From contig DRIG01000085.1 in NCBI GenBank assembly GCA_011052815.1, forward strand, positions 1,110 through 65,109: a stretch of DNA of 64,000 bases, written 5' to 3'. The stretch comes from a candidate division WOR-3 bacterium (lineage in GTDB: Bacteria; Hydrothermota; Tepidihabitantia; SM23-42). A model generated the notes under the pieces. The model saw nothing but the letters and a program-made list of their open reading frames with translations, did no database searches and was not told the origin of the DNA. Positions 1 through 64,000 of the stretch are shown here, in pieces. Both the position numbers and the translations under genes were made by a program. How positions within the stretch are numbered: position 1 is the first letter of the stretch; every line of letters starts with the position of its first letter.

Positions 1-29
1 TGCATTATAAAAATAACAAATTAAAAACA

Positions 30-833
30 TTGGGAACTCAGGCTGCTCATTTAGTTACCACACTTTATGAGCAAAATAGACCTATATTTTGCCTGAAGGA
101 AGTGCAGAAGATTCTTCGTTTAGATGAAGTCTCTTCACGTAATTTCGTTCGCAAGCTTGTGAACAGAGGAGTTGTTACGCGCTTAAAGCCAGGACTTTTT
201 ATATTGGTCCCATTTGAACTGGGGAAAGAAGCTGAATATATAGGAAACCCCTTCGTTGTAGCCCGAGAGATTGTGGGTGGAAAAGATTACTATCTTTCCC
301 ATGTCACAGCTATGGAAATTCATGGAATGATTACTCAACCTCAATTAGTTGTTTATATCACAACTTTGAAACCGCGCAGGTCTATTACTGCACTGGGTAT
401 AGAATTTCGATTCATTCATAGCCAGAAGAGATATTTCTTTGGTTTGAGCGATCACTGGGTAACAAAACAAGAAAAAGTAAGAGTTAGTGATTTGGAGCGA
501 ACAATTATTGATGGTCTTAAGCAACCAGAATATTGTGGTGGTCTAACAGAAGTAGCTAAAGGGCTTTGGATGCGCTACCAAGATGTAAATATAAACCGAC
601 TTACCAGGTATGCAATAAGGATTGGTGTAGGTGCTGTTATCCGTAGACTCGGATTTTTACTTGAACTTTATAAGATTGGTAATTCTGAAGATTGGGAGAT
701 TCTTCGTTCACATTTAACAGAGACTTATGTGCGATTAGACCCGCTTTTGCCGTCTGAGGGGAAATTCCTGCGAAAGTGGAGAATCCAACTTAATGTATCT
801 CCTGAAGAACTTCTATCTGTAGTGAGGACATAG
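30..833 (+). CDS. abiEi: AbiEi-family antitoxin / transcriptional regulator (COG5340-like, type IV toxin-antitoxin / abortive infection)
   Basis: Winged-HTH-like N-terminus (...VRKLVNRGVVTRLKPGLFILVP...) followed by a C-terminal domain. It sits 4 nt upstream of a DUF1814/AbiEii nucleotidyltransferase gene, the classic AbiE pairing. Confidence 0.6.
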   Translation: MGTQAAHLVTTLYEQNRPIFCLKEVQKILRLDEVSSRNFVRKLVNRGVVTRLKPGLFILVPFELGKEAEYIGNPFVVAREIVGGKDYYLSHVTAMEIHGMITQPQLVVYITTLKPRRSITALGIEFRFIHSQKRYFFGLSDHWVTKQEKVRVSDLERTIIDGLKQPEYCGGLTEVAKGLWMRYQDVNINRLTRYAIRIGVGAVIRRLGFLLELYKIGNSEDWEILRSHLTETYVRLDPLLPSEGKFLRKWRIQLNVSPEELLSVVRT

Positions 834-836
834 CCA

Positions 837-1688
837 ATGATACCCCAACGAAATCTTTCATTACTTTCTAATCGACTCGCCAGAGGAGGAGGGCGACGTA
901 TCCCAGAAACAGTCCTTGAGCGTGACTATTGTCTTTCCTGGTTTTTGATAGGATTATCTTATAGCCCTCTTAAGGATATTCTCCTATTCAAAGGTGGTAC
1001 ATGTATCAAGAAGTGTTACATACCCGACTATCGTTTTTCAGAAGATCTTGATTTTACCTTAGCAGAAGAATGTACTTTTGAGGATATCCAGAAGCATCTT
1101 GATATTGCCTTTAAGCACACACATTTATCCTCAGGCGTCAAACTGTATTTTAGCCATTACGATCGTCATACCCATGAAAATACTTATACCTTTTTCTTGG
1201 GATATGAGGGTCCCTTACCCGCTGTTTCTGGTAAGGAAGTTAAGGTGGATATTACAATAAGGGAAAAAATTGTTTATCCTGTTGAAGAGAAAATAATTCT
1301 TAGAGGATATGAAGGATATGAAGATTTACCTGAGGATGCAGCGATTCGTACTTACTCTATTGACGAGATAGCTGTAGAGAAGGTTGTTGCTTTATTAGAT
1401 AGAGCACGTAACGAACCACGAGACCTATATGATATATGGTATCTGACTTCTAATCAACATGTGAATCTTGCTGAGTTAATCGAAGCTGTTGAAGAGAAGT
1501 GGAAATTCCGGGGCAAAAAATTAACTGATGTAAGGGAAGAATTTCTGCGTAAAGAAGCCCGCCTTAAAAAACTCTGGAAAATGCGTCTTTCCTCTCAAGT
1601 TGCTTTACTACCTGAATTCGGCCAAGTTTATCGAATAGTACAGCGAGAGCTTAGACAGGCAGGTATGCTGAAGCAAAGAAAAATCTGA
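837..1688 (+). CDS. abiEii: AbiEii/AbiGii-family nucleotidyltransferase toxin (DUF1814)
   Basis: Conserved N-terminal nucleotidyltransferase motif LLFKGGTCIKKCYIPDYRFSEDLDFT (AbiEii consensus hKGGTAL...R.S.DIDh). Length about 280 aa. Immediately follows the AbiEi-like gene. Confidence 0.7.
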   Translation: MIPQRNLSLLSNRLARGGGRRIPETVLERDYCLSWFLIGLSYSPLKDILLFKGGTCIKKCYIPDYRFSEDLDFTLAEECTFEDIQKHLDIAFKHTHLSSGVKLYFSHYDRHTHENTYTFFLGYEGPLPAVSGKEVKVDITIREKIVYPVEEKIILRGYEGYEDLPEDAAIRTYSIDEIAVEKVVALLDRARNEPRDLYDIWYLTSNQHVNLAELIEAVEEKWKFRGKKLTDVREEFLRKEARLKKLWKMRLSSQVALLPEFGQVYRIVQRELRQAGMLKQRKI

Positions 1689-1916
1689 TTTTGTTATGTT
1701 AACTTCCTGCCCCTAATTTTAGGATATTGTTGTAACAAATATTAGTACAGAGTTCTTCTTTTGCCAGAGGCAAAAGAGGGGAGAGTGGGCGATGTGTGGT
1801 CAAATCTTCACACTTCACAAATCCTAAAAATGAACCCTCCGTTCAACTTCCACTTCGTAAGTGGAAGTAAAGATTGCCTGATTTATCCATTATGGTTAAA
1901 TATCTATTGGCATATT

Positions 1917-1932
1917 ATCTATTATAGATAAA
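1917..1932 (+). promoter_or_regulatory. Perfect palindrome ATCTATTATAGAT about 20 nt upstream of the XRE-HTH/ImmA gene, a candidate autoregulatory operator
   Basis: ...atattatctattatagataaaatatagaattaaggaggaaagATG. Also contains the half-site repeat tatctatt. Confidence 0.4.
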
Positions 1933-1953
1933 ATATAGAATTAAGGAGGAAAG

Positions 1954-3072
1954 ATGCCAAGCTTAGGTGAAAGGTTGTGCAAAAAACGTGAGTCACTGGG
2001 ATTAACCAGAGCCCAAGCCGCACGGATTACGGGTCTTGAAAACCAGCAGACTTTATACAAAATTGAAAAAGGGCTGCGAAAAGTTCAAATTGATGAACTT
2101 ATAGCACTCTCCAAAGCCTATGCATTTGATGTGAATCTATTTTTGCTATCAGATCAGCCAACACAAAATGCAAATATATTCTGGAGGGCCGAAAAAAAAC
2201 CGTCTAAACCAGTAAAGAAAAAATTCGAGTTAAAGTTAAAAATGTTTTTAGATAGGTTTATTCACTTACAGAAAATACTGGGTAAAGAGAAAATAGGAAC
2301 AAAGTTATCAAATATTACGCTACAGTTATCTTCATTGGATGATGCTGCAGAAACAGGAGAACAGTATAGCAAAATGTTAAATCTTGGAGACCGGCCGGCA
2401 TTGGTTTTCAAAGAGATTCTTGAGGAAGAATATAATTTACCCATCTTCTTCCTTGATATGCCTGATAGAACGTCTGCGATTTCGATAATAACATCTGAAT
2501 ATGCTGCAATATGTGTAAACAAAAGAGAGGTTGCCTGGCGAAGAAATTTTGATATTGCTCATGAATTGTTTCACATATTATATAAACAATTTCCGCCAAA
2601 AAATTGCGGCGGTCTTAATAAAGATACTCAGGAAATTTTTGCAAATGTTTTTGCCTCGGCCTTTTTACTGCCTCGTGTATCTATTGAGAAAGAGATTAAA
2701 AGACGCAAAGGGAAAACAAGATTAAGTATTATTGATTTAGTAGTTATGGCCTGCGATTATGATGTTTCATTAGATGCCCTACTCTGGCGGTTAGTAAATT
2801 TGGGATATTTAAAAAGAGATAAGGCAGAGGCAATAATGGAGTGCGATGCACTGAAACAATATTATAAAAATATTAGGAGATCCGGATTGGAAAAAATACC
2901 TTATATATCTAAAAAATATGTATGTTTGGTATTTGATGCATTCCGACGAGGATTAATCTCTGAAATGAGAGCTGCTGAATATCTTAATGTGACAGTTAAC
3001 AAAATAAATAAAATATTTGCGGACATAGGACTTATGTGGAAGGACGATTCGGATTTTGAAATTACTATGTGA
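1954..3072 (+). CDS. Fusion protein: N-terminal XRE-family helix-turn-helix domain plus ImmA/IrrE-family zinc metallopeptidase domain (COG2856)
   Basis: N-terminus MPSLGERLCKKRESLGLTRAQAARITGLENQQTLYKIEKG is an XRE-type HTH. An HEXXH motif (IAHELFHIL) lies mid-protein, typical of ImmA/IrrE anti-repressor peptidases. A palindromic sequence lies just upstream. Confidence 0.65.
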   Translation: MPSLGERLCKKRESLGLTRAQAARITGLENQQTLYKIEKGLRKVQIDELIALSKAYAFDVNLFLLSDQPTQNANIFWRAEKKPSKPVKKKFELKLKMFLDRFIHLQKILGKEKIGTKLSNITLQLSSLDDAAETGEQYSKMLNLGDRPALVFKEILEEEYNLPIFFLDMPDRTSAISIITSEYAAICVNKREVAWRRNFDIAHELFHILYKQFPPKNCGGLNKDTQEIFANVFASAFLLPRVSIEKEIKRRKGKTRLSIIDLVVMACDYDVSLDALLWRLVNLGYLKRDKAEAIMECDALKQYYKNIRRSGLEKIPYISKKYVCLVFDAFRRGLISEMRAAEYLNVTVNKINKIFADIGLMWKDDSDFEITM

Positions 3073-3358
3073 TGCGGTTATTGTAATTGAGTCCCATAAT
3101 TTAAAAATCTGGCAATACCTGCAGAATCGTCATGAAATTTTCATCAGTTCAGTCGTAAAAGATGAATGCCTTCATTGTTTCACCCAGGGAAAAAGACAGT
3201 TTATAGATATGGAAAAAGATATAAAGCGAGGATCAATAAAGATATTAACCCTTGAAAACTCCAGGAGAATAAGATTACCCTATAAATGTACTGAAAAGGC
3301 TCTAAGAGAATTTGAACGCGAGGCACTGCAAAATTTCGGCACCACAAGAGAATGTTAG
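3056..3358 (+). CDS. Hypothetical small protein (TTG start, overlaps the 3' end of the XRE-ImmA gene)
   Basis: 100-codon ORF with no in-frame ATG until codon ~52 and no recognisable motif. Its position directly after an HTH-peptidase regulator is the only support. Confidence 0.2.
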   Translation: MKLLCDAVIVIESHNLKIWQYLQNRHEIFISSVVKDECLHCFTQGKRQFIDMEKDIKRGSIKILTLENSRRIRLPYKCTEKALREFEREALQNFGTTREC

Positions 3359-3384
3359 AGGAGGAACAATTTACCAAATAATAC

Positions 3385-3412
3385 TTGACAATGCTAAAAA
3401 TATATATACAAT
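3385..3412 (+). promoter_or_regulatory. Sigma70-type promoter (TTGACA-N16-TACAAT) for the phzF-like gene. The -10 ends about 6 nt before the ATG at 3419, so the transcript would be leaderless.
   Basis: ttgaca(3385-3390)...tacaat(3407-3412). No Shine-Dalgarno between the -10 and the ATG. Confidence 0.45.
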
Positions 3413-3418
3413 TTTTAT

Positions 3419-4345
3419 ATGCCACAATGGATTAAAGCAAAGCGGATGAGCGCATTCACCTCACTGCCGTATGCGGGCAACCCGGCGTGGGTTGTTCTGG
3501 GCGCTGAAAACCTGTCAGAGCGTCAGATGCAGAAATTAGCCTATGATCTGAATCCGCTCTCTGATACTGCATTCGTGCTTCCCGAATCGACGAAAGAGGC
3601 TGATGTTTTCCTGCGTTTCTTTACCGGCTCCGGTGAGGTGAATTTTTCCGGACATGCAGCAGTGGCGACCTACTTTGCATTGAGTGGAGAAAAGATTCTT
3701 CCGATTCAGGAGCCCAAGACAACGATAAGGATGCGCACCAAGGCAGGTATTCAACAGGTGGAAGTGAGGGTGAAAGGTGATAAGATTACACGCACCACGG
3801 TTCTGCTCTCAAAACCCAATTATATGACCATCGACATCAATCCTGTAGCGGTCGCCAAATTCCTGGGTCTTACCCCAAGCGACCTTGCCGCCACCGGCCT
3901 GCCGTTCGATATAATATCCGTGGGTTTCTTTGATTTAATCGTACCCCTGAAAAGACTGGATGATTTGAGGAACATCCAGCCCAATTTTTCTTTAATGGAC
4001 AGTTTCTGCACGAGATTGGGAATCCAGGGGGTAGTGGTATTCTGTATGGAGACGTTTGAAGCCGGGGACACCGCGTTTATGAGACATTTTGCTCCTTCAC
4101 TCGGTGTTAATGAAGATCCCATATCCGGCGCATCTGCAGGAAGTCTTGGATGTTATTTAATCAGGAATAAATTGATTGAGCCGTCCAATTTTTCACGGAT
4201 AATGATCGAACAGGGTTATCTCCAGGAACGGCAGGGCCGGGTCTATGTTCATATCGAATGCACCAGAGATCAGATCTTAAGGGTGAAGGTCGGCGGTAAT
4301 GCGGTCCTCACCTTTACCGGCTATATCCTTACTCCAGAACCATAA
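3419..4345 (+). CDS. PhzF-family phenazine-biosynthesis-like isomerase
   Basis: N-terminal ...FTSLPYAGNPAWVVLGAE..., about 300 aa, with the typical PhzF/YHI9 fold signature. The true start may be the internal Met at codon 10 (MSAFTS). Confidence 0.65.
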   Translation: MPQWIKAKRMSAFTSLPYAGNPAWVVLGAENLSERQMQKLAYDLNPLSDTAFVLPESTKEADVFLRFFTGSGEVNFSGHAAVATYFALSGEKILPIQEPKTTIRMRTKAGIQQVEVRVKGDKITRTTVLLSKPNYMTIDINPVAVAKFLGLTPSDLAATGLPFDIISVGFFDLIVPLKRLDDLRNIQPNFSLMDSFCTRLGIQGVVVFCMETFEAGDTAFMRHFAPSLGVNEDPISGASAGSLGCYLIRNKLIEPSNFSRIMIEQGYLQERQGRVYVHIECTRDQILRVKVGGNAVLTFTGYILTPEP

Positions 4346-4393
4346 ATTACACAGAATAGAAATCTAATTTAAAATAAAATTAAAGGGGATTTT

Positions 4394-5095
4394 TCAGTTT
4401 TTTTTTGAATTTTTCTCTTGTTCGCTGATCAGGTGTTTAACGAATATCTTGACGATGGCGGGATCGAATTGATGACCGGCGTTTCTTTTTAATTCCTCGA
4501 TTGCTTCTTTTTTTGTCATTGCTTTGCGGTACGGCCTTTTTGAGGTCATCGCATCATAGGCGTCTGCAACAGCGATTATTCTGCCGATGAGGGGAATTTC
4601 TCCTTTCATCAGTCCTTCTGGATAGCCCGAGCCGTCATAATATTCGTGGTGGGTCTTTATTCCTTTGAGTGCTTCAATCAATTCACTGAAGCCAGCCAGC
4701 ATATAATAGCCGCGCATCACATGCATTGTTACTTCATTCTTTTCCTGACGCGTTAATTTTCTCGGTTTCAAGAGGATCTGTTCGTCGATACCGATCTTCC
4801 CAAAATCATGCAACAAAGCAGCGACTTCAAGAATAACCTTTTCGCGTTCGGAAAAACCCAGGTCATCGGCGATCTTGAGACAGTAGTCGGTCACCCTGAG
4901 GCTGTGTCCGTCACGGTAAGGAACCTTACTGTCGATCTCAGCTCCGATTTGTCTCAGGTCTTTTAATGCTTCCCTGGGGTTCTCCTGGAGAGTGGTGGCG
5001 ACAACACTGAGGCAGCGGATTATTTCGTCGAGGTTAATGCTTTTATCGCTTTTTGGGTCCATACTTAAGTATAATAAATTTTTATTGATTGTCAA
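4394..5095 (-). CDS. HD-GYP domain phosphohydrolase (probable c-di-GMP phosphodiesterase)
   Basis: HD motif (LLHDFGKIGI) and HHEYYDGSGYPEGL, which is the HD-GYP signature. Confidence 0.75.
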   Translation of the reverse strand: MTINKNLLYLSMDPKSDKSINLDEIIRCLSVVATTLQENPREALKDLRQIGAEIDSKVPYRDGHSLRVTDYCLKIADDLGFSEREKVILEVAALLHDFGKIGIDEQILLKPRKLTRQEKNEVTMHVMRGYYMLAGFSELIEALKGIKTHHEYYDGSGYPEGLMKGEIPLIGRIIAVADAYDAMTSKRPYRKAMTKKEAIEELKRNAGHQFDPAIVKIFVKHLISEQEKNSKKN

Positions 5096-5102
5096 GTATT
5101 GC

Positions 5103-5130
5103 TTGACTTACTTCAAAAATTGGCTATACT
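5103..5130 (+). promoter_or_regulatory. Sigma70-type promoter TTGACT-N16-TATACT for the rnf operon. The -10 ends 7 nt before the rnfC ATG (5138), so this would be leaderless.
   Basis: ttgact 5103-5108, tatact 5125-5130, then aactacc and ATG at 5138. No Shine-Dalgarno. Confidence 0.5.
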
Positions 5131-5137
5131 AACTACC

Positions 5138-6430
5138 ATGTTTACGGGATTTTCCGGTGGAGTCCATCCCCCAGAAAATAAAGACACTGAGAATTTAGCC
5201 ATTGAAGTAATGCCCGTTCCCAAGAGGGTTTATATTCCTTTTTCACAGCATGCTGGTAAACCCGCAAAGCCATTGGTCGAAAAAGGGGATGAAGTGAAGA
5301 TCGGAACCAAGATCGGAGAAGCTGATGGATTTATTTCGTCAGCGGTACATGCCAGTATTTCAGGCAGGGTTGTTGATGTCAGGTCCCACCCTCATCCGGT
5401 GCTCGGTTCTTCGCTTTGCTGTATCATTGAATCGACCGACGGCGAGGAATGGGAAAGTGGAGTGAAAGAAAAGAGTGATTACGAAAATTTATCGAAAGAA
5501 GAGCTTATTCAAATCGTCAGGGACGCCGGAATCGTGGGACTCGGCGGCGCCGCTTTTCCGACCCATGTGAAGTTATCACCTCCCGAGGACAAAAAGATCG
5601 ACACCCTTATTATCAATGGTTGTGAGTGTGAGCCCATGCTCACTGCTGACCATCGATTGATGCTTGAATACCCGATCGGCATTATTGAAGGTGCACGTAT
5701 TTTTCAAAAGGTTGTTGGAGCGGAAAAATTGATCTTCGGTATCGAAGATAATAAGAAAAATGCAGCGGAGATTTTAAAGAAAGAAGGTGTGGAGGTCCGG
5801 CTTTTGAAGACGAAATATCCTCAGGGTGCGGAGAAACAGCTGATTAAGGCGTTGTTGAATCGTACGGTACCAAGGGGTGGATTGCCGATGGATGTGGGTT
5901 GTCTTGTGCAGAACGTCGGCACCTGTTATGCAGCGTTTCAGGCGGCGAAGTTCCGCAAACCGCTTATTGACCGGGTCGTCACGGTGACCGGAGACGGTGT
6001 TAAGGAATCAAAAGTTCTCCTGGTGAGGATCGGCACCCGGATGATTGATATAATCAATTTCTGCGGCGGATATGTCAGTCAGCCCAAAAAAGTTATTTTC
6101 GGCGGTCCTATGATGGGTATTGCCCAGTATTCCGAGGAAGTGCCGATTATTAAAGGAACCTCAGGAATTCTTGTCTGGCTGGATGCTTACGAAGAAGAAG
6201 AAGGACCCTGTGTGCGGTGTGCGGCATGCGTTGATGTATGTCCTATGGGGTTGATGCCCACGGAGATTTATAAATATGTGAAGAACAAGAATTTCGACGC
6301 TGCCAGGGATTACGGGGTCCTTGATTGTATTGAGTGCGGTTGTTGCGCCTATGCCTGTCCGGCGAAGATAAAGCTTGTCCACTACATAAAATTCGGTAAG
6401 AGTGAAGTCTGGAGAAAGATGAAGAAATGA
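5138..6430 (+). CDS. rnfC: Rnf electron-transport complex subunit C (RnfC)
   Basis: N-terminal MFTGFSGGVHPP (RnfC N-terminal consensus), NADH-binding GLGGAAFPTHVK, and two 4Fe-4S ferredoxin motifs CVRCAACVDVCP and CIECGCCAYACP. Start taken at the internal Met because the upstream part of the long ORF (5099) overlaps the promoter. Confidence 0.85.
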   Translation: MFTGFSGGVHPPENKDTENLAIEVMPVPKRVYIPFSQHAGKPAKPLVEKGDEVKIGTKIGEADGFISSAVHASISGRVVDVRSHPHPVLGSSLCCIIESTDGEEWESGVKEKSDYENLSKEELIQIVRDAGIVGLGGAAFPTHVKLSPPEDKKIDTLIINGCECEPMLTADHRLMLEYPIGIIEGARIFQKVVGAEKLIFGIEDNKKNAAEILKKEGVEVRLLKTKYPQGAEKQLIKALLNRTVPRGGLPMDVGCLVQNVGTCYAAFQAAKFRKPLIDRVVTVTGDGVKESKVLLVRIGTRMIDIINFCGGYVSQPKKVIFGGPMMGIAQYSEEVPIIKGTSGILVWLDAYEEEEGPCVRCAACVDVCPMGLMPTEIYKYVKNKNFDAARDYGVLDCIECGCCAYACPAKIKLVHYIKFGKSEVWRKMKK

Positions 6431-7431
6431 AAGAACTGTTCGTTGTTTCCGCATCTCCTCATATTAGGGGCAAAGGCAGTATAGACAGAGCAATGAAGCT
6501 CGTCATCCTCGCCTTGATGCCGGCTTTTGCTTTCAGTGTTTATCTGTTCGGCATACGGGCCCTTTTGATAACCCTCGTCAGTATTATCGTATGCCTTTTA
6601 AGTGAAGCGGTAATGCAGAAATTGCTTGGCAAAAATATTACAATAACCGACGGCAGTGCATTGCTCACCGGTCTCCTGCTGTCTTTTAACCTTCCACCCG
6701 GTGTTCCTCTGTGGCTGCCCGCGGTGGGAAGCATCTTTGCGATAGTCTTTGCAAAACAGTTATTCGGCGGCCTTGGTTATAATTTCATTAACCCGGCGCT
6801 CGCCGGCAGGGCGTTTTTGATGGCATCCTGGCCGTCGCTCATGACCAAGGAATGGCTTGCTCCCACAGGCGGTTCAATATCAGGCATTGACGGAGTTACA
6901 AGTGCCACTCCTTTGACCCTGCTCAAGAATCCGGCGAATTTCGGTTCTCCTGAGGTGATTATTAAACAGTTGAATGACATTACCACGATAAAGAATCTTT
7001 TTATCGGAAAAGTGGGTGGTTGTATCGGCGAGACTTCAGCTCTGTTCCTCTTAGTGGGAGGAATATTTTTACTTATTATCGGAATCATTGATTATCGGAT
7101 AGTGGCGGGATATCTGGGAAGCTTTTTCCTGCTGGCACTGGTGCTGCCGACAAAGGCGAATATCTTCTTCCATCTCTTCTCGGGCGGACTTTTCCTGGGT
7201 GCCTTTTTTATGGCGACTGACTGGGTGACTTCACCGGTGACAAAGAAGGGGAGGTGGATTTTCGGTGTCGGTTGCGGAGTTCTCACCGTCATCATACGAA
7301 TCTGGGGTGGTTATCCCGAAGGTGTATCATATTCAATCCTTCTTATGAATGTTTTCACGCCGGTTATCGACCGCTTCACCAGAGAAAAAGTATTCGGCAC
7401 TTTGCGGTCAAAGAAGGAGGCTGTTAAATGA
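6427..7431 (+). CDS. rnfD: Rnf complex subunit D (RnfD/NqrB family membrane protein)
   Basis: Polytopic membrane protein with an ATGA overlap onto the rnfC stop. Conserved NqrB/RnfD features, including the FMN-attachment region ...GVTSATPL... Confidence 0.8.
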   Translation: MKELFVVSASPHIRGKGSIDRAMKLVILALMPAFAFSVYLFGIRALLITLVSIIVCLLSEAVMQKLLGKNITITDGSALLTGLLLSFNLPPGVPLWLPAVGSIFAIVFAKQLFGGLGYNFINPALAGRAFLMASWPSLMTKEWLAPTGGSISGIDGVTSATPLTLLKNPANFGSPEVIIKQLNDITTIKNLFIGKVGGCIGETSALFLLVGGIFLLIIGIIDYRIVAGYLGSFFLLALVLPTKANIFFHLFSGGLFLGAFFMATDWVTSPVTKKGRWIFGVGCGVLTVIIRIWGGYPEGVSYSILLMNVFTPVIDRFTREKVFGTLRSKKEAVK

Positions 7432-8324
7432 CCAGTACAAAACAGATGATAATAATGCTTTTTGTCGTTGCAGCCGTTTGTTCCATAGTACTTTCTTTTG
7501 TTTATTCATATACGGAGCCGCGTATTGAAGAGACCAAAAAAGAGATGACGCTCGCCGGTCTCAGAGAGGTGATTGAAGCACAGGAATTTGTTGAGGTGCT
7601 GCCGGACACCCTGTGGCGGGCTCTGGACAGCAATGGTGAGTTTACCGGTATCGTCTTCAGGGTTTTTCCTCAGGGGTATGGCGGTCCGATTCCCATTACT
7701 GTGGGGCTTGACCGCAACGGTATCATCACCGGGATAAGAATCGCCAGTGCCGCCGAAGGTTTAAAAGAAACCCCGGGTCTGGGAGCGAAGATAACCGAAC
7801 CTGCTTTTACCGGACAGTTTATCGGTAAGTGCGCCGCAGCGATCCAGATTAAAAAAGACGGGGGCGAGATTGATGCAATTACGGCGGCGACGATTTCCTC
7901 GCGGGCAGTGTGCAATGGAGTCAAAAACGGCATCGAAACCTATAAAAATTATCTGGGAACTCCAATCGATAAAAAATGTGTTTTTCGTGACGCCCGGGAA
8001 TTCATTGAAATAATCAAAGATACACTCTGGTTTGCAACAGCCGATTCCGATACCCTGGGTATTGTGTTTATCGGCGTCACTCAGGGGTATGCGGATGATA
8101 TTAAATTCATCGTCGGTCTGGACAGGAAAGGTAAGATCACCGGTGTTGAAATCCTCTACTCGAATGAGACGCCGGGGTACGGAGAAAGGATAAAAGAGAA
8201 AGATTTCCTCGATCGTTTCAAAGAAGGGATTCCTGAAGCGATAACCGGTGCGACGATATCATCACAGGCACTTATCAATGCGGTCAAAGAGAATATTGAA
8301 AGGTTCAAGGAGTATCTCAAATGA
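7428..8324 (+). CDS. rnfG: Rnf complex subunit G with TANDEMLY DUPLICATED FMN-binding domains
   Basis: N-terminal TM helix followed by two homologous FMN_bind domains. Each ends in the covalent-FMN Thr motif: IDAITAATISSRAV and IPEAITGATISSQAL. At 298 aa it is well beyond the usual ~200 aa. Confidence 0.8.
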   Translation: MTSTKQMIIMLFVVAAVCSIVLSFVYSYTEPRIEETKKEMTLAGLREVIEAQEFVEVLPDTLWRALDSNGEFTGIVFRVFPQGYGGPIPITVGLDRNGIITGIRIASAAEGLKETPGLGAKITEPAFTGQFIGKCAAAIQIKKDGGEIDAITAATISSRAVCNGVKNGIETYKNYLGTPIDKKCVFRDAREFIEIIKDTLWFATADSDTLGIVFIGVTQGYADDIKFIVGLDRKGKITGVEILYSNETPGYGERIKEKDFLDRFKEGIPEAITGATISSQALINAVKENIERFKEYLK

Positions 8325-8923
8325 ACAGATGGAAAGTTTTTACAAGAGGCCTGGTGAAAGAGAACGCCGTGCTCATTCTGATGATCGGCCTGTGTCCCGC
8401 CCTTGCCACCTCAGCGACTGTGCGTGATGGTTTCGGTATGGGAATCGCCGCCACTTTTGTGCTGCTCTTTTCCAATCTTATTATTTCAATAATGAGAAAA
8501 ACGATACCGAATGAGGTGCGGATTCCCATATTCATTCTGATTATTTCCACTTTCGTGACGATCATCGATTACTTTATGCAGGCGTTTCAGCCTGATCTCT
8601 ATCGCGCCCTCGGTGTTTTCGTTCCTTTGATCGTCGTGAACTGTATGATTCTGGGAAGGGCAGAGGCGTTTGCGTCGAAAAGTTCTGTTATCGATTCGGT
8701 CCTCGACGGTCTTGGCGTCGGCCTGGGATTCACTCTCGCCCTGACTGTTATGGGCACAATCAGAGAGATTCTCGGTAACGGCACATTTCTGGGGATGACG
8801 GTCTTTGGTGACGGTTTCAGAAAATCACCGGTGATATTTATGATTCTATCACCGGGCGCGTTTCTTGTGATAGGAATTCTGAAGGCGCTCATAAACAAAT
8901 ATATCAAAAAGGAGAATCAATGA
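8321..8923 (+). CDS. rnfE: Rnf complex subunit E
   Basis: RnfE/NqrD family membrane protein (LGLCPALATS...). ATGA coupling to rnfG. Confidence 0.8.
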   Translation: MNRWKVFTRGLVKENAVLILMIGLCPALATSATVRDGFGMGIAATFVLLFSNLIISIMRKTIPNEVRIPIFILIISTFVTIIDYFMQAFQPDLYRALGVFVPLIVVNCMILGRAEAFASKSSVIDSVLDGLGVGLGFTLALTVMGTIREILGNGTFLGMTVFGDGFRKSPVIFMILSPGAFLVIGILKALINKYIKKENQ

Positions 8924-9504
8924 AGAATCCGGCATTGATATTCTTAAGCGCCTTTCTCGTGAACAACATCGTACTGATGCGTTTTCTCGGATTGTGTCCT
9001 TTTTTCGGCGTTTCGACGGCTGTGGAGACGGCGACCGGTATGGGAATGGCGGTCATCTTTGTTATGACCCTCGCCGCCTGGATCACCTGGTTTATTTTCC
9101 ATGCAGTGCTTCTGCCGCTCAATCTGGTCTTTTTGAGAACCGCGACGTTCATTCTTACGATCGCTTCTTTGGTCCAGCTCGTTGAGATGTTTTTGAAGAA
9201 ATATTACAGGACATTATACAGCGCGATGGGTATTTATCTTCCATTGATCACCACGAACTGCGCGATTCTCGGTATTACCTTTCTCAATATCGACAATAAA
9301 TTCAATTTCCTGAACGGGACGATATTTGCGATCGGTACAGGACTTGGATTTTCGTTGGTGATAATCACCTTCGCCGCAATCAGGGAACGGCTTGATCTTG
9401 CTCCCATCAATCCTTCATTACGCGGCTATCCGATTTCTTTCATTGCAGCTGCATTAATGGCGCTTGCCTTTCTGGGGTTTTCCGGCCTCTTTGGATTGAC
9501 TTAA
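8920..9504 (+). CDS. rnfA: Rnf complex subunit A
   Basis: RnfA/NqrE family (...LGLCPFFGVS...). ATGA coupling to rnfE. Confidence 0.8.
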   Translation: MKNPALIFLSAFLVNNIVLMRFLGLCPFFGVSTAVETATGMGMAVIFVMTLAAWITWFIFHAVLLPLNLVFLRTATFILTIASLVQLVEMFLKKYYRTLYSAMGIYLPLITTNCAILGITFLNIDNKFNFLNGTIFAIGTGLGFSLVIITFAAIRERLDLAPINPSLRGYPISFIAAALMALAFLGFSGLFGLT

Positions 9505-9513
9505 ATCCAGCTG

Positions 9514-10083
9514 ATGAATGTTTTTGAAGCGATAAAATGGCGCCGCAGTGTGCGCAGGTTCGCCGCCAGGAAGATCGAACGGCCGAAGATCCTGCGGCTC
9601 ATGGAGGCGGCGCGTCTTGCTCCGTCTTCAAGCAATCGCCAGGCATGGCACTTTGTGGTTGTTGACGACCCCTCAATCATCGCCCGGATTCCAAAGCAGG
9701 TGACACCCGGAACAAAGGGAATAATCGATTGGATGGAACAGGCGCCGCTGGTCATTGTCGGCTGCTACACAAAAGCACTCACTCATTATGTGGCGCAACT
9801 GTTCGGCCATCAGAATCATCTGATCGACGTCTCGATCGCCATGACCCAGATATGTCTCAGTGCAACTGAACTGGGTATCGGCTCATGCTTTGTGGGCTGG
9901 TTTAATGAGAAAGAGCTTAAGAAACTTCTCGGTATACCCCGTAGATACCGGGTTGCACTTCTTCTCGCTCTGGGTTACCCTCTTGATGAATCCAGTGAAG
10001 AGGGGATCGCCGGTATCGCTCCGCGACCTCGCAAAACACTGGACGAAATCGTTTCATATAATAGATTCGGTGAAAAATTTTAA
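9514..10083 (+). CDS. Nitroreductase-family protein (FMN-dependent)
   Basis: Starts ...IKWRRSVRRFAARKIERPKILRLMEAARLAPSSSNRQAWHFVVV, which is the nitroreductase signature. It occupies the position where rnfB sits in clostridial rnfCDGEAB operons. Confidence 0.7.
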   Translation: MNVFEAIKWRRSVRRFAARKIERPKILRLMEAARLAPSSSNRQAWHFVVVDDPSIIARIPKQVTPGTKGIIDWMEQAPLVIVGCYTKALTHYVAQLFGHQNHLIDVSIAMTQICLSATELGIGSCFVGWFNEKELKKLLGIPRRYRVALLLALGYPLDESSEEGIAGIAPRPRKTLDEIVSYNRFGEKF

Positions 10084-10093
10084 TCCGTCTCGA

Positions 10094-11425
10094 CTATAGA
10101 ACAGGCAGATATTTTTCTATTTCATAATCAGTAATTACCTTGCGGTAATTATCCCATTCGATTTTTTTATTTCCGATGAATTCTTTGAATGCATGCTGGC
10201 CGAGCACCTCTTTCACAACTTCACTCTTTTCCGTTATCTGGATTGCTTCGATCAGACTGCCCGGCAGGGACCTGATACCTCTCTCTTCACGTTCCTGGTC
10301 GGTCATCTGATAGATATTGTCTTCAATCGGTTCCGGAGGTGTAAGTTTTTCTTCGATGCCCTTGAGTCCGGCGCGCAGTAAACAGGAGAAGGTCAGATAC
10401 GGATTGCATGCAGGGTCAGGCGCACGATATTCAATACGGGTCGCTTCTTCTTTACCCGGTTTATACATCGGAACACGAATCAGGTCTGATCGATTCTTTT
10501 GTGCCCAGGAAATATAAACGGGTGCTTCATATCCCGGGATGAGTCGCTTGTAGGAATTCACCCATTGTGCAATGATGGAACAGATGTCCGGGCTGTACTT
10601 TAATAAACCGGCGATGAACTGAAGGGCTTGCTGTGAGAGAAAATACTTTCCTTCTTTAGCCCAGAAGATATTCTCTTTTTCCTTAAATAACGACATATGA
10701 GTATGCATTCCCGAGCCGTTCTGGCCGAAGAGCGGTTTCGGCATAAAGGTTGCGAACACTCCATTTCTGAATGCAATCTCTTTGACGGTAAGACGATGGG
10801 TCATCACGATGTCAGCCATTGTCAGGGCGTCCTGGAAATGGAGATCGATTTCATGCTGGGACGGCGCGACTTCATGGTGGGAGTACTCGACCTTGATTCC
10901 CATCTCTTCCAGGGTGAGGACTGTTTCTCTTCGTAAATCGATTGCTTCATCCCGGGGGATTAAATCAAAATAACCGCCGGAATCAAGGGTTTCCGGTCTT
11001 TCCGAATTTTTGAAATAGAAGAATTCCAGTTCAGGTCCGATAAAGAAGTTATATCCGAATTTTTCCTTAGCATAGGCGAGATTCCTTTTAAGGATATATC
11101 TGGGGTCTCCGGCAAAAGGTGTTCGGTCGGGATTAAGAATGTCGCAGAACATACGAGCCGTTCCTCTTTCCTTGGGGCGCCAGGGAAGCACAGTGAAAGT
11201 GTTGGGTTCGGGAACCGCAATCATATCACTTTCGTCGATTCTGACAAATCCCTCGATTGAGGAGCCGTCAAAACCAACCCCTTCTTCAAATGCTTTTTTC
11301 AATTCTTCTTTGGGGATTGTGAAACTTTTAAGATATCCCAGGATATCAGTAAACCAGAGTTCGATGAACTTTATGTTGTTCTTTTCAACAAATTCTTCTA
11401 CAGCCCGTGCATCCATTCCATTCAT
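10094..11425 (-). CDS. glnA: Glutamine synthetase, type I-alpha (about 443 aa, non-adenylylated class)
   Basis: N-terminal ...IKFIELWFTDILGYLKSFTIP. Full GS catalytic-domain motifs. Length matches GSI-alpha. Confidence 0.85.
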   Translation of the reverse strand: MNGMDARAVEEFVEKNNIKFIELWFTDILGYLKSFTIPKEELKKAFEEGVGFDGSSIEGFVRIDESDMIAVPEPNTFTVLPWRPKERGTARMFCDILNPDRTPFAGDPRYILKRNLAYAKEKFGYNFFIGPELEFFYFKNSERPETLDSGGYFDLIPRDEAIDLRRETVLTLEEMGIKVEYSHHEVAPSQHEIDLHFQDALTMADIVMTHRLTVKEIAFRNGVFATFMPKPLFGQNGSGMHTHMSLFKEKENIFWAKEGKYFLSQQALQFIAGLLKYSPDICSIIAQWVNSYKRLIPGYEAPVYISWAQKNRSDLIRVPMYKPGKEEATRIEYRAPDPACNPYLTFSCLLRAGLKGIEEKLTPPEPIEDNIYQMTDQEREERGIRSLPGSLIEAIQITEKSEVVKEVLGQHAFKEFIGNKKIEWDNYRKVITDYEIEKYLPVL

Positions 11426-11434
11426 TTCAACTCC

Positions 11435-13033
11435 CTATTTTTTTCTCTTTTTACTCTTTTTCTTTTTTGAGCCCTTTCTTTTCTTTTTGCCGATATATTC
11501 ACAGATTGATTTGGCCTGGGTGAAGAGAAGGAGATAATCAGGACCTCCTGCCTTTGAGTCGGTACCTGACATATTGAAGCCACCGAATGGCTGGACTCCG
11601 ACAAGGGCACCGGTGCATTTTCGATTGAAATAGAGATTACCGACATGTACTTCTCTCTTTGCCTTTTCTATCTTCTTTCTGTTCTTTGTATAGACGGCGC
11701 CTGTTAAGCCGTATTCAGTGTCATTCGCCAGTTCTATCGCATGTTCAAAGTTCCTGGCGCGGGTTACGGCAAGAACCGGTCCGAATATCTCTTCCTGGAA
11801 TATCCGGTGTTGCGGCTCAATGTCGACAATCACCGTAGGTTTGATGAACCAACCGTCACCCGGCGCAGGTTCACCTCCACAGATGCAGTTGCCTTCGGAT
11901 TTGCCGATCTTGATGTATTCCAGTATGGAGTTGTAGGCGGTCTCGTTTATAACCGGACCCAGCCAGTTTTCGTAATCTTTGACCGGCCCGATCTTTATCG
12001 CCTCGACTGTGGGAATGAATTTCTTCATAAATTTATCGTATATCTTATCATCGAGGATCAAACGGGAACAGGCAGAACATTTCTGTCCCTGGAACCCGAA
12101 CGCCGACGTTCTTACACCGGCGACGGCACTGTCGATATCGGCTTCAGAATCGACGATGATCAAATCCTTACCACCCATTTCAGCAATCACCCGTTTTATC
12201 CACTTCTGACCTGGCCTTGTTTTGCCTGCCTGCTCGACAATATAGAGTCCCACTGCCTTTGACCCTGTGAAACAGATGAATCGGGTCTTTGGATGTTTGA
12301 CCAGATGGTCTGCTGCCGGTTTGCCATGGCCGGTCATAAAATTAACAACACCTACGGGTACCTTTGCTTCTTCAATTATTTCCATAAACTTCGCTGCAAT
12401 AGTAGGGGAATCTTCTGATGGTTTCATAATGACAGTATTACCGGCTGCAAAGGATGCCGTGGTCATACCGCATAAAATCGCAAGAGGAAAATTCCATGGT
12501 GCAAGTACAAGTCCTACACCAAGAGGTATATAGATTTGTTCATTCCGCTCGCCCGGGTACTGGATAACCTTTGCTCCTTTGTCATATCGTAATGCTTCAC
12601 GTGCATAATATTCGCAAAAATCAATCGCTTCGGCGACGTCGGCGTCTGCTTCCAGCCAATTTTTGCCCGATTCAAAAACCATCCAGGCGGCTAATTCAAG
12701 ACGCCTTTTACGCATAATTTTAGCAATTTTAAGAAGATAGTTTGCCCGTATTTTCGCCGGCGTAAAGCGCCATGATTTAAATGTTTCCAGGGCGACCTCC
12801 ATTGCTTTTTCAGCAGTAGATATATCGGCTTCTTGAAAAGTTCCAACAATTTCACCCTTTTTTGAAGGGTTGTATGAATGAAATTTATTATCTAATCTAA
12901 TCCTTTCACCACCTATTATGATACTGTATTCTTTCCCGAACTGGGCTTCTACTTCTTTTATTGCTTTTTCCATCTTTTTCCTGATTGACGGTTTGGTGAA
13001 ATCATTATATTTTTCGTTTCTGAACGGTTTCAT
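11435..13033 (-). CDS. pruA: 1-pyrroline-5-carboxylate (L-glutamate-gamma-semialdehyde) dehydrogenase, ALDH superfamily, with an unusual Lys-rich C-terminal tail
   Basis: ALDH motifs AEMGGKD and FGFQGQKCSACSR. The N-terminus resembles RocA/PruA. The last 17 residues are KKKRKGSKKKKSKKRKK, encoded by the A-rich leader/RBS region of glnA. Confidence 0.75.
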   Translation of the reverse strand: MKPFRNEKYNDFTKPSIRKKMEKAIKEVEAQFGKEYSIIIGGERIRLDNKFHSYNPSKKGEIVGTFQEADISTAEKAMEVALETFKSWRFTPAKIRANYLLKIAKIMRKRRLELAAWMVFESGKNWLEADADVAEAIDFCEYYAREALRYDKGAKVIQYPGERNEQIYIPLGVGLVLAPWNFPLAILCGMTTASFAAGNTVIMKPSEDSPTIAAKFMEIIEEAKVPVGVVNFMTGHGKPAADHLVKHPKTRFICFTGSKAVGLYIVEQAGKTRPGQKWIKRVIAEMGGKDLIIVDSEADIDSAVAGVRTSAFGFQGQKCSACSRLILDDKIYDKFMKKFIPTVEAIKIGPVKDYENWLGPVINETAYNSILEYIKIGKSEGNCICGGEPAPGDGWFIKPTVIVDIEPQHRIFQEEIFGPVLAVTRARNFEHAIELANDTEYGLTGAVYTKNRKKIEKAKREVHVGNLYFNRKCTGALVGVQPFGGFNMSGTDSKAGGPDYLLLFTQAKSICEYIGKKKRKGSKKKKSKKRKK

Positions 13034-13051
13034 TTGACCTCCTTCTGGCTC

Positions 13052-13079
13052 ATTATAGTCAGAAAATTATTCAAGTCAA
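13052..13079 (-). promoter_or_regulatory. Sigma70-type promoter (TTGACT-N16-TATAAT on the minus strand) for the pruA-glnA operon, followed by a GGAGG Shine-Dalgarno.
   Basis: Minus-strand reading: TTGACTtgaataattttctgacTATAATgagccagaaggaggtcaaATG. Confidence 0.5.
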
Positions 13080-13090
13080 GGAGATGATTC

Positions 13091-13118
13091 TTGACTTTAT
13101 CCGCATTATGGGTATAGT
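13091..13118 (+). promoter_or_regulatory. Divergent sigma70-type promoter TTGACT-N16-TATAGT. The -10 ends 5 nt before the ATG at 13124, so this would be leaderless.
   Basis: ttgact 13091-13096, tatagt 13113-13118, ATG at 13124. No Shine-Dalgarno. Confidence 0.45.
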
Positions 13119-13123
13119 TTTTT

Positions 13124-13570
13124 ATGAAGAAAAAAGTATTTATTTTCATAATCGTCATCCTTCTGATTTCGTGTTCGGCGATTAAAGAACGCCTGGCAGT
13201 CAAAGAGTGCAAATTTTCTCTTCAATCAGTGGCGCCCCACAGTTTCACCTTTAAGAACCTGAAACTCGATTTCAAGATCAAAGGTGAGAATCCCAATAAG
13301 GTTGATGCGGTTCTGGACAGGCTTACCTACACATTCTTCGTCAATGATCAGGATGTTTTTTCCGGCACGACAGGGAAAGGGATCAAGATACCATCAGGCA
13401 AGTCCACGAGTTTCCTGACCACGATCACCTTAGAATACAGTAAGATAGGCGAAGCATTGAGTACAGCGATTAAACTTCAAAAGGCTTCCTATAAAATAAA
13501 AGCAAAGGCATACATCAATACAATTATTGGTGAAATAAGTTATCCGATTGAACTTGAGTTAAAAAAGTAG
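13124..13570 (+). CDS. Lipoprotein with a LEA_2 / water-stress (WHy)-like domain
   Basis: Signal peptide plus lipobox (LLISCSA). About 125-aa beta-rich domain resembling LEA-2/NDR1-HIN1 family proteins. Confidence 0.4.
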   Translation: MKKKVFIFIIVILLISCSAIKERLAVKECKFSLQSVAPHSFTFKNLKLDFKIKGENPNKVDAVLDRLTYTFFVNDQDVFSGTTGKGIKIPSGKSTSFLTTITLEYSKIGEALSTAIKLQKASYKIKAKAYINTIIGEISYPIELELKK

Positions 13571-13734
13571 AATAAAAAGCCGGTCCACGGATTATCGGTC
13601 TTATTCACCTCCCTGGTTTTGCACATTTTTTGTGCAAAAAACCACAAATTTTGTGCTTTATTCAATTTTTCCCCTGAAATTTCGAGATATTTTTCTGGCA
13701 CAGAAATTGCACTATAATCCAGCAGAGGTGAATT

Positions 13735-14505
13735 ATGAAAAACTATAAACTCCTTTTTTACCTTCTTTTGCTTACCAGTCTGTTCCTGCTTGCGGGCTGC
13801 TGTTATGATGGAGCAGACAATGAACCGCCTTCTGTTCCGGTCGGGCTGCGGTCGATCACCGGTGACGGCGAGGTGCTGCTTGTGTGGTATGAAAACACCG
13901 AGCCGGATCTCGCCGGGTATCGCATCTACCGTAGTTTGACGCCGGGCGGTTATTACTATGAGATAGGAGAAACAAATCTTGATTACTTTCTGGACTTCGG
14001 ACTTGTCAACGGTGAAACCTATTATTACGCGATAACCGCTTTTGATATTCATGGAAACGAGAGTGACCTTTCTTACGAAATAGTATATGATACACCGCGT
14101 CCTGAGGGGTATGACGAAAAACTTTTTGACTACACAGAATATCCAGACTACGCGGGCTGGAATTTCAGCGCTTATTCAATCGTCGGATACGACCATCCTG
14201 CCTGTGATTTTTATTTCGGGTATGACGATTATAATGAAGCATTTTACTTTTATGTCGCAAGACCAGGAGGGTTGATTCAGGATTTCGGTTATACCGAATC
14301 TCTGGATGAGATAACCTATGCTCCGGAAAACGGTTGGTCATCAACCGGCATAGTTGAGGCGATCCTGGGCCACACATATGTATTCTGGACATGGGATAAT
14401 CATTTTGCGAAATTTCGGGTAACTGCAATCGGGTCGGATTATGTGGTCTTTGACTGGGCGTATCAGATCGACCCGGGTAATCCCGAGTTGGTGATTAATA
14501 AATAA
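13735..14505 (+). CDS. Lipoprotein containing a fibronectin type III domain
   Basis: Lipobox LLAGCC. FN3 signature ...PPSVPVGL...GYRIYRS...YYYAITAFDIHGNES. Confidence 0.55.
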   Translation: MKNYKLLFYLLLLTSLFLLAGCCYDGADNEPPSVPVGLRSITGDGEVLLVWYENTEPDLAGYRIYRSLTPGGYYYEIGETNLDYFLDFGLVNGETYYYAITAFDIHGNESDLSYEIVYDTPRPEGYDEKLFDYTEYPDYAGWNFSAYSIVGYDHPACDFYFGYDDYNEAFYFYVARPGGLIQDFGYTESLDEITYAPENGWSSTGIVEAILGHTYVFWTWDNHFAKFRVTAIGSDYVVFDWAYQIDPGNPELVINK

Positions 14506-14517
14506 GAGGAGGTCAAG

Positions 14518-15495
14518 ATGAAACGTCTATTATTATTATTATTAGCCGCCATACCGTTATTCGGTTTCAGTGTCAATTTCATATTTTGTGATTATGACTA
14601 TTATGAAGATGAATACTGGTATGACGAGTACTGGGATGATTACTACTGGTATGACGGTTACTGGGTGTATTATCCACATGGATACTACTGTGTACATTAT
14701 GTCTGGTGGTATCCCTGGTGGTGGGATTATTATTGGTGGAGGGCACATTGGTGCCATCACTTCCACTGGGATTTCTTCTACGGTGGATTTTATGTGGTAT
14801 GGTATGAAAACGGCTGCTGGTGGTTCAGGCCCAGATACGGCAGATGGGTGAAGTATAAACTGCCCTATTCATATTATGAAATAAGACACCGTGCCAGAAA
14901 ACATGGTATCTATCTACCGGAAAAACCGCCGCGCGAATTGAATATACCGTACAAAGAGCACGAAATAAAGAAGCTCATTAAACAGAAAGATCCTGAGTTG
15001 TTCAAGAAGGTAGAGAAGAAACATAAAGACGGCACCCTTGAGAAAATGAGAAAAGAATATGATACCAGGGTAAAGCAGGAGATTGTGAAGAAAAATATCG
15101 AATACAAGAAGACAGTTAAGAAAGGAAATTATACAAAGGATTTTGAGAAAAAGGGGTATGATGTTAATAAATGGCAGAAATCTTCTGAGGATAAACATAC
15201 CAAAGATTTGTATTATAAAAGCTCGTATGATGACGATGAGCGCAAGTCGCACATCGTGAAAGAGAAGAAGAGTAAGCCGACGCTCCGGAAAAAGGGTTCG
15301 TCCGATGAACACGATGATCAAGAGTATTATAAAAAGAAGAAGCCCAAGAAATTCGTCTACGAGAGTTATGAAGAGAAGAGAAGCCATAAATCGGATGGTG
15401 ATGCCGGTCCTTCGAAATATAAGAAGAGTAAATCTTCCTATAACGACAGGAACGATCGGGGATATAATTCCGATCATCATAAAAAGAAGAGGTAA
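14518..15495 (+). CDS. Secreted low-complexity protein with an extremely Trp/Tyr/Asp-rich core (about 45% aromatic) followed by a Lys/Glu-rich C-terminal half. Novel, no family assigned.
   Basis: Signal peptide MKRLLLLLLAAIPLFGFS, then ...DYDYYEDEYWYDEYWDDYYWYDGYWVYYPHGYYCVHYVWWYPWWWDYYWWRAHWCHHFHWDFFYGG..., then a KK-rich region. The GGAGG Shine-Dalgarno precedes the start. Confidence 0.5.
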   Translation: MKRLLLLLLAAIPLFGFSVNFIFCDYDYYEDEYWYDEYWDDYYWYDGYWVYYPHGYYCVHYVWWYPWWWDYYWWRAHWCHHFHWDFFYGGFYVVWYENGCWWFRPRYGRWVKYKLPYSYYEIRHRARKHGIYLPEKPPRELNIPYKEHEIKKLIKQKDPELFKKVEKKHKDGTLEKMRKEYDTRVKQEIVKKNIEYKKTVKKGNYTKDFEKKGYDVNKWQKSSEDKHTKDLYYKSSYDDDERKSHIVKEKKSKPTLRKKGSSDEHDDQEYYKKKKPKKFVYESYEEKRSHKSDGDAGPSKYKKSKSSYNDRNDRGYNSDHHKKKR

Positions 15496-15498
15496 GTC

Positions 15499-16122
15499 AT
15501 GTTACTCACGACTTTACTTGCATTACTCACTTTATACAATGGTGCGCCGGACATCGAGATATGGGTTGATCGGGACGAACCCGTTTATCAGGCGGGTGAA
15601 AATTTGAAAATCTTTTTCCGCGTTGACCAGGACTGCTATGTCGCGATCTATGATATTGAGGTCGGGGGGAGGGAGACTCTTCTCTTTCCCCCTGAACAGG
15701 AGGACGGCTGGGTGGAGGCAGGTCATATTTATGAGCTGCCTCCTGAGAACGCCGATTATGACTATGTCATAAGCGGTCCTGAAGGGGTCGAAACGGTCAT
15801 CGCACTGGCTTCGACCGAGCATCCACCTGTACTGGACGATGAAGAAGAGAACATCAGCCGGATGAGTTTAAGTATTCATATTGAAGAACCGGAACCGGCA
15901 AAGCTGCGCATTGTCTCGACTCCGACATACGCTCGAATTTATCTGACCAATGTAGAAACCGGCGAAAAAGAATATATCGGCAGAACACCGCGCACCATGG
16001 TTATAAGACCGGGTGAATATATCGTGAAAATCAAAAAGCCGGGTTTTCATTCATTGACGCGCAGGATCTGGCTCGAACCGGGCGATCGACGCAGGGTTTT
16101 TGTCAAACTGATTCCCTATTGA
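15499..16122 (+). CDS. Secreted protein with a DUF4384-like N-domain and a C-terminal PEGA domain
   Basis: C-terminal ...LRIVSTPTYARIYLTNVETGEKEYIGRTPRTMVIRPGEYIVKIKKPGFHSLTRRIWLEPG is a PEGA-type beta-sandwich. The N-terminus has the DUF4384 pattern (IWVDRDEPVYQAGENLKIFFRVDQDCYVAIYDI). Confidence 0.5.
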   Translation: MLLTTLLALLTLYNGAPDIEIWVDRDEPVYQAGENLKIFFRVDQDCYVAIYDIEVGGRETLLFPPEQEDGWVEAGHIYELPPENADYDYVISGPEGVETVIALASTEHPPVLDDEEENISRMSLSIHIEEPEPAKLRIVSTPTYARIYLTNVETGEKEYIGRTPRTMVIRPGEYIVKIKKPGFHSLTRRIWLEPGDRRRVFVKLIPY

Positions 16123-16159
16123 CATGAGCAGCAGGTTCATTATAATCAAGGAGTAAATT

Positions 16160-16510
16160 ATGAAGAGATTGATGATATTGATATTGATCGCGGGTTTAAT
16201 GTTTGCGGTAAAACCGGTGCCGCGGAAAGACCATAACAAAGAAAGCAAACAGAAGTCCAAATTCAGTATCGAATCAGTTATAAAAGAACTCAAAAAGATC
16301 GTCGACAAGAAAGGCGATAAAGAAAAGGATGATCACTTTCAGGACGCCGATTCCAATGGAGTAAACGACCAGCGTGAAGATGATTTTCAGAAGATAAAGC
16401 AGTTGAAGACGAAACATAAGGACAAGGACTCCAGGGGGACCCAGAAGAAGACCGTGAAAAAGAAGTCAACGGTCAGTCCCAAAAAGAGTAAAGAGAAAAA
16501 AGACAAATAG
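16160..16510 (+). CDS. Small secreted lysine-rich protein
   Basis: Signal peptide followed by a K/D/E-rich low-complexity region. Own promoter TTGACA-N17-TATAAT at about 16118-16146 and an AAGGAG Shine-Dalgarno. Confidence 0.4.
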   Translation: MKRLMILILIAGLMFAVKPVPRKDHNKESKQKSKFSIESVIKELKKIVDKKGDKEKDDHFQDADSNGVNDQREDDFQKIKQLKTKHKDKDSRGTQKKTVKKKSTVSPKKSKEKKDK

Positions 16511-16517
16511 AATTCAG

Positions 16518-17663
16518 TTAAAAGAGGTCTTTAATCGCTCTCCAGAAGATACGCGGGGAGGAGTAGAGCACCTCTTTTACTATCTCCCGGACGTTTATGT
16601 CCCGGGTTGTTTTACCTTCAAAGAGCTTTTTACCGATATTAAAGATGATTCTGTATTCTTCATCATTTAATTCTACATAAATATTCCTTATTTTTAGATG
16701 ATATTTTATCTCTTTTAAAATCTCCCTTTTTATCTCCGCTTTGAAATGGTCTTTTTTTCCTTTTAATTTCAAAACCGCATTTCTGCCGGCGATGACCCCG
16801 GATTTTATGCCGTTCGCGATACCGGCGCCGCTTAAAGGGTCGGTGAAACGCGCGGCGTCGCCCACCAGGAAGAAGTCGTCACCGGAAAATTTTTTCAGAA
16901 TTTTAGCCGGAACTCCGCCGAATACCTTTCTTTTGGTTTTCGCTTCGGGAAATTCTCTCTCGATCCATTCATCGAGAAATTGTTGCGCTCTTTTTTTTGT
17001 TTTCAACGGAGAAATTCCCAGTCCGACATTCGCCGTGTTGTCGGATTTGGGGAATATCCAGGCATAGCCGCCCGGTGCATAGCAGCTGCCGAAGATCAGA
17101 TATGCATAATGGGTGTCGACATTAATATCCTCGAGGAGATATTCAGCACATACCTCGATTTCGTTTAAACCCAGACGAGTATCGATTCCCTTCCAGGAGC
17201 CGACACGGGAGAGCACGCCGTCGGCGCCGATTAAGAATTTAAATCTGTATTCTCTGATTTGACCTGATTCCCTGACAATAACTTTATTGTTTTCTACACC
17301 TATCGCTCTGGTCGATTTCTTGATGACGGCTCCTTTTTCTTCGGCGTATTCTGCCAGTGCCGCATCGAATATTGTGCGGTCCAGAACCCAGCCCACGTCG
17401 GGATATTCTATCTTGAATTCTTCGTGGTCCGGGCCGCGGATTATCGCACCTTTAAGCCTGCGGGAGATCCATTCGGGTTTGATGGAGAGATAATCTTTGA
17501 TTGTACTTCTTGATAGACCTTCGGCACAGCTCACCGGTGTTCCGATCTTTTCGTGTTCTTCAATCAACAGGACAGAGGCACCGCTTTCCGCTGCAGTATA
17601 AGCAGCGGCGCTGCCCGCCGGTCCTGCGCCTATTATTACAATATCAAAACAAGGTGTTTTCAT
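16518..17663 (-). CDS. Geranylgeranyl reductase-family FAD-dependent oxidoreductase
   Basis: N-terminal FAD-binding fold DIVIIGAGPAGSAAAY. About 380 aa. Overall pattern of the TIGR02032-like GGR family. Confidence 0.55.
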   Translation of the reverse strand: MKTPCFDIVIIGAGPAGSAAAYTAAESGASVLLIEEHEKIGTPVSCAEGLSRSTIKDYLSIKPEWISRRLKGAIIRGPDHEEFKIEYPDVGWVLDRTIFDAALAEYAEEKGAVIKKSTRAIGVENNKVIVRESGQIREYRFKFLIGADGVLSRVGSWKGIDTRLGLNEIEVCAEYLLEDINVDTHYAYLIFGSCYAPGGYAWIFPKSDNTANVGLGISPLKTKKRAQQFLDEWIEREFPEAKTKRKVFGGVPAKILKKFSGDDFFLVGDAARFTDPLSGAGIANGIKSGVIAGRNAVLKLKGKKDHFKAEIKREILKEIKYHLKIRNIYVELNDEEYRIIFNIGKKLFEGKTTRDINVREIVKEVLYSSPRIFWRAIKDLF

Positions 17664-18868
17664 TCGTCTTTGAGATATTTTTTACCTTTTAGATTTTCAG
17701 GCATATATTCCTGCTCCACTTTTGCATCGGGATAATCATGGGGATATTTGTAGCCTTTGCCGTAGCCGAGTTTCTTCATCAACGGGGTCGGTGCATTTCG
17801 AATATGCAGAGGGACCGGTTCAGCCAGGGTCTTGAGGGCGTCTTCTTTTGCGGCTTCATAGGCAAGGTATATTTTATTGCTCTTCACCGCCTTTGCCAGA
17901 TACACGACACATTCAGCCAGGGCAAGGTCTCCTTCAGGCCTGCCGATGAACTCGACCGCTTCTTTCGCCGCAATTGCGACGACGAGTGCCTGGGGATCGG
18001 CTTCGCCGATATCTTCAACCGCAAAACGGACCAGACGTCGGGCGATGTAGAGAGGGTCTTCACCTCCTTCGAGCATGCGCGCCAGCCAGTAAAGTCCGGC
18101 ATCCGGATCAGAACCCCTTAGTGATTTATGGAGCGCCGAGATCAGATTATAATGCTCTTCTCCTTTTTTATCGTACTTCAGGGCTTTTTTCTGGACTACA
18201 TCTTCAGCGGTTTTGAGGTCGATATAGTTATCTTTTGCCGAGAGGGTGCAGAGCTCAAGGGCGTTTAAAGCGACTCTTGCGTCTCCGTCGGAAATATTTG
18301 CGAGAAAATCAAGGGCTTCAGGGCTCAATTTGAATCTATTCCCCAGTCCTTTTTGTGAAGTCAACGCCCTTTGAATTATTTTCTTCATATCTTCAAAAGA
18401 AAGAGGGCGGACCACATAGACCTTCACCCGGGAGAGCAGACTCGAGTTTAATTCAAACGAGGGATTTTCAGTCGTGGCTCCGATAAGAATGATTGTTCCT
18501 TTTTCCACATAAGGCAGGAACGCATCCTGTTGTGCTTTGTTAAAACGGTGGATCTCATCGATGAATATTATTGTGTCCGTGTTATATAATTTTTTGCGCT
18601 CCTGCGCTTTGCTCATAAATTTTTTTATTTCGGCGATACCGCTTGTGGCGGCGGAAAAAGAAACAAATTCGGCTGAAAACTTTTTGGCAAAGAGTCGGGC
18701 GATGGTGGTCTTGCCGCTTCCCGGCGGACCGAAGAGAATCATCGAAAATAATTTTCCTTTTTCAATCTGTTTTTGAATGGGACAGCCCGGACCAAGAAGA
18801 TGGCGTTGTCCGAGTACTTCATCGAACGTTTCCGGTCTTACACGGTCAGCTAAAGGAGTTCCTTTCAT
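17660..18868 (-). CDS. rarA: Replication-associated recombination protein A (RarA/MgsA AAA+ ATPase)
   Basis: N-terminal ...LADRVRPETFDEVLGQRHLLGPG. Walker A FGPPGSGKTTIARL. Conserved C-terminal MgsA domain. Confidence 0.85.
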   Translation of the reverse strand: MKGTPLADRVRPETFDEVLGQRHLLGPGCPIQKQIEKGKLFSMILFGPPGSGKTTIARLFAKKFSAEFVSFSAATSGIAEIKKFMSKAQERKKLYNTDTIIFIDEIHRFNKAQQDAFLPYVEKGTIILIGATTENPSFELNSSLLSRVKVYVVRPLSFEDMKKIIQRALTSQKGLGNRFKLSPEALDFLANISDGDARVALNALELCTLSAKDNYIDLKTAEDVVQKKALKYDKKGEEHYNLISALHKSLRGSDPDAGLYWLARMLEGGEDPLYIARRLVRFAVEDIGEADPQALVVAIAAKEAVEFIGRPEGDLALAECVVYLAKAVKSNKIYLAYEAAKEDALKTLAEPVPLHIRNAPTPLMKKLGYGKGYKYPHDYPDAKVEQEYMPENLKGKKYLKDE

Positions 18869-18884
18869 TGTTATCTTTAAAACA

Positions 18885-19649
18885 TTATTGTTGTAAAATC
18901 AAATATAGATAAAAGAACGGGATGGTGAGGATCAATGAATCCAGACGGTCCAGAAAACCACCGTGTCCCGGGAATATCTTTGATGCATCTTTCAGATTGA
19001 CCTCTCTTTTCATTCCCGATTCAAACAGGTCTCCGATGGTCGCCATCGTGCCGATGCCGAGAGTGATCAACACCGTATCCAGGATATTGAAGGAAGGCAC
19101 CCAGAGTCTGCTGAACAGGAGGGTGAAGGGATATGTCAGGGGGAAGGCAAGGAGTGTTCCTTCCCAGGATTTCTTCGGACTTATCTGTGGAGCGAATTTA
19201 TGTTTACCGAATCTCGACCCGCTGAAGTAGGCGAATGTGTCATATAACCAGGTGAGCAGCAGCGGTTGTAATGCAATACTGAAACCCATCTTTCTCAGGG
19301 GGATGATGGCGGAGGGAAGTAAAGAAATATATATGATGCCGAAGATTGCGGCGGTTGCCTCAGCCAGGAAATTCGGTTTACGGCGGGAACCAGGAAAGCG
19401 CATAATGGAAAGGAGACATACGAAGACGAAAAATATCGCAAACGGCAGGAGAAGCGGGACTTCATAGTAGATGAGCAGGGGGATTGAAAACCCCGGTAAA
19501 AGCACGGCGAGGGTATGGGGATATATGTCTTTACGGTGCCAGAATCGGAAATATTCATTGGTTGCAAAGGCGATGAAGAAGATCAGCACGATCGCCAAGA
19601 GCACCGTATCGAACCAGAGCGCTCCGATGGTGATCCCGGCGAGTACCAT
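18885..19649 (-). CDS. cdsA: Phosphatidate cytidylyltransferase (CDP-diglyceride synthase)
   Basis: C-terminal CdsA signature FPGHGGFLDRLDSL. The long ORF reaches 19838 but would overlap uppS by 160 nt, so the start is more likely the internal Met (MVLAGITIG...) at about 19649. Confidence 0.75.
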   Translation of the reverse strand: MVLAGITIGALWFDTVLLAIVLIFFIAFATNEYFRFWHRKDIYPHTLAVLLPGFSIPLLIYYEVPLLLPFAIFFVFVCLLSIMRFPGSRRKPNFLAEATAAIFGIIYISLLPSAIIPLRKMGFSIALQPLLLTWLYDTFAYFSGSRFGKHKFAPQISPKKSWEGTLLAFPLTYPFTLLFSRLWVPSFNILDTVLITLGIGTMATIGDLFESGMKREVNLKDASKIFPGHGGFLDRLDSLILTIPFFYLYLILQQ

Positions 19650-19677
19650 CCCGGTTATAACCCTGTTTTTTAATTCC

Positions 19678-20382
19678 TTAGACTGCACCAAAAAGCCGTT
19701 CCCTTTTTTTGAAAGATTCAATCGCCTTAATATATTCCTTTTCTTTGAAGTCGGGCCAGAGGGTTTTTGTGAAATATATTTCTGTATAGGCGATCTGCCA
19801 GAGAAGAAAATTCGAAACCCTTTCCCGTTTTTCCGCACCGGTCCTTATCAAAAGTTCGGGCTCAGGAAGTTGAGGATCATACAGAAATCTGGCGAAATAT
19901 TTTTCATCAAATTCATCAAGGTTTATATGTTTTTTTCTGTCTTCCAATAATATCTTCTTGACGCTGTCCACGATTTCACTTTGACCGCCGTAGTTCAAGC
20001 ACAGGGTCAGCACAAGTCCTTTGTTGTTGCGGGTGACGGACAGCGAATCATCGAGGGCTTTTTTCGCATTGGGGGCGAGTTCTTCCAGTCTGCCGATGGC
20101 GTTTATCCTGACCTGATTCTCGTGCAGTTCCGGCGTTTCTTTGATGAGCATTTCTTCAAGCATCGCCATCAGGGTGTCGACTTCTTTTTTCGGTCTTTTC
20201 CAGTTCTCGGTCGAGAAGGTATATAAGGTCAAAAATTTTATATTCATTTTCCGGGACGCCTTGACTATTCTACGGACCGTTTCGACGCCGCGGCGGTGTC
20301 CGACGACGCGCGGCAGAGCCCGTTTTCTCGCCCACCGTCCATTGCCGTCCATTATAATGGCTACGTGTTTCAGTTGCTGCAT
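19678..20382 (-). CDS. uppS: Isoprenyl transferase / undecaprenyl-diphosphate synthase
   Basis: HVAIIMDGNGRWA...RGHRRG motif of cis-prenyltransferases. Conserved uppS-cdsA gene pair. Confidence 0.85.
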   Translation of the reverse strand: MQQLKHVAIIMDGNGRWARKRALPRVVGHRRGVETVRRIVKASRKMNIKFLTLYTFSTENWKRPKKEVDTLMAMLEEMLIKETPELHENQVRINAIGRLEELAPNAKKALDDSLSVTRNNKGLVLTLCLNYGGQSEIVDSVKKILLEDRKKHINLDEFDEKYFARFLYDPQLPEPELLIRTGAEKRERVSNFLLWQIAYTEIYFTKTLWPDFKEKEYIKAIESFKKRERLFGAV

Positions 20383-20458
20383 CGTCTATTATATCATAAA
20401 ATATTATGGAGTCAATAGCCCTAAGATCTGATTCCTCTACACTACGTTTAGATCGTTG

Positions 20459-20612
20459 AAAGCGATGGAGAAATGGGAAATGGAGAAACGGGGAAATGGA
20501 GAAATGGAGAAGGGGGGAAATGGAGAAACGGGGAAACGGAGAAAGGGGGAAATGGAGAAACGGGGAAACGGAGAAAGGGGGAAATGGAGAAGGGGAGAAA
20601 CGGGGGATTCCT
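20459..20612 (+). repeat. Purine-only tandem repeat array, about 9-10 imperfect 16-bp units (GGAGAAAYGGGGAAAY), intergenic between divergent uppS and the M23 peptidase gene
   Basis: Read directly: ggagaaatgggaaat ggagaaacggggaaat ggagaaatggagaagggggg aaatggagaaacggggaaacggagaaagggggaaat ... Complete strand asymmetry, with all purines on the + strand. Confidence 0.7.
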
Positions 20613-20647
20613 TGATTTTTGAATAGGTGATTTTACTCATAAAAGTG

Positions 20648-20675
20648 CTTGACATAGCCCGACTTTTTGATATAA
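20648..20675 (+). promoter_or_regulatory. Sigma70-type promoter TTGACA-N16-TATAAT with its -10 about 6 nt before the ATG of the M23 peptidase gene (leaderless)
   Basis: gcttgacatagcccgactttttgatataatcatataATG. Coordinates accurate to +/-1. Confidence 0.5.
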
Positions 20676-20682
20676 TCATATA

Positions 20683-21606
20683 ATGAAACAACCGATCGAT
20701 ATTATATTTATTTCGAAAAAACATAACTTTTTACGGAGTATAAAACTACCCGGTTATCTGCTGACCTTGCTGTCATTGGTACTTGTAGGAATAGTTGTTT
20801 TCACCGTGATTCTGGTCAGCTATAACACCCGGGAGATTTTTATCGAATTAAATATTGCCAGGAGTGAAAAAGAACATAATCTTTTACTCCATCAGCTGGA
20901 CTCATTGAACGCCTTGATAGATTTTACCCATAAACAATTTGACAAATATATCGCCCAGGACAACAGGGAACGTACTTTCTGGCAGATGGCATATATTCAT
21001 CCGGATATCTGGTCCATGGGTGTCGGTGGTGAAAAGCCTCTGCTGGATGAAAAGTATTTATCCGGCAGGGTGCGGGAAAGACTTAATGAAATGTATGAAG
21101 TCCTCGATGTCTTAAAAGGAAAATGCTATTTGAGAAGTTCAAGCCTTAATGACATCGAGGCTCAAATCAAAGGCAAAATCACATTATGGTCGCATAAGCC
21201 ATCAACCCATCCTGTACCGGGAAGGCCTCTGGGGTCAGGTTTCGGCTATCGTGTCGATCCAATCGACAAGAAGACCATCAGAATGCACTGGGGGGTTGAT
21301 ATCGGCGCACCCACGGGTACGGACATTCTTGCCACCGGCGACGGAGTCGTATCATATACCGGCTGGCGTAAGGGATATGGTTTGACCGTAGAGATTGACC
21401 ACGGTTTCGGTTTTAAAACACGCTATGCACATTGCAGCAGTATCGTGGTGCAGAAAGGAGATATAGTGAAACGCGGTCAGACAATCGCCAGGGTCGGTTC
21501 CACAGGAAGAACGGTCGCGCCCCATCTTCATTATGAGGTCCATGTATCCGGAGTTCGTGTCAACCCTGTGCCGTATATTGATCTGGCGAACGTCGTCTTT
21601 GATTAA
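20683..21606 (+). CDS. M23-family (LytM-type) peptidoglycan endopeptidase with an N-terminal TM anchor and coiled-coil
   Basis: HWGVDIGAPTGTDI...HLHYEVH, the HxxxD...HxH zinc motifs of peptidase M23. Confidence 0.8.
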   Translation: MKQPIDIIFISKKHNFLRSIKLPGYLLTLLSLVLVGIVVFTVILVSYNTREIFIELNIARSEKEHNLLLHQLDSLNALIDFTHKQFDKYIAQDNRERTFWQMAYIHPDIWSMGVGGEKPLLDEKYLSGRVRERLNEMYEVLDVLKGKCYLRSSSLNDIEAQIKGKITLWSHKPSTHPVPGRPLGSGFGYRVDPIDKKTIRMHWGVDIGAPTGTDILATGDGVVSYTGWRKGYGLTVEIDHGFGFKTRYAHCSSIVVQKGDIVKRGQTIARVGSTGRTVAPHLHYEVHVSGVRVNPVPYIDLANVVFD

Positions 21607-22666
21607 TATCCCGCCGCGGAAAATCCTGATTGTTTTATTATTCGGAACTTTTCTTTTTTCCGATTCATTAACCGTCATTGCAGTCGGCGATATTATGATG
21701 GGTTCGACATATCCGACAGCCGATCTCCCGCCTCATAGAGGTAGGGAGTTATTTAAAAATCTTGATTCAATCCTGCTCAGCGCTGATTTGACAATGGGTA
21801 ATCTGGAAGGAACTTTATTAACAGGAGGAATCTGTACCAAAAAGGTGAAAAAGGGAAGGTGTTATGCCTTCAGAACACCGCCTGATTTTGTACAGAATCT
21901 GGTGGACGCGGGTTTTGATTTTATGAATCTCGCCAATAATCATATGAATGACTTCGGTGCCGCGGGCATTGCGTCGACAATCAGGGTGCTTGACAGCGCC
22001 GGGATCAAATCGGGTGGAGCGTACGGTAAAACCGCTGCTTTTGTGATTGACAGTTTAAAAATAGCCGTACTCTGTTTTTCCACGTCACCGAACACCAATA
22101 CAATCTTTGAGATTCAGGAGGCACAGCATAAGGTTGCTGAAACAGCGGCGGCGAACGATATCGTGATTGTTTCTTTTCATGGTGGAGGCGAAGGGTCAGC
22201 CTATTTGCACACCCGTGATACAATGGAGTATTTTCTGGGCAACCCGAGGGGGAATGTCGTCGAATTCGCTCATGCAGTGATCGACAGTGGAGCGGATTTT
22301 GTTTGGGGACACGGACCTCATGTTCCCAGGGCTCTTGAACTTTATAAAGACAGACTCATCGCGTACAGCCTCGGAAATTTCTGCACCTGGGGGTTTAATC
22401 TTCGGGGTGAAAAAGGATATGCTCCGCTCCTTAAGGTGGTTCTGGCGCCTGACGGTGGATTTAAACACGGAAGGATTATTTCCGCGATACAGAGACCATA
22501 CGAACCGCTGATGCTCGACAGCCTTGATCAGGCGGCGAAGCTTATCAAAGAGCTGAGTGCCGCAGATTTTCCCGACTCCGCACCCGTGATAACAGAACAG
22601 GGGATGATTCTTTCTTTTCACAACACCGGCAACGATTCTTTGAAATTCAAAAAAGACAGTTATTAG
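21533..22666 (+). CDS. CapA-family (PGA_cap) metallophosphatase-like protein
   Basis: VIAVGDIMMG...NNHMNDFG...FHGGGEGS...WGHGPHVPR. The 5' 70 nt overlap the M23 gene, so the true start is probably downstream, near the signal-like stretch ILIVLLFGTFLF. Confidence 0.65.
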   Translation: MRSMYPEFVSTLCRILIWRTSSLINIPPRKILIVLLFGTFLFSDSLTVIAVGDIMMGSTYPTADLPPHRGRELFKNLDSILLSADLTMGNLEGTLLTGGICTKKVKKGRCYAFRTPPDFVQNLVDAGFDFMNLANNHMNDFGAAGIASTIRVLDSAGIKSGGAYGKTAAFVIDSLKIAVLCFSTSPNTNTIFEIQEAQHKVAETAAANDIVIVSFHGGGEGSAYLHTRDTMEYFLGNPRGNVVEFAHAVIDSGADFVWGHGPHVPRALELYKDRLIAYSLGNFCTWGFNLRGEKGYAPLLKVVLAPDGGFKHGRIISAIQRPYEPLMLDSLDQAAKLIKELSAADFPDSAPVITEQGMILSFHNTGNDSLKFKKDSY

Positions 22667-22751
22667 AAACCACCGATGATCTCTGTCCGGGTCGCATAAG
22701 TTGCTTGACCTGTAAAGATATTTTAGTAGAATATATTAAACGGAGGTAATC

Positions 22752-24836
22752 ATGCAAAATTTGATAGTCTTGCTTTTATTGGCTAATCCCTGGAATTGGA
22801 CATTCGTCGGCCCGAGAGGCGGTGAATTTTTCTGGGCACTCAGCCATCCTGATGCAAACAATTTCGCCGCCGCTCTTTCAATGGGTGATGTGTGGCGTAC
22901 GACCGACGGCGGAGTGAACTGGGAACTGTCTTTTGAAAACAGTCTGCCGGTCGCCGGAATGTTTTCTTCGCCGAATGCCGGCATAATCGTTGATTACACC
23001 GGTGAGGTATGGGTGACTCTTGACGCCGGAGTGAACTGGACGAGTGTATTGACGACCAATCATTTCCACGCAGCGAGTTTCGACGTCATCGACACGGTGA
23101 TTTATCTCGCCGACAGCATTCCTCCCAGACTCTGGCGCAGTACAAATTCCGGTTTGACCTGGCAGGTTATTACTGTTTTTGATTCATTATATAGTGTTGA
23201 CCAAATCGCACATATCCCCGGTTCACCCAGTACTTACTGGCTTGTAGGCCATACTCAGGATAATGACACTCTGGCATATATTTACTTTTCCGGAACCTCT
23301 TCTTTCGTTGATACGATAGTCGCCGGAGAAGTCGATGATTTTCAGGAGAACCCTGCTGATATCTGGCATACACTCATCGCAACGGATCACGGAATATATC
23401 AGGCAACTTCTGGAACAGGTCCCTGGGTGCAGCTGGCAGAGCCTTTTGCCTATGGACTGTACCAGCCGATAGATATTGAATTTACCGGAGACGATACCAT
23501 CGTCGTCTCAAGTATGTTCAATCCCGGTATATTCAGGGGTGTGAGGATCGCCGGTGTCTGGATCTTTACCCAGACCGAAAACCGGGAAGGCTGCGGCTAT
23601 ATGAATTTCGGCGGCGCGACCACACTCTACTGCGGATCCTTAGGAAGTGGTGTTTTTAAATCGACTGATGATGGGAATTCCTGGACTATTCAGGACGGTC
23701 TTTATGGACATTTACTTTTAAGCGCCGGTGCCGTGAGCGAGATTATAGATTCCACTTTTTACTTCATCGGATTCGGAGGAAAACCGTTCAAGACCACAGA
23801 TTGGGGGACGACCTGGACACCGCTTTCCCACAATTTTCTTATATACGGTTCTGCCATTGAAGTCGCTCCGACCAACCCCAATTTTCTCATTGTTTCCGCA
23901 ATGGACATCGAGACGGTCGGCAGCCCGCCGATGACGATATATCGTTCAACAGACGGCGGCACCTCGTGGTCACCGGTCGATTCAACTTATGCCGCGGCGG
24001 ATTTTCTTATTACAAGTAATCCTGATATAATTATGGGAATCACGGATACAGTTGTGATTCGTTCCACATCAGGCGGTAATGGCTTTTCACCGGTTTTGAC
24101 GGCTGCAAACAACTTTTATAATCTTACAGGAAGAGATACGGTCTTTGTTGCTTCCCGAGACTCGACATATGTCAGTTATGATCAGGGAGCGACCTGGTCC
24201 TTCCTTGTTGATCGCGGCGGTACGTTGACCTATGATAGTATAAGAGATATACTCTATATTGTTGCGGAACAGGGTTTCTACACTTTTGATGTAAATACCG
24301 GCACACTTGACAGCCTGTCCTATAACTGTCTCACCGCTTCGGTATCACCGAACGGCAATCTCTATTTCTTATTTGTCAGTGATACTCTACGCATCGCAAG
24401 GTCTTTCGACGGCGGCAATACAATAGAAGAAGAAGTTTTCCCGATACCATTCTCCCTTAGTGGAGGAATCAAAGCCGGTGATGACGGTGTTTTCTGCTAC
24501 CAGGGGATCAGAGGTCTGTGGGTGAGCAATGATATTACTTCAGGCGTTGCTGAATCGAAAGAGGAGGTTTGCGCCGGTACCCTGACGTTTGCTCCGACAA
24601 TAATCAAAAAGACACAGAACGGGAAACTGCGGTTGACGCTCAATACAAACCAGCGGGTGGAGCTGAATATTGTTGATCTCACAGGTAGAAAGATAGAAGA
24701 ACTCTACAATGGCAGACTCGAAGCCGGGACCCACGAATTCAATCTTTCCGCGGAAAAGCTTGCGAACGGCGTCTATTTTATCCTATATGAAACCGCTCAG
24801 AACAGAGCTACAAGAAAATTTCTTGTGATTAAATAA
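22752..24836 (+). CDS. Secreted BNR/Asp-box (sortilin-like) repeat protein with a T9SS C-terminal sorting domain
   Basis: At least 7 SxDxGxTW motifs (TTDGGVNW, TLDAGVNW, STNSGLTW, STDDGNSW, TTDWGTTW, STDGGTSW, DQGATW). C-terminal ...GVYFILYETAQNRATRKFLVIK. GGAGG Shine-Dalgarno. Confidence 0.7.
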   Translation: MQNLIVLLLLANPWNWTFVGPRGGEFFWALSHPDANNFAAALSMGDVWRTTDGGVNWELSFENSLPVAGMFSSPNAGIIVDYTGEVWVTLDAGVNWTSVLTTNHFHAASFDVIDTVIYLADSIPPRLWRSTNSGLTWQVITVFDSLYSVDQIAHIPGSPSTYWLVGHTQDNDTLAYIYFSGTSSFVDTIVAGEVDDFQENPADIWHTLIATDHGIYQATSGTGPWVQLAEPFAYGLYQPIDIEFTGDDTIVVSSMFNPGIFRGVRIAGVWIFTQTENREGCGYMNFGGATTLYCGSLGSGVFKSTDDGNSWTIQDGLYGHLLLSAGAVSEIIDSTFYFIGFGGKPFKTTDWGTTWTPLSHNFLIYGSAIEVAPTNPNFLIVSAMDIETVGSPPMTIYRSTDGGTSWSPVDSTYAAADFLITSNPDIIMGITDTVVIRSTSGGNGFSPVLTAANNFYNLTGRDTVFVASRDSTYVSYDQGATWSFLVDRGGTLTYDSIRDILYIVAEQGFYTFDVNTGTLDSLSYNCLTASVSPNGNLYFLFVSDTLRIARSFDGGNTIEEEVFPIPFSLSGGIKAGDDGVFCYQGIRGLWVSNDITSGVAESKEEVCAGTLTFAPTIIKKTQNGKLRLTLNTNQRVELNIVDLTGRKIEELYNGRLEAGTHEFNLSAEKLANGVYFILYETAQNRATRKFLVIK

Positions 24837-24862
24837 CCGAAAGGAAAGGATCTTTCAGGCTA

Positions 24863-24890
24863 TTGACTTATAGAAAAATCCTGTTATAAT
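24863..24890 (+). promoter_or_regulatory. Sigma70-type promoter TTGACT-N16-TATAAT with its -10 6 nt before the asd ATG (leaderless)
   Basis: ttgacttatagaaaaatcctgttataatacggctATG. Confidence 0.5.
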
Positions 24891-24896
24891 ACGGCT

Positions 24897-25886
24897 ATGA
24901 AAAACGTCGCTGTTCTGGGTGCTACAGGTCTGGTCGGTGAAACAGTCATAAAAATTTTAGAAGAGCGGAATTTTCCGGTGAAAGAACTTTTTCCCTTTGC
25001 TTCAACCAGGAGTGAAGGACAGCAGATAATATTTAAAGATACGGAAATAGGTATTTACACTGAGATCGATGATTTTCTTAATCAGGTCGATATCGTCTTC
25101 GGCTGTCTTGATGCTCCCCTGTCACGCGAACTTATTCCCAGGTTCAAAGATAAAGCGGTGGTGATTGATAATTCAAACGCCTTTCGTATGGAACCCGATG
25201 TTCCGCTCGTCGTGCCGGAGGTCAATCCGGAAAAGATAAAAGAACACAGCGGTTTGATAGCGAATCCCAACTGTTCGACGATTCAGATGGTTGTCGCATT
25301 GTATCCACTTCATAAAAAAGCAAGGATAAAGAGGGTATTCGTGGCGACCTATCAATCGGTTTCCGGCTATGGAAAAGGTGCGGTTGAAGAACTTCAGTAT
25401 GAGATTGAATGTCTCGGTATGAATGAAGAGATAAGAAAATATGAAGACAGTGTATTTCCGCTTCCGATCGGCAATAATGTCATCCCTCAGATCGGTGGTT
25501 TCAATGAAGAGGGGTATACTACTGAAGAGATGAAGATGGTGAATGAAACCCGTAAGATTTTCGACGACCCCACCATTAGTGTTACATCGACCTGTGTGCG
25601 TATCCCGGTCTTTATCAGCCATAGTGAAGCGATATCGATTGAATTCGAGCAACCCCTTTCTCCGAATGAGGCAAAGGAGATTCTGCGGGAGGCTCCAGGG
25701 GTGAGACTCTTTGAAAAAGAAGATAAATACCCGGTGCCCTATCATGCTTCAGGAAAAGACCTGGTTTTCGTCGGAAGGTTGAGGAGGGACCTTGCGTTTG
25801 AAAACGGTCTTGCGATGTGGGTCGTAGCCGACAACGTTCGCAAAGGAGCGGCACTCAACGCAGTGCAGATCGCCGAACTGTTGTAA
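24897..25886 (+). CDS. asd: Aspartate-semialdehyde dehydrogenase
   Basis: N-terminal NAD fold VAVLGATGLVGE. The catalytic region around ...NPNCSTIQMV... About 330 aa. Confidence 0.85.
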   Translation: MKNVAVLGATGLVGETVIKILEERNFPVKELFPFASTRSEGQQIIFKDTEIGIYTEIDDFLNQVDIVFGCLDAPLSRELIPRFKDKAVVIDNSNAFRMEPDVPLVVPEVNPEKIKEHSGLIANPNCSTIQMVVALYPLHKKARIKRVFVATYQSVSGYGKGAVEELQYEIECLGMNEEIRKYEDSVFPLPIGNNVIPQIGGFNEEGYTTEEMKMVNETRKIFDDPTISVTSTCVRIPVFISHSEAISIEFEQPLSPNEAKEILREAPGVRLFEKEDKYPVPYHASGKDLVFVGRLRRDLAFENGLAMWVVADNVRKGAALNAVQIAELL

Positions 25887-25952
25887 TCAGAGGAGTTCAT
25901 TTTCCGGTGATTCTTATCAAAAAAAATATGGAGGACGGTTTTTTTTGAATAG

Positions 25953-27137
25953 ATGAATATTATAGGCTGGGCAGGTATTGTCATATCCTTGGTCTTTATT
26001 CTGGTTGCGGCACGCCGGAGCCTGCCGTTGGCGCTTTTTTTAGGCGCAGTCATTCTCGGTTTATTCACGCTTCCGGTTCCGGAAATCTTCAAGAGTATTC
26101 TTCGCACCCTTTCAGACCCTTCGATTATTCTTCTGGCGCTGGCAATGGGTGTTATTCCGATGATCGGTGGAGTGATGAAACAGAGCGGCCAGATGGACGA
26201 CCTCGTCAAAAATTTAAGGATCGGAAGAAAAGGGCTGATGGCTCTGTCACCGGCGATTATGGGGCTTCTTCCTATGCCCGGCGGTGCATTGCTGTCCGCA
26301 CCGATTCTGGAAAAAGGCGGAGAGGGTGTTTCTTCGGAGCTGAAGGTTGCGATAAATGATTGGTTTCGTCATCTCTTTGTGATGATATATCCGCTCAGCT
26401 CCGCGCTTATCGCTTCCGCGAAAATTTCAAGCCTCAATGTCTACACAGCCGCCCTTTATCTTATGCCGACATTCTTCTTCGCGCTGGCGCTCGGATATAT
26501 CTTTTTCATAAGAAGAGTGCACGGTTCCATCACTTATACGGAGGAATTTTCACTGAGAAGATTGATTATACCGCTGGGTATTATTCTCATTGCACCGTTC
26601 CTTGATTTTACCTTAAAGAAGATATTTACGCTTCCGGTAAAAGAACTGGCGACATTCATCGGGGTGAGTGTCGCCTTTGCTTTTTCCTGGAAATTGAGCA
26701 CGGTTGAACTGAATATAAAGAGTATTGCAAAGAGGATGAAACCCTGGAATTTTACTCTGATCATTCTGGGGATGTTTGTTTTTTTACATATATTTCAATC
26801 ATCAAATGTCGCCGAACTTATCGCGGCCATTCCGCTTACACCCGCCACCCTTTGTGTGGTAAGCGGTTTTATTCTCGGGTTCGCCACGGGCAGGGTGTTG
26901 CTGCCGGCATCGATAATCCTGCCGGTGTATCTGACCGCGGCACCGATGACCCCGGTGATCTTCGCGATTATCTACACGAGTATATTTTTCGGTTATGTAA
27001 TATCTCCGGTCCATCCCTGCGTGGGGGTTTCCCTGGAGTATTTTAAAGTGCCATTAAAAAATTTCTTTCGGCTTCTATTGATTCCCACCTTCATAATCTT
27101 TATCGTCGCTTTGATGATCTCTATTTTTTGTATTTAA
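25953..27137 (+). CDS. Polytopic inner-membrane protein, putative permease (DUF401-like)
   Basis: About 10 predicted TM helices. No catalytic motifs recognised. The family assignment is tentative. Confidence 0.35.
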   Translation: MNIIGWAGIVISLVFILVAARRSLPLALFLGAVILGLFTLPVPEIFKSILRTLSDPSIILLALAMGVIPMIGGVMKQSGQMDDLVKNLRIGRKGLMALSPAIMGLLPMPGGALLSAPILEKGGEGVSSELKVAINDWFRHLFVMIYPLSSALIASAKISSLNVYTAALYLMPTFFFALALGYIFFIRRVHGSITYTEEFSLRRLIIPLGIILIAPFLDFTLKKIFTLPVKELATFIGVSVAFAFSWKLSTVELNIKSIAKRMKPWNFTLIILGMFVFLHIFQSSNVAELIAAIPLTPATLCVVSGFILGFATGRVLLPASIILPVYLTAAPMTPVIFAIIYTSIFFGYVISPVHPCVGVSLEYFKVPLKNFFRLLLIPTFIIFIVALMISIFCI

Positions 27138-27189
27138 TCGCTTGACAAAAAAAATTAAGAGACTAAAATAGTAATAACAGAGACAGAAA

Positions 27190-29523
27190 ATGTTTGCGCT
27201 GCTTTTTTTAATCTCTCAATTTTACAGTGATGAACCCGCGGGTTATTTCAGAACCCCCGTATTTACTGCATACGGAATAGTCGTGACCGATGATCATTAT
27301 TCGACGCTGTATCTTGTCAGGAAGAACACCTTAAAGAAGTTGGTCGAGGCGCCGGGGTGCGGTCGATATTATACCGTGTCAGGTGACGGGCGGCTCATCG
27401 GTTTCAAATTGATTTCAGAAGACGGCTTACAAAGACCGGCGATATATGATTTGAAACAAGAAAAAACGAAACAACTCCACGGCCCTGTTTTTTGTGCGGG
27501 GCAGGTGTCATTTTCTTATAATAATAATATAGCATTTACAATCGGTGAACAATTTTTTCTGCAACAGGATGATGGAACGGACAGCTATTTGATTGGTTAT
27601 TATTCAAATCTTGCTCCGGTATCACCGGATTGTCGGTATGTGGTTTATAATGATGAAGATGACAGGCTCTGGGTTCTTCGTTTAAGTGATGGAAAGCGGG
27701 TATGTATCACCGACCATAAAAAAGGCTGTTTTGCACCAGTCTGGTCAAATGGCAGCCGGTATCTTCTTTATTCAAGCCTTGACGGTTTTATCAAGGTGTA
27801 TGATATCGTCGAACAGAGAACCTTTGATATTGATCAGGGCTATAGTCCGGCATGGTCGTTTGATGATAAATATATAATTTATTACAAAACAAAGACTGAT
27901 GATCATCGATTGACCGGCTCTGACTTATTCCTTGCAAAGTTTGACGGCACTCAGATTATTCAATTGACCGCTACTCCGCATATCCTGGAGATCGATCCAA
28001 AATTTTATAGTAAAGAGCATATCATCTTTACGGTCTATGACCGGAATGAAATTTTTACTGCAAGGATTTTTCAGGATAAACTGGTTGATATTGAATTACT
28101 TTATCAAAGAAAAAATCCGCTGTCCGTCAATCATGCAGCCGTGAATCCCGACTACAGAATGCGCGACTCAATCGATGTGCCCTATCTTCATCAGGTCTAT
28201 GATGTCCCGGACTGGTTTAACGGACACTGGGCGTGTGCACCGACAACCGCAATGATGGCGATCGCCTATTATTATAAACTGCCTTACTGGGACTGTTCCT
28301 GTTCTCTGCCGTATAATCATACCAGCCATTATGGGCGGTATATCTGTGAGCGTTACCACTACTATGAGGTTGACTATAACTGGTCAGCCCAGGACCCGAG
28401 CGGTAACTGGGCAGAGGGTGGTTACGGTTATATGTGGTATGACACAAATCGTCCATACACCCATATGGCTCTTTATTTGAATAATCACGGGCTCAATTCC
28501 TGGCGGGACGATTCTCCCACCTTCAATGAAACGGTCGCTGAACTTGATTCAGGTTATCCGTATGGAATGTGTGTGGGATTGACTGCAGCTGGTCATCTTG
28601 TGCTTGCCGTGGGTCAGGTTTTAACCTGGCACACGCTTATTTTCAATGACCCCTACGGGAATAAGAACACAGCCGGTTATCCGAGTTATGACGGAAAGTA
28701 TGCACGATATGATTGGCCCGGTTATAATAACGGATACGAAAATCTGAATAATGTTTACTGGTGTGTCGGAGCAAGGGGCGGGTGGGAGATCGCCGCAGAT
28801 ACGATTGTCGATGATCTTCAATTTAACAGCGGTTTTTATCTTCATACAGAAGAGCCGTCTTCAATGGCATTCTGGTGGGACAGATTAACCGGTTTTCAAG
28901 GACATACATGGTGGACATATACCACGGCTGCAGCGGGTCAGGACACCTGCTATGCAATATGGACACCGCACTTAGCTGTTGCCGGCGATTATGAGGTTTT
29001 TGCTTATATCCCTTCAACCGACGGCCAGGCAACCGGGGCTCGATATCGGGTGTTCTATAACGGCGACAGTCAAACAGTCGTTATTAATCAGGCAAACTAT
29101 GTGGATCAATGGGTGTCACTGGGTGTATATCCATTTGATACAACCGGTGGATATGTGTATCTTGGTGATGCGACCGGTGAGCAGGGGCAGCACATCGCCT
29201 TTGACGCAGTGAGATGGAGTTATCAGGGGGCAGGGGTTAAAGAACGTGCCGTTCTGAAATCAACCAGAGATTGGATTATTACCTTCGGCACCAACCCGGT
29301 AAGGGATAATATAATTTTAAGGCTTAAACTACGTACGGCAAAAGAATCTGTTTTTTCAATCTACAACAGTGCTGGAGCTTGTGTGTATAAAGAAGAAAAA
29401 GGGTTTTTAAATAAAGGTAATCATATTATTAAAATAAATGTCTCGACATTCAGCGCAGGTGTTTACTTTATTAAGGTAAAACTCGATTCCCAGAACACAA
29501 TCAGAAAGATTATAATTTTATGA
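27190..29523 (+). CDS. T9SS cargo protein: TolB-like beta-propeller region plus a peptidase C39-like (BtrH-type papain-fold) domain plus a C-terminal sorting domain
   Basis: Beta-propeller-like repeats (...RYLLYSSLDGFIKVYDI...). Cys/His pair in HWACAPTTAMMAIAYY ... GHLVLAVGQV. C-terminal ...GVYFIKVKLDSQNTIRKIIIL. Confidence 0.55.
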   Translation: MFALLFLISQFYSDEPAGYFRTPVFTAYGIVVTDDHYSTLYLVRKNTLKKLVEAPGCGRYYTVSGDGRLIGFKLISEDGLQRPAIYDLKQEKTKQLHGPVFCAGQVSFSYNNNIAFTIGEQFFLQQDDGTDSYLIGYYSNLAPVSPDCRYVVYNDEDDRLWVLRLSDGKRVCITDHKKGCFAPVWSNGSRYLLYSSLDGFIKVYDIVEQRTFDIDQGYSPAWSFDDKYIIYYKTKTDDHRLTGSDLFLAKFDGTQIIQLTATPHILEIDPKFYSKEHIIFTVYDRNEIFTARIFQDKLVDIELLYQRKNPLSVNHAAVNPDYRMRDSIDVPYLHQVYDVPDWFNGHWACAPTTAMMAIAYYYKLPYWDCSCSLPYNHTSHYGRYICERYHYYEVDYNWSAQDPSGNWAEGGYGYMWYDTNRPYTHMALYLNNHGLNSWRDDSPTFNETVAELDSGYPYGMCVGLTAAGHLVLAVGQVLTWHTLIFNDPYGNKNTAGYPSYDGKYARYDWPGYNNGYENLNNVYWCVGARGGWEIAADTIVDDLQFNSGFYLHTEEPSSMAFWWDRLTGFQGHTWWTYTTAAAGQDTCYAIWTPHLAVAGDYEVFAYIPSTDGQATGARYRVFYNGDSQTVVINQANYVDQWVSLGVYPFDTTGGYVYLGDATGEQGQHIAFDAVRWSYQGAGVKERAVLKSTRDWIITFGTNPVRDNIILRLKLRTAKESVFSIYNSAGACVYKEEKGFLNKGNHIIKINVSTFSAGVYFIKVKLDSQNTIRKIIIL

Positions 29524-29643
29524 TTTTTTCCAGGGTGTATATTTTGTTAAACTCGGCTTGAGTAATCAGTCTATCGTGCAAAAAGTTGTGCTGGTAAGAT
29601 AGTTATTGACAAGCGGTAAGAAAAGAGGACAGGTTGAAAAAGG

Positions 29644-29671
29644 TTGACTTTAGAGTAAAGTTAATTATAAT
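29644..29671 (+). promoter_or_regulatory. Sigma70-type promoter TTGACT-N16-TATAAT, 8 nt upstream of tRNA-Asp
   Basis: ttgactttagagtaaagttaattataattcaacatc then GGGG of the tRNA. Confidence 0.55.
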
Positions 29672-29679
29672 TCAACATC

Positions 29680-29754
29680 GGGGTCGTAGTTCAGCCTGGA
29701 TAGAACGCCTGCCTGTCACGCAGGAGGTCGCGAGTTCAAATCTCGTCGGCCCCG
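29680..29754 (+). tRNA. tRNA-Asp (anticodon GTC). No encoded CCA. A T-run follows.
   Basis: Cloverleaf read by hand: acceptor GGGGTCG/CGGCCCC, D-arm GTTC...GAAC, anticodon stem CCTGC/GCAGG with loop CTGTCAC, T-arm GCGAG-TTCAAAT-CTCGT. Confidence 0.85.
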
Positions 29755-29816
29755 TTTTTTTATTCCCTATCCATCTTCAGGTTGACAGAGTATTATTTTG
29801 CCGTATACTTAGATGA

Positions 29817-31214
29817 ATGTTTTTTCTTATTCCCGTCGGTAGTGAAGAAGGTGTAAGAAGACTGCCCTATCTCACGATCGGTCTGATCGCCTTCAACACT
29901 CTGATCTATTTTATAACAAGTATGGTGCTCAATAATCAGGTGCACCGGTTGAACCAGATAAATCAGCAGCTTTTTGATATTGAATCAAAATATATGTACC
30001 GTATCATCGAAGAAGATCCGGAAATGCTGCAGCACGGCACAATTGATCAACTGCGTGAAAAATTCGCCGATGACGGGATTATACCGCTTGAGAGCGAAGA
30101 CTATACACGCTGGCATTTGTTATACAAAGATTATAAAAGACAGCGGGCTGAACTTGTATTTGAGCGCTGGGGATTTGTTCCGAAGAGATTTGATGTTCTT
30201 AAAATACTTTCATCAATGTTTATTCACGCAAATTTCTTCCACCTGTTATTTAATATGTTGTTTTTATGGCTCGTCGGATGTAATATTGAAGACGATTGGT
30301 CGTGGAAGCTTTTTCTCGGATTGTATATATCCGCCGGTATCGTCGCTTCGTTGATACATACGGCGGCTTTTCCTCACAGTGAGGTGCCTCTTATCGGCGC
30401 TTCGGGCGCCATCGCCGGGGTAATGGGTGCGTTCATGATACGACACTACAAGACAAAGATCAGGTTCGCCTACTTTTTATGGTTCTTTTTAAAACCATAT
30501 TATGGAACATTCTCGATCTATGCGGGTATTGCATTACCCTTCTGGTTCCTGCAGCAGATCATCGGTGCGAGCTGGAGTGTGGAAAGTGGTACAGCATACT
30601 GGGCGCACATCGGCGGTTTTGTATTCGGAACCGGGGTCGGTGCTGCAATGAAATTTTTCGGTCTTGAACAAAAGTATATCGCTCCGATGGTTGAAGAAAG
30701 TTTTGAGAAGTTGAAGGTTTCTCCGAAGATGAAAGAGATCTATAAAAAGATGGACGCAGGTGATACCGCGGGAGCGGTTCCATTGTTACTTACGATATTG
30801 AACGAAGAACCGCAGAATTTTGATGCCCCACTGATGCTCGGCAGGATATATTTTGAAAAAGGACATCTGGACGACGCCGGTCTGATGTATAGCCGGGCAT
30901 TACAATCCATTATTCGGCTTGATGATATAGAACTGTTGATATCGACCTTTGAAGAGATGGAAGAAAAAAAACTGGTTGATAAAATCAACGAAAAACTATT
31001 ATACGAACTCGCCGGATTTTTAGAACGACACAAAAAATACCAGCTGGCGGTCAGGGCATTCGGTTTTTATATCCAGCTCTTTCCTCAAAGTAAAGTAAGA
31101 CCCAAGGCGATCTACCGAACCTATATTCTCTTTAAAGATCGGTTGAATGATCCGAATATGGCGCAACGCGCCTACGCCTTTTTGAAAAAAGAATACCCTG
31201 ACTCTCCTTTTTAA
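29817..31214 (+). CDS. Rhomboid-family intramembrane serine protease with a C-terminal TPR domain
   Basis: Rhomboid GxSG (IGASGAIAGVMGAF) and catalytic His (AHIGGFVFG) within a 6-TM core. The C-terminal 150 aa are TPR-like. Confidence 0.75.
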   Translation: MFFLIPVGSEEGVRRLPYLTIGLIAFNTLIYFITSMVLNNQVHRLNQINQQLFDIESKYMYRIIEEDPEMLQHGTIDQLREKFADDGIIPLESEDYTRWHLLYKDYKRQRAELVFERWGFVPKRFDVLKILSSMFIHANFFHLLFNMLFLWLVGCNIEDDWSWKLFLGLYISAGIVASLIHTAAFPHSEVPLIGASGAIAGVMGAFMIRHYKTKIRFAYFLWFFLKPYYGTFSIYAGIALPFWFLQQIIGASWSVESGTAYWAHIGGFVFGTGVGAAMKFFGLEQKYIAPMVEESFEKLKVSPKMKEIYKKMDAGDTAGAVPLLLTILNEEPQNFDAPLMLGRIYFEKGHLDDAGLMYSRALQSIIRLDDIELLISTFEEMEEKKLVDKINEKLLYELAGFLERHKKYQLAVRAFGFYIQLFPQSKVRPKAIYRTYILFKDRLNDPNMAQRAYAFLKKEYPDSPF

Positions 31215-31249
31215 GGAAAAAATACTGACTTGTTGTTTTTTTAAATTTG

Positions 31250-31257
31250 TGTATAAT
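31250..31257 (+). promoter_or_regulatory. Extended -10 promoter element (TGtgTATAAT) 5 nt upstream of the tilS GTG start
   Basis: tttgtgtataattaagaGTG. Confidence 0.35.
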
Positions 31258-31262
31258 TAAGA

Positions 31263-32630
31263 GTGAATATTGTAAAGCAGGTGTTGACGACGGTTGAGAA
31301 TACCATCAAGAAATATAAGATGTTCGACGGTGTGGATTGCGCCGTGATTGCATTCTCCTCAGGACCTGATTCAGTCTGTCTGCTTGATGTTTTACACAGA
31401 ATTTACGGCGGAAAGATAAACTTCCACCTTGTTTATATAAATCACGGTTTGCGGGCGTCCGAATCTTTAAATAAAGAGGAGAGGTTGACAAAAAGATATG
31501 CGGAAAAATATAATCTGGATTATAAAATAATCAAAATTAAGGTGAAGAAGACCGGAACCGGTATCGAGGATGCGGCACGCCGCAAGCGATACGACGTCCT
31601 GCTCGATTATATGGAGGCAACCGATTGCCGGCGGATCGTGCTGGGACATAATTGTGATGATCTGGTCGAGACCTTTTTGATGAATATGATCAGAGGAAGC
31701 GGGGCACGGGGTCTGCGTTCAATCCCGGCGGTGCGCCTTCCTTTTGTAAGACCATTAATCGATCTCAAGAAAGAAGAGATTCTTGAATATTTAAGAAAAA
31801 AGAGGTTGTCCTTTACACGCGACAGGACAAACCGAAGTATAATTTATCGAAGAAATTTTGTCCGGCGCAGAATAATTCCGGAAATTTTGAAGATAAATCC
31901 GGAGTTTCATAAAACCATAAAAAAAGAGATTGAAATACTGAAAGAGGATGATGATTATCTTGAGAGGGAAGCGGAAAGGGTTTATCGTTCCGCGGTTGTG
32001 GAAGAAACAGACCATATTTCCCTTGACATCAAGAAAATTCTTCGGTATAATTCAGCGGTTACCAAACGTGTAGTGATGAGAGTGATAAAAAGATTACACG
32101 GAGACCTGAATGGTTTTGAAAGTAAACATTTCGAAGAGATTCTGGGTCTAAAGATCAGGGAAAGCGGTAAAAAAATAGATCTGCCCAAGAGACTGTACGC
32201 CCGACGGGAATACGACAGGATTACGATCGGGATTGCGCGACCGGCTGACTTTACGTTCATTCCGCTCGACGTTGATAAACAGGGGAGTATAGCAGCCGGT
32301 GATTATCTGCTCAAGTTCCGGGTGGTTGCGGAATTTTTGTTGAAGCGGCGTAAATCCAATGTGGAAGTTTTTGATCTTGATAAACTTGAACTACCGCTTT
32401 TTTTACGGAACAGAAAAAGAGGAGATTATATTGAAACAAAGGTCGGAAAGAAAAAATTCAAGAAGATATATAATGAATTCAAAATTCCCCGGCATAAGCG
32501 GGACAGAATGCTTTTACTCTGTGATCAAAAAGGGGTTTTGATGATTCCCGGATTTGTGCGTGCCTATCGGGCGTTTATCGACAAAAAGACAAAGAGATTT
32601 CTGGTGGTGGAAGTTGAATATACTGGTTAA
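31263..32630 (+). CDS. tilS: tRNA(Ile)-lysidine synthetase
   Basis: PP-loop SGGxDS-like motif (AFSSGPDSVCLL). HNCDDLVETFLMNMIRGSG. C-terminal TilS substrate domain. Confidence 0.85.
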   Translation: MNIVKQVLTTVENTIKKYKMFDGVDCAVIAFSSGPDSVCLLDVLHRIYGGKINFHLVYINHGLRASESLNKEERLTKRYAEKYNLDYKIIKIKVKKTGTGIEDAARRKRYDVLLDYMEATDCRRIVLGHNCDDLVETFLMNMIRGSGARGLRSIPAVRLPFVRPLIDLKKEEILEYLRKKRLSFTRDRTNRSIIYRRNFVRRRIIPEILKINPEFHKTIKKEIEILKEDDDYLEREAERVYRSAVVEETDHISLDIKKILRYNSAVTKRVVMRVIKRLHGDLNGFESKHFEEILGLKIRESGKKIDLPKRLYARREYDRITIGIARPADFTFIPLDVDKQGSIAAGDYLLKFRVVAEFLLKRRKSNVEVFDLDKLELPLFLRNRKRGDYIETKVGKKKFKKIYNEFKIPRHKRDRMLLLCDQKGVLMIPGFVRAYRAFIDKKTKRFLVVEVEYTG

Positions 32631-33123
32631 AGAAAAGACAATCCAGCAGCGGGTGAAAGAACTCGGCAGACAGATCAATAATGACTATCGGAACAAGACA
32701 CCGATACTTGTCGGGGTTCTGAAAGGTGCGTTTGTTTTTATGGCTGATCTGTTAAGGGAGATAGATATCCCGGTTGAGGTCGATTTTCTTTCGATCGCCA
32801 GTTATGACGGCAGGGAATCAAGCGGCGTCGTACGCTTGAACAGTGATCTCTCTTTGAACATCGAAGACCGTGATGTGATTCTAATCGAGGATATCGTGGA
32901 CAGCGGCAGGACGATCAATTATATCATTAAAAATCTGAAGACACGTAAACCGCGGAGTTTAGCTGTCTGCACTTTACTTAATAAGAAAGAAGAACGTATC
33001 GTCGATGTACCTTTAACCTATGTCGGTTTTGATATTCCGGGTGTCTTTGTGGTGGGTTACGGCCTCGACTATTTAAACAGATATCGTAATTTAAGAGACA
33101 TTGGAGTACTGAATGACAGGTAA
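32611..33123 (+). CDS. hpt: Hypoxanthine phosphoribosyltransferase
   Basis: PRPP-binding motif [16 protein letters not shown]. The ORF is open from 32554. Start assigned to the TTG just before the tilS stop; the alternative is 32554. Confidence 0.8.
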
Positions 33124-34978
33124 ACAGCCAGTTAAGAAACGAGCGTGGCAGACCGTGATAATCTGGTCGATACTTATTATCGCCGTATACGTAATCGTCT
33201 TGCAGTTGCTCAATCGAGGGGGCAAGGCGGTGGATATTCCTTATTCGATTTTTTTACGTGAACTGCGGCAGGACAACGTATCCGAGGTTACCATTACGGA
33301 GAAATCCATCAGGGGTAAATTCAATACGTCGATTTCATATCAGGACAGAGGGAATTTTTCCGAGTTCACGACCCTCATACCTTTTGAGGATCCGCGGCTT
33401 GCGGATGAGTTGGTCAAGCACAATGTAGAGGTCGTCGCAAAACAGAAATCAGGCTGGGGCAACATTGTGATAAATATTGTACCCTGGCTTCTGTTGATCG
33501 GCGTATGGATTTTCTTCATCAGACAGATGCAGTCGGGTCAGAATAAAGCACTCGGGTTCGGACGCAGTCGGGCAAAGGTTATCCTTGAAAATAAACCGTC
33601 TGTGACGTTCAAGGACGTAGCCGGTGTTGAAGAGGCGAAACAGGAACTGCAGGAGGTTATCGAGTTTCTCAAAGAACCGAGGAAATTTACAAGGCTCGGC
33701 GGCAGAATTCCGAAAGGAGTTTTGCTTCTGGGACCCCCTGGTACGGGCAAGACCCTGATGGCACGTGCCGTCGCCGGTGAAGCAAGGGTTCCTTTTATGT
33801 CAATCAGTGGTTCAAACTTTGTCGAGATGTTTGTCGGAGTCGGTGCTTCGCGTGTACGCGACCTCTTTGACCAGGCGAAACGGAATTCACCGTGCATCAT
33901 CTTTATCGATGAAATCGATGCAGTCGGAAGATTGAGGGGAGCAGGACTCGGCGGTGGTCATGACGAACGGGAACAGACCCTGAACCAATTGCTGGTGGAA
34001 ATGGATGGTTTTGAGGTGAATGAAGGAATTATTCTTATGGCGGCGACGAACAGACCTGATATTCTTGATCCCGCACTTTTAAGGCCGGGACGTTTTGATC
34101 GGGTCGTGGTACTTGATCGACCAGATGTGCGTGGAAGGATGGGAATACTCAAGGTGCATACCCGTAAAAAACCGCTTGCTGAAGATGTGGACCTTGATGT
34201 CCTGGCACGCGGTACCCCTGGTTTTTCCGGAGCCGACCTCGCCAATATGGTGAATGAGGCGGCGCTTCTCGCCGCACGCAGGAATAAAGAAAATATCACG
34301 ATGGCTGAGTTTGAAGATGCGAAGGATAAGATCCTGATGGGGGTTGAACGGAAGAGCCTTTTGATTTCCGACGATGAGAAGAAATTAACTGCATACCATG
34401 AATGCGGTCATGTGCTTGTTGCGAAGTCACTGCCGGGAATGGACCCGATTCATAAGGTGACGATAATCCCCAGAGGTATGTCACTGGGAGTGACCCAGGC
34501 GCTGCCGATCGATGAACGCCGTACCTATTCAAAGTCCTATTGTAAAAACCAGCTTGCATTTATGCTCGGCGGCAGGGCGGCTGAGAAGATCGTGCTCGGC
34601 GACCTTTCGACCGGAGCGGGTAATGATATTGAAAAGGCGACAAAACTCGCCCGCAAAATGGTCTGTGAATGGGGGATGAGCGATCGTTTGGGTCCCCTTA
34701 CCTACGGTGAGAAACAGGAAGAGATATTCCTGGGTCGGGAAATCGGTATGCATCGGGATTATTCTGAAGATACTGCCCGTGAAATAGACGAGGAAATCAA
34801 GAAGATCATAGAAGAAGCCGAACATCGGGCTGAGCAGATAATAAAGAAAAATTTGAAAAAACTCAAGAAATTAGCCGGCACCCTGCTTGAAAAAGAGATC
34901 CTGACCAGTGAAGAGATTGATAAAATATTAGGAGTCAAACGTGCCGAAAAAAGAGCAAAAAAGAAATCCCGTAGTTAA
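33113..34978 (+). CDS. ftsH: ATP-dependent zinc metalloprotease FtsH
   Basis: Two N-terminal TM helices. Walker [19 protein letters not shown]. Zinc site HECGHVLVA. The tilS-hpt-ftsH order is conserved across Bacteria. Confidence 0.9.
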
Positions 34979-35006
34979 ATCCCGCGATAAAAGAAAGGGG
35001 AGTAGG

Positions 35007-35564
35007 ATGGACAAAAAAGAGATTGAGAAGGCGGTGAAGATTATCCTCAAAGCGATTGGTGAGGATCTTGATCGAGACGGCCTTAGAGATACACCGCGAC
35101 GCATCGCCCAGATGTATGAAGAGATATTTTCCGGATTAAAAAAGGACCCGAAGAAAGAGCTGAAGACATACACCGCCAAGAATGAAGATGAGATGATAAT
35201 CATCAAGGATATTCCTTTTTATTCGGTTTGTGAACATCATCTGCTGCCTTTTTTCGGAAAGGCACACGTGGTTTATATCCCCAAAAGGAATAGAATCACG
35301 GGTTTTTCAAGTCTGGTGAGGGTCATCGACGTCATGGCGAAACGTCCCATTGTTCAGGAGCGTTTGACGCACGAGATCGCCGATTTTTTCATGGAACATC
35401 TTAAACCGATGGGGGTACTTGTGGTGATTGAAGCCGAACATCTCTGTCTTTCCATGATCGGTGTAAAAAAACCCGGGACCCTTACCGTTACTTCAGCGAT
35501 CCGCGGGGCGATGAGAAGACCGGCGACCCGCGCCGAGGCGTTTTCCCTGATAAAAGGAAAATAG
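35007..35564 (+). CDS. folE: GTP cyclohydrolase I
   Basis: CEHHLLPF motif. The ORF is open from 34941 but that would overlap ftsH, so the start was taken at the internal MDKKEIEK. Confidence 0.8.
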   Translation: MDKKEIEKAVKIILKAIGEDLDRDGLRDTPRRIAQMYEEIFSGLKKDPKKELKTYTAKNEDEMIIIKDIPFYSVCEHHLLPFFGKAHVVYIPKRNRITGFSSLVRVIDVMAKRPIVQERLTHEIADFFMEHLKPMGVLVVIEAEHLCLSMIGVKKPGTLTVTSAIRGAMRRPATRAEAFSLIKGK

Positions 35565-35589
35565 ACGAAAAAAATGGTTGTTGATTAAT

Positions 35590-36000
35590 CTACTGGATTC
35601 GACGCCATTTCTGCACTTCACCGAAAAGTTTTGATTCCTTGGCAAACTTACGGATTACCAGAATACCGTCACTCTGCAGGGTGAAGTAGACGTCCTTATA
35701 CTCGATAGAAGTAATGTTTCCGTCCATATCTACTTTTTTAATTAAATCTTTTCCTTTCCATTTATTCGTTCCCACCGGCTCGATATCACGCCATTTTATG
35801 TCGTTCTCGGCGAAACCGAGATAATTGAGGATGCCCGCAGGTTTTATCAATTTCCCGTGATACATCTTACCGACGACCTCGACCTGCACAATGGTTCCTT
35901 CAGCGTCATCGCCGAATCTCTCCCACTGGCCGATTATCGGATCTTCAACACAACCGAACAAAAACAGTAAAAATAAGACCGTAAATATGATTCTTCTCAT
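35590..36000 (-). CDS. Small lipoprotein of unknown function
   Basis: Signal peptide plus lipobox (LFLFGCVED). Preceded by a GGAGGAG Shine-Dalgarno and a canonical promoter. Confidence 0.5.
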   Translation of the reverse strand: MRRIIFTVLFLLFLFGCVEDPIIGQWERFGDDAEGTIVQVEVVGKMYHGKLIKPAGILNYLGFAENDIKWRDIEPVGTNKWKGKDLIKKVDMDGNITSIEYKDVYFTLQSDGILVIRKFAKESKLFGEVQKWRRIQ

Positions 36001-36044
36001 TTTATACTCCTCCTCTTTGCTTGCTTAAACATTACTAAAAATTT

Positions 36045-36072
36045 ATTATAGCCGTAAAATAAAATTAGTCAA
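36045..36072 (-). promoter_or_regulatory. Sigma70-type promoter (TTGACT-N16-TATAAT, minus strand) for the lipoprotein gene at 36000
   Basis: Minus-strand reading: TTGACTaattttattttacggcTATAATaaattt...ggaggagtataaaATG. Confidence 0.5.
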
Positions 36073-36110
36073 GAATTTTTGTAATTTTTTTTTGTCAAAA
36101 GAACCAATTA

Positions 36111-45605: not shown

Positions 45606-47094
45606 ATGCATTCCCAATTTCAGTGAGGGAAGAGATCAATCAAAACTCGATCAAATTTTAGAAGCGATAAAGAGTGCCGGTGTGGAATTGCTCGATCAGG
45701 AAAAAGACCCTGACCATAATCGGGCGGTTGTAACGTTCGTCGGCACTCCTGAAGCGGCACTCGAGGCAGCGTTCAGAGGTATTAAAAAGGCTTCGGAATT
45801 GATTGATTTGAACAAACACAAAGGTGAACATCCGCGTATGGGTGCGACTGATGTGGTACCGTTTGTTCCGATTAAAAACGTTACAACCCGGGAGTGCATA
45901 GAGCTGGCGAAACGATTGGGTAAGCGGGTTGCCGAGGAGCTCAAGATCCCCGTATACCTTTATGAAGACGCCGCCACCCGGCCCGACCGTAAAAATCTTG
46001 CAAATATCCGCAAAGGTGAATTCGAAGGTTTAAGGGAAGAGATTGAGACGAATCCGGATCGCCGCCCTGACTTTGGTGAACCCAGGATACATCCCACCGC
46101 CGGTGCTACGGTGATCGGTGCACGGTTCCCTCTGATCGCCTTTAATATGAATTTGAACACCTCGGACGTTTCGATCGCCCAGAAGATCGCCAAGGCGATC
46201 AGATTCGGAAGCGGTGGTTACAGATATGTGAAGTCACTCGGTTTTATGCTTAAAGAGGAGAATCGCGCCCAGATTTCCTGTAATATGACCAATTATACGA
46301 AGACCCCTCTCTATCGGGTATTCGAGACCGCCAAACGTGAAGCAGAGAGATACGGCACTTCAATCAAAGAGTCAGAGATTGTCGGACTTGTACCTGAAAA
46401 GGCTTTGATCGATACCGCGATATATTATCTGCAGCTTGATCGCTTCAGCGAAGACCAGATCCTTGAATATAAGCTCCACGGTAAAGGAACCAAGCAATCG
46501 ATAATGGATTTTTTGCATGTCCTTGCGCTTGCAAAACCGACACCGGGCGGTGGAAGCGTCGCCGCGCTCCAGGCTGCGCTCGGGACCGCACTGCTGTCCA
46601 TGGTTACCGGCATTACCGTAAACAAAACCAAAGACAATGAATTAAAGGATTTTCACGGTTTCTTGAAGTTGAGTGTCTATGAGTTTTACCGCTTCATTGA
46701 CAGAGACAAGGAAGCCTTTGATAAAGTGCTTGAGGCATTCAGGTTGCCGGAATCGACTGATTCCGAGAAGCAGGAAAAAGAGGTTGCGGTTCAGGATGCC
46801 TATAAACACGCGGCTCAGGTGCCTTTTGAAGTCTGCAAAAAGATACTCTTTATCCATCCCTATGCCAGGATTCTCGCTGAAAAAGGATTAAAGAATGCAA
46901 TTTCAGATGTAGGGGTGGCGCTCTATTCACTCCACAGTGCTTTCCTCTCCGCCCGTCTCAATGTTTTAATCAATCTCAATTCGATCACTGATAAAGAATT
47001 CACTGAGAGCATCAAGACCGAACTTGATTCTTTGAAAAAACAGGAGGAAAATTCCTGCGGGGAAATTGAAAATATCTTCTTGACAAAGTTATGA
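45589..47094 (+). CDS. ftcD: Bifunctional glutamate formimidoyltransferase / formimidoyl-tetrahydrofolate cyclodeaminase (FtcD-like)
   Basis: N-terminal MEKIVECIPNFSEGRD (formiminotransferase). C-terminal ...KPTPGGGSVAALQAALGTALLSMV (FTCD_C cyclodeaminase). About 500 aa total. Overlaps the hutI 3' end by 17 nt. Confidence 0.75.
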   Translation: MEKIVECIPNFSEGRDQSKLDQILEAIKSAGVELLDQEKDPDHNRAVVTFVGTPEAALEAAFRGIKKASELIDLNKHKGEHPRMGATDVVPFVPIKNVTTRECIELAKRLGKRVAEELKIPVYLYEDAATRPDRKNLANIRKGEFEGLREEIETNPDRRPDFGEPRIHPTAGATVIGARFPLIAFNMNLNTSDVSIAQKIAKAIRFGSGGYRYVKSLGFMLKEENRAQISCNMTNYTKTPLYRVFETAKREAERYGTSIKESEIVGLVPEKALIDTAIYYLQLDRFSEDQILEYKLHGKGTKQSIMDFLHVLALAKPTPGGGSVAALQAALGTALLSMVTGITVNKTKDNELKDFHGFLKLSVYEFYRFIDRDKEAFDKVLEAFRLPESTDSEKQEKEVAVQDAYKHAAQVPFEVCKKILFIHPYARILAEKGLKNAISDVGVALYSLHSAFLSARLNVLINLNSITDKEFTESIKTELDSLKKQEENSCGEIENIFLTKL

Positions 47095-47107
47095 AAAAGG
47101 TTATAAT
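47080..47107 (+). promoter_or_regulatory. Sigma70-type promoter TTGACA-N16-TATAAT inside the 3' end of ftcD, driving the TPR/ATPase module
   Basis: cttgacaaagttatgaaaaaggttataatttcagaggtaggttaaaATG (Shine-Dalgarno GAGGTAGG). Confidence 0.5.
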
Positions 47108-47124
47108 TTCAGAGGTAGGTTAAA

Positions 47125-49077
47125 ATGGAAATGGAACTTTTAGAAAAAAGCAGGGAGTATATACGGGAAGGCCAGATGGAGAAGGCTCAAATTATTCTAC
47201 GCAGAATTCTCAGTGAAAATCCCAACGAAGCAAAGGCGTTAGAAATATCGGGCGATCTCGCTCTCAAGCAGGGCAGAATCAATGAGGCGATTCAGCGTTA
47301 TGACAACGCCAGCAATAAATATACCAATGACAATCGGTATGCCGAAGCGATAATCTGTCTGGAAAAGATTAAGATGCTCGACAAAACAAACGAAGAGGTC
47401 TTTTCCCGTCTCGCCGATCTCTATAGATTCTACGGTTTACCGAACAAAGCGGTTACCACGATCCTTGATTTGTGTGGCTGGGCGATTGAAGAAAAGAAGG
47501 ATGCTGTTTTCGTTTCTGCTCTGCGCAAGATAGTTGAACTCCAACCTAAAAATCTTGAGCTGAGGTTCTCTTTTGCGAAGATTTTACTTTCCATTGAACG
47601 GACACAGGAAGCAGAGGATGAGTTGAAGAAGATAAAATCTCTTGCAGAAGAAGCCGGAAAGAGCGAACTGGTTGAAGAAGTGGCTAAATTACTTCCCCAG
47701 ACCGATGGAGGAGAAGAACTTGATCCGAAGAGCCGTATTGAACTTGGCAATCTGTTGTACGAAATCGGTTCAAAGGACGAGGCGCTCGTTGAATTCAACA
47801 AAGCGGTGAGTGATCTGCTGGAGAGCGGTGAGACTGAAGACGCCCTTAATGTCCTTAATCGAATCGTGGAGATCGATCCCAATAACAAAGAGGCGATTAA
47901 CAAAATAAAAGAGTTGACCGGCGAATCTGTCGTTGAGGAACCTGAACAAAAGGAAGAGGAAGAGACCTCTGAAGCAGCGACCGAAGAGGAGATTGTCGCT
48001 GAGGCACCTTCAGAAACACCCGAGGAGGTGGTCGAAGAGTCTGTTCCTGAGGCAGAGGTAGAGCAGGCTCCTGAGGCGGGTGAATCAGAAGCGCCTCCAG
48101 AAGAAAAAACAGAAGAAGCGGCTGAAGAACCTTCTGCAGAGGCAGAAGAACCGACCGGAGAAGCGATGGAAATGTTTCAAGACCTCGGTCAGGATATCGA
48201 AGGTTTTGTTCCAGCTACTGACTCTTCAGAGACCGCGGTTAAAGAAGAAGTGGCACCGGAAACAGAGACAGAGGAGAAACCGGATGATGAGATCTCGAAG
48301 TTAGAGGGGCAGATTGCAGATATTGAATTTCTTCTCAAAGAGACAGAGACAATCGCCAAGCCGAAGTTCGAGATTGCAAAGGAATTCGATGATTTCAGAA
48401 ACAGGATTGTATGGCAGGATGAAGATTTGAACAAGAAACTGAAACTTGCCGAGACGGCGTTCAATAATGAGCTGTATGAAACCGCACTGGCGTATATTCA
48501 GGATATTAACAGTAATAAAGAAACCTGGCCTCTCTCTTTAGAAATAACCGGCAGGTGCCTGATAAAGCTGGGGCGCTATAATGAAGCCAAGAAGAGCCTG
48601 GCGGGATTTTTACTCATCGATGAAATTTCCGAAGAGGACAAGATGGAATTGCGTTATCTGCTCGCTTCCGCCTATGAAGGATTGGGTGATTTTGATAATG
48701 CAATGAGGGAGATTGAGCGGATATTGAGTATTAATCCGAATTACAAAGACGTAAAAGAAATCTATGCACTTATGGGCGGAAAGGAATTCGAAGTACCTGA
48801 AAAAACGGTTGAAAAGGTTGTTGAGCAAGAACCCGCGGTCAGGGAAGAGATTCCGCAACCTGCACCGGAACCACAGACACCACCGACCGAGCCGACGGCA
48901 CCCCGAATTACCGAACCGGCGCCTCCCGAAGAGAACTATCCGACGATCATTGAAGAAATTCCTCAATATCAAGAACCGATCACTCAACCGCCTCTCTCGG
49001 AAAAACCTCAGAGGAAATTAAAAGAGGAGATACCTGATATTGAAGAACCAAAGGGTGAGAATATTGCATTTCTCTAA
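47125..49077 (+). CDS. TPR-repeat protein with a long acidic (Glu-rich) linker and a Pro-rich C-terminus, MshN/PrsT-like partner of an ExeA-like ATPase (copy 1)
   Basis: TPR-like helical repeats in the N- and C-terminal thirds. Central ...EEPEQKEEEETSEAATEEEIVAEAPSETPEE... Start is 14 nt after the promoter leader. Confidence 0.6.
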   Translation: MEMELLEKSREYIREGQMEKAQIILRRILSENPNEAKALEISGDLALKQGRINEAIQRYDNASNKYTNDNRYAEAIICLEKIKMLDKTNEEVFSRLADLYRFYGLPNKAVTTILDLCGWAIEEKKDAVFVSALRKIVELQPKNLELRFSFAKILLSIERTQEAEDELKKIKSLAEEAGKSELVEEVAKLLPQTDGGEELDPKSRIELGNLLYEIGSKDEALVEFNKAVSDLLESGETEDALNVLNRIVEIDPNNKEAINKIKELTGESVVEEPEQKEEEETSEAATEEEIVAEAPSETPEEVVEESVPEAEVEQAPEAGESEAPPEEKTEEAAEEPSAEAEEPTGEAMEMFQDLGQDIEGFVPATDSSETAVKEEVAPETETEEKPDDEISKLEGQIADIEFLLKETETIAKPKFEIAKEFDDFRNRIVWQDEDLNKKLKLAETAFNNELYETALAYIQDINSNKETWPLSLEITGRCLIKLGRYNEAKKSLAGFLLIDEISEEDKMELRYLLASAYEGLGDFDNAMREIERILSINPNYKDVKEIYALMGGKEFEVPEKTVEKVVEQEPAVREEIPQPAPEPQTPPTEPTAPRITEPAPPEENYPTIIEEIPQYQEPITQPPLSEKPQRKLKEEIPDIEEPKGENIAFL

Positions 49078-49090
49078 AATAGGAGGATAA

Positions 49091-49912
49091 GTGGGATATC
49101 AGGAATTTTACGGGCTAAAATTTGAACCATTTGCTAATCATCCTGATCCAAAATTTTATTTTAATTCCCCTCAGCACGCTCTGGCACGTGAGTATTTGAT
49201 TCATGCTGCTCGTGGCACAAGGGGATTGGCTGTTCTTTTGGGTGAAATAGGAACAGGTAAGACGACGTTGTCGCGTAAGATTTTAAATGAATTATATACG
49301 CTGGGTAATTACCAGGTCGGTTTGATCGTCTTGACCCATTCGGATTTTGCACCGGGCTGGCTGTTTACCAGAATAGCGAATTTGATCGGGTTGAGGGATT
49401 TCGGCAGCTCGACGACCGAGATAATAAACCGGATATCGCAGAGGCTCCATGAGATTTATCGAAGGAACGAGAAGACGGTGATTATAATCGATGAGGCGAA
49501 TAAACTCCGCAGTCAGGAGATACTGGAAGAGATTCGCGGGTTATTGAATCTCGAGATTGCTGATACACGGTTGATTTCTTTTATCCTCAGCGGTCTTCCT
49601 GAGCTGGAACATTTTTTAGCATCAAACCGGGCACTCTATCAGCGTATTGCAGTCAAGGTTAAGTTGAAACCGATGGGCAGTGATACGATCCGGGCATATA
49701 TCAACCACCGATTGAAGATCGCCGGTGCAACCCGGGAACTGTTTTCACCACGGGCGGTTGATTTGATCTGCCGTTATTCAGACGGCAGGCCGCGGCTTGT
49801 GAACATCACCAGTGATAATGCCCTGTTAGAGGGTTATGTACAGAGAAAACAGACCATTGATGAGTCGATTATCGAAAGAGTGGTTACAAATTTGGGTTTA
49901 AAATTTGAATAA
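49091..49912 (+). CDS. ExeA/GspA/MshM-like AAA ATPase, ATPase domain only, about 273 aa (copy 1)
   Basis: Walker A LLGEIGTGKTTLSRKIL. Walker B VIIIDEAN. ...LSGLPELEHFL... typical of the ExeA-like family (also the TIGR03015 PEP-CTERM-locus ATPase). Confidence 0.7.
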   Translation: MGYQEFYGLKFEPFANHPDPKFYFNSPQHALAREYLIHAARGTRGLAVLLGEIGTGKTTLSRKILNELYTLGNYQVGLIVLTHSDFAPGWLFTRIANLIGLRDFGSSTTEIINRISQRLHEIYRRNEKTVIIIDEANKLRSQEILEEIRGLLNLEIADTRLISFILSGLPELEHFLASNRALYQRIAVKVKLKPMGSDTIRAYINHRLKIAGATRELFSPRAVDLICRYSDGRPRLVNITSDNALLEGYVQRKQTIDESIIERVVTNLGLKFE

Positions 49913-51885
49913 TGTCAGGACTTGGTGAAGCAAAAAGAAAAGTTGCTGAATTTGAAGCAAAGGGTGATGTAAAGAAAGCCATAGAAGAATTAGAAAAGGC
50001 TATTCAGGATTTCCCCAAAGAGGGTTCATTATTTAACAAACTCGGTGATTTATATATCAAGGTTAACCGTAAAGAAGACGCCCTCGATATATATGAAAGA
50101 GGCGCCAGGGTCTTTAAAGAAGAAACATACTTTCCCAATGCCATCGCTCTCTGCAAGAAGATATTGAGATTGGATAAAGAGAGAACAGAGGTATACGGGC
50201 TGCTTGGTGAACTTCATAAAGAGCTGGATCAACGGGGAGAGGCAGCCAATTACTTCCTGGAATATGCAGAGAGAAAGATGAAAGCCAATGATGTGGAATC
50301 CGCCCTTGAAACCTATAATATGATTAAAGAGCTGGTTCCCAACAATCCCAAAATTCTTGAGACGATATCCGCCATCTATGAAAAGGTCGGAAAGAAAGAA
50401 GAAGGAGCTGAATTTTTAAAAGAGGCGCATGAGCTGGAGACCAAGCAGGAGAAACTCAGAGAATCCCTGGTCGCCGAGGAAAAGATAGAGAAGAAGGTCG
50501 AGAAAAAAGAAGAAGAGAAAGAGAAAAAGGTTGAACCGGAGGAAGAAGAGGCGGCAGAGCCCGAAGAGCCGGTAAAAGAAGAGGAGCCGGTGAAAGAAGA
50601 GCCGGTAAAAGAGGAGCCGGTGAAAAAAGAAGAGGTGATCGAAAAACCGGAACCGGCTGAAGAGAAGGTCGAAGAAGCGGTTGAGGTGGAAAAAGAAGTG
50701 GAGGAGGAAGACGTCGGAGAGTCGGTTGAAGTGAAGGCGGAGGAAGAAGTAAAAGAAGAATCAGAAGAAGCTGAGCCTTCACTGGAAGACCTGGTTTCTC
50801 CTGAGGTAGCGGAATTACTGAAAGACGATCGTGAACCGGAATCTGAGCCGGAAAAAGAAGAAGAGGTCGCGGTGGAAGAAGAACCGCCCGAAGCCCTTTC
50901 TGATATTGATAAAACCATTGAACTCGGTGAACTTTATCTCAATCTGGGGTCAGAAGAAGAAGCCGTGGACTGTTTTCGAAACGCCGCTGAAGAGGCATGG
51001 GAGCAGAAGGATTATGATACTGCCCTGACTCTTAATAAGAAGATCGCCGATCTACGGCCGTTTGATTTAAAATCGCGGCAGCATATGGTCGAGATCGCCC
51101 AGATAAAAAAAGATAAAGAGCTTGAAATAAGTTCTCTGCTTGACCTGGCTGAGTCTCTGATGCGGCGTGAGGCGAAGAGTGAAGCCCGTGCCGTATACAA
51201 GAAAGTTTTGAAACTCGATCCGGACAACACTACTGCAAAAGAGATGTACGCCGCGTTCGAACAGCCCAAGGATTTCATTGATCTCGGTGAGGTGTTGCGG
51301 GCTGAAATGGCGGATGAGAAGAAATCCGAGAGCTTGCAGAGTATTGAAGGGCTTGTATCGCAGTTCAGGCGGGAGGTTTTTGAGTCGATCGGCGAAGGTG
51401 ATTTCCGTTCACGCTATGATCTCGGGGTTGCATATAAAGGAATGGGTTTGTATCAGGAAGCGATTGAAGAGTTCGAGATCGCCAGTAAAGACGAGGAGCT
51501 TAAACTCAAGGCGCTTGAGATGATCGGTTCCTGTTTTCTGGAGAGGGGTAAGATCGATGAGGCGATCGGAACGCTTCAGGAGGCGTTGAAGGTGACGGGT
51601 CGTCCAACAAAGGAATACTTCGGGATCTATTTCATGCTCGGTAATTGTTACGAAGATAAGGGTGATATGAAGACCGCACTCAAACATTATATGGCGGCGT
51701 TCAAGATTGATAAAACGGTTCCTGAATTGACCAAGAAGATCAATGAATTGAAGAAAAAATATCTTGCCGTGATGAAAAAGGCGGAGAAAAAACCTGCTCC
51801 TGGAAAGATTCAGAAGAAAACAGCCGCGAAGGCTGTTAAGACCAAAAAAGTTGCGGCAAAGAAGTCAAAGATAACATATTTATAA
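49912..51885 (+). CDS. TPR-repeat protein with an E/K-rich tandem-repeat linker (EEPVKE units) and a histone-H1-like Lys/Ala-rich C-terminal tail (copy 2)
   Basis: Start ATG overlaps the TAA of the upstream ATPase (TAATG). DNA-level tandem repeats gagccggt(a/g)aaagaagag at about 50570-50640. C-terminal KKPAPGKIQKKTAAKAVKTKKVAAKKSK. Confidence 0.6.
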   Translation: MSGLGEAKRKVAEFEAKGDVKKAIEELEKAIQDFPKEGSLFNKLGDLYIKVNRKEDALDIYERGARVFKEETYFPNAIALCKKILRLDKERTEVYGLLGELHKELDQRGEAANYFLEYAERKMKANDVESALETYNMIKELVPNNPKILETISAIYEKVGKKEEGAEFLKEAHELETKQEKLRESLVAEEKIEKKVEKKEEEKEKKVEPEEEEAAEPEEPVKEEEPVKEEPVKEEPVKKEEVIEKPEPAEEKVEEAVEVEKEVEEEDVGESVEVKAEEEVKEESEEAEPSLEDLVSPEVAELLKDDREPESEPEKEEEVAVEEEPPEALSDIDKTIELGELYLNLGSEEEAVDCFRNAAEEAWEQKDYDTALTLNKKIADLRPFDLKSRQHMVEIAQIKKDKELEISSLLDLAESLMRREAKSEARAVYKKVLKLDPDNTTAKEMYAAFEQPKDFIDLGEVLRAEMADEKKSESLQSIEGLVSQFRREVFESIGEGDFRSRYDLGVAYKGMGLYQEAIEEFEIASKDEELKLKALEMIGSCFLERGKIDEAIGTLQEALKVTGRPTKEYFGIYFMLGNCYEDKGDMKTALKHYMAAFKIDKTVPELTKKINELKKKYLAVMKKAEKKPAPGKIQKKTAAKAVKTKKVAAKKSKITYL

Positions 51886-51891
51886 AAAACT

Positions 51892-52716
51892 ATGGGATAC
51901 GAAAGTTTTTATAAATTAAAAGAACACCCCTTTAGTTTCACTACAGATGAAAAATTTTATTATGATTCCCCGCAACACTCAAAGGCGTTGATAAAATTGT
52001 CGCATGCGGTTGAGACCGAAAAGGGATTGGCGCTTCTTATCGGTGATATCGGAACGGGTAAGACGACGTTGTCCCGTCGTCTTCTGGACCAGCTCATCGA
52101 CAAAGATGTCGAGGCGACGCTTCTTGTTATAATCCATTCGGAAATCACTTCCTTGTGGTTTTTAAAGAAGATAGCACTTATGCTCGAAACACCGGTGGAT
52201 TCCGAAAACAAGATCGACATAATAACTGCTGTATACCACCGGTTGCTCGATTTGACGGGTAAGAACAAAAAGGTCGTGATTCTCGTCGACGAAGCGAACA
52301 TGCTTCAAAAGAAAGCGATAATGGAAGAGATCAGAGGGTTGCTTAATCTGGAATCAGAACGCGGCAAGCTTTTGAACTTTATCCTGTTCGGCCTACCTGA
52401 GATGGAGGATTATTTGAAACTTGATCCTCCGTTGTATCAAAGGATTGCTGTCCGCTGTGTTCTCGACGCCCTCGACGAAAATGCGACCTATAATTACATC
52501 GTTCATCGACTGCGCGTCGCCGGATGCACAAAACCTTTGTTTACAAAAGAGGCCCTGAAGAAAATATTCGTTTATTCAAAAGGCATTCCCCGTACAATCA
52601 ATGCGATATGTGATAATGCTTTATTGGAAGGTTTTCTTCTGAAGAAACAGATAGTCGATCAAAAAATAATCGATGATGTATCTCAAGATCTGGGACTTGC
52701 TGCACAAGAAAGCTGA
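51892..52716 (+). CDS. ExeA/GspA/MshM-like AAA ATPase (copy 2)
   Basis: Walker A LLIGDIGTGKTTLSRRLL. Walker B VVILVDEAN. Collinear with copy 1. Confidence 0.7.
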   Translation: MGYESFYKLKEHPFSFTTDEKFYYDSPQHSKALIKLSHAVETEKGLALLIGDIGTGKTTLSRRLLDQLIDKDVEATLLVIIHSEITSLWFLKKIALMLETPVDSENKIDIITAVYHRLLDLTGKNKKVVILVDEANMLQKKAIMEEIRGLLNLESERGKLLNFILFGLPEMEDYLKLDPPLYQRIAVRCVLDALDENATYNYIVHRLRVAGCTKPLFTKEALKKIFVYSKGIPRTINAICDNALLEGFLLKKQIVDQKIIDDVSQDLGLAAQES

Positions 52717-52727
52717 GCGAGAGAAGT

Positions 52728-53585
52728 TTGGAAAAGCCGAATTTTTCCCTACAAAAGAATTGTTATGCTGATCTTCATATTCATTCAATATATTCAGACG
52801 GCTCTCTGACACCTTTCGAAATCATAAATATCTGTAAACAGCTGGAGTTGAAGGTCATTTCGATTACGGACCACGATACTGTATCCGGACTCGGTGAAGT
52901 ATTCACCCTCGCCCGGGGGGACGTGGAGATTATCCCGGCGGTGGAGATGAGCTCGAATATCGGATATCTGGATATCCATATTCTGGGATATTATATTGAC
53001 TATAAAAATGGAGAGCTCCTTGCATACTTAGAGGATTTCAAAAAACACCGGATCGAGAGGGTGAAGAGGATCATAAAGAAACTCTCGGATGACGGTATTC
53101 AACTTGAATTTGAACAGATTAAAGCCGTCGCCCAGAACTGTTCCCTGGGCAGACCGCACATCGCCGAGGTGCTTGTGGAGAACGGCTATGTCAGGTCAAT
53201 AAACGAAGCATTTTCACGCTATCTGGGCTACGGCCTGCCCTATTATGAACCTAAAAAGGATGTCCATCCGAAAGAGGTTATCAATAGAATAAAGAGAAGT
53301 CACGGTATTCCGGTGATTGCACATCCCGGTACGATAAATGATGAGCAGATTATTTATTCACTGATTATGCACGGCGCGCAGGGAATAGAGGTATGGCATC
53401 CTGAACACAATCAAAAGTGGCAGCAGCAGCTTTATGAGATTGCTTTGAAGAACGGATTGTTGATGACCGGTGGTTCTGATTGCCACGGCAGACGCGGAGG
53501 TTTTCAGATCGGTTGCATCGGATGCAGTGAGGATGATGTTCTTATGATGAAGAGACATCATCAGGAGATCTGTAAGAGCGGCTGA
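52728..53585 (+). CDS. PHP-domain (polymerase/histidinol-phosphatase-like) metal-dependent phosphoesterase
   Basis: ADLHIHSIYSDGS motif at the N-terminus. TTG start. Later His/Asp-rich motifs (...IAHPG..., GGSDCHG). Confidence 0.7.
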   Translation: MEKPNFSLQKNCYADLHIHSIYSDGSLTPFEIINICKQLELKVISITDHDTVSGLGEVFTLARGDVEIIPAVEMSSNIGYLDIHILGYYIDYKNGELLAYLEDFKKHRIERVKRIIKKLSDDGIQLEFEQIKAVAQNCSLGRPHIAEVLVENGYVRSINEAFSRYLGYGLPYYEPKKDVHPKEVINRIKRSHGIPVIAHPGTINDEQIIYSLIMHGAQGIEVWHPEHNQKWQQQLYEIALKNGLLMTGGSDCHGRRGGFQIGCIGCSEDDVLMMKRHHQEICKSG

Positions 53586-53627
53586 CAGATACAGAATATT
53601 TAATAACAAACAGCAGGAGAAACCATT

Positions 53628-54041
53628 ATGAATATAGAAGAGATAAAAGAGATTTTACCGCATCGGCCGCCGTTTCTGTTCGTCGATGAAGTTATTGAAA
53701 TCGCGGATAAGAGGATAGTTGCAAAAAGACACATCCGCCCTGATGAATTCTTCTTTGCAGGCCATTTCCCTCAGGAACCGATAATGCCCGGGGTCCTGAT
53801 TGTCGAGGCACTCGCTCAGACAGCCGGGGTTATGCTTCTGCGGAAATATAAAGGGGCGATTCCTCTTTTTATGGGGATTGATAAGGCGAGGTTCCGGAGA
53901 ATCGTCAAACCCGGTGATACACTCCTTATGGAAGCCGAGGTGATCCATGATCGAGGGAAGGTCGTTAAGATTTCAGGCAGGGCAAAGGTCGGTGACGAGA
54001 CCGTGTGTGAGGCGGTTATCCTTGCGGGTATAAAGACTTAA
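53628..54041 (+). CDS. fabZ: 3-hydroxyacyl-[acyl-carrier-protein] dehydratase
   Basis: N-terminal IKEILPHRPPFLFVDEV. Hot-dog fold with active His (GHFP). Confidence 0.85.
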   Translation: MNIEEIKEILPHRPPFLFVDEVIEIADKRIVAKRHIRPDEFFFAGHFPQEPIMPGVLIVEALAQTAGVMLLRKYKGAIPLFMGIDKARFRRIVKPGDTLLMEAEVIHDRGKVVKISGRAKVGDETVCEAVILAGIKT

Positions 54042-54072
54042 TTTCTATTCCGTTATTCAATTTATAAATAAT

Positions 54073-54846
54073 ATGAACAACTCCCTGATCAGTAAAAAAG
54101 CCCGAATCGGACGGTCTGTGGTGTTCGGTCCTTATGTGCTTATCGAGGATGATGTCGAGATAGGCGACCGCAATATAATCGGAAGTCATGTTGTGATCAG
54201 AAACGGAACCGTGATCGGCGACGACAACAGGATTCATTCCGGAGTTCAGATCGGCGTCGATCCACAGGATTATCACTTTAAAGGGGAATATTCCCGTTGT
54301 ATCATCGGAAACAATAATATAATCAGAGAATACGCCACGATTTCACGAGCAACGGGAGAGAACAGCGAGACCGTGATCGGCGACAATAATTTTATTATGA
54401 CCTATGTTCATATCGCCCACAATATCACAATCGGCAGTAACACCGTCATTTCGAGCGGCTCCCAGCTTGGCGGTTATGTTTCTATTGCTGACTTTGCGAA
54501 TATCGGCGGGCTTGCAGGGATCCACCAATTCTGTCGGGTCGGCAGATATGCGATGCTCGGTGCGAAGTCTTATTTGAATAAAGATCTGCCGCCTTATCTC
54601 CTGGCACGCGGAAATCGGGCGAAGATCTATGGAGTGAATACAAGGGGATTGAAGTTCCATTCGTTTTCAGCGGCTGACATCGAGACGATAAAAGAGCTCT
54701 TTAATTTTTTGTATAATTCGGCGAAGAACATCTCTGAGTGCGTTGAGCTATTAAAGAAGAAAAAAAACCAGGATCAATTCACCCTGGAAATGGTGAAATT
54801 CATTGAATCCTCAGAACGAGGCATATTGCTTAAAATATCTGATTAA
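54073..54846 (+). CDS. lpxA: Acyl-ACP--UDP-N-acetylglucosamine O-acyltransferase
   Basis: Left-handed beta-helix hexapeptide repeats plus the C-terminal LpxA helical domain. Conserved fabZ-lpxA linkage. Confidence 0.8.
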   Translation: MNNSLISKKARIGRSVVFGPYVLIEDDVEIGDRNIIGSHVVIRNGTVIGDDNRIHSGVQIGVDPQDYHFKGEYSRCIIGNNNIIREYATISRATGENSETVIGDNNFIMTYVHIAHNITIGSNTVISSGSQLGGYVSIADFANIGGLAGIHQFCRVGRYAMLGAKSYLNKDLPPYLLARGNRAKIYGVNTRGLKFHSFSAADIETIKELFNFLYNSAKNISECVELLKKKKNQDQFTLEMVKFIESSERGILLKISD

Positions 54847-54862
54847 GATGGATTTATGAATT

Positions 54863-64000: not shown

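What the first reader, a model, noticed from the sequence alone, without database searches (positions are those of the whole stretch)
14518..15495. Secreted protein with an about 45% aromatic (Trp/Tyr) acidic core followed by a lysine-rich half. No known family.
After a clean signal peptide the protein reads CDYDYYEDEYWYDEYWDDYYWYDGYWVYYPHGYYCVHYVWWYPWWWDYYWWRAHWCHHFHWDFFYGGFYVVWYENGCWWFRPRYGRW. That is nearly 100 residues dominated by W, Y, D, H and C. It is followed by about 200 residues of K/E-rich low complexity (KKHKDGTLEKMRKEYDTRVKQEIVKKNIEYKKTVKKG...). A real Shine-Dalgarno (AGGAGG) precedes the start. W/Y/His/Cys-dense secreted segments occur in metal-binding, mineral-templating, amyloid or adhesive proteins, while the basic tail could bind an anionic surface such as LPS, nucleic acid or polyphosphate. 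It sits in a run of five small secreted proteins or lipoproteins (LEA_2-like, FN3, this one, DUF4384-PEGA, a K-rich 116-aa protein; 13124-16510), so it may be part of an uncharacterised cell-surface or stress module.
Basis: seen in the sequence. Interest (0 to 1): 0.55.

Follow-up and report, generated by a model that had tools for sequence, protein, structure and literature searches.

The report
Tryptophan/tyrosine-packed envelope protein of WOR-3 bacteria
This is a real, strongly conserved exported protein found only in the uncultured bacterial phylum WOR-3; its folded domain is nearly half tryptophan, tyrosine and phenylalanine, resembles no solved structure, and always sits in the same four-gene cell-envelope operon, but its function is still only inferred.

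Summary
The ORF at 14518-15495 (+) is a genuine gene. Residues 24-112 are 44% Trp+Tyr (P~2e-25 against this window's proteome). It is under purifying selection (pN/pS 0.14 in the aromatic core) and has over 100 homolog clusters, all in WOR-3/Stahlbacteria MAGs. No Pfam, NCBIfam or PDB relative is detectable, and an exhaustive HMMER search found no remote relatives. AlphaFold gives a confident domain (pLDDT 85-98) across residues ~65-200, with no Foldseek match in PDB or BFVD. The aromatic block and the first 95 residues of the "lysine-rich half" therefore form one folded unit. Only the last ~120 residues are a disordered basic tail, which ends in Arg in 86 of 95 members. The gene always lies in a tightly coupled cassette: FN3 lipoprotein, this protein, DUF4384-PEGA protein, small Lys-rich protein with an EF-hand-like loop. 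In sister lineages the same lipoprotein is followed by FecR-DUF6600 or DUF4384 proteins that also carry an aromatic or Cys/His-rich block plus a long basic tail. Homology to these is not demonstrable. Best reading: a non-enzymatic envelope scaffold or tether. The function is inferred, not shown.

The parts
14506..14512 (+). Shine-Dalgarno GAGGAGG, 5 nt upstream of the ATG and directly after the stop codon of the upstream gene (translational coupling)
   Evidence: Sequence read.
14518..15495 (+). AROM gene: 325-aa exported Trp/Tyr-rich protein, WOR-3-specific orphan family
14518..14565 (+). Residues 1-16: Sec-type signal peptide (MKR, Leu-rich h-region, conserved Pro13, Ala/Gly16 at position -1)
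   Evidence: Column conservation (P13 in 94/95, A16 in 88/95). Judged by inspection only; no signal-peptide predictor was available.
14566..14658 (+). Residues 17-47: acidic-aromatic leader (net charge -10 here, -8.6 +/- 1.7 across the family), predicted disordered; contains a YW[YD]D[DE] pentapeptide repeat
   Evidence: pLDDT below 50; 15-bp array at 14614-14664.
14659..14853 (+). Residues 48-112: aromatic core, exactly 65 aa in all 95 members, 48% W/Y/F and 21% Trp; invariant P53, G55, Y57, C58, P66, W67, W73, W78, F86, G90, Y92, G99, W101, W102, R104, P105, R106 and G108; Cys76 in 93/95 (Ala in this window), Cys79, His80
   Evidence: pN/pS 0.14.
14854..15138 (+). Residues 113-207: conserved helical part of the same folded domain (helices 119-128, 147-157, 159-170, 173-207), 95 aa in nearly all members
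   Evidence: (pLDDT 85-98 to about residue 200); pN/pS 0.31.
15139..15495 (+). Residues 208-325 plus stop: disordered basic tail, variable in sequence and length (84-190 aa), 25% K/R, 12% hydrophobic, final residue Arg in 86/95
   Evidence: pN/pS 0.62.
13735..14505 (+). g256: lipoprotein (invariant Cys22 in an L-x-G-C lipobox) with an FN3 domain plus a second beta-sandwich; always immediately upstream; the most conserved cassette member
15499..16122 (+). DUF4384 + PEGA protein, starting 3 nt after the AROM stop; always immediately downstream; short hydrophobic N-terminus
16160..16510 (+). Fourth cassette gene: small Lys-rich exported protein with a near-invariant D-x-D-S-N-G-V-N-D-Q-R-E-D-D EF-hand-like loop
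13124..13570 (+). LEA_2 lipoprotein-like gene: a facultative neighbour (about half of loci), not part of the conserved core

Best explanation
AROM is an exported, non-enzymatic structural subunit of a four-protein cell-envelope module specific to WOR-3 bacteria. After Sec export and signal cleavage near residue 16, the mature protein has three parts. The first is a short disordered leader that is acidic and aromatic. The second is one compact domain (about residues 48-207, confidently modelled from ~65 to ~200). In it, a 65-residue Trp/Tyr/Phe block forms much of the core, is held by a Cys58-Cys76 (or Cys79) link or metal site, and packs against three amphipathic K/E-rich helices. The third is a disordered tail of ~120 residues, net basic, ending in Arg. 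I propose that the globular domain docks onto its co-translated partners (the membrane-anchored FN3 lipoprotein and the DUF4384-PEGA protein). The basic tail would then reach out and bind a polyanionic envelope component, such as peptidoglycan-associated polymer, LPS or phospholipid head groups. The module would thereby act as a tether or spacer in the envelope. Shown here: the gene is real, selected and has an export-type N-terminus; the domain boundaries; the absence of any relative by sequence or fold; the invariant operon; and alternative partners of the same design in sister lineages. Inferred: export itself, which proteins bind which, the ligand of the tail, and the physiological role.
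For: Real and selected: 104 homolog clusters and 41 species genomes, all WOR-3/Stahlbacteria. pN/pS is 0.14 in the core, 0.31 in the helical part and 0.62 in the tail. Fold: AF2 with a 95-sequence alignment gives pLDDT 85-98 for residues ~65-200 and below 50 for 16-45 and most of 217-325. The core and helical parts show essentially no length variation across 95 members, while the tail varies from 84 to 190 aa yet keeps 25% K/R, 12% hydrophobic residues and a C-terminal Arg in 86/95. Cysteines: Cys58 is invariant. Both members lacking Cys76 retain Cys79, and 12 members have only two cysteines in this region, which must be Cys58 and Cys76. Module: the order g256, AROM, DUF4384-PEGA, small protein is kept, on one strand, in every one of 44 loci with enough sequence. 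Gaps are 1-12 nt in the window and in L001-L003, even where the flanking genes differ. All four products have hydrophobic N-termini, and g256 has an invariant lipobox Cys. None has an enzymatic domain. Design parallel: the g256 family is much wider (1454 clusters). Outside WOR-3 proper its downstream gene is either a FecR-DUF6600 protein (8 loci) or a DUF4384 protein (5 loci). Each of these carries a W/Y- or Y/C/H-rich block followed by a long net-basic disordered tail.
Confidence: 0.45

Rival explanations
1. Glycan or peptidoglycan-binding module. The aromatic block is a highly diverged relative or convergent analogue of the W/Y/G beta-hairpin blocks of DUF6600 and WXXGXW-repeat proteins. It binds sugar rings by aromatic stacking, and the basic tail adds avidity. 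This overlaps with the best explanation but assigns ligand binding to the aromatic domain rather than the tail.
For: AROM occupies the same position as FecR-DUF6600 proteins, directly downstream of g256. Local motifs are shared: RPRYGRWV against RRYGRWIYV, DGYWVYYPHG against EGHWVYRVG, and PWWWDWY against EPWGWVPY. All sampled DUF6600 proteins have the same layout of aromatic block plus basic tail. Established knowledge: carbohydrate-binding modules use exposed Trp and Tyr.
Against: No Pfam hit to DUF6600 or WXXGXW even at E<=10, for the whole protein or for the isolated aromatic segment. hhalign of AROM against a 43-sequence DUF6600 alignment gives only 8-12% probability. AF2 predicts a mixed helix/hairpin globule rather than a beta-hairpin repeat array. 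If most aromatics form the buried core, few remain for ligand stacking.
Confidence: 0.2
2. Metal- or cation-binding protein used for sequestration, delivery, or control of mineral or scale formation. Cys58, Cys76, (Cys/His79), His80 and His81 would form a metal site. The acidic Tyr/Trp leader would bind cations or mineral surfaces. The small cassette partner would contribute a Ca-binding loop.
For: Cys58 is invariant. Cys76 is present in 93/95, His80 in 91/95, His81 in 79/95 and His77 in 74/95. Position 79 is Cys or His in 82/95. The leader has net charge -8.6 +/- 1.7 in all members. The fourth gene carries a near-invariant EF-hand-like loop, DxDSNGVNDQRE.
Against: Position 79 is Val or Ala in 13/95. 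The minimal conserved pair Cys58/Cys76 is explained just as well by a structural disulfide in an exported protein. No known metal-binding family matches. No metal transporter or chaperone gene is part of the conserved cassette.
Confidence: 0.15
3. Self-associating cation-pi 'glue'. The acidic-aromatic leader and aromatic surfaces of one molecule bind the Lys/Arg-rich tails of others, including the Lys-rich fourth protein. This would form an envelope-associated gel, sheath or adhesive layer, in the manner of Tyr/Lys-rich mussel adhesive proteins.
For: Oppositely charged disordered ends are conserved in every member: about -9 at the N-terminal end and about +11 at the C-terminal end. Trp and Tyr content is extreme. 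The cassette includes a second Lys-rich disordered protein.
Against: The idea rests purely on composition. The tail net charge ranges from -5 to +32 across members. No repeat or amyloid-type architecture is present. Nothing was tested.
Confidence: 0.08
4. c-type haem or other redox protein. C76-H-W-C79-H80 would be a CXXCH haem-attachment site, and the dense Trp/Tyr array would serve electron or hole hopping.
For: 65 of 95 members have an exact CXXCH at this position. His80 is present in 91/95 and Met177 in 79/95, so candidate axial ligands exist.
Against: 30 of 95 orthologs lack CXXCH: 13 have CXXHH, 9 CXXVH, 2 CXXAH, 1 AXXCH (this window), 1 SXXCH, and 4 have other variants. True cytochrome c families keep the motif essentially invariant (established knowledge). 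There is no cytochrome hit by sequence or fold. No haem-maturation genes are present in the cassette.
Confidence: 0.04
5. Chance ORF over repetitive or low-complexity DNA, or a mis-called frame.
For: There is a short 15-bp tandem array, and a 188-aa antisense ORF at 14914-15480.
Against: Over 100 homolog clusters share invariant residues and constant domain lengths. The pN/pS gradient of 0.14-0.62 is measured in this frame. A Shine-Dalgarno site is present and synteny is conserved in 44 loci.
Confidence: 0.01

Closest known systems
DUF6600 (PF20245) proteins, typically FecR + DUF6600 + long basic tail (function unknown)
   Same: Both are exported proteins with a Trp/Tyr-rich block of ~65-100 residues followed by a net-basic disordered tail of 100-550 residues. 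In Hydrothermia-like lineages the DUF6600 protein occupies exactly AROM's position, downstream of the g256 FN3 lipoprotein. Short motifs such as RYGRW and GxW are shared.
   Different: There is no HMM match, and profile-profile probability is only 8-12%. AROM lacks the FecR domain and the Gly-rich WGW/YGW hairpin periodicity. It has Cys and His conserved, is fused to a helical subdomain, and has an acidic leader. DUF6600 occurs widely in soil and other metagenomes, whereas AROM is confined to WOR-3.
DUF4384-containing partners of g256 in KSB1-like bacteria (DUF4384 + Tyr/Cys/His-rich block + basic tail)
   Same: They sit downstream of a g256 homolog and have a Tyr/Cys/His-rich middle segment and a long basic tail ending in K/R. 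In WOR-3 the DUF4384 domain is supplied by the separate gene immediately after AROM.
   Different: hhalign probability is 0.8%. The aromatic block is much shorter or absent. The domain order differs, and the WOR-3 version is split over three genes.
WXXGXW / YXWGXW repeat lipoproteins (PF12779) and choline-binding-type aromatic hairpin repeats
   Same: Both are aromatic-rich exported bacterial proteins. The GxYVVWYxxGxWW hairpin at residues 90-105 resembles one such repeat unit (and my own knowledge of these repeats).
   Different: No Pfam match even at E<=10. AROM is not a repeat array. The predicted fold mixes helices with only two short hairpins.
Periplasm-spanning tethers such as Braun's lipoprotein Lpp and TolA domain II (analogy in function only)
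   Same: These are small envelope proteins with an extended Lys-rich region and a functionally important basic C-terminal residue. The C-terminal Lys of Lpp links it to peptidoglycan (established knowledge). AROM ends in Arg in 86/95 members.
   Different: There is no sequence or fold relationship. The terminal residue is Arg, not Lys, so Lpp-type L,D-transpeptidase cross-linking is unlikely. AROM is not itself a lipoprotein: Cys24 occurs in only 33/95 members and is not preceded by a lipobox.

Membership tests
DUF6600 (PF20245) | Match to the Pfam HMM at or above the gathering score | tested here: not met
   No hit at E<=10 for the window protein, 25 other family members, or six isolated aromatic segments. 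The Hydrothermia positional equivalent scores E=3.7e-27.
DUF6600 (PF20245) | Profile-profile homology to a DUF6600 domain alignment | tested here: inconclusive
   hhalign of A3 against a 43-sequence DUF6600 alignment built here gives probability 8-12% and pairwise E of 0.0025-0.004 over 12-48 columns. Shared composition bias probably inflates this.
DUF6600 (PF20245) | Architecture of aromatic block followed by a long net-basic disordered tail, and position downstream of a g256-type FN3 lipoprotein | tested here: met
   This is a resemblance in design and context, not proof of homology.
WXXGXW/YXWGXW repeat (PF12779) | Match to the Pfam HMM; tandem repeat units | tested here: not met
   No hit. 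No protein-level repeat exists beyond the YWYDE pentapeptides in the leader.
DUF3300 (PF11737) and DUF5667, the names UniRef gives to two homologs | Match to the Pfam HMM | tested here: not met
   The UniRef names are shown. P0039 and P0022 were both scanned at E<=10 and match neither family.
c-type cytochrome | Invariant CXXCH haem-attachment motif | tested here: not met
   CXXCH is present in 65/95 members and absent in 30, including this window (AXXCH).
c-type cytochrome | Covalently bound haem; a cytochrome c maturation system in the genome | not testable with these tools
   This needs spectroscopy and whole-genome gene inventories, which were not available here.
Sec-exported protein (signal peptidase I substrate) | Basic n-region, hydrophobic h-region, helix breaker, small residue at position -1 | tested here: met
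   M-K-R, then L/I/A x9, then Pro13 (94/95), then L-F-Ala16 (88/95; Gly in the window). This was judged by inspection only, because no SignalP-type predictor was available.
Bacterial lipoprotein | Lipobox L-[AS]-[GA]-C with an invariant Cys | tested here: not met
   Cys24 is present in 33/95 members (Tyr in 32, Asn in 14), and the preceding residues are F-I-[YF]. By contrast, g256 has an invariant Cys22 in L-x-G-C.
Functional amyloid (curli CsgA, FapC) | Imperfect Q/N/G-rich repeats forming a beta-solenoid; dedicated secretion genes (CsgG/CsgE/CsgF or FapF) | tested here: not met
   No such repeats are present. AF2 gives a globular mixed alpha/beta domain. No CsgG or FapF genes occur in the cassette.

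The most novel reading that the evidence does not exclude
The ~140-residue domain is a new protein fold whose hydrophobic core is built largely from Trp and Tyr. AROM, with its acidic-aromatic leader and basic tail, is the WOR-3 version of a widespread but unrecognised class of envelope proteins. This class has an aromatic block plus a long basic disordered tail, and is partnered with an FN3 lipoprotein. DUF6600 and some DUF4384 proteins belong to it in other phyla. The class would tether or glue envelope layers through cation-pi and electrostatic contacts. Solving AROM's function would then assign a role to hundreds to thousands of DUF6600-type proteins.
Probability: 0.12. Interest if true: 0.75.

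Novelty: new variant of a known kind. Interest (0 to 1): 0.55.

Why it matters
WOR-3 is an uncultured phylum whose cell envelope is essentially unstudied. This four-gene cassette was present, in the same order, at every one of the 44 AROM-containing loci examined (41 species genomes), and it contains no recognisable enzyme. It is therefore a candidate lineage-specific envelope structure. The protein is also one of the most Trp-rich natural domains one is likely to meet: 21% Trp and 48% aromatic, in a stretch of fixed length in all 95 members. It has a confident predicted structure with no solved counterpart, which makes it interesting for protein-folding and design questions. Finally, the FN3 lipoprotein has three interchangeable partners, all built as an aromatic or Cys/His block plus a basic tail. 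That links this orphan family to the large uncharacterised DUF6600 and DUF4384 families and offers a concrete way to test what they do.

Tried and rejected
1. Pfam and NCBIfam scans of the whole protein, of 26 family members and of six isolated aromatic segments found nothing.
2. A PDB sequence-profile search gave a best E of 0.32, which is noise.
3. An exhaustive phmmer search over 1.84 billion representatives, and a domain-profile search over 5.8 billion proteins, found only members of the same family, with a sharp cliff below them.
5. The UniRef labels DUF3300 and DUF5667 could not be reproduced.
6. Homology to the KSB1 DUF4384 partners was rejected at hhalign probability 0.1-0.8%.
7. Homology to DUF6600 was not significant: 0.1% against a single sequence and 8-12% against an alignment.
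8. The c-type haem reading was rejected because CXXCH is missing in 30 of 95 members.
9. The lipoprotein reading was rejected because Cys24 is not conserved.
10. The chance-ORF or repetitive-DNA reading was rejected.
11. Literature searches for DUF4384, DUF6600, DUF3300, WXXGXW and 'WOR-3 + tryptophan-rich' gave no functional information.
12. The AF2 coordinates are not exposed, so Cys-Cys distances and surface aromatics could not be measured.

Full report
OBSERVATION.
The ORF at 14518-15495 (+) exists exactly as quoted. A GAGGAGG Shine-Dalgarno lies at 14506-14512, 5 nt before the ATG and directly after the stop codon of the upstream gene. Residues 24-112 are 25% Tyr and 19% Trp, which is 44% W+Y and 49% W/Y/F. 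Residues 136-325 are 26% Lys with net charge +23. In the window's other ORFs of at least 200 aa, W+Y make up 5.6% of residues. The richest 89-residue stretch elsewhere holds 22 W/Y, against 39 here, for a binomial P of about 2e-25. The only DNA-level repeat is a 15-bp array of 3.4 copies at 14614-14664, encoding YW[YD]D[DE]. The composition is therefore not a by-product of repetitive DNA.

IT IS A REAL GENE AND A REAL FAMILY.
A search of 5.8 billion proteins returned 104 clusters with E-values from 1e-205 down to 1e-26. Every cluster that carries an organism name comes from candidate division WOR-3, and all are annotated 'hypothetical'. An exhaustive HMMER pass over 1.84 billion representatives found 15 hits, all members or fragments of the same family. 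A profile of the conserved part (residues 17-210) again found only family members, with nothing between E=1e-25 and E=1. A scan of one genome per GTDB species found the gene in 41 genomes. All that carry a phylum-level name are WOR-3 or Ca. Stahlbacteria, apart from one older 'TA06 DG_78' label. Codon-level comparison with 27 orthologs gives pN/pS of 0.14 for the aromatic core, 0.18 for the acidic leader, 0.31 for the helical part and 0.62 for the tail. Synonymous sites are saturated, so these ratios are rough.

ANATOMY.
A 95-sequence alignment and an AlphaFold2 model built on it divide the protein into five parts.
(1) Residues 1-16: M-K-R, a Leu-rich stretch, Pro13 (94/95) and Ala16 (88/95; Gly here). 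By inspection this is a classical Sec signal with cleavage after residue 16. Cys24 is not conserved (33/95) and has no lipobox, so this is not a lipoprotein.
(2) Residues 17-47: an acidic, aromatic leader with net charge -8.6 +/- 1.7, predicted disordered.
(3) Residues 48-112: the aromatic core. It is exactly 65 residues in all 95 members, with 48 +/- 2% W/Y/F and 21% Trp. Eighteen residues are invariant: P53, G55, Y57, C58, P66, W67, W73, W78, F86, G90, Y92, G99, W101, W102, R104, P105, R106 and G108.
(4) Residues 113-207: 95 residues in nearly all members, conserved (P116, Y119, L133, P134, P159 and G172 are invariant), and predicted as helices 119-128, 147-157, 159-170 and 173-207.
(5) Residues 208-325: a variable tail of 84-190 residues with only 27% majority identity. 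It is 25% K/R, 17% D/E and 12% hydrophobic, with mean net charge +11, and its final residue is Arg in 86/95.
AF2 gives pLDDT of 85-98 from about residue 65 to 200.

CYSTEINES AND HISTIDINES.
Cys58 is invariant and Cys76 is present in 93/95. The two exceptions, this window (Ala76) and one Ser76 sequence, both keep Cys79. Twelve members have only two cysteines in this region, which must be Cys58 and Cys76. This fits a structural disulfide or a metal ligand pair. Ala76 is also present in an independent 99%-identical contig (P0001), so it is a real variant. C76-H-W-C79-H80 reads as CXXCH in 65/95 members, but 30 lack the motif, which argues against obligatory c-type haem attachment.

NO KNOWN RELATIVE.

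GENOMIC CONTEXT.
Every one of 44 orthologous loci with enough sequence keeps the same order on one strand:
- g256 (a ~256-aa protein), then AROM, then a DUF4384+PEGA protein (~205 aa), then a small protein (~115-130 aa).
- In the window and in L001-L003 the intergenic gaps are 1-12 nt.
- The flanking genes differ between loci (L003, for example), so the four genes are the conserved unit.
- The LEA_2 gene occurs upstream in only about half of the loci.
The partners look like this:
- g256 is the most conserved member, at 62-79% identity. It has an invariant lipobox Cys22. Its AF2 model (pLDDT 90) shows an FN3 domain plus a second beta-sandwich.
- The DUF4384-PEGA orthologs all begin with a short hydrophobic N-terminus.
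- The small protein has a signal or anchor sequence, Lys-rich linkers, and a near-invariant D-x-D-S-N-G-V-N-D-Q-R-E-D-D loop resembling an EF-hand.
- None of the four has an enzymatic domain.

THE WIDER PATTERN.
The g256 family is far larger than the AROM family, with 1454 clusters that include KSB1, Hydrothermia and other lineages. Outside WOR-3 proper, the gene immediately downstream of g256 takes one of two forms.
- In five loci it is a 320-430-aa protein with an N-terminal DUF4384 domain and a long basic tail. In at least two of these there is also a Tyr/Cys/His-rich middle block.
- In eight loci (Hydrothermia-like and a second lineage) it is a FecR + DUF6600 protein with a ~100-residue W/Y/G block and a 200-300-residue basic tail.
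A metagenome scan found at least 560 relatives of the DUF6600 domain. Among the 42 sampled proteins, nearly all whose sequence was not cut short by a contig end carry a long net-basic disordered tail. AROM shares local motifs with DUF6600: RPRYGRWV against RRYGRWIYV, and DGYWVYYPHG against EGHWVYRVG. However, profile-profile probability is only 8-12%, and only 0.8% against the DUF4384 partners. The defensible statement is that AROM is a positional and architectural analogue of these proteins. Homology is unproven.

INTERPRETATION.
The best-supported reading (confidence about 0.45) is a non-enzymatic envelope scaffold or tether. The Trp/Tyr-packed globular domain docks to its co-expressed beta-sandwich partners, one of which is lipid-anchored. 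The basic tail engages a polyanionic envelope component. The rivals are:
- a glycan-binding aromatic module, DUF6600-like (0.2);
- a Cys/His metal site with a cation-binding acidic leader (0.15);
- a cation-pi self-associating 'glue' (0.08);
- a haem or redox protein (0.04);
- an artefact (below 0.01).
None of the functional claims is shown. They rest on composition, predicted structure and gene context.

NOVELTY AND SCORE.
At the level of sequence family and predicted fold this is new: an orphan family without a Pfam entry. At the level of design it is a variant of an existing but uncharacterised class, the DUF6600-type proteins with an aromatic block and a basic tail. I rate it 'new variant of a known kind' with interest 0.55. 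The composition is truly extreme, the fold may be new, and the module was present at all 44 loci examined. Against that, the function is unknown and the likely role (envelope structure) is not in itself surprising.

Noticed in passing
window 16160-16510 (and 16119-16146): The fourth cassette gene encodes a small Lys-rich exported protein. Its only strongly conserved element, across 23 orthologs, is D-x-F-x-D-x-D-S-N-G-V-N-D-Q-R-E-D-D-F-Q-K-I-K, an EF-hand/Excalibur-like Ca-binding loop. A perfect sigma-70 consensus (TTGACA-16-TATAAT) lies just upstream, inside the end of the DUF4384-PEGA gene, so this gene may also have its own promoter.
   Followed up: partly
window 13735-14505; loci L045-L058: The FN3 lipoprotein g256 belongs to a family of 1454 clusters spanning several phyla. 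It is followed by one of three partner types (AROM, FecR-DUF6600, or DUF4384-fusion), all with a long basic disordered tail. This pairing appears to be an undescribed conserved gene pair.
   Followed up: partly
L045 3839-4225; L047 3847-4602; L048 2824-3564; L050 1-2325: In four of the five KSB1-like loci, the pair of g256 plus DUF4384 protein lies directly downstream of late flagellar genes (FlgN; FliW-CsrA twice; FliD-FliS). This hints at a link to flagellar or envelope assembly that is not seen in the WOR-3 loci.
   Followed up: no
L062-L129 (C-termini of DUF6600 proteins): Many soil-metagenome DUF6600 proteins end in a similar motif, ...[DN]GG-x-x-K-[KR]-[DN] (for example GGHVKRDH, GGKSKKD, GGHSKKD). 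AROM ends in Arg in 86/95 members, often as K-K-R or N-K-R. A conserved basic C-terminal signal at the end of an otherwise unconserved tail is unexplained.
   Followed up: no
window 14743-14745 (codon 76): This window's protein is the only one of 95 with Ala at the otherwise near-invariant Cys76. It keeps Cys79, and the same Ala76 is present in an independent 99%-identical contig (P0001). This suggests the partner of Cys58 can shift within the C-x-x-C segment.
   Followed up: yes
window ~15418-15607; P0001: P0001, the 99%-identical database protein (346 aa), diverges from the window protein after residue 300. It continues in the reading frame of the window's +1 ORF at 15305-15607 ('...IIIKRRGK.CYSRL...'). 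This is either a frameshift or indel difference in the tail between strains, or an assembly error in one of the two sequences.
   Followed up: partly
AROM alignment positions 24, 35, 45, 88/89, 100: Several positions alternate between Tyr and Cys across the family, a single-base TAY/TGY change. Cysteine counts range from 2 to 11 per protein, with both odd and even totals. The role of the extra cysteines is unclear.
   Followed up: partly
window 15499-15560 and orthologs: All DUF4384-PEGA orthologs start with a short hydrophobic N-terminus (M plus about 12-15 hydrophobic residues) that has no basic n-region. This is an atypical export signal, conserved across the phylum.
   Followed up: partly
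P0022, P0039 (UniRef names): UniRef labels two family members 'DUF5667 domain-containing' and 'DUF3300 domain-containing'. Neither label is reproduced by a current Pfam scan at E<=10, so they look like spurious or outdated automatic annotations.
   Followed up: yes

What the first reader, a model, noticed from the sequence alone, without database searches (positions are those of the whole stretch)
47080..52716. Tandemly duplicated two-gene module: TPR protein plus ExeA/MshM-like AAA ATPase, twice, with no secretin or pilus genes nearby
Four translationally coupled genes run from a canonical promoter at 47080: TPR1 (650 aa), ATPase1 (273 aa), TPR2 (657 aa, whose ATG overlaps the ATPase1 stop as TAATG), ATPase2 (274 aa). 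The ATPases are the short, ATPase-domain-only form of the ExeA/GspA family, as in MshM or the TIGR03015 PEP-CTERM-locus ATPase. Their TPR partners resemble MshN/PrsT-type proteins but carry long poly-acidic linkers (EEPVKE tandem repeats) and, in copy 2, a histone-H1-like KAAKK tail. In described systems such ATPase/TPR pairs accompany MSHA pili, type II secretion secretins or exosortase loci. Here none of those is present in more than 10 kb on either side. The flanking genes are hutI-ftcD and a PHP phosphoesterase, fabZ and lpxA. A duplicated ATPase+TPR pair of this kind may represent an uncharacterised envelope or assembly system. With T9SS cargo genes abundant around it, a T9SS- or outer-membrane-related role is one speculation.
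Basis: partly seen in the sequence, partly recalled or inferred. Interest (0 to 1): 0.6.

Follow-up and report, generated by a model that had tools for sequence, protein, structure and literature searches.

The report
Duplicated SgmX-like TPR plus ExeA-like ATPase
Four co-transcribed genes of a candidate-division WOR-3 bacterium encode two old copies of a cytoplasmic TPR scaffold plus a small AAA+ ATPase; this gene pair is conserved across many bacterial phyla, and its only studied member is the Myxococcus pilus activator SgmX with its still-uncharacterised neighbour ATPase.

Summary
Four + strand genes run behind a perfect sigma-70 promoter at 47080: TPR1 47125-49077, ATPase1 49091-49912, TPR2 49912-51885 and ATPase2 51892-52716. 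The ATPases are ExeA-family proteins reduced to the ATPase domain. They are 38% identical to the Aeromonas ExeA ATPase domain and match TIGR03015 over its full length but below its cutoff.

The TPR proteins are not MshN/PrsT-type envelope proteins. They are soluble, cytoplasmic members of the SgmX family. In about 78 of 80 loci from at least 9 phyla, a TPR gene sits directly upstream of an orthologous ATPase. In M. xanthus that TPR gene is sgmX and the ATPase is MXAN_5765.

TPR2 keeps SgmX's N-terminal block (inside the pilus-activating domain) and its C-terminal block (the MglA-binding region). Every partner TPR (about 90 of 90) ends in the same peptide, [KR]-x-[IV]-[STG]-[YF]-[LIVM]-COOH. 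Only 4 of about 950 neighbouring ORFs do.

The doubled layout followed by a PHP gene is shared by WOR-3/TA06 and Cloacimonadota, so the duplication is old. A T9SS role is not supported. The ATPase's function is unknown, and MXAN_5765 mutants show no motility or developmental defect. My proposed mechanism is inferred, not shown: the scaffold's C-terminal hook engages an AAA+ switch.

The parts
47080..47107 (+). Sigma-70-type promoter TTGACA-16-TATAAT (12/12), overlapping the end of ftcD
47125..49077 (+). TPR1 (650 aa). Diverged SgmX-family paralogue: N-terminal TPR block, acidic disordered linker (about aa 251-400), C-terminal TPR block, Pro-rich linker, C-terminal hook ...KGENIAFL
49051..49074 (+). 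C-terminal hook of TPR1 (PKGENIAFL-COOH); the downstream AGGAGG lies after the stop, not in these codons
49091..49912 (+). ATP1 (273 aa, GTG start). ExeA-family AAA+ ATPase, ATPase domain only; member of the paralogue clade found only in WOR-3/TA06/Cloacimonadota
49912..51885 (+). TPR2 (657 aa). SgmX-family scaffold, predicted cytoplasmic; its ATG overlaps the ATP1 stop (TAATG)
49945..50487 (+). TPR2 N block (aa 12-192), homologous to SgmX aa 11-191 (inside the T4aP-activating domain, TPR1-8): 30% identity, E 7e-19. The AF2 model is a confident helical solenoid over aa 1-205
50530..50886 (+). TPR2 poly-acidic disordered linker (aa 207-325; 42-46% D+E; pLDDT below 50). Contains the EEPVKE-type DNA tandem repeat at 50543-50634
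50902..51261 (+). TPR2 middle TPR domain (aa 331-450; pLDDT above 90)
51340..51750 (+). TPR2 C block (aa 477-613), homologous to SgmX aa 861-1000, which lies in the region deleted in mimB (TPR12-14, the MglA-GTP-binding M-domain): 31% identity, E 4e-16
51790..51858 (+). TPR2 basic, disordered linker (aa 627-649; K/A-rich, H1-like)
51859..51882 (+). C-terminal hook of TPR2 (KKSKITYL-COOH); invariant in WOR-3 orthologues and matching the family-wide motif [KR]-x-[IV]-[STG]-[YF]-[LIVM]-COOH
51892..52716 (+). ATP2 (274 aa). ExeA-family AAA+ ATPase, the orthologue of M. xanthus MXAN_5765 (48-49% identity). Walker A GDIGTGKTT, Walker B VDEA and conserved R184/R234. AF2 pLDDT 92.6
52728..53585 (+). 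PHP-domain phosphoesterase (285 aa; TrpH/YciV-like, nearest to pAp phosphatase and RNase RNM but below their cutoffs). Always follows ATP2 in WOR-3/TA06/Cloacimonadota
53628..54846 (+). fabZ (53628-54041) and lpxA (54073-54846). Probably co-transcribed, since there is no + strand terminator between 47.1 and 54.8 kb. This linkage is specific to WOR-3

Best explanation
The locus holds two ancient paralogous copies of one conserved, cytoplasmic two-protein module.

Each copy has two parts:
(i) An SgmX-family TPR scaffold. It has an N-terminal TPR block homologous to the pilus-activating domain of SgmX, a long acidic disordered linker, and a C-terminal TPR block homologous to the MglA-binding region of SgmX. 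A flexible basic or Pro-rich linker follows, ending in an invariant C-terminal peptide.
(ii) A translationally coupled ExeA-family AAA+ ATPase that consists of the ATPase domain only.

Shown here:
- Family assignment of both proteins.
- Strict adjacency of the TPR and ATPase genes across at least 9 phyla.
- Orthology of TPR2-ATP2 with M. xanthus sgmX-MXAN_5765.
- Conservation of both end blocks and of the C-terminal peptide.
- Intact nucleotide-binding motifs.
- Predicted cytoplasmic location.

Inferred:
- The two proteins form a complex.
- The ATPase is a nucleotide-dependent switch or oligomer of the ORC/TnsC/MuB type.
- It is engaged by the scaffold's flexibly tethered C-terminal hook, as TnsB and MuA engage TnsC and MuB.
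- Through this it controls the assembly state or placement of the scaffold.
- The scaffold in turn recruits client proteins of an envelope machine from the cytoplasmic side. The only documented client pathway is the type IVa pilus extension machinery in Myxococcus.

In WOR-3 and Cloacimonadota the module was duplicated before these lineages split. It is expressed as one operon with a PHP phosphoesterase.
For: Family and orthology:
- ATP2 is 73-92% identical across WOR-3 and 48-60% identical in Cloacimonadota, Nitrospirota, Methylomirabilota, FCPU426, Firestonebacteria, Bdellovibrionota and Myxococcota.
- A 430-1230 aa TPR ORF lies immediately upstream on the same strand in nearly all of 80 loci. 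L058 and L071 are the exceptions.
- In M. xanthus that ORF is SgmX itself (NF052243, 2047 bits against a cutoff of 1800).
- TPR2 aligns colinearly with SgmX at both ends (E 7e-19 and 4e-16). Both blocks are positionally conserved in partners from all phyla.

The C-terminal hook:
- It is present in about 90 of 90 partners, against 4 of about 950 other ORFs.
- It is also present in 41 of the 150 best global representatives of the C block.
- Codon usage and the position of the SD sequence rule out an RBS artefact.

Location and ATPase fold:
- No TM segment or signal peptide.
- Walker A, Walker B and the conserved arginines are invariant.
- The AF2 model of ATP2 has pLDDT 92.6. Its nearest solved folds are ORC/Cdc6, TnsC and MuB (TM 0.64-0.73). 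TnsC is also the best PDB profile hit (E 8e-7).

Precedent for the hook:
- TnsB's C-terminal 15-residue hook sits on a non-conserved flexible linker and decorates TnsC filaments. The MuA C-terminus stimulates MuB ATPase activity (PMC9371665).

Coupling and age of the duplication:
- Tight translational coupling.
- The doubled layout plus PHP is conserved between WOR-3/TA06 and Cloacimonadota.
- ATP1-type copies form their own clade.
Against: - No experiment or complex prediction links the hook to the ATPase. The AF2 monomer model of TPR2 leaves the tail undocked (pLDDT below 50), and a fused-chain prediction could not be run.
- In M. xanthus, inactivation of MXAN_5765 has no S-motility phenotype (PMC7668184) and no developmental phenotype in a transposon pool.
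- C-terminally tagged SgmX is active, and the mimB truncation lacking the C block and tail still activates pili. So the ATPase and hook are dispensable for the one known function of the family.
- Outside Myxococcota there is no genomic linkage to pilus genes or mglA within +-10 kb.
- I could not determine whether WOR-3 has type IV pili or MglA.
- TPR2 scores only 101 bits on the SgmX model (cutoff 1800).
Confidence: 0.55

Rival explanations
1. The pairs are MshM/MshN- or ExeA/ExeB-type accessory factors of a secretin-based type IV filament machine (MSHA pilus, T2SS or T4aP) encoded elsewhere in the genome. They would help assemble or tune that machine.
For: - The ExeA-family ATPase domain is 38% identical to Aeromonas ExeA.
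- MshM (ExeA-like) and MshN (TPR) are adjacent in Vibrio msh operons. Their deletion, like that of MXAN_5765, does not abolish piliation (PMC4624765).
- A PilQ-type secretin lies 3-4 kb upstream of the pair in 8 Myxococcota loci.
- SgmX controls T4aP extension.
Against: - The ATPases lack ExeA's TM segment, C39-like domain and peptidoglycan-binding domain.
- There is no ExeB/GspB gene.
- The TPR proteins have no TM segment or signal peptide.
- No secretin or T2SSE-type ATPase lies within +-10 kb in any non-Myxococcota locus or anywhere in the 64 kb window.
- The pair sits among housekeeping genes that vary from lineage to lineage.
Confidence: 0.15
2. The module regulates outer-membrane or lipid biogenesis from the cytoplasm (lipid A synthesis, TamB/AsmA-like lipid transport, Omp85 insertion).
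For: - Putative operon partners in Myxococcota and Bdellovibrio are a TamB-like DUF490 protein and an Omp85/POTRA protein (PMC3983030).
- In WOR-3 the partners are fabZ-lpxA, with PAP2 in one genome.
- Scattered lipid genes lie downstream elsewhere: PAP2 in L021/L022, a CDP-alcohol phosphatidyltransferase in L029 and a patatin in L077.
Against: - Downstream genes are heterogeneous in most lineages: RadA, ThiD, CoaE, a His-phosphatase, FtsEX, a methyltransferase and an S49 peptidase.
- fabZ-lpxA linkage is confined to WOR-3.
- MXAN_5764 and MXAN_5765 mutants have no reported phenotype.
- There is no biochemical link.
Confidence: 0.13
3. The ATPase is a DNA- or nucleoid-bound AAA+ switch like ORC, TnsC or MuB. 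The TPR scaffold, through its basic H1-like tail, tethers something to the chromosome (a chromosome-organisation or segregation role).
For: - The nearest solved folds and profile hits are the DNA-polymerising TnsC and MuB and ORC/Cdc6.
- A lysine-rich linker precedes the hook in WOR-3, Cloacimonadota and Nitrospirota.
- smc-ftsY (Cloacimonadota, one Nitrospirae), radA (27 loci) and nrdR are neighbours.
Against: - Fold similarity is generic for the initiator clade (12-17% identity).
- The ATPase has no winged-helix or other DNA-binding appendage; it is 274 aa, all AAA+ core plus lid.
- The linker is Pro/Ala-rich, not basic, in Myxococcota.
- The neighbours are unrelated housekeeping genes.
- SgmX is polar, not nucleoid-associated.
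Confidence: 0.08
4. A T9SS-associated assembly or regulatory system.
For: At least seven Por_Secre_tail cargo genes lie in the window. The duplication is restricted to FCB-affiliated lineages.
Against: - The pair is equally conserved in Nitrospirota, Myxococcota, Bdellovibrionota and Methylomirabilota, outside the reported range of T9SS.
- No T9SS core gene is adjacent.
- The weak PorW/PorE hits are generic TPR matches far below cutoff.
Confidence: 0.03
5. A mobile-element (Mu-B/TniB/TnsC-type) or anti-phage defence AAA_22 gene pair.
For: ExeA-like ATPases at about 30% identity sit next to IS481/DDE transposases on plasmids. There are weak PADLOC hits (mad8, TRIP13; E about 1e-5). An AbiE toxin-antitoxin pair lies at the window start.
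Against: - No transposase, integrase or repeats flank the pair.
- GC content is unremarkable.
- Synteny is vertical, phylum-wide and set among housekeeping genes.
- Conservation is very high (ATP2 is above 73% identical across WOR-3).
- The PADLOC hits cover only the P-loop.
Confidence: 0.02

Closest known systems
M. xanthus SgmX (MXAN_5766) and its downstream ATPase MXAN_5765
   Same: - Same gene order and tight coupling (TPR then ATPase).
- ATP2 is 48-49% and ATP1 41% identical to the MXAN_5765 orthologue.
- TPR2 shares SgmX's N-terminal block and C-terminal block in register, plus the C-terminal hook (...ARKVGYL against ...KSKITYL).
- All are cytoplasmic.
   Different: - TPR2 is 657 aa against 1060 aa. 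It has a poly-acidic linker in place of SgmX's central TPRs, so no recognisable S-domain (TPR9-11, FrzS binding).
- It scores 101 bits against a cutoff of 1800 on NF052243.
- There are two paralogous pairs here instead of one.
- The operon continues with PHP-fabZ-lpxA instead of TamB-like and Omp85 genes.
- No pil cluster is nearby.
- Whether WOR-3 has MglA, FrzS or T4aP is unknown.
Aeromonas/Vibrio ExeA-ExeB (GspA-GspB)
   Same: The AAA_22 ATPase domain is homologous, with the conserved N-terminal Y..F..L.E.PF motif: 38% identity over aa 3-248.
   Different: ExeA carries a TM segment, a C39-like domain and a peptidoglycan-binding domain, and pairs with ExeB (T2SSB). ATP1 and ATP2 have none of these and pair with TPR proteins. 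E. coli K-12 GspA is only about 20% identical.
Vibrio MshM-MshN (MSHA pilus accessory ATPase and TPR protein)
   Same: An ExeA-like ATPase-only protein lies next to a TPR protein. Both are dispensable for making pili (PMC4624765), paralleling MXAN_5765.
   Different: mshM-mshN lie inside the msh secretory operon between the secretin and the extension ATPase, in ATPase-then-TPR order. Here there is no pilus operon. I could not obtain MshM or MshN sequences to compare directly or to check for the hook.
TIGR03015 XrtA/PEP-CTERM-associated ATPase with PrsT (TIGR02917)
   Same: This is the best-scoring curated model for both ATPases, with full-length alignment (E 6e-55 and 2e-57). PrsT is also a TPR protein.
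   Different: Scores are 187 and 195 bits against a cutoff of 324.5. There is no exosortase or PEP-CTERM gene in the window. PrsT is a lipoprotein, and TPR1 and TPR2 match it only as generic TPR (58-75 bits against 312).
TnsC-TnsB and MuB-MuA (AAA+ regulator engaged by the partner's C-terminal peptide)
   Same: These are the nearest solved structures and profile hits for the ATPase. The partner carries a short conserved C-terminal hook on a non-conserved disordered linker (PMC9371665), the same anatomy as the TPR tails.
   Different: Identity is 12-17%. Those systems act on DNA in transposition. No transposase is present here, and the partner is a TPR scaffold. The analogy is mechanistic only and was not tested.
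Bdellovibrio Bd2492 (SgmX1) and Bd2490 (SgmX2)
   Same: These are cytoplasmic TPR proteins related to the SgmX N-terminus, two of them close together in one genome, and part of a polar hub with MglA/RomR.
   Different: Bd2492 is followed directly by tamB/tamA-like genes with no ATPase. Reported similarity covers only the SgmX N-terminus. A Bdellovibrionota MAG does have the canonical TPR(1023 aa)-ATPase pair with the hook (L033).

Membership tests
SgmX family (type IV pili formation protein SgmX, NF052243) | Score at or above the curated cutoff of the equivalog model | tested here: not met
   TPR2 scores 101 bits and TPR1 18 bits against a cutoff of 1800. M. xanthus SgmX scores 2047.
SgmX family (type IV pili formation protein SgmX, NF052243) | N-terminal TPR block homologous to the T4aP-activating domain (TPR1-8) | tested here: met
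   TPR2 aa 12-192 aligns to SgmX aa 11-191 (30% identity, E 7e-19). TPR1 aa 4-169 aligns to SgmX aa 5-170 (E 1e-9). The block is positionally conserved in all phyla.
SgmX family (type IV pili formation protein SgmX, NF052243) | C-terminal TPR block corresponding to the MglA-GTP-binding M-domain (TPR12-14) | tested here: met
   Sequence homology only. TPR2 aa 477-613 aligns to SgmX aa 861-1000 (31% identity, E 4e-16). This region lies beyond G802, which is deleted in mimB.
SgmX family (type IV pili formation protein SgmX, NF052243) | Polar-anchoring S-domain (TPR9-11) that binds FrzS | tested here: inconclusive
   No specific alignment of the TPR2 middle domain (aa 331-450) to the central SgmX TPRs. 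It matched only the SgmX N-terminal repeats weakly.
SgmX family (type IV pili formation protein SgmX, NF052243) | Gene immediately upstream of an MXAN_5765-type ATPase | tested here: met
SgmX family (type IV pili formation protein SgmX, NF052243) | Binds MglA-GTP, localises to the pole, recruits PilB, and is required for T4aP formation | not testable with these tools
   Functional properties taken from PMC7668184, PMC7519303 and PMC9811614. The presence of MglA or T4aP in WOR-3 could not be established.
ExeA/GspA family | AAA_22 ATPase domain with the family's N-terminal motif, alignable to ExeA | tested here: met
   Pfam AAA_22 at E 4e-21 and 4e-19. 38% identity to the Aeromonas ExeA ATPase domain from residue 3.
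ExeA/GspA family | TM segment plus periplasmic C39-like and peptidoglycan-binding domains | tested here: not met
   The proteins are 273 and 274 aa. The maximum 19-residue hydropathy is 1.45 or less, and there are no PF21327 or PF01471 hits, in contrast to the Aeromonas ExeA.
ExeA/GspA family | Adjacent ExeB/GspB and a T2SS secretin it helps assemble | tested here: not met
   No T2SSB or secretin gene in the window or in non-Myxococcota loci.
XrtA/PEP-CTERM system ATPase (TIGR03015) | Score at or above the trusted cutoff, and an exosortase/PEP-CTERM locus context | tested here: not met
   187 and 195 bits against 324.5. No exosortase or EPS locus in the 64 kb window.
MshM/MshN (MSHA pilus) | Located within an msh operon (mshL secretin, mshE ATPase, mshG platform) | tested here: not met
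   No such genes in the window. phmmer with GspD and GspE finds nothing.
MshM/MshN (MSHA pilus) | Direct sequence orthology to MshM and MshN | not tested
   No MshM or MshN sequence was available in the accessible collections.
Transposon AAA+ regulators (MuB / TnsC / TniB) | Adjacent transposase and location within a mobile element | tested here: not met
   No transposase in the flanks and conserved chromosomal synteny. Similarity to TnsC and MuB is fold-level only.
Known anti-phage defence systems (PADLOC) | Significant match to a defence-system protein model | tested here: not met
   Only P-loop-level hits at E about 1e-5 for the ATPases, and none for the TPRs or PHP.

The most novel reading that the evidence does not exclude
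SgmX and MXAN_5765 would be the Myxococcus representatives of an ancient two-component module found across many bacterial phyla. The module is a TPR scaffold with two conserved end domains and an invariant C-terminal hook ([KR]-x-[IV]-[STG]-[YF]-[LIVM]-COOH), plus an ExeA-like AAA+ switch.

Its ancestral, still unknown function would not be pilus activation, because the ATPase, the hook and the C block are all dispensable for that in Myxococcus. The hook would be the handle by which the ATPase assembles or disassembles a cytoplasmic scaffold serving envelope biogenesis or cell polarity.

In WOR-3 and Cloacimonadota the module has become a four-protein, possibly heteromeric, system coupled to a PHP phosphoesterase.
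Probability: 0.3. Interest if true: 0.7.

Novelty: new variant of a known kind. Interest (0 to 1): 0.5.

Why it matters
SgmX is a central regulator of type IV pilus polarity in Myxococcus, but how its activating domain works is unknown. Its neighbour ATPase has been dismissed for lack of a phenotype.

This work shows that the TPR-ATPase pair, both end domains and an invariant C-terminal peptide are conserved from WOR-3 to Myxococcota. That recasts SgmX as one lineage-specific elaboration of a much older module.

It also yields concrete, cheap experiments:
- hook deletions;
- hook-ATPase binding assays;
- MXAN_5765 phenotypes outside motility.

For candidate phyla such as WOR-3 and Cloacimonadota, it gives a first functional handle on four highly conserved genes currently annotated only as 'TPR protein' and 'AAA family/ExeA ATPase'.

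Tried and rejected
1. **Fused-chain complex prediction.** In an ATP2-linker-TPR2 chimera, MAFFT aligned the TPR homologues onto the ATPase part, so it was not submitted.
2. **Cis-docking of the hook.** The AF2 model of TPR2 leaves aa 627-657 disordered (pLDDT below 50), so there is no support for cis-docking.
3. **E. coli K-12 GspA as outgroup.** It is too divergent (about 20% identity, P-loop only). An Aeromonas ExeA replaced it.
5. **Literature on pili in WOR-3.** Nothing usable was found.
6. **SopA as the ATPase.** Rejected, because SopA is MXAN_0371 and unrelated.
7. **PDB sequence search with ATP2 alone.** No hit. The profile search gave only distant TnsC and MuB matches.
8. **PADLOC.** Nothing meaningful.
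9. **A consistent functional theme in downstream genes.** Not found. The genes are heterogeneous, with only an anecdotal lipid/envelope flavour.
10. **RBS artefact as the cause of the hook.** Rejected, because the SD sequence lies after the stop codon or is absent, and the codons differ between high- and low-GC lineages.

Full report
**Observation**

- TPR1, 47125-49077, 650 aa.
- ATP1, 49091-49912, 273 aa, GTG start.
- TPR2, 49912-51885, 657 aa.
- ATP2, 51892-52716, 274 aa.

A 12/12 TTGACA-16-TATAAT promoter lies at 47080-47107. It is the only perfect match in 44-55.2 kb. The genes are tightly coupled:
- 13 nt with AGGAGG between TPR1 and ATP1.
- A TAATG overlap between ATP1 and TPR2.
- 6 nt between TPR2 and ATP2.
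- 11 nt to a PHP gene.

No + strand terminator was found before lpxA ends at 54846. The transcription unit is therefore probably TPR1-ATP1-TPR2-ATP2-PHP-fabZ-lpxA.

ATP1 and ATP2 are 45% identical. TPR1 and TPR2 are only marginally similar but colinear. The acidic linkers, the EEPVKE-type repeat (50543-50634) and the K/A-rich tail are real. Pfam scans of essentially every ORF of the 64 kb window found no secretin, pilus, T2SS or exosortase gene.

**What the proteins are**

Both ATPases are AAA_22 proteins. They align end to end with TIGR03015, but at 187 and 195 bits against a cutoff of 324.5. A canonical Aeromonas ExeA (AAA_22 + C39-like + PG_binding_1, followed by ExeB) is 38% identical to ATP2 across the whole ATPase domain, starting at the N-terminal Y..F..L.E.PF motif. 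So they are ExeA-family proteins reduced to the ATPase domain.

Walker A, Walker B and the conserved arginines are invariant in both copies and in all orthologues. The AF2 model of ATP2 is confident (pLDDT 92.6). Its nearest solved folds are archaeal ORC/Cdc6, TnsC and MuB (TM 0.64-0.73, 12-17% identity). TnsC is also the best PDB profile hit (E 8e-7). No ExeA-family structure has been solved.

None of the four proteins has a TM segment or signal peptide. The AF2 model of TPR2 shows:
- three confident helical-repeat domains (aa 1-205, 331-450 and 478-625);
- a disordered acidic linker (aa 207-325);
- a disordered basic tail (aa 627-657).

**Where else the pair occurs**

ATP2 homologues place the window in candidate division WOR-3/TA06 (73-92% identity). 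They continue at 48-60% identity into other phyla. A scan of one genome per GTDB species returned 80 loci. These came from WOR-3, TA06, Nitrospirota/Thermodesulfovibrionia, Methylomirabilota, FCPU426, Firestonebacteria, Bdellovibrionota and Myxococcota. Contig look-ups added Cloacimonadota: P0091 is 85% identical to the L003 ATPase.

ORF clustering of all loci shows a 430-1230 aa TPR ORF immediately upstream of the ATPase, on the same strand, in nearly every locus. Two related ATPases, in L058 and L071, lack it.

Everything else around the pair varies by lineage:

| Lineage | Genes around the pair |
|---|---|
| Nitrospirota | convergent radA, preceded by a conserved 226-aa unknown ORF |
| Myxococcota | TamB-like and Omp85 genes downstream |
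| FCPU426 / Firestonebacteria | DUF4301, an epimerase, a nucleotidyltransferase |
| Other loci | CoaE, FtsEX, a His-phosphatase and others |

The TPR-ATPase pair is the conserved unit.

**The link to SgmX**

In M. xanthus (L078) the ORF upstream of the ATPase orthologue is SgmX itself (NF052243, 2047 bits against a cutoff of 1800). The ATPase there is 48-49% identical to ATP2 and 41% identical to ATP1. The ATPase is MXAN_5765, and a TamB-like protein follows it.

This synteny was drawn by Milner et al. 2014, who called MXAN_5765 a 'putative Sec system ATPase' (PMC3983030). Mercier et al. 2020 described a putative four-gene operon, MXAN_5766-5763, 'of unknown function'. They reported that inactivating MXAN_5765 or MXAN_5764 does not affect S-motility (PMC7668184). 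A 2026 transposon-pool study found no developmental defect for MXAN_5765-5761. SopA, another SgmX partner, is MXAN_0371 and unrelated.

TPR2 aligns with SgmX in two colinear blocks:
- aa 12-192 to SgmX aa 11-191, at 30% identity and E 7e-19. This lies inside the T4aP-activating domain, TPR1-8.
- aa 477-613 to SgmX aa 861-1000, at 31% identity and E 4e-16. This lies in the region removed by mimB, that is TPR12-14, the MglA-GTP-binding M-domain.

Both blocks are positionally conserved in the partner TPRs of all phyla, around a middle of variable length. TPR1 keeps the same two blocks at lower similarity. TPR2 nevertheless fails the SgmX equivalog cutoff by a wide margin, and it has no recognisable S-domain. 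It is therefore an SgmX-family protein, not 'SgmX'.

**A new feature: the C-terminal hook**

Every partner TPR ends in the same peptide. Examples are KKSKITYL (TPR2), GENIAFL (TPR1), KRKISYI (Cloacimonadota), KDRVSYL (Nitrospirota), KKNIGFI and ARKVGYL (Myxococcota, the latter SgmX).

The pattern [IV]-x-[YF]-[LIVM]-COOH matches all of the roughly 90 partners, but only 4 of about 950 other ORFs in the same loci. Position -4 is K or R in 44 of 50 distinct tails. The peptide is invariant in WOR-3 TPR2 orthologues.

It follows a 30-60 aa low-complexity linker that is basic in WOR-3, Cloacimonadota and Nitrospirota and Pro/Ala-rich in Myxococcota. It is not an RBS artefact. A search of 1.84 billion cluster representatives with the TPR2 C block found the hook in 41 of the best 150 hits. 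A second class of hits ends right after the C block, without linker or hook.

I found no mention of this peptide in the SgmX papers I read.

**Age of the duplication**

The layout amidohydrolase-(ftcD)-TPR-ATP-TPR-ATP-PHP is shared by WOR-3/TA06 (L008-L011, L028 and the window) and by Cloacimonadota (L003, L004, L006, L014). One complete WOR-3 genome shows only the second pair at this locus (L001).

In an NJ tree rooted with Aeromonas ExeA, the first-copy ATPases of all these lineages form one clade. The second copies group with the single-copy orthologues of other phyla (identities). The duplication therefore predates the WOR-3/Cloacimonadota split, and TPR2-ATP2 is the conservative copy.

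The PHP gene is TrpH/YciV-like: about 150 bits on the pAp-phosphatase and RNase RNM models, below their cutoffs. It always follows the second ATPase in these lineages.

**How it probably works**

Shown here:
- a cytoplasmic scaffold with two conserved TPR end modules;
- long disordered linkers and a conserved C-terminal peptide;
- an intact AAA+ ATPase of the initiator/switch clade;
- strict gene adjacency and translational coupling.

Inferred: the two proteins form a complex in which the flexibly tethered hook engages the ATPase. The closest precedent comes from the ATPase's nearest structural relatives. TnsB's C-terminal 15-residue hook, on a non-conserved disordered linker, decorates TnsC filaments, and the MuA C-terminus stimulates MuB ATPase activity (PMC9371665). 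By analogy, the ATPase would set the assembly state or position of the scaffold, and the scaffold's N block would recruit clients.

The only documented client pathway is T4aP extension in Myxococcus. However, the ATPase, the hook (C-terminally tagged SgmX is active) and the C block (mimB) are all dispensable for that function. Outside Myxococcota the pair is not linked to pilus genes or mglA. I therefore rate the identity of the module as well supported and the mechanism as a hypothesis.

The rivals are scored separately:
- a secretin or pilus accessory role of the MshM/MshN type;
- an outer-membrane or lipid role (TamB-like/Omp85 genes, fabZ-lpxA);
- a nucleoid role;
- a T9SS role;
- a mobile-element or defence role.

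The last two are effectively excluded.

**Verdict**

It is a duplicated, diverged variant of the sgmX-MXAN_5765 gene pair.

What is new here:
- the breadth and strictness of the TPR-ATPase pairing;
- the two conserved end blocks;
- the universal C-terminal hook;
- the old WOR-3/Cloacimonadota duplication with a linked PHP gene.

The function of the ATPase, and of the module in WOR-3, remains unknown.

Noticed in passing
window 49051-49074 and 51859-51882; all partner TPRs in L001-L087: Every TPR protein upstream of an ExeA-like ATPase ends in the same C-terminal peptide, [KR]-x-[IV]-[STG]-[YF]-[LIVM]-COOH. M. xanthus SgmX does too (...ARKVGYL). The pattern matches about 90 of 90 partners against 4 of about 950 other ORFs, and is not mentioned in the SgmX papers I read.
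   Followed up: yes
representative proteins P0241-P0389: Among the 150 best global matches to the TPR2 C block, 41 carry the hook. A second class ends right after the block's last helix (...[FY]RDV..R...L..) with no linker or hook. This may be an ATPase-independent sister family.
   Followed up: partly
L042:1037-3121, L078:2-2674 and six other Myxococcota loci: A PilQ-type secretin (AMIN + Secretin domains) lies about 3-4 kb upstream of the sgmX-like gene in all Myxococcota loci, so the pair sits at the edge of the pil cluster there. No other phylum shows this.
   Followed up: yes
L007:4726-5457(-) and 24 other Nitrospirota loci: A conserved protein of about 226 aa with no Pfam match always lies between the ATPase and a convergent radA in Nitrospirota/Thermodesulfovibrionia.
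   Followed up: no
L058, L071; L036:15705-16535: Two related ATPases (L058, L071) have no hook-bearing TPR upstream. L036 (Nitrospiria) carries a second, very divergent ExeA-like ATPase about 5 kb from the canonical pair.
   Followed up: partly
plasmid hits H14, H18, H19, H21, H24: ExeA-like AAA ATPases at about 30% identity to ATP2 sit next to IS481/DDE transposases on Geobacillus, Ruminococcus and Sporosarcina plasmids. This is a transposon-associated branch of the same ATPase family.
   Followed up: no
L089 (NZ_AP026896.1): The PLSDB record 'plasmid pKAM479_3' of Aeromonas caviae is 4.94 Mb and carries exeA-exeB and mutY-like genes. It looks like a chromosome filed as a plasmid, with almost no annotation.
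   Followed up: no
window 30-3072: An AbiEi/AbiEii toxin-antitoxin pair (30-833, 837-1688) and an HTH + M78 (ImmA/IrrE-like) protein (1954-3072) lie in the lowest-GC part of the window (38.7%). This may be a small defence or mobile islet.
   Followed up: no
window 5099-9504: An Rnf-type complex operon (RnfC, RnfD, an FMN-binding RnfG-like protein and two Rnf-Nqr membrane subunits), followed by a nitroreductase (9514-10083).
   Followed up: no
window 22752-24836, 27190-29523, 36111-38654(-), 38695-40971(-), 43381-44292, 58007-59407(-), 59453-61894(-): Seven proteins carry the T9SS C-terminal sorting domain (Por_Secre_tail). They include two C25 (gingipain-like) peptidases, a sortilin/VPS10-like protein, a Golvesin_C protein and an FG-GAP protein.
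   Followed up: partly
window 44406-45605; L003:4483-5814; L006, L014, L028: A hutI-like amidohydrolase is conserved upstream of the doubled module in both WOR-3 (with ftcD in between) and Cloacimonadota (directly adjacent). This is shared synteny of unknown significance.
   Followed up: no
window 13735-16510: Two ORFs without any Pfam match (13735-14505, 14518-15495) precede a DUF4384 + PEGA protein (15499-16122) and a 116-aa unknown ORF.
   Followed up: no
window 29817-31214: A rhomboid protease fused to a C-terminal TPR region (465 aa).
   Followed up: no
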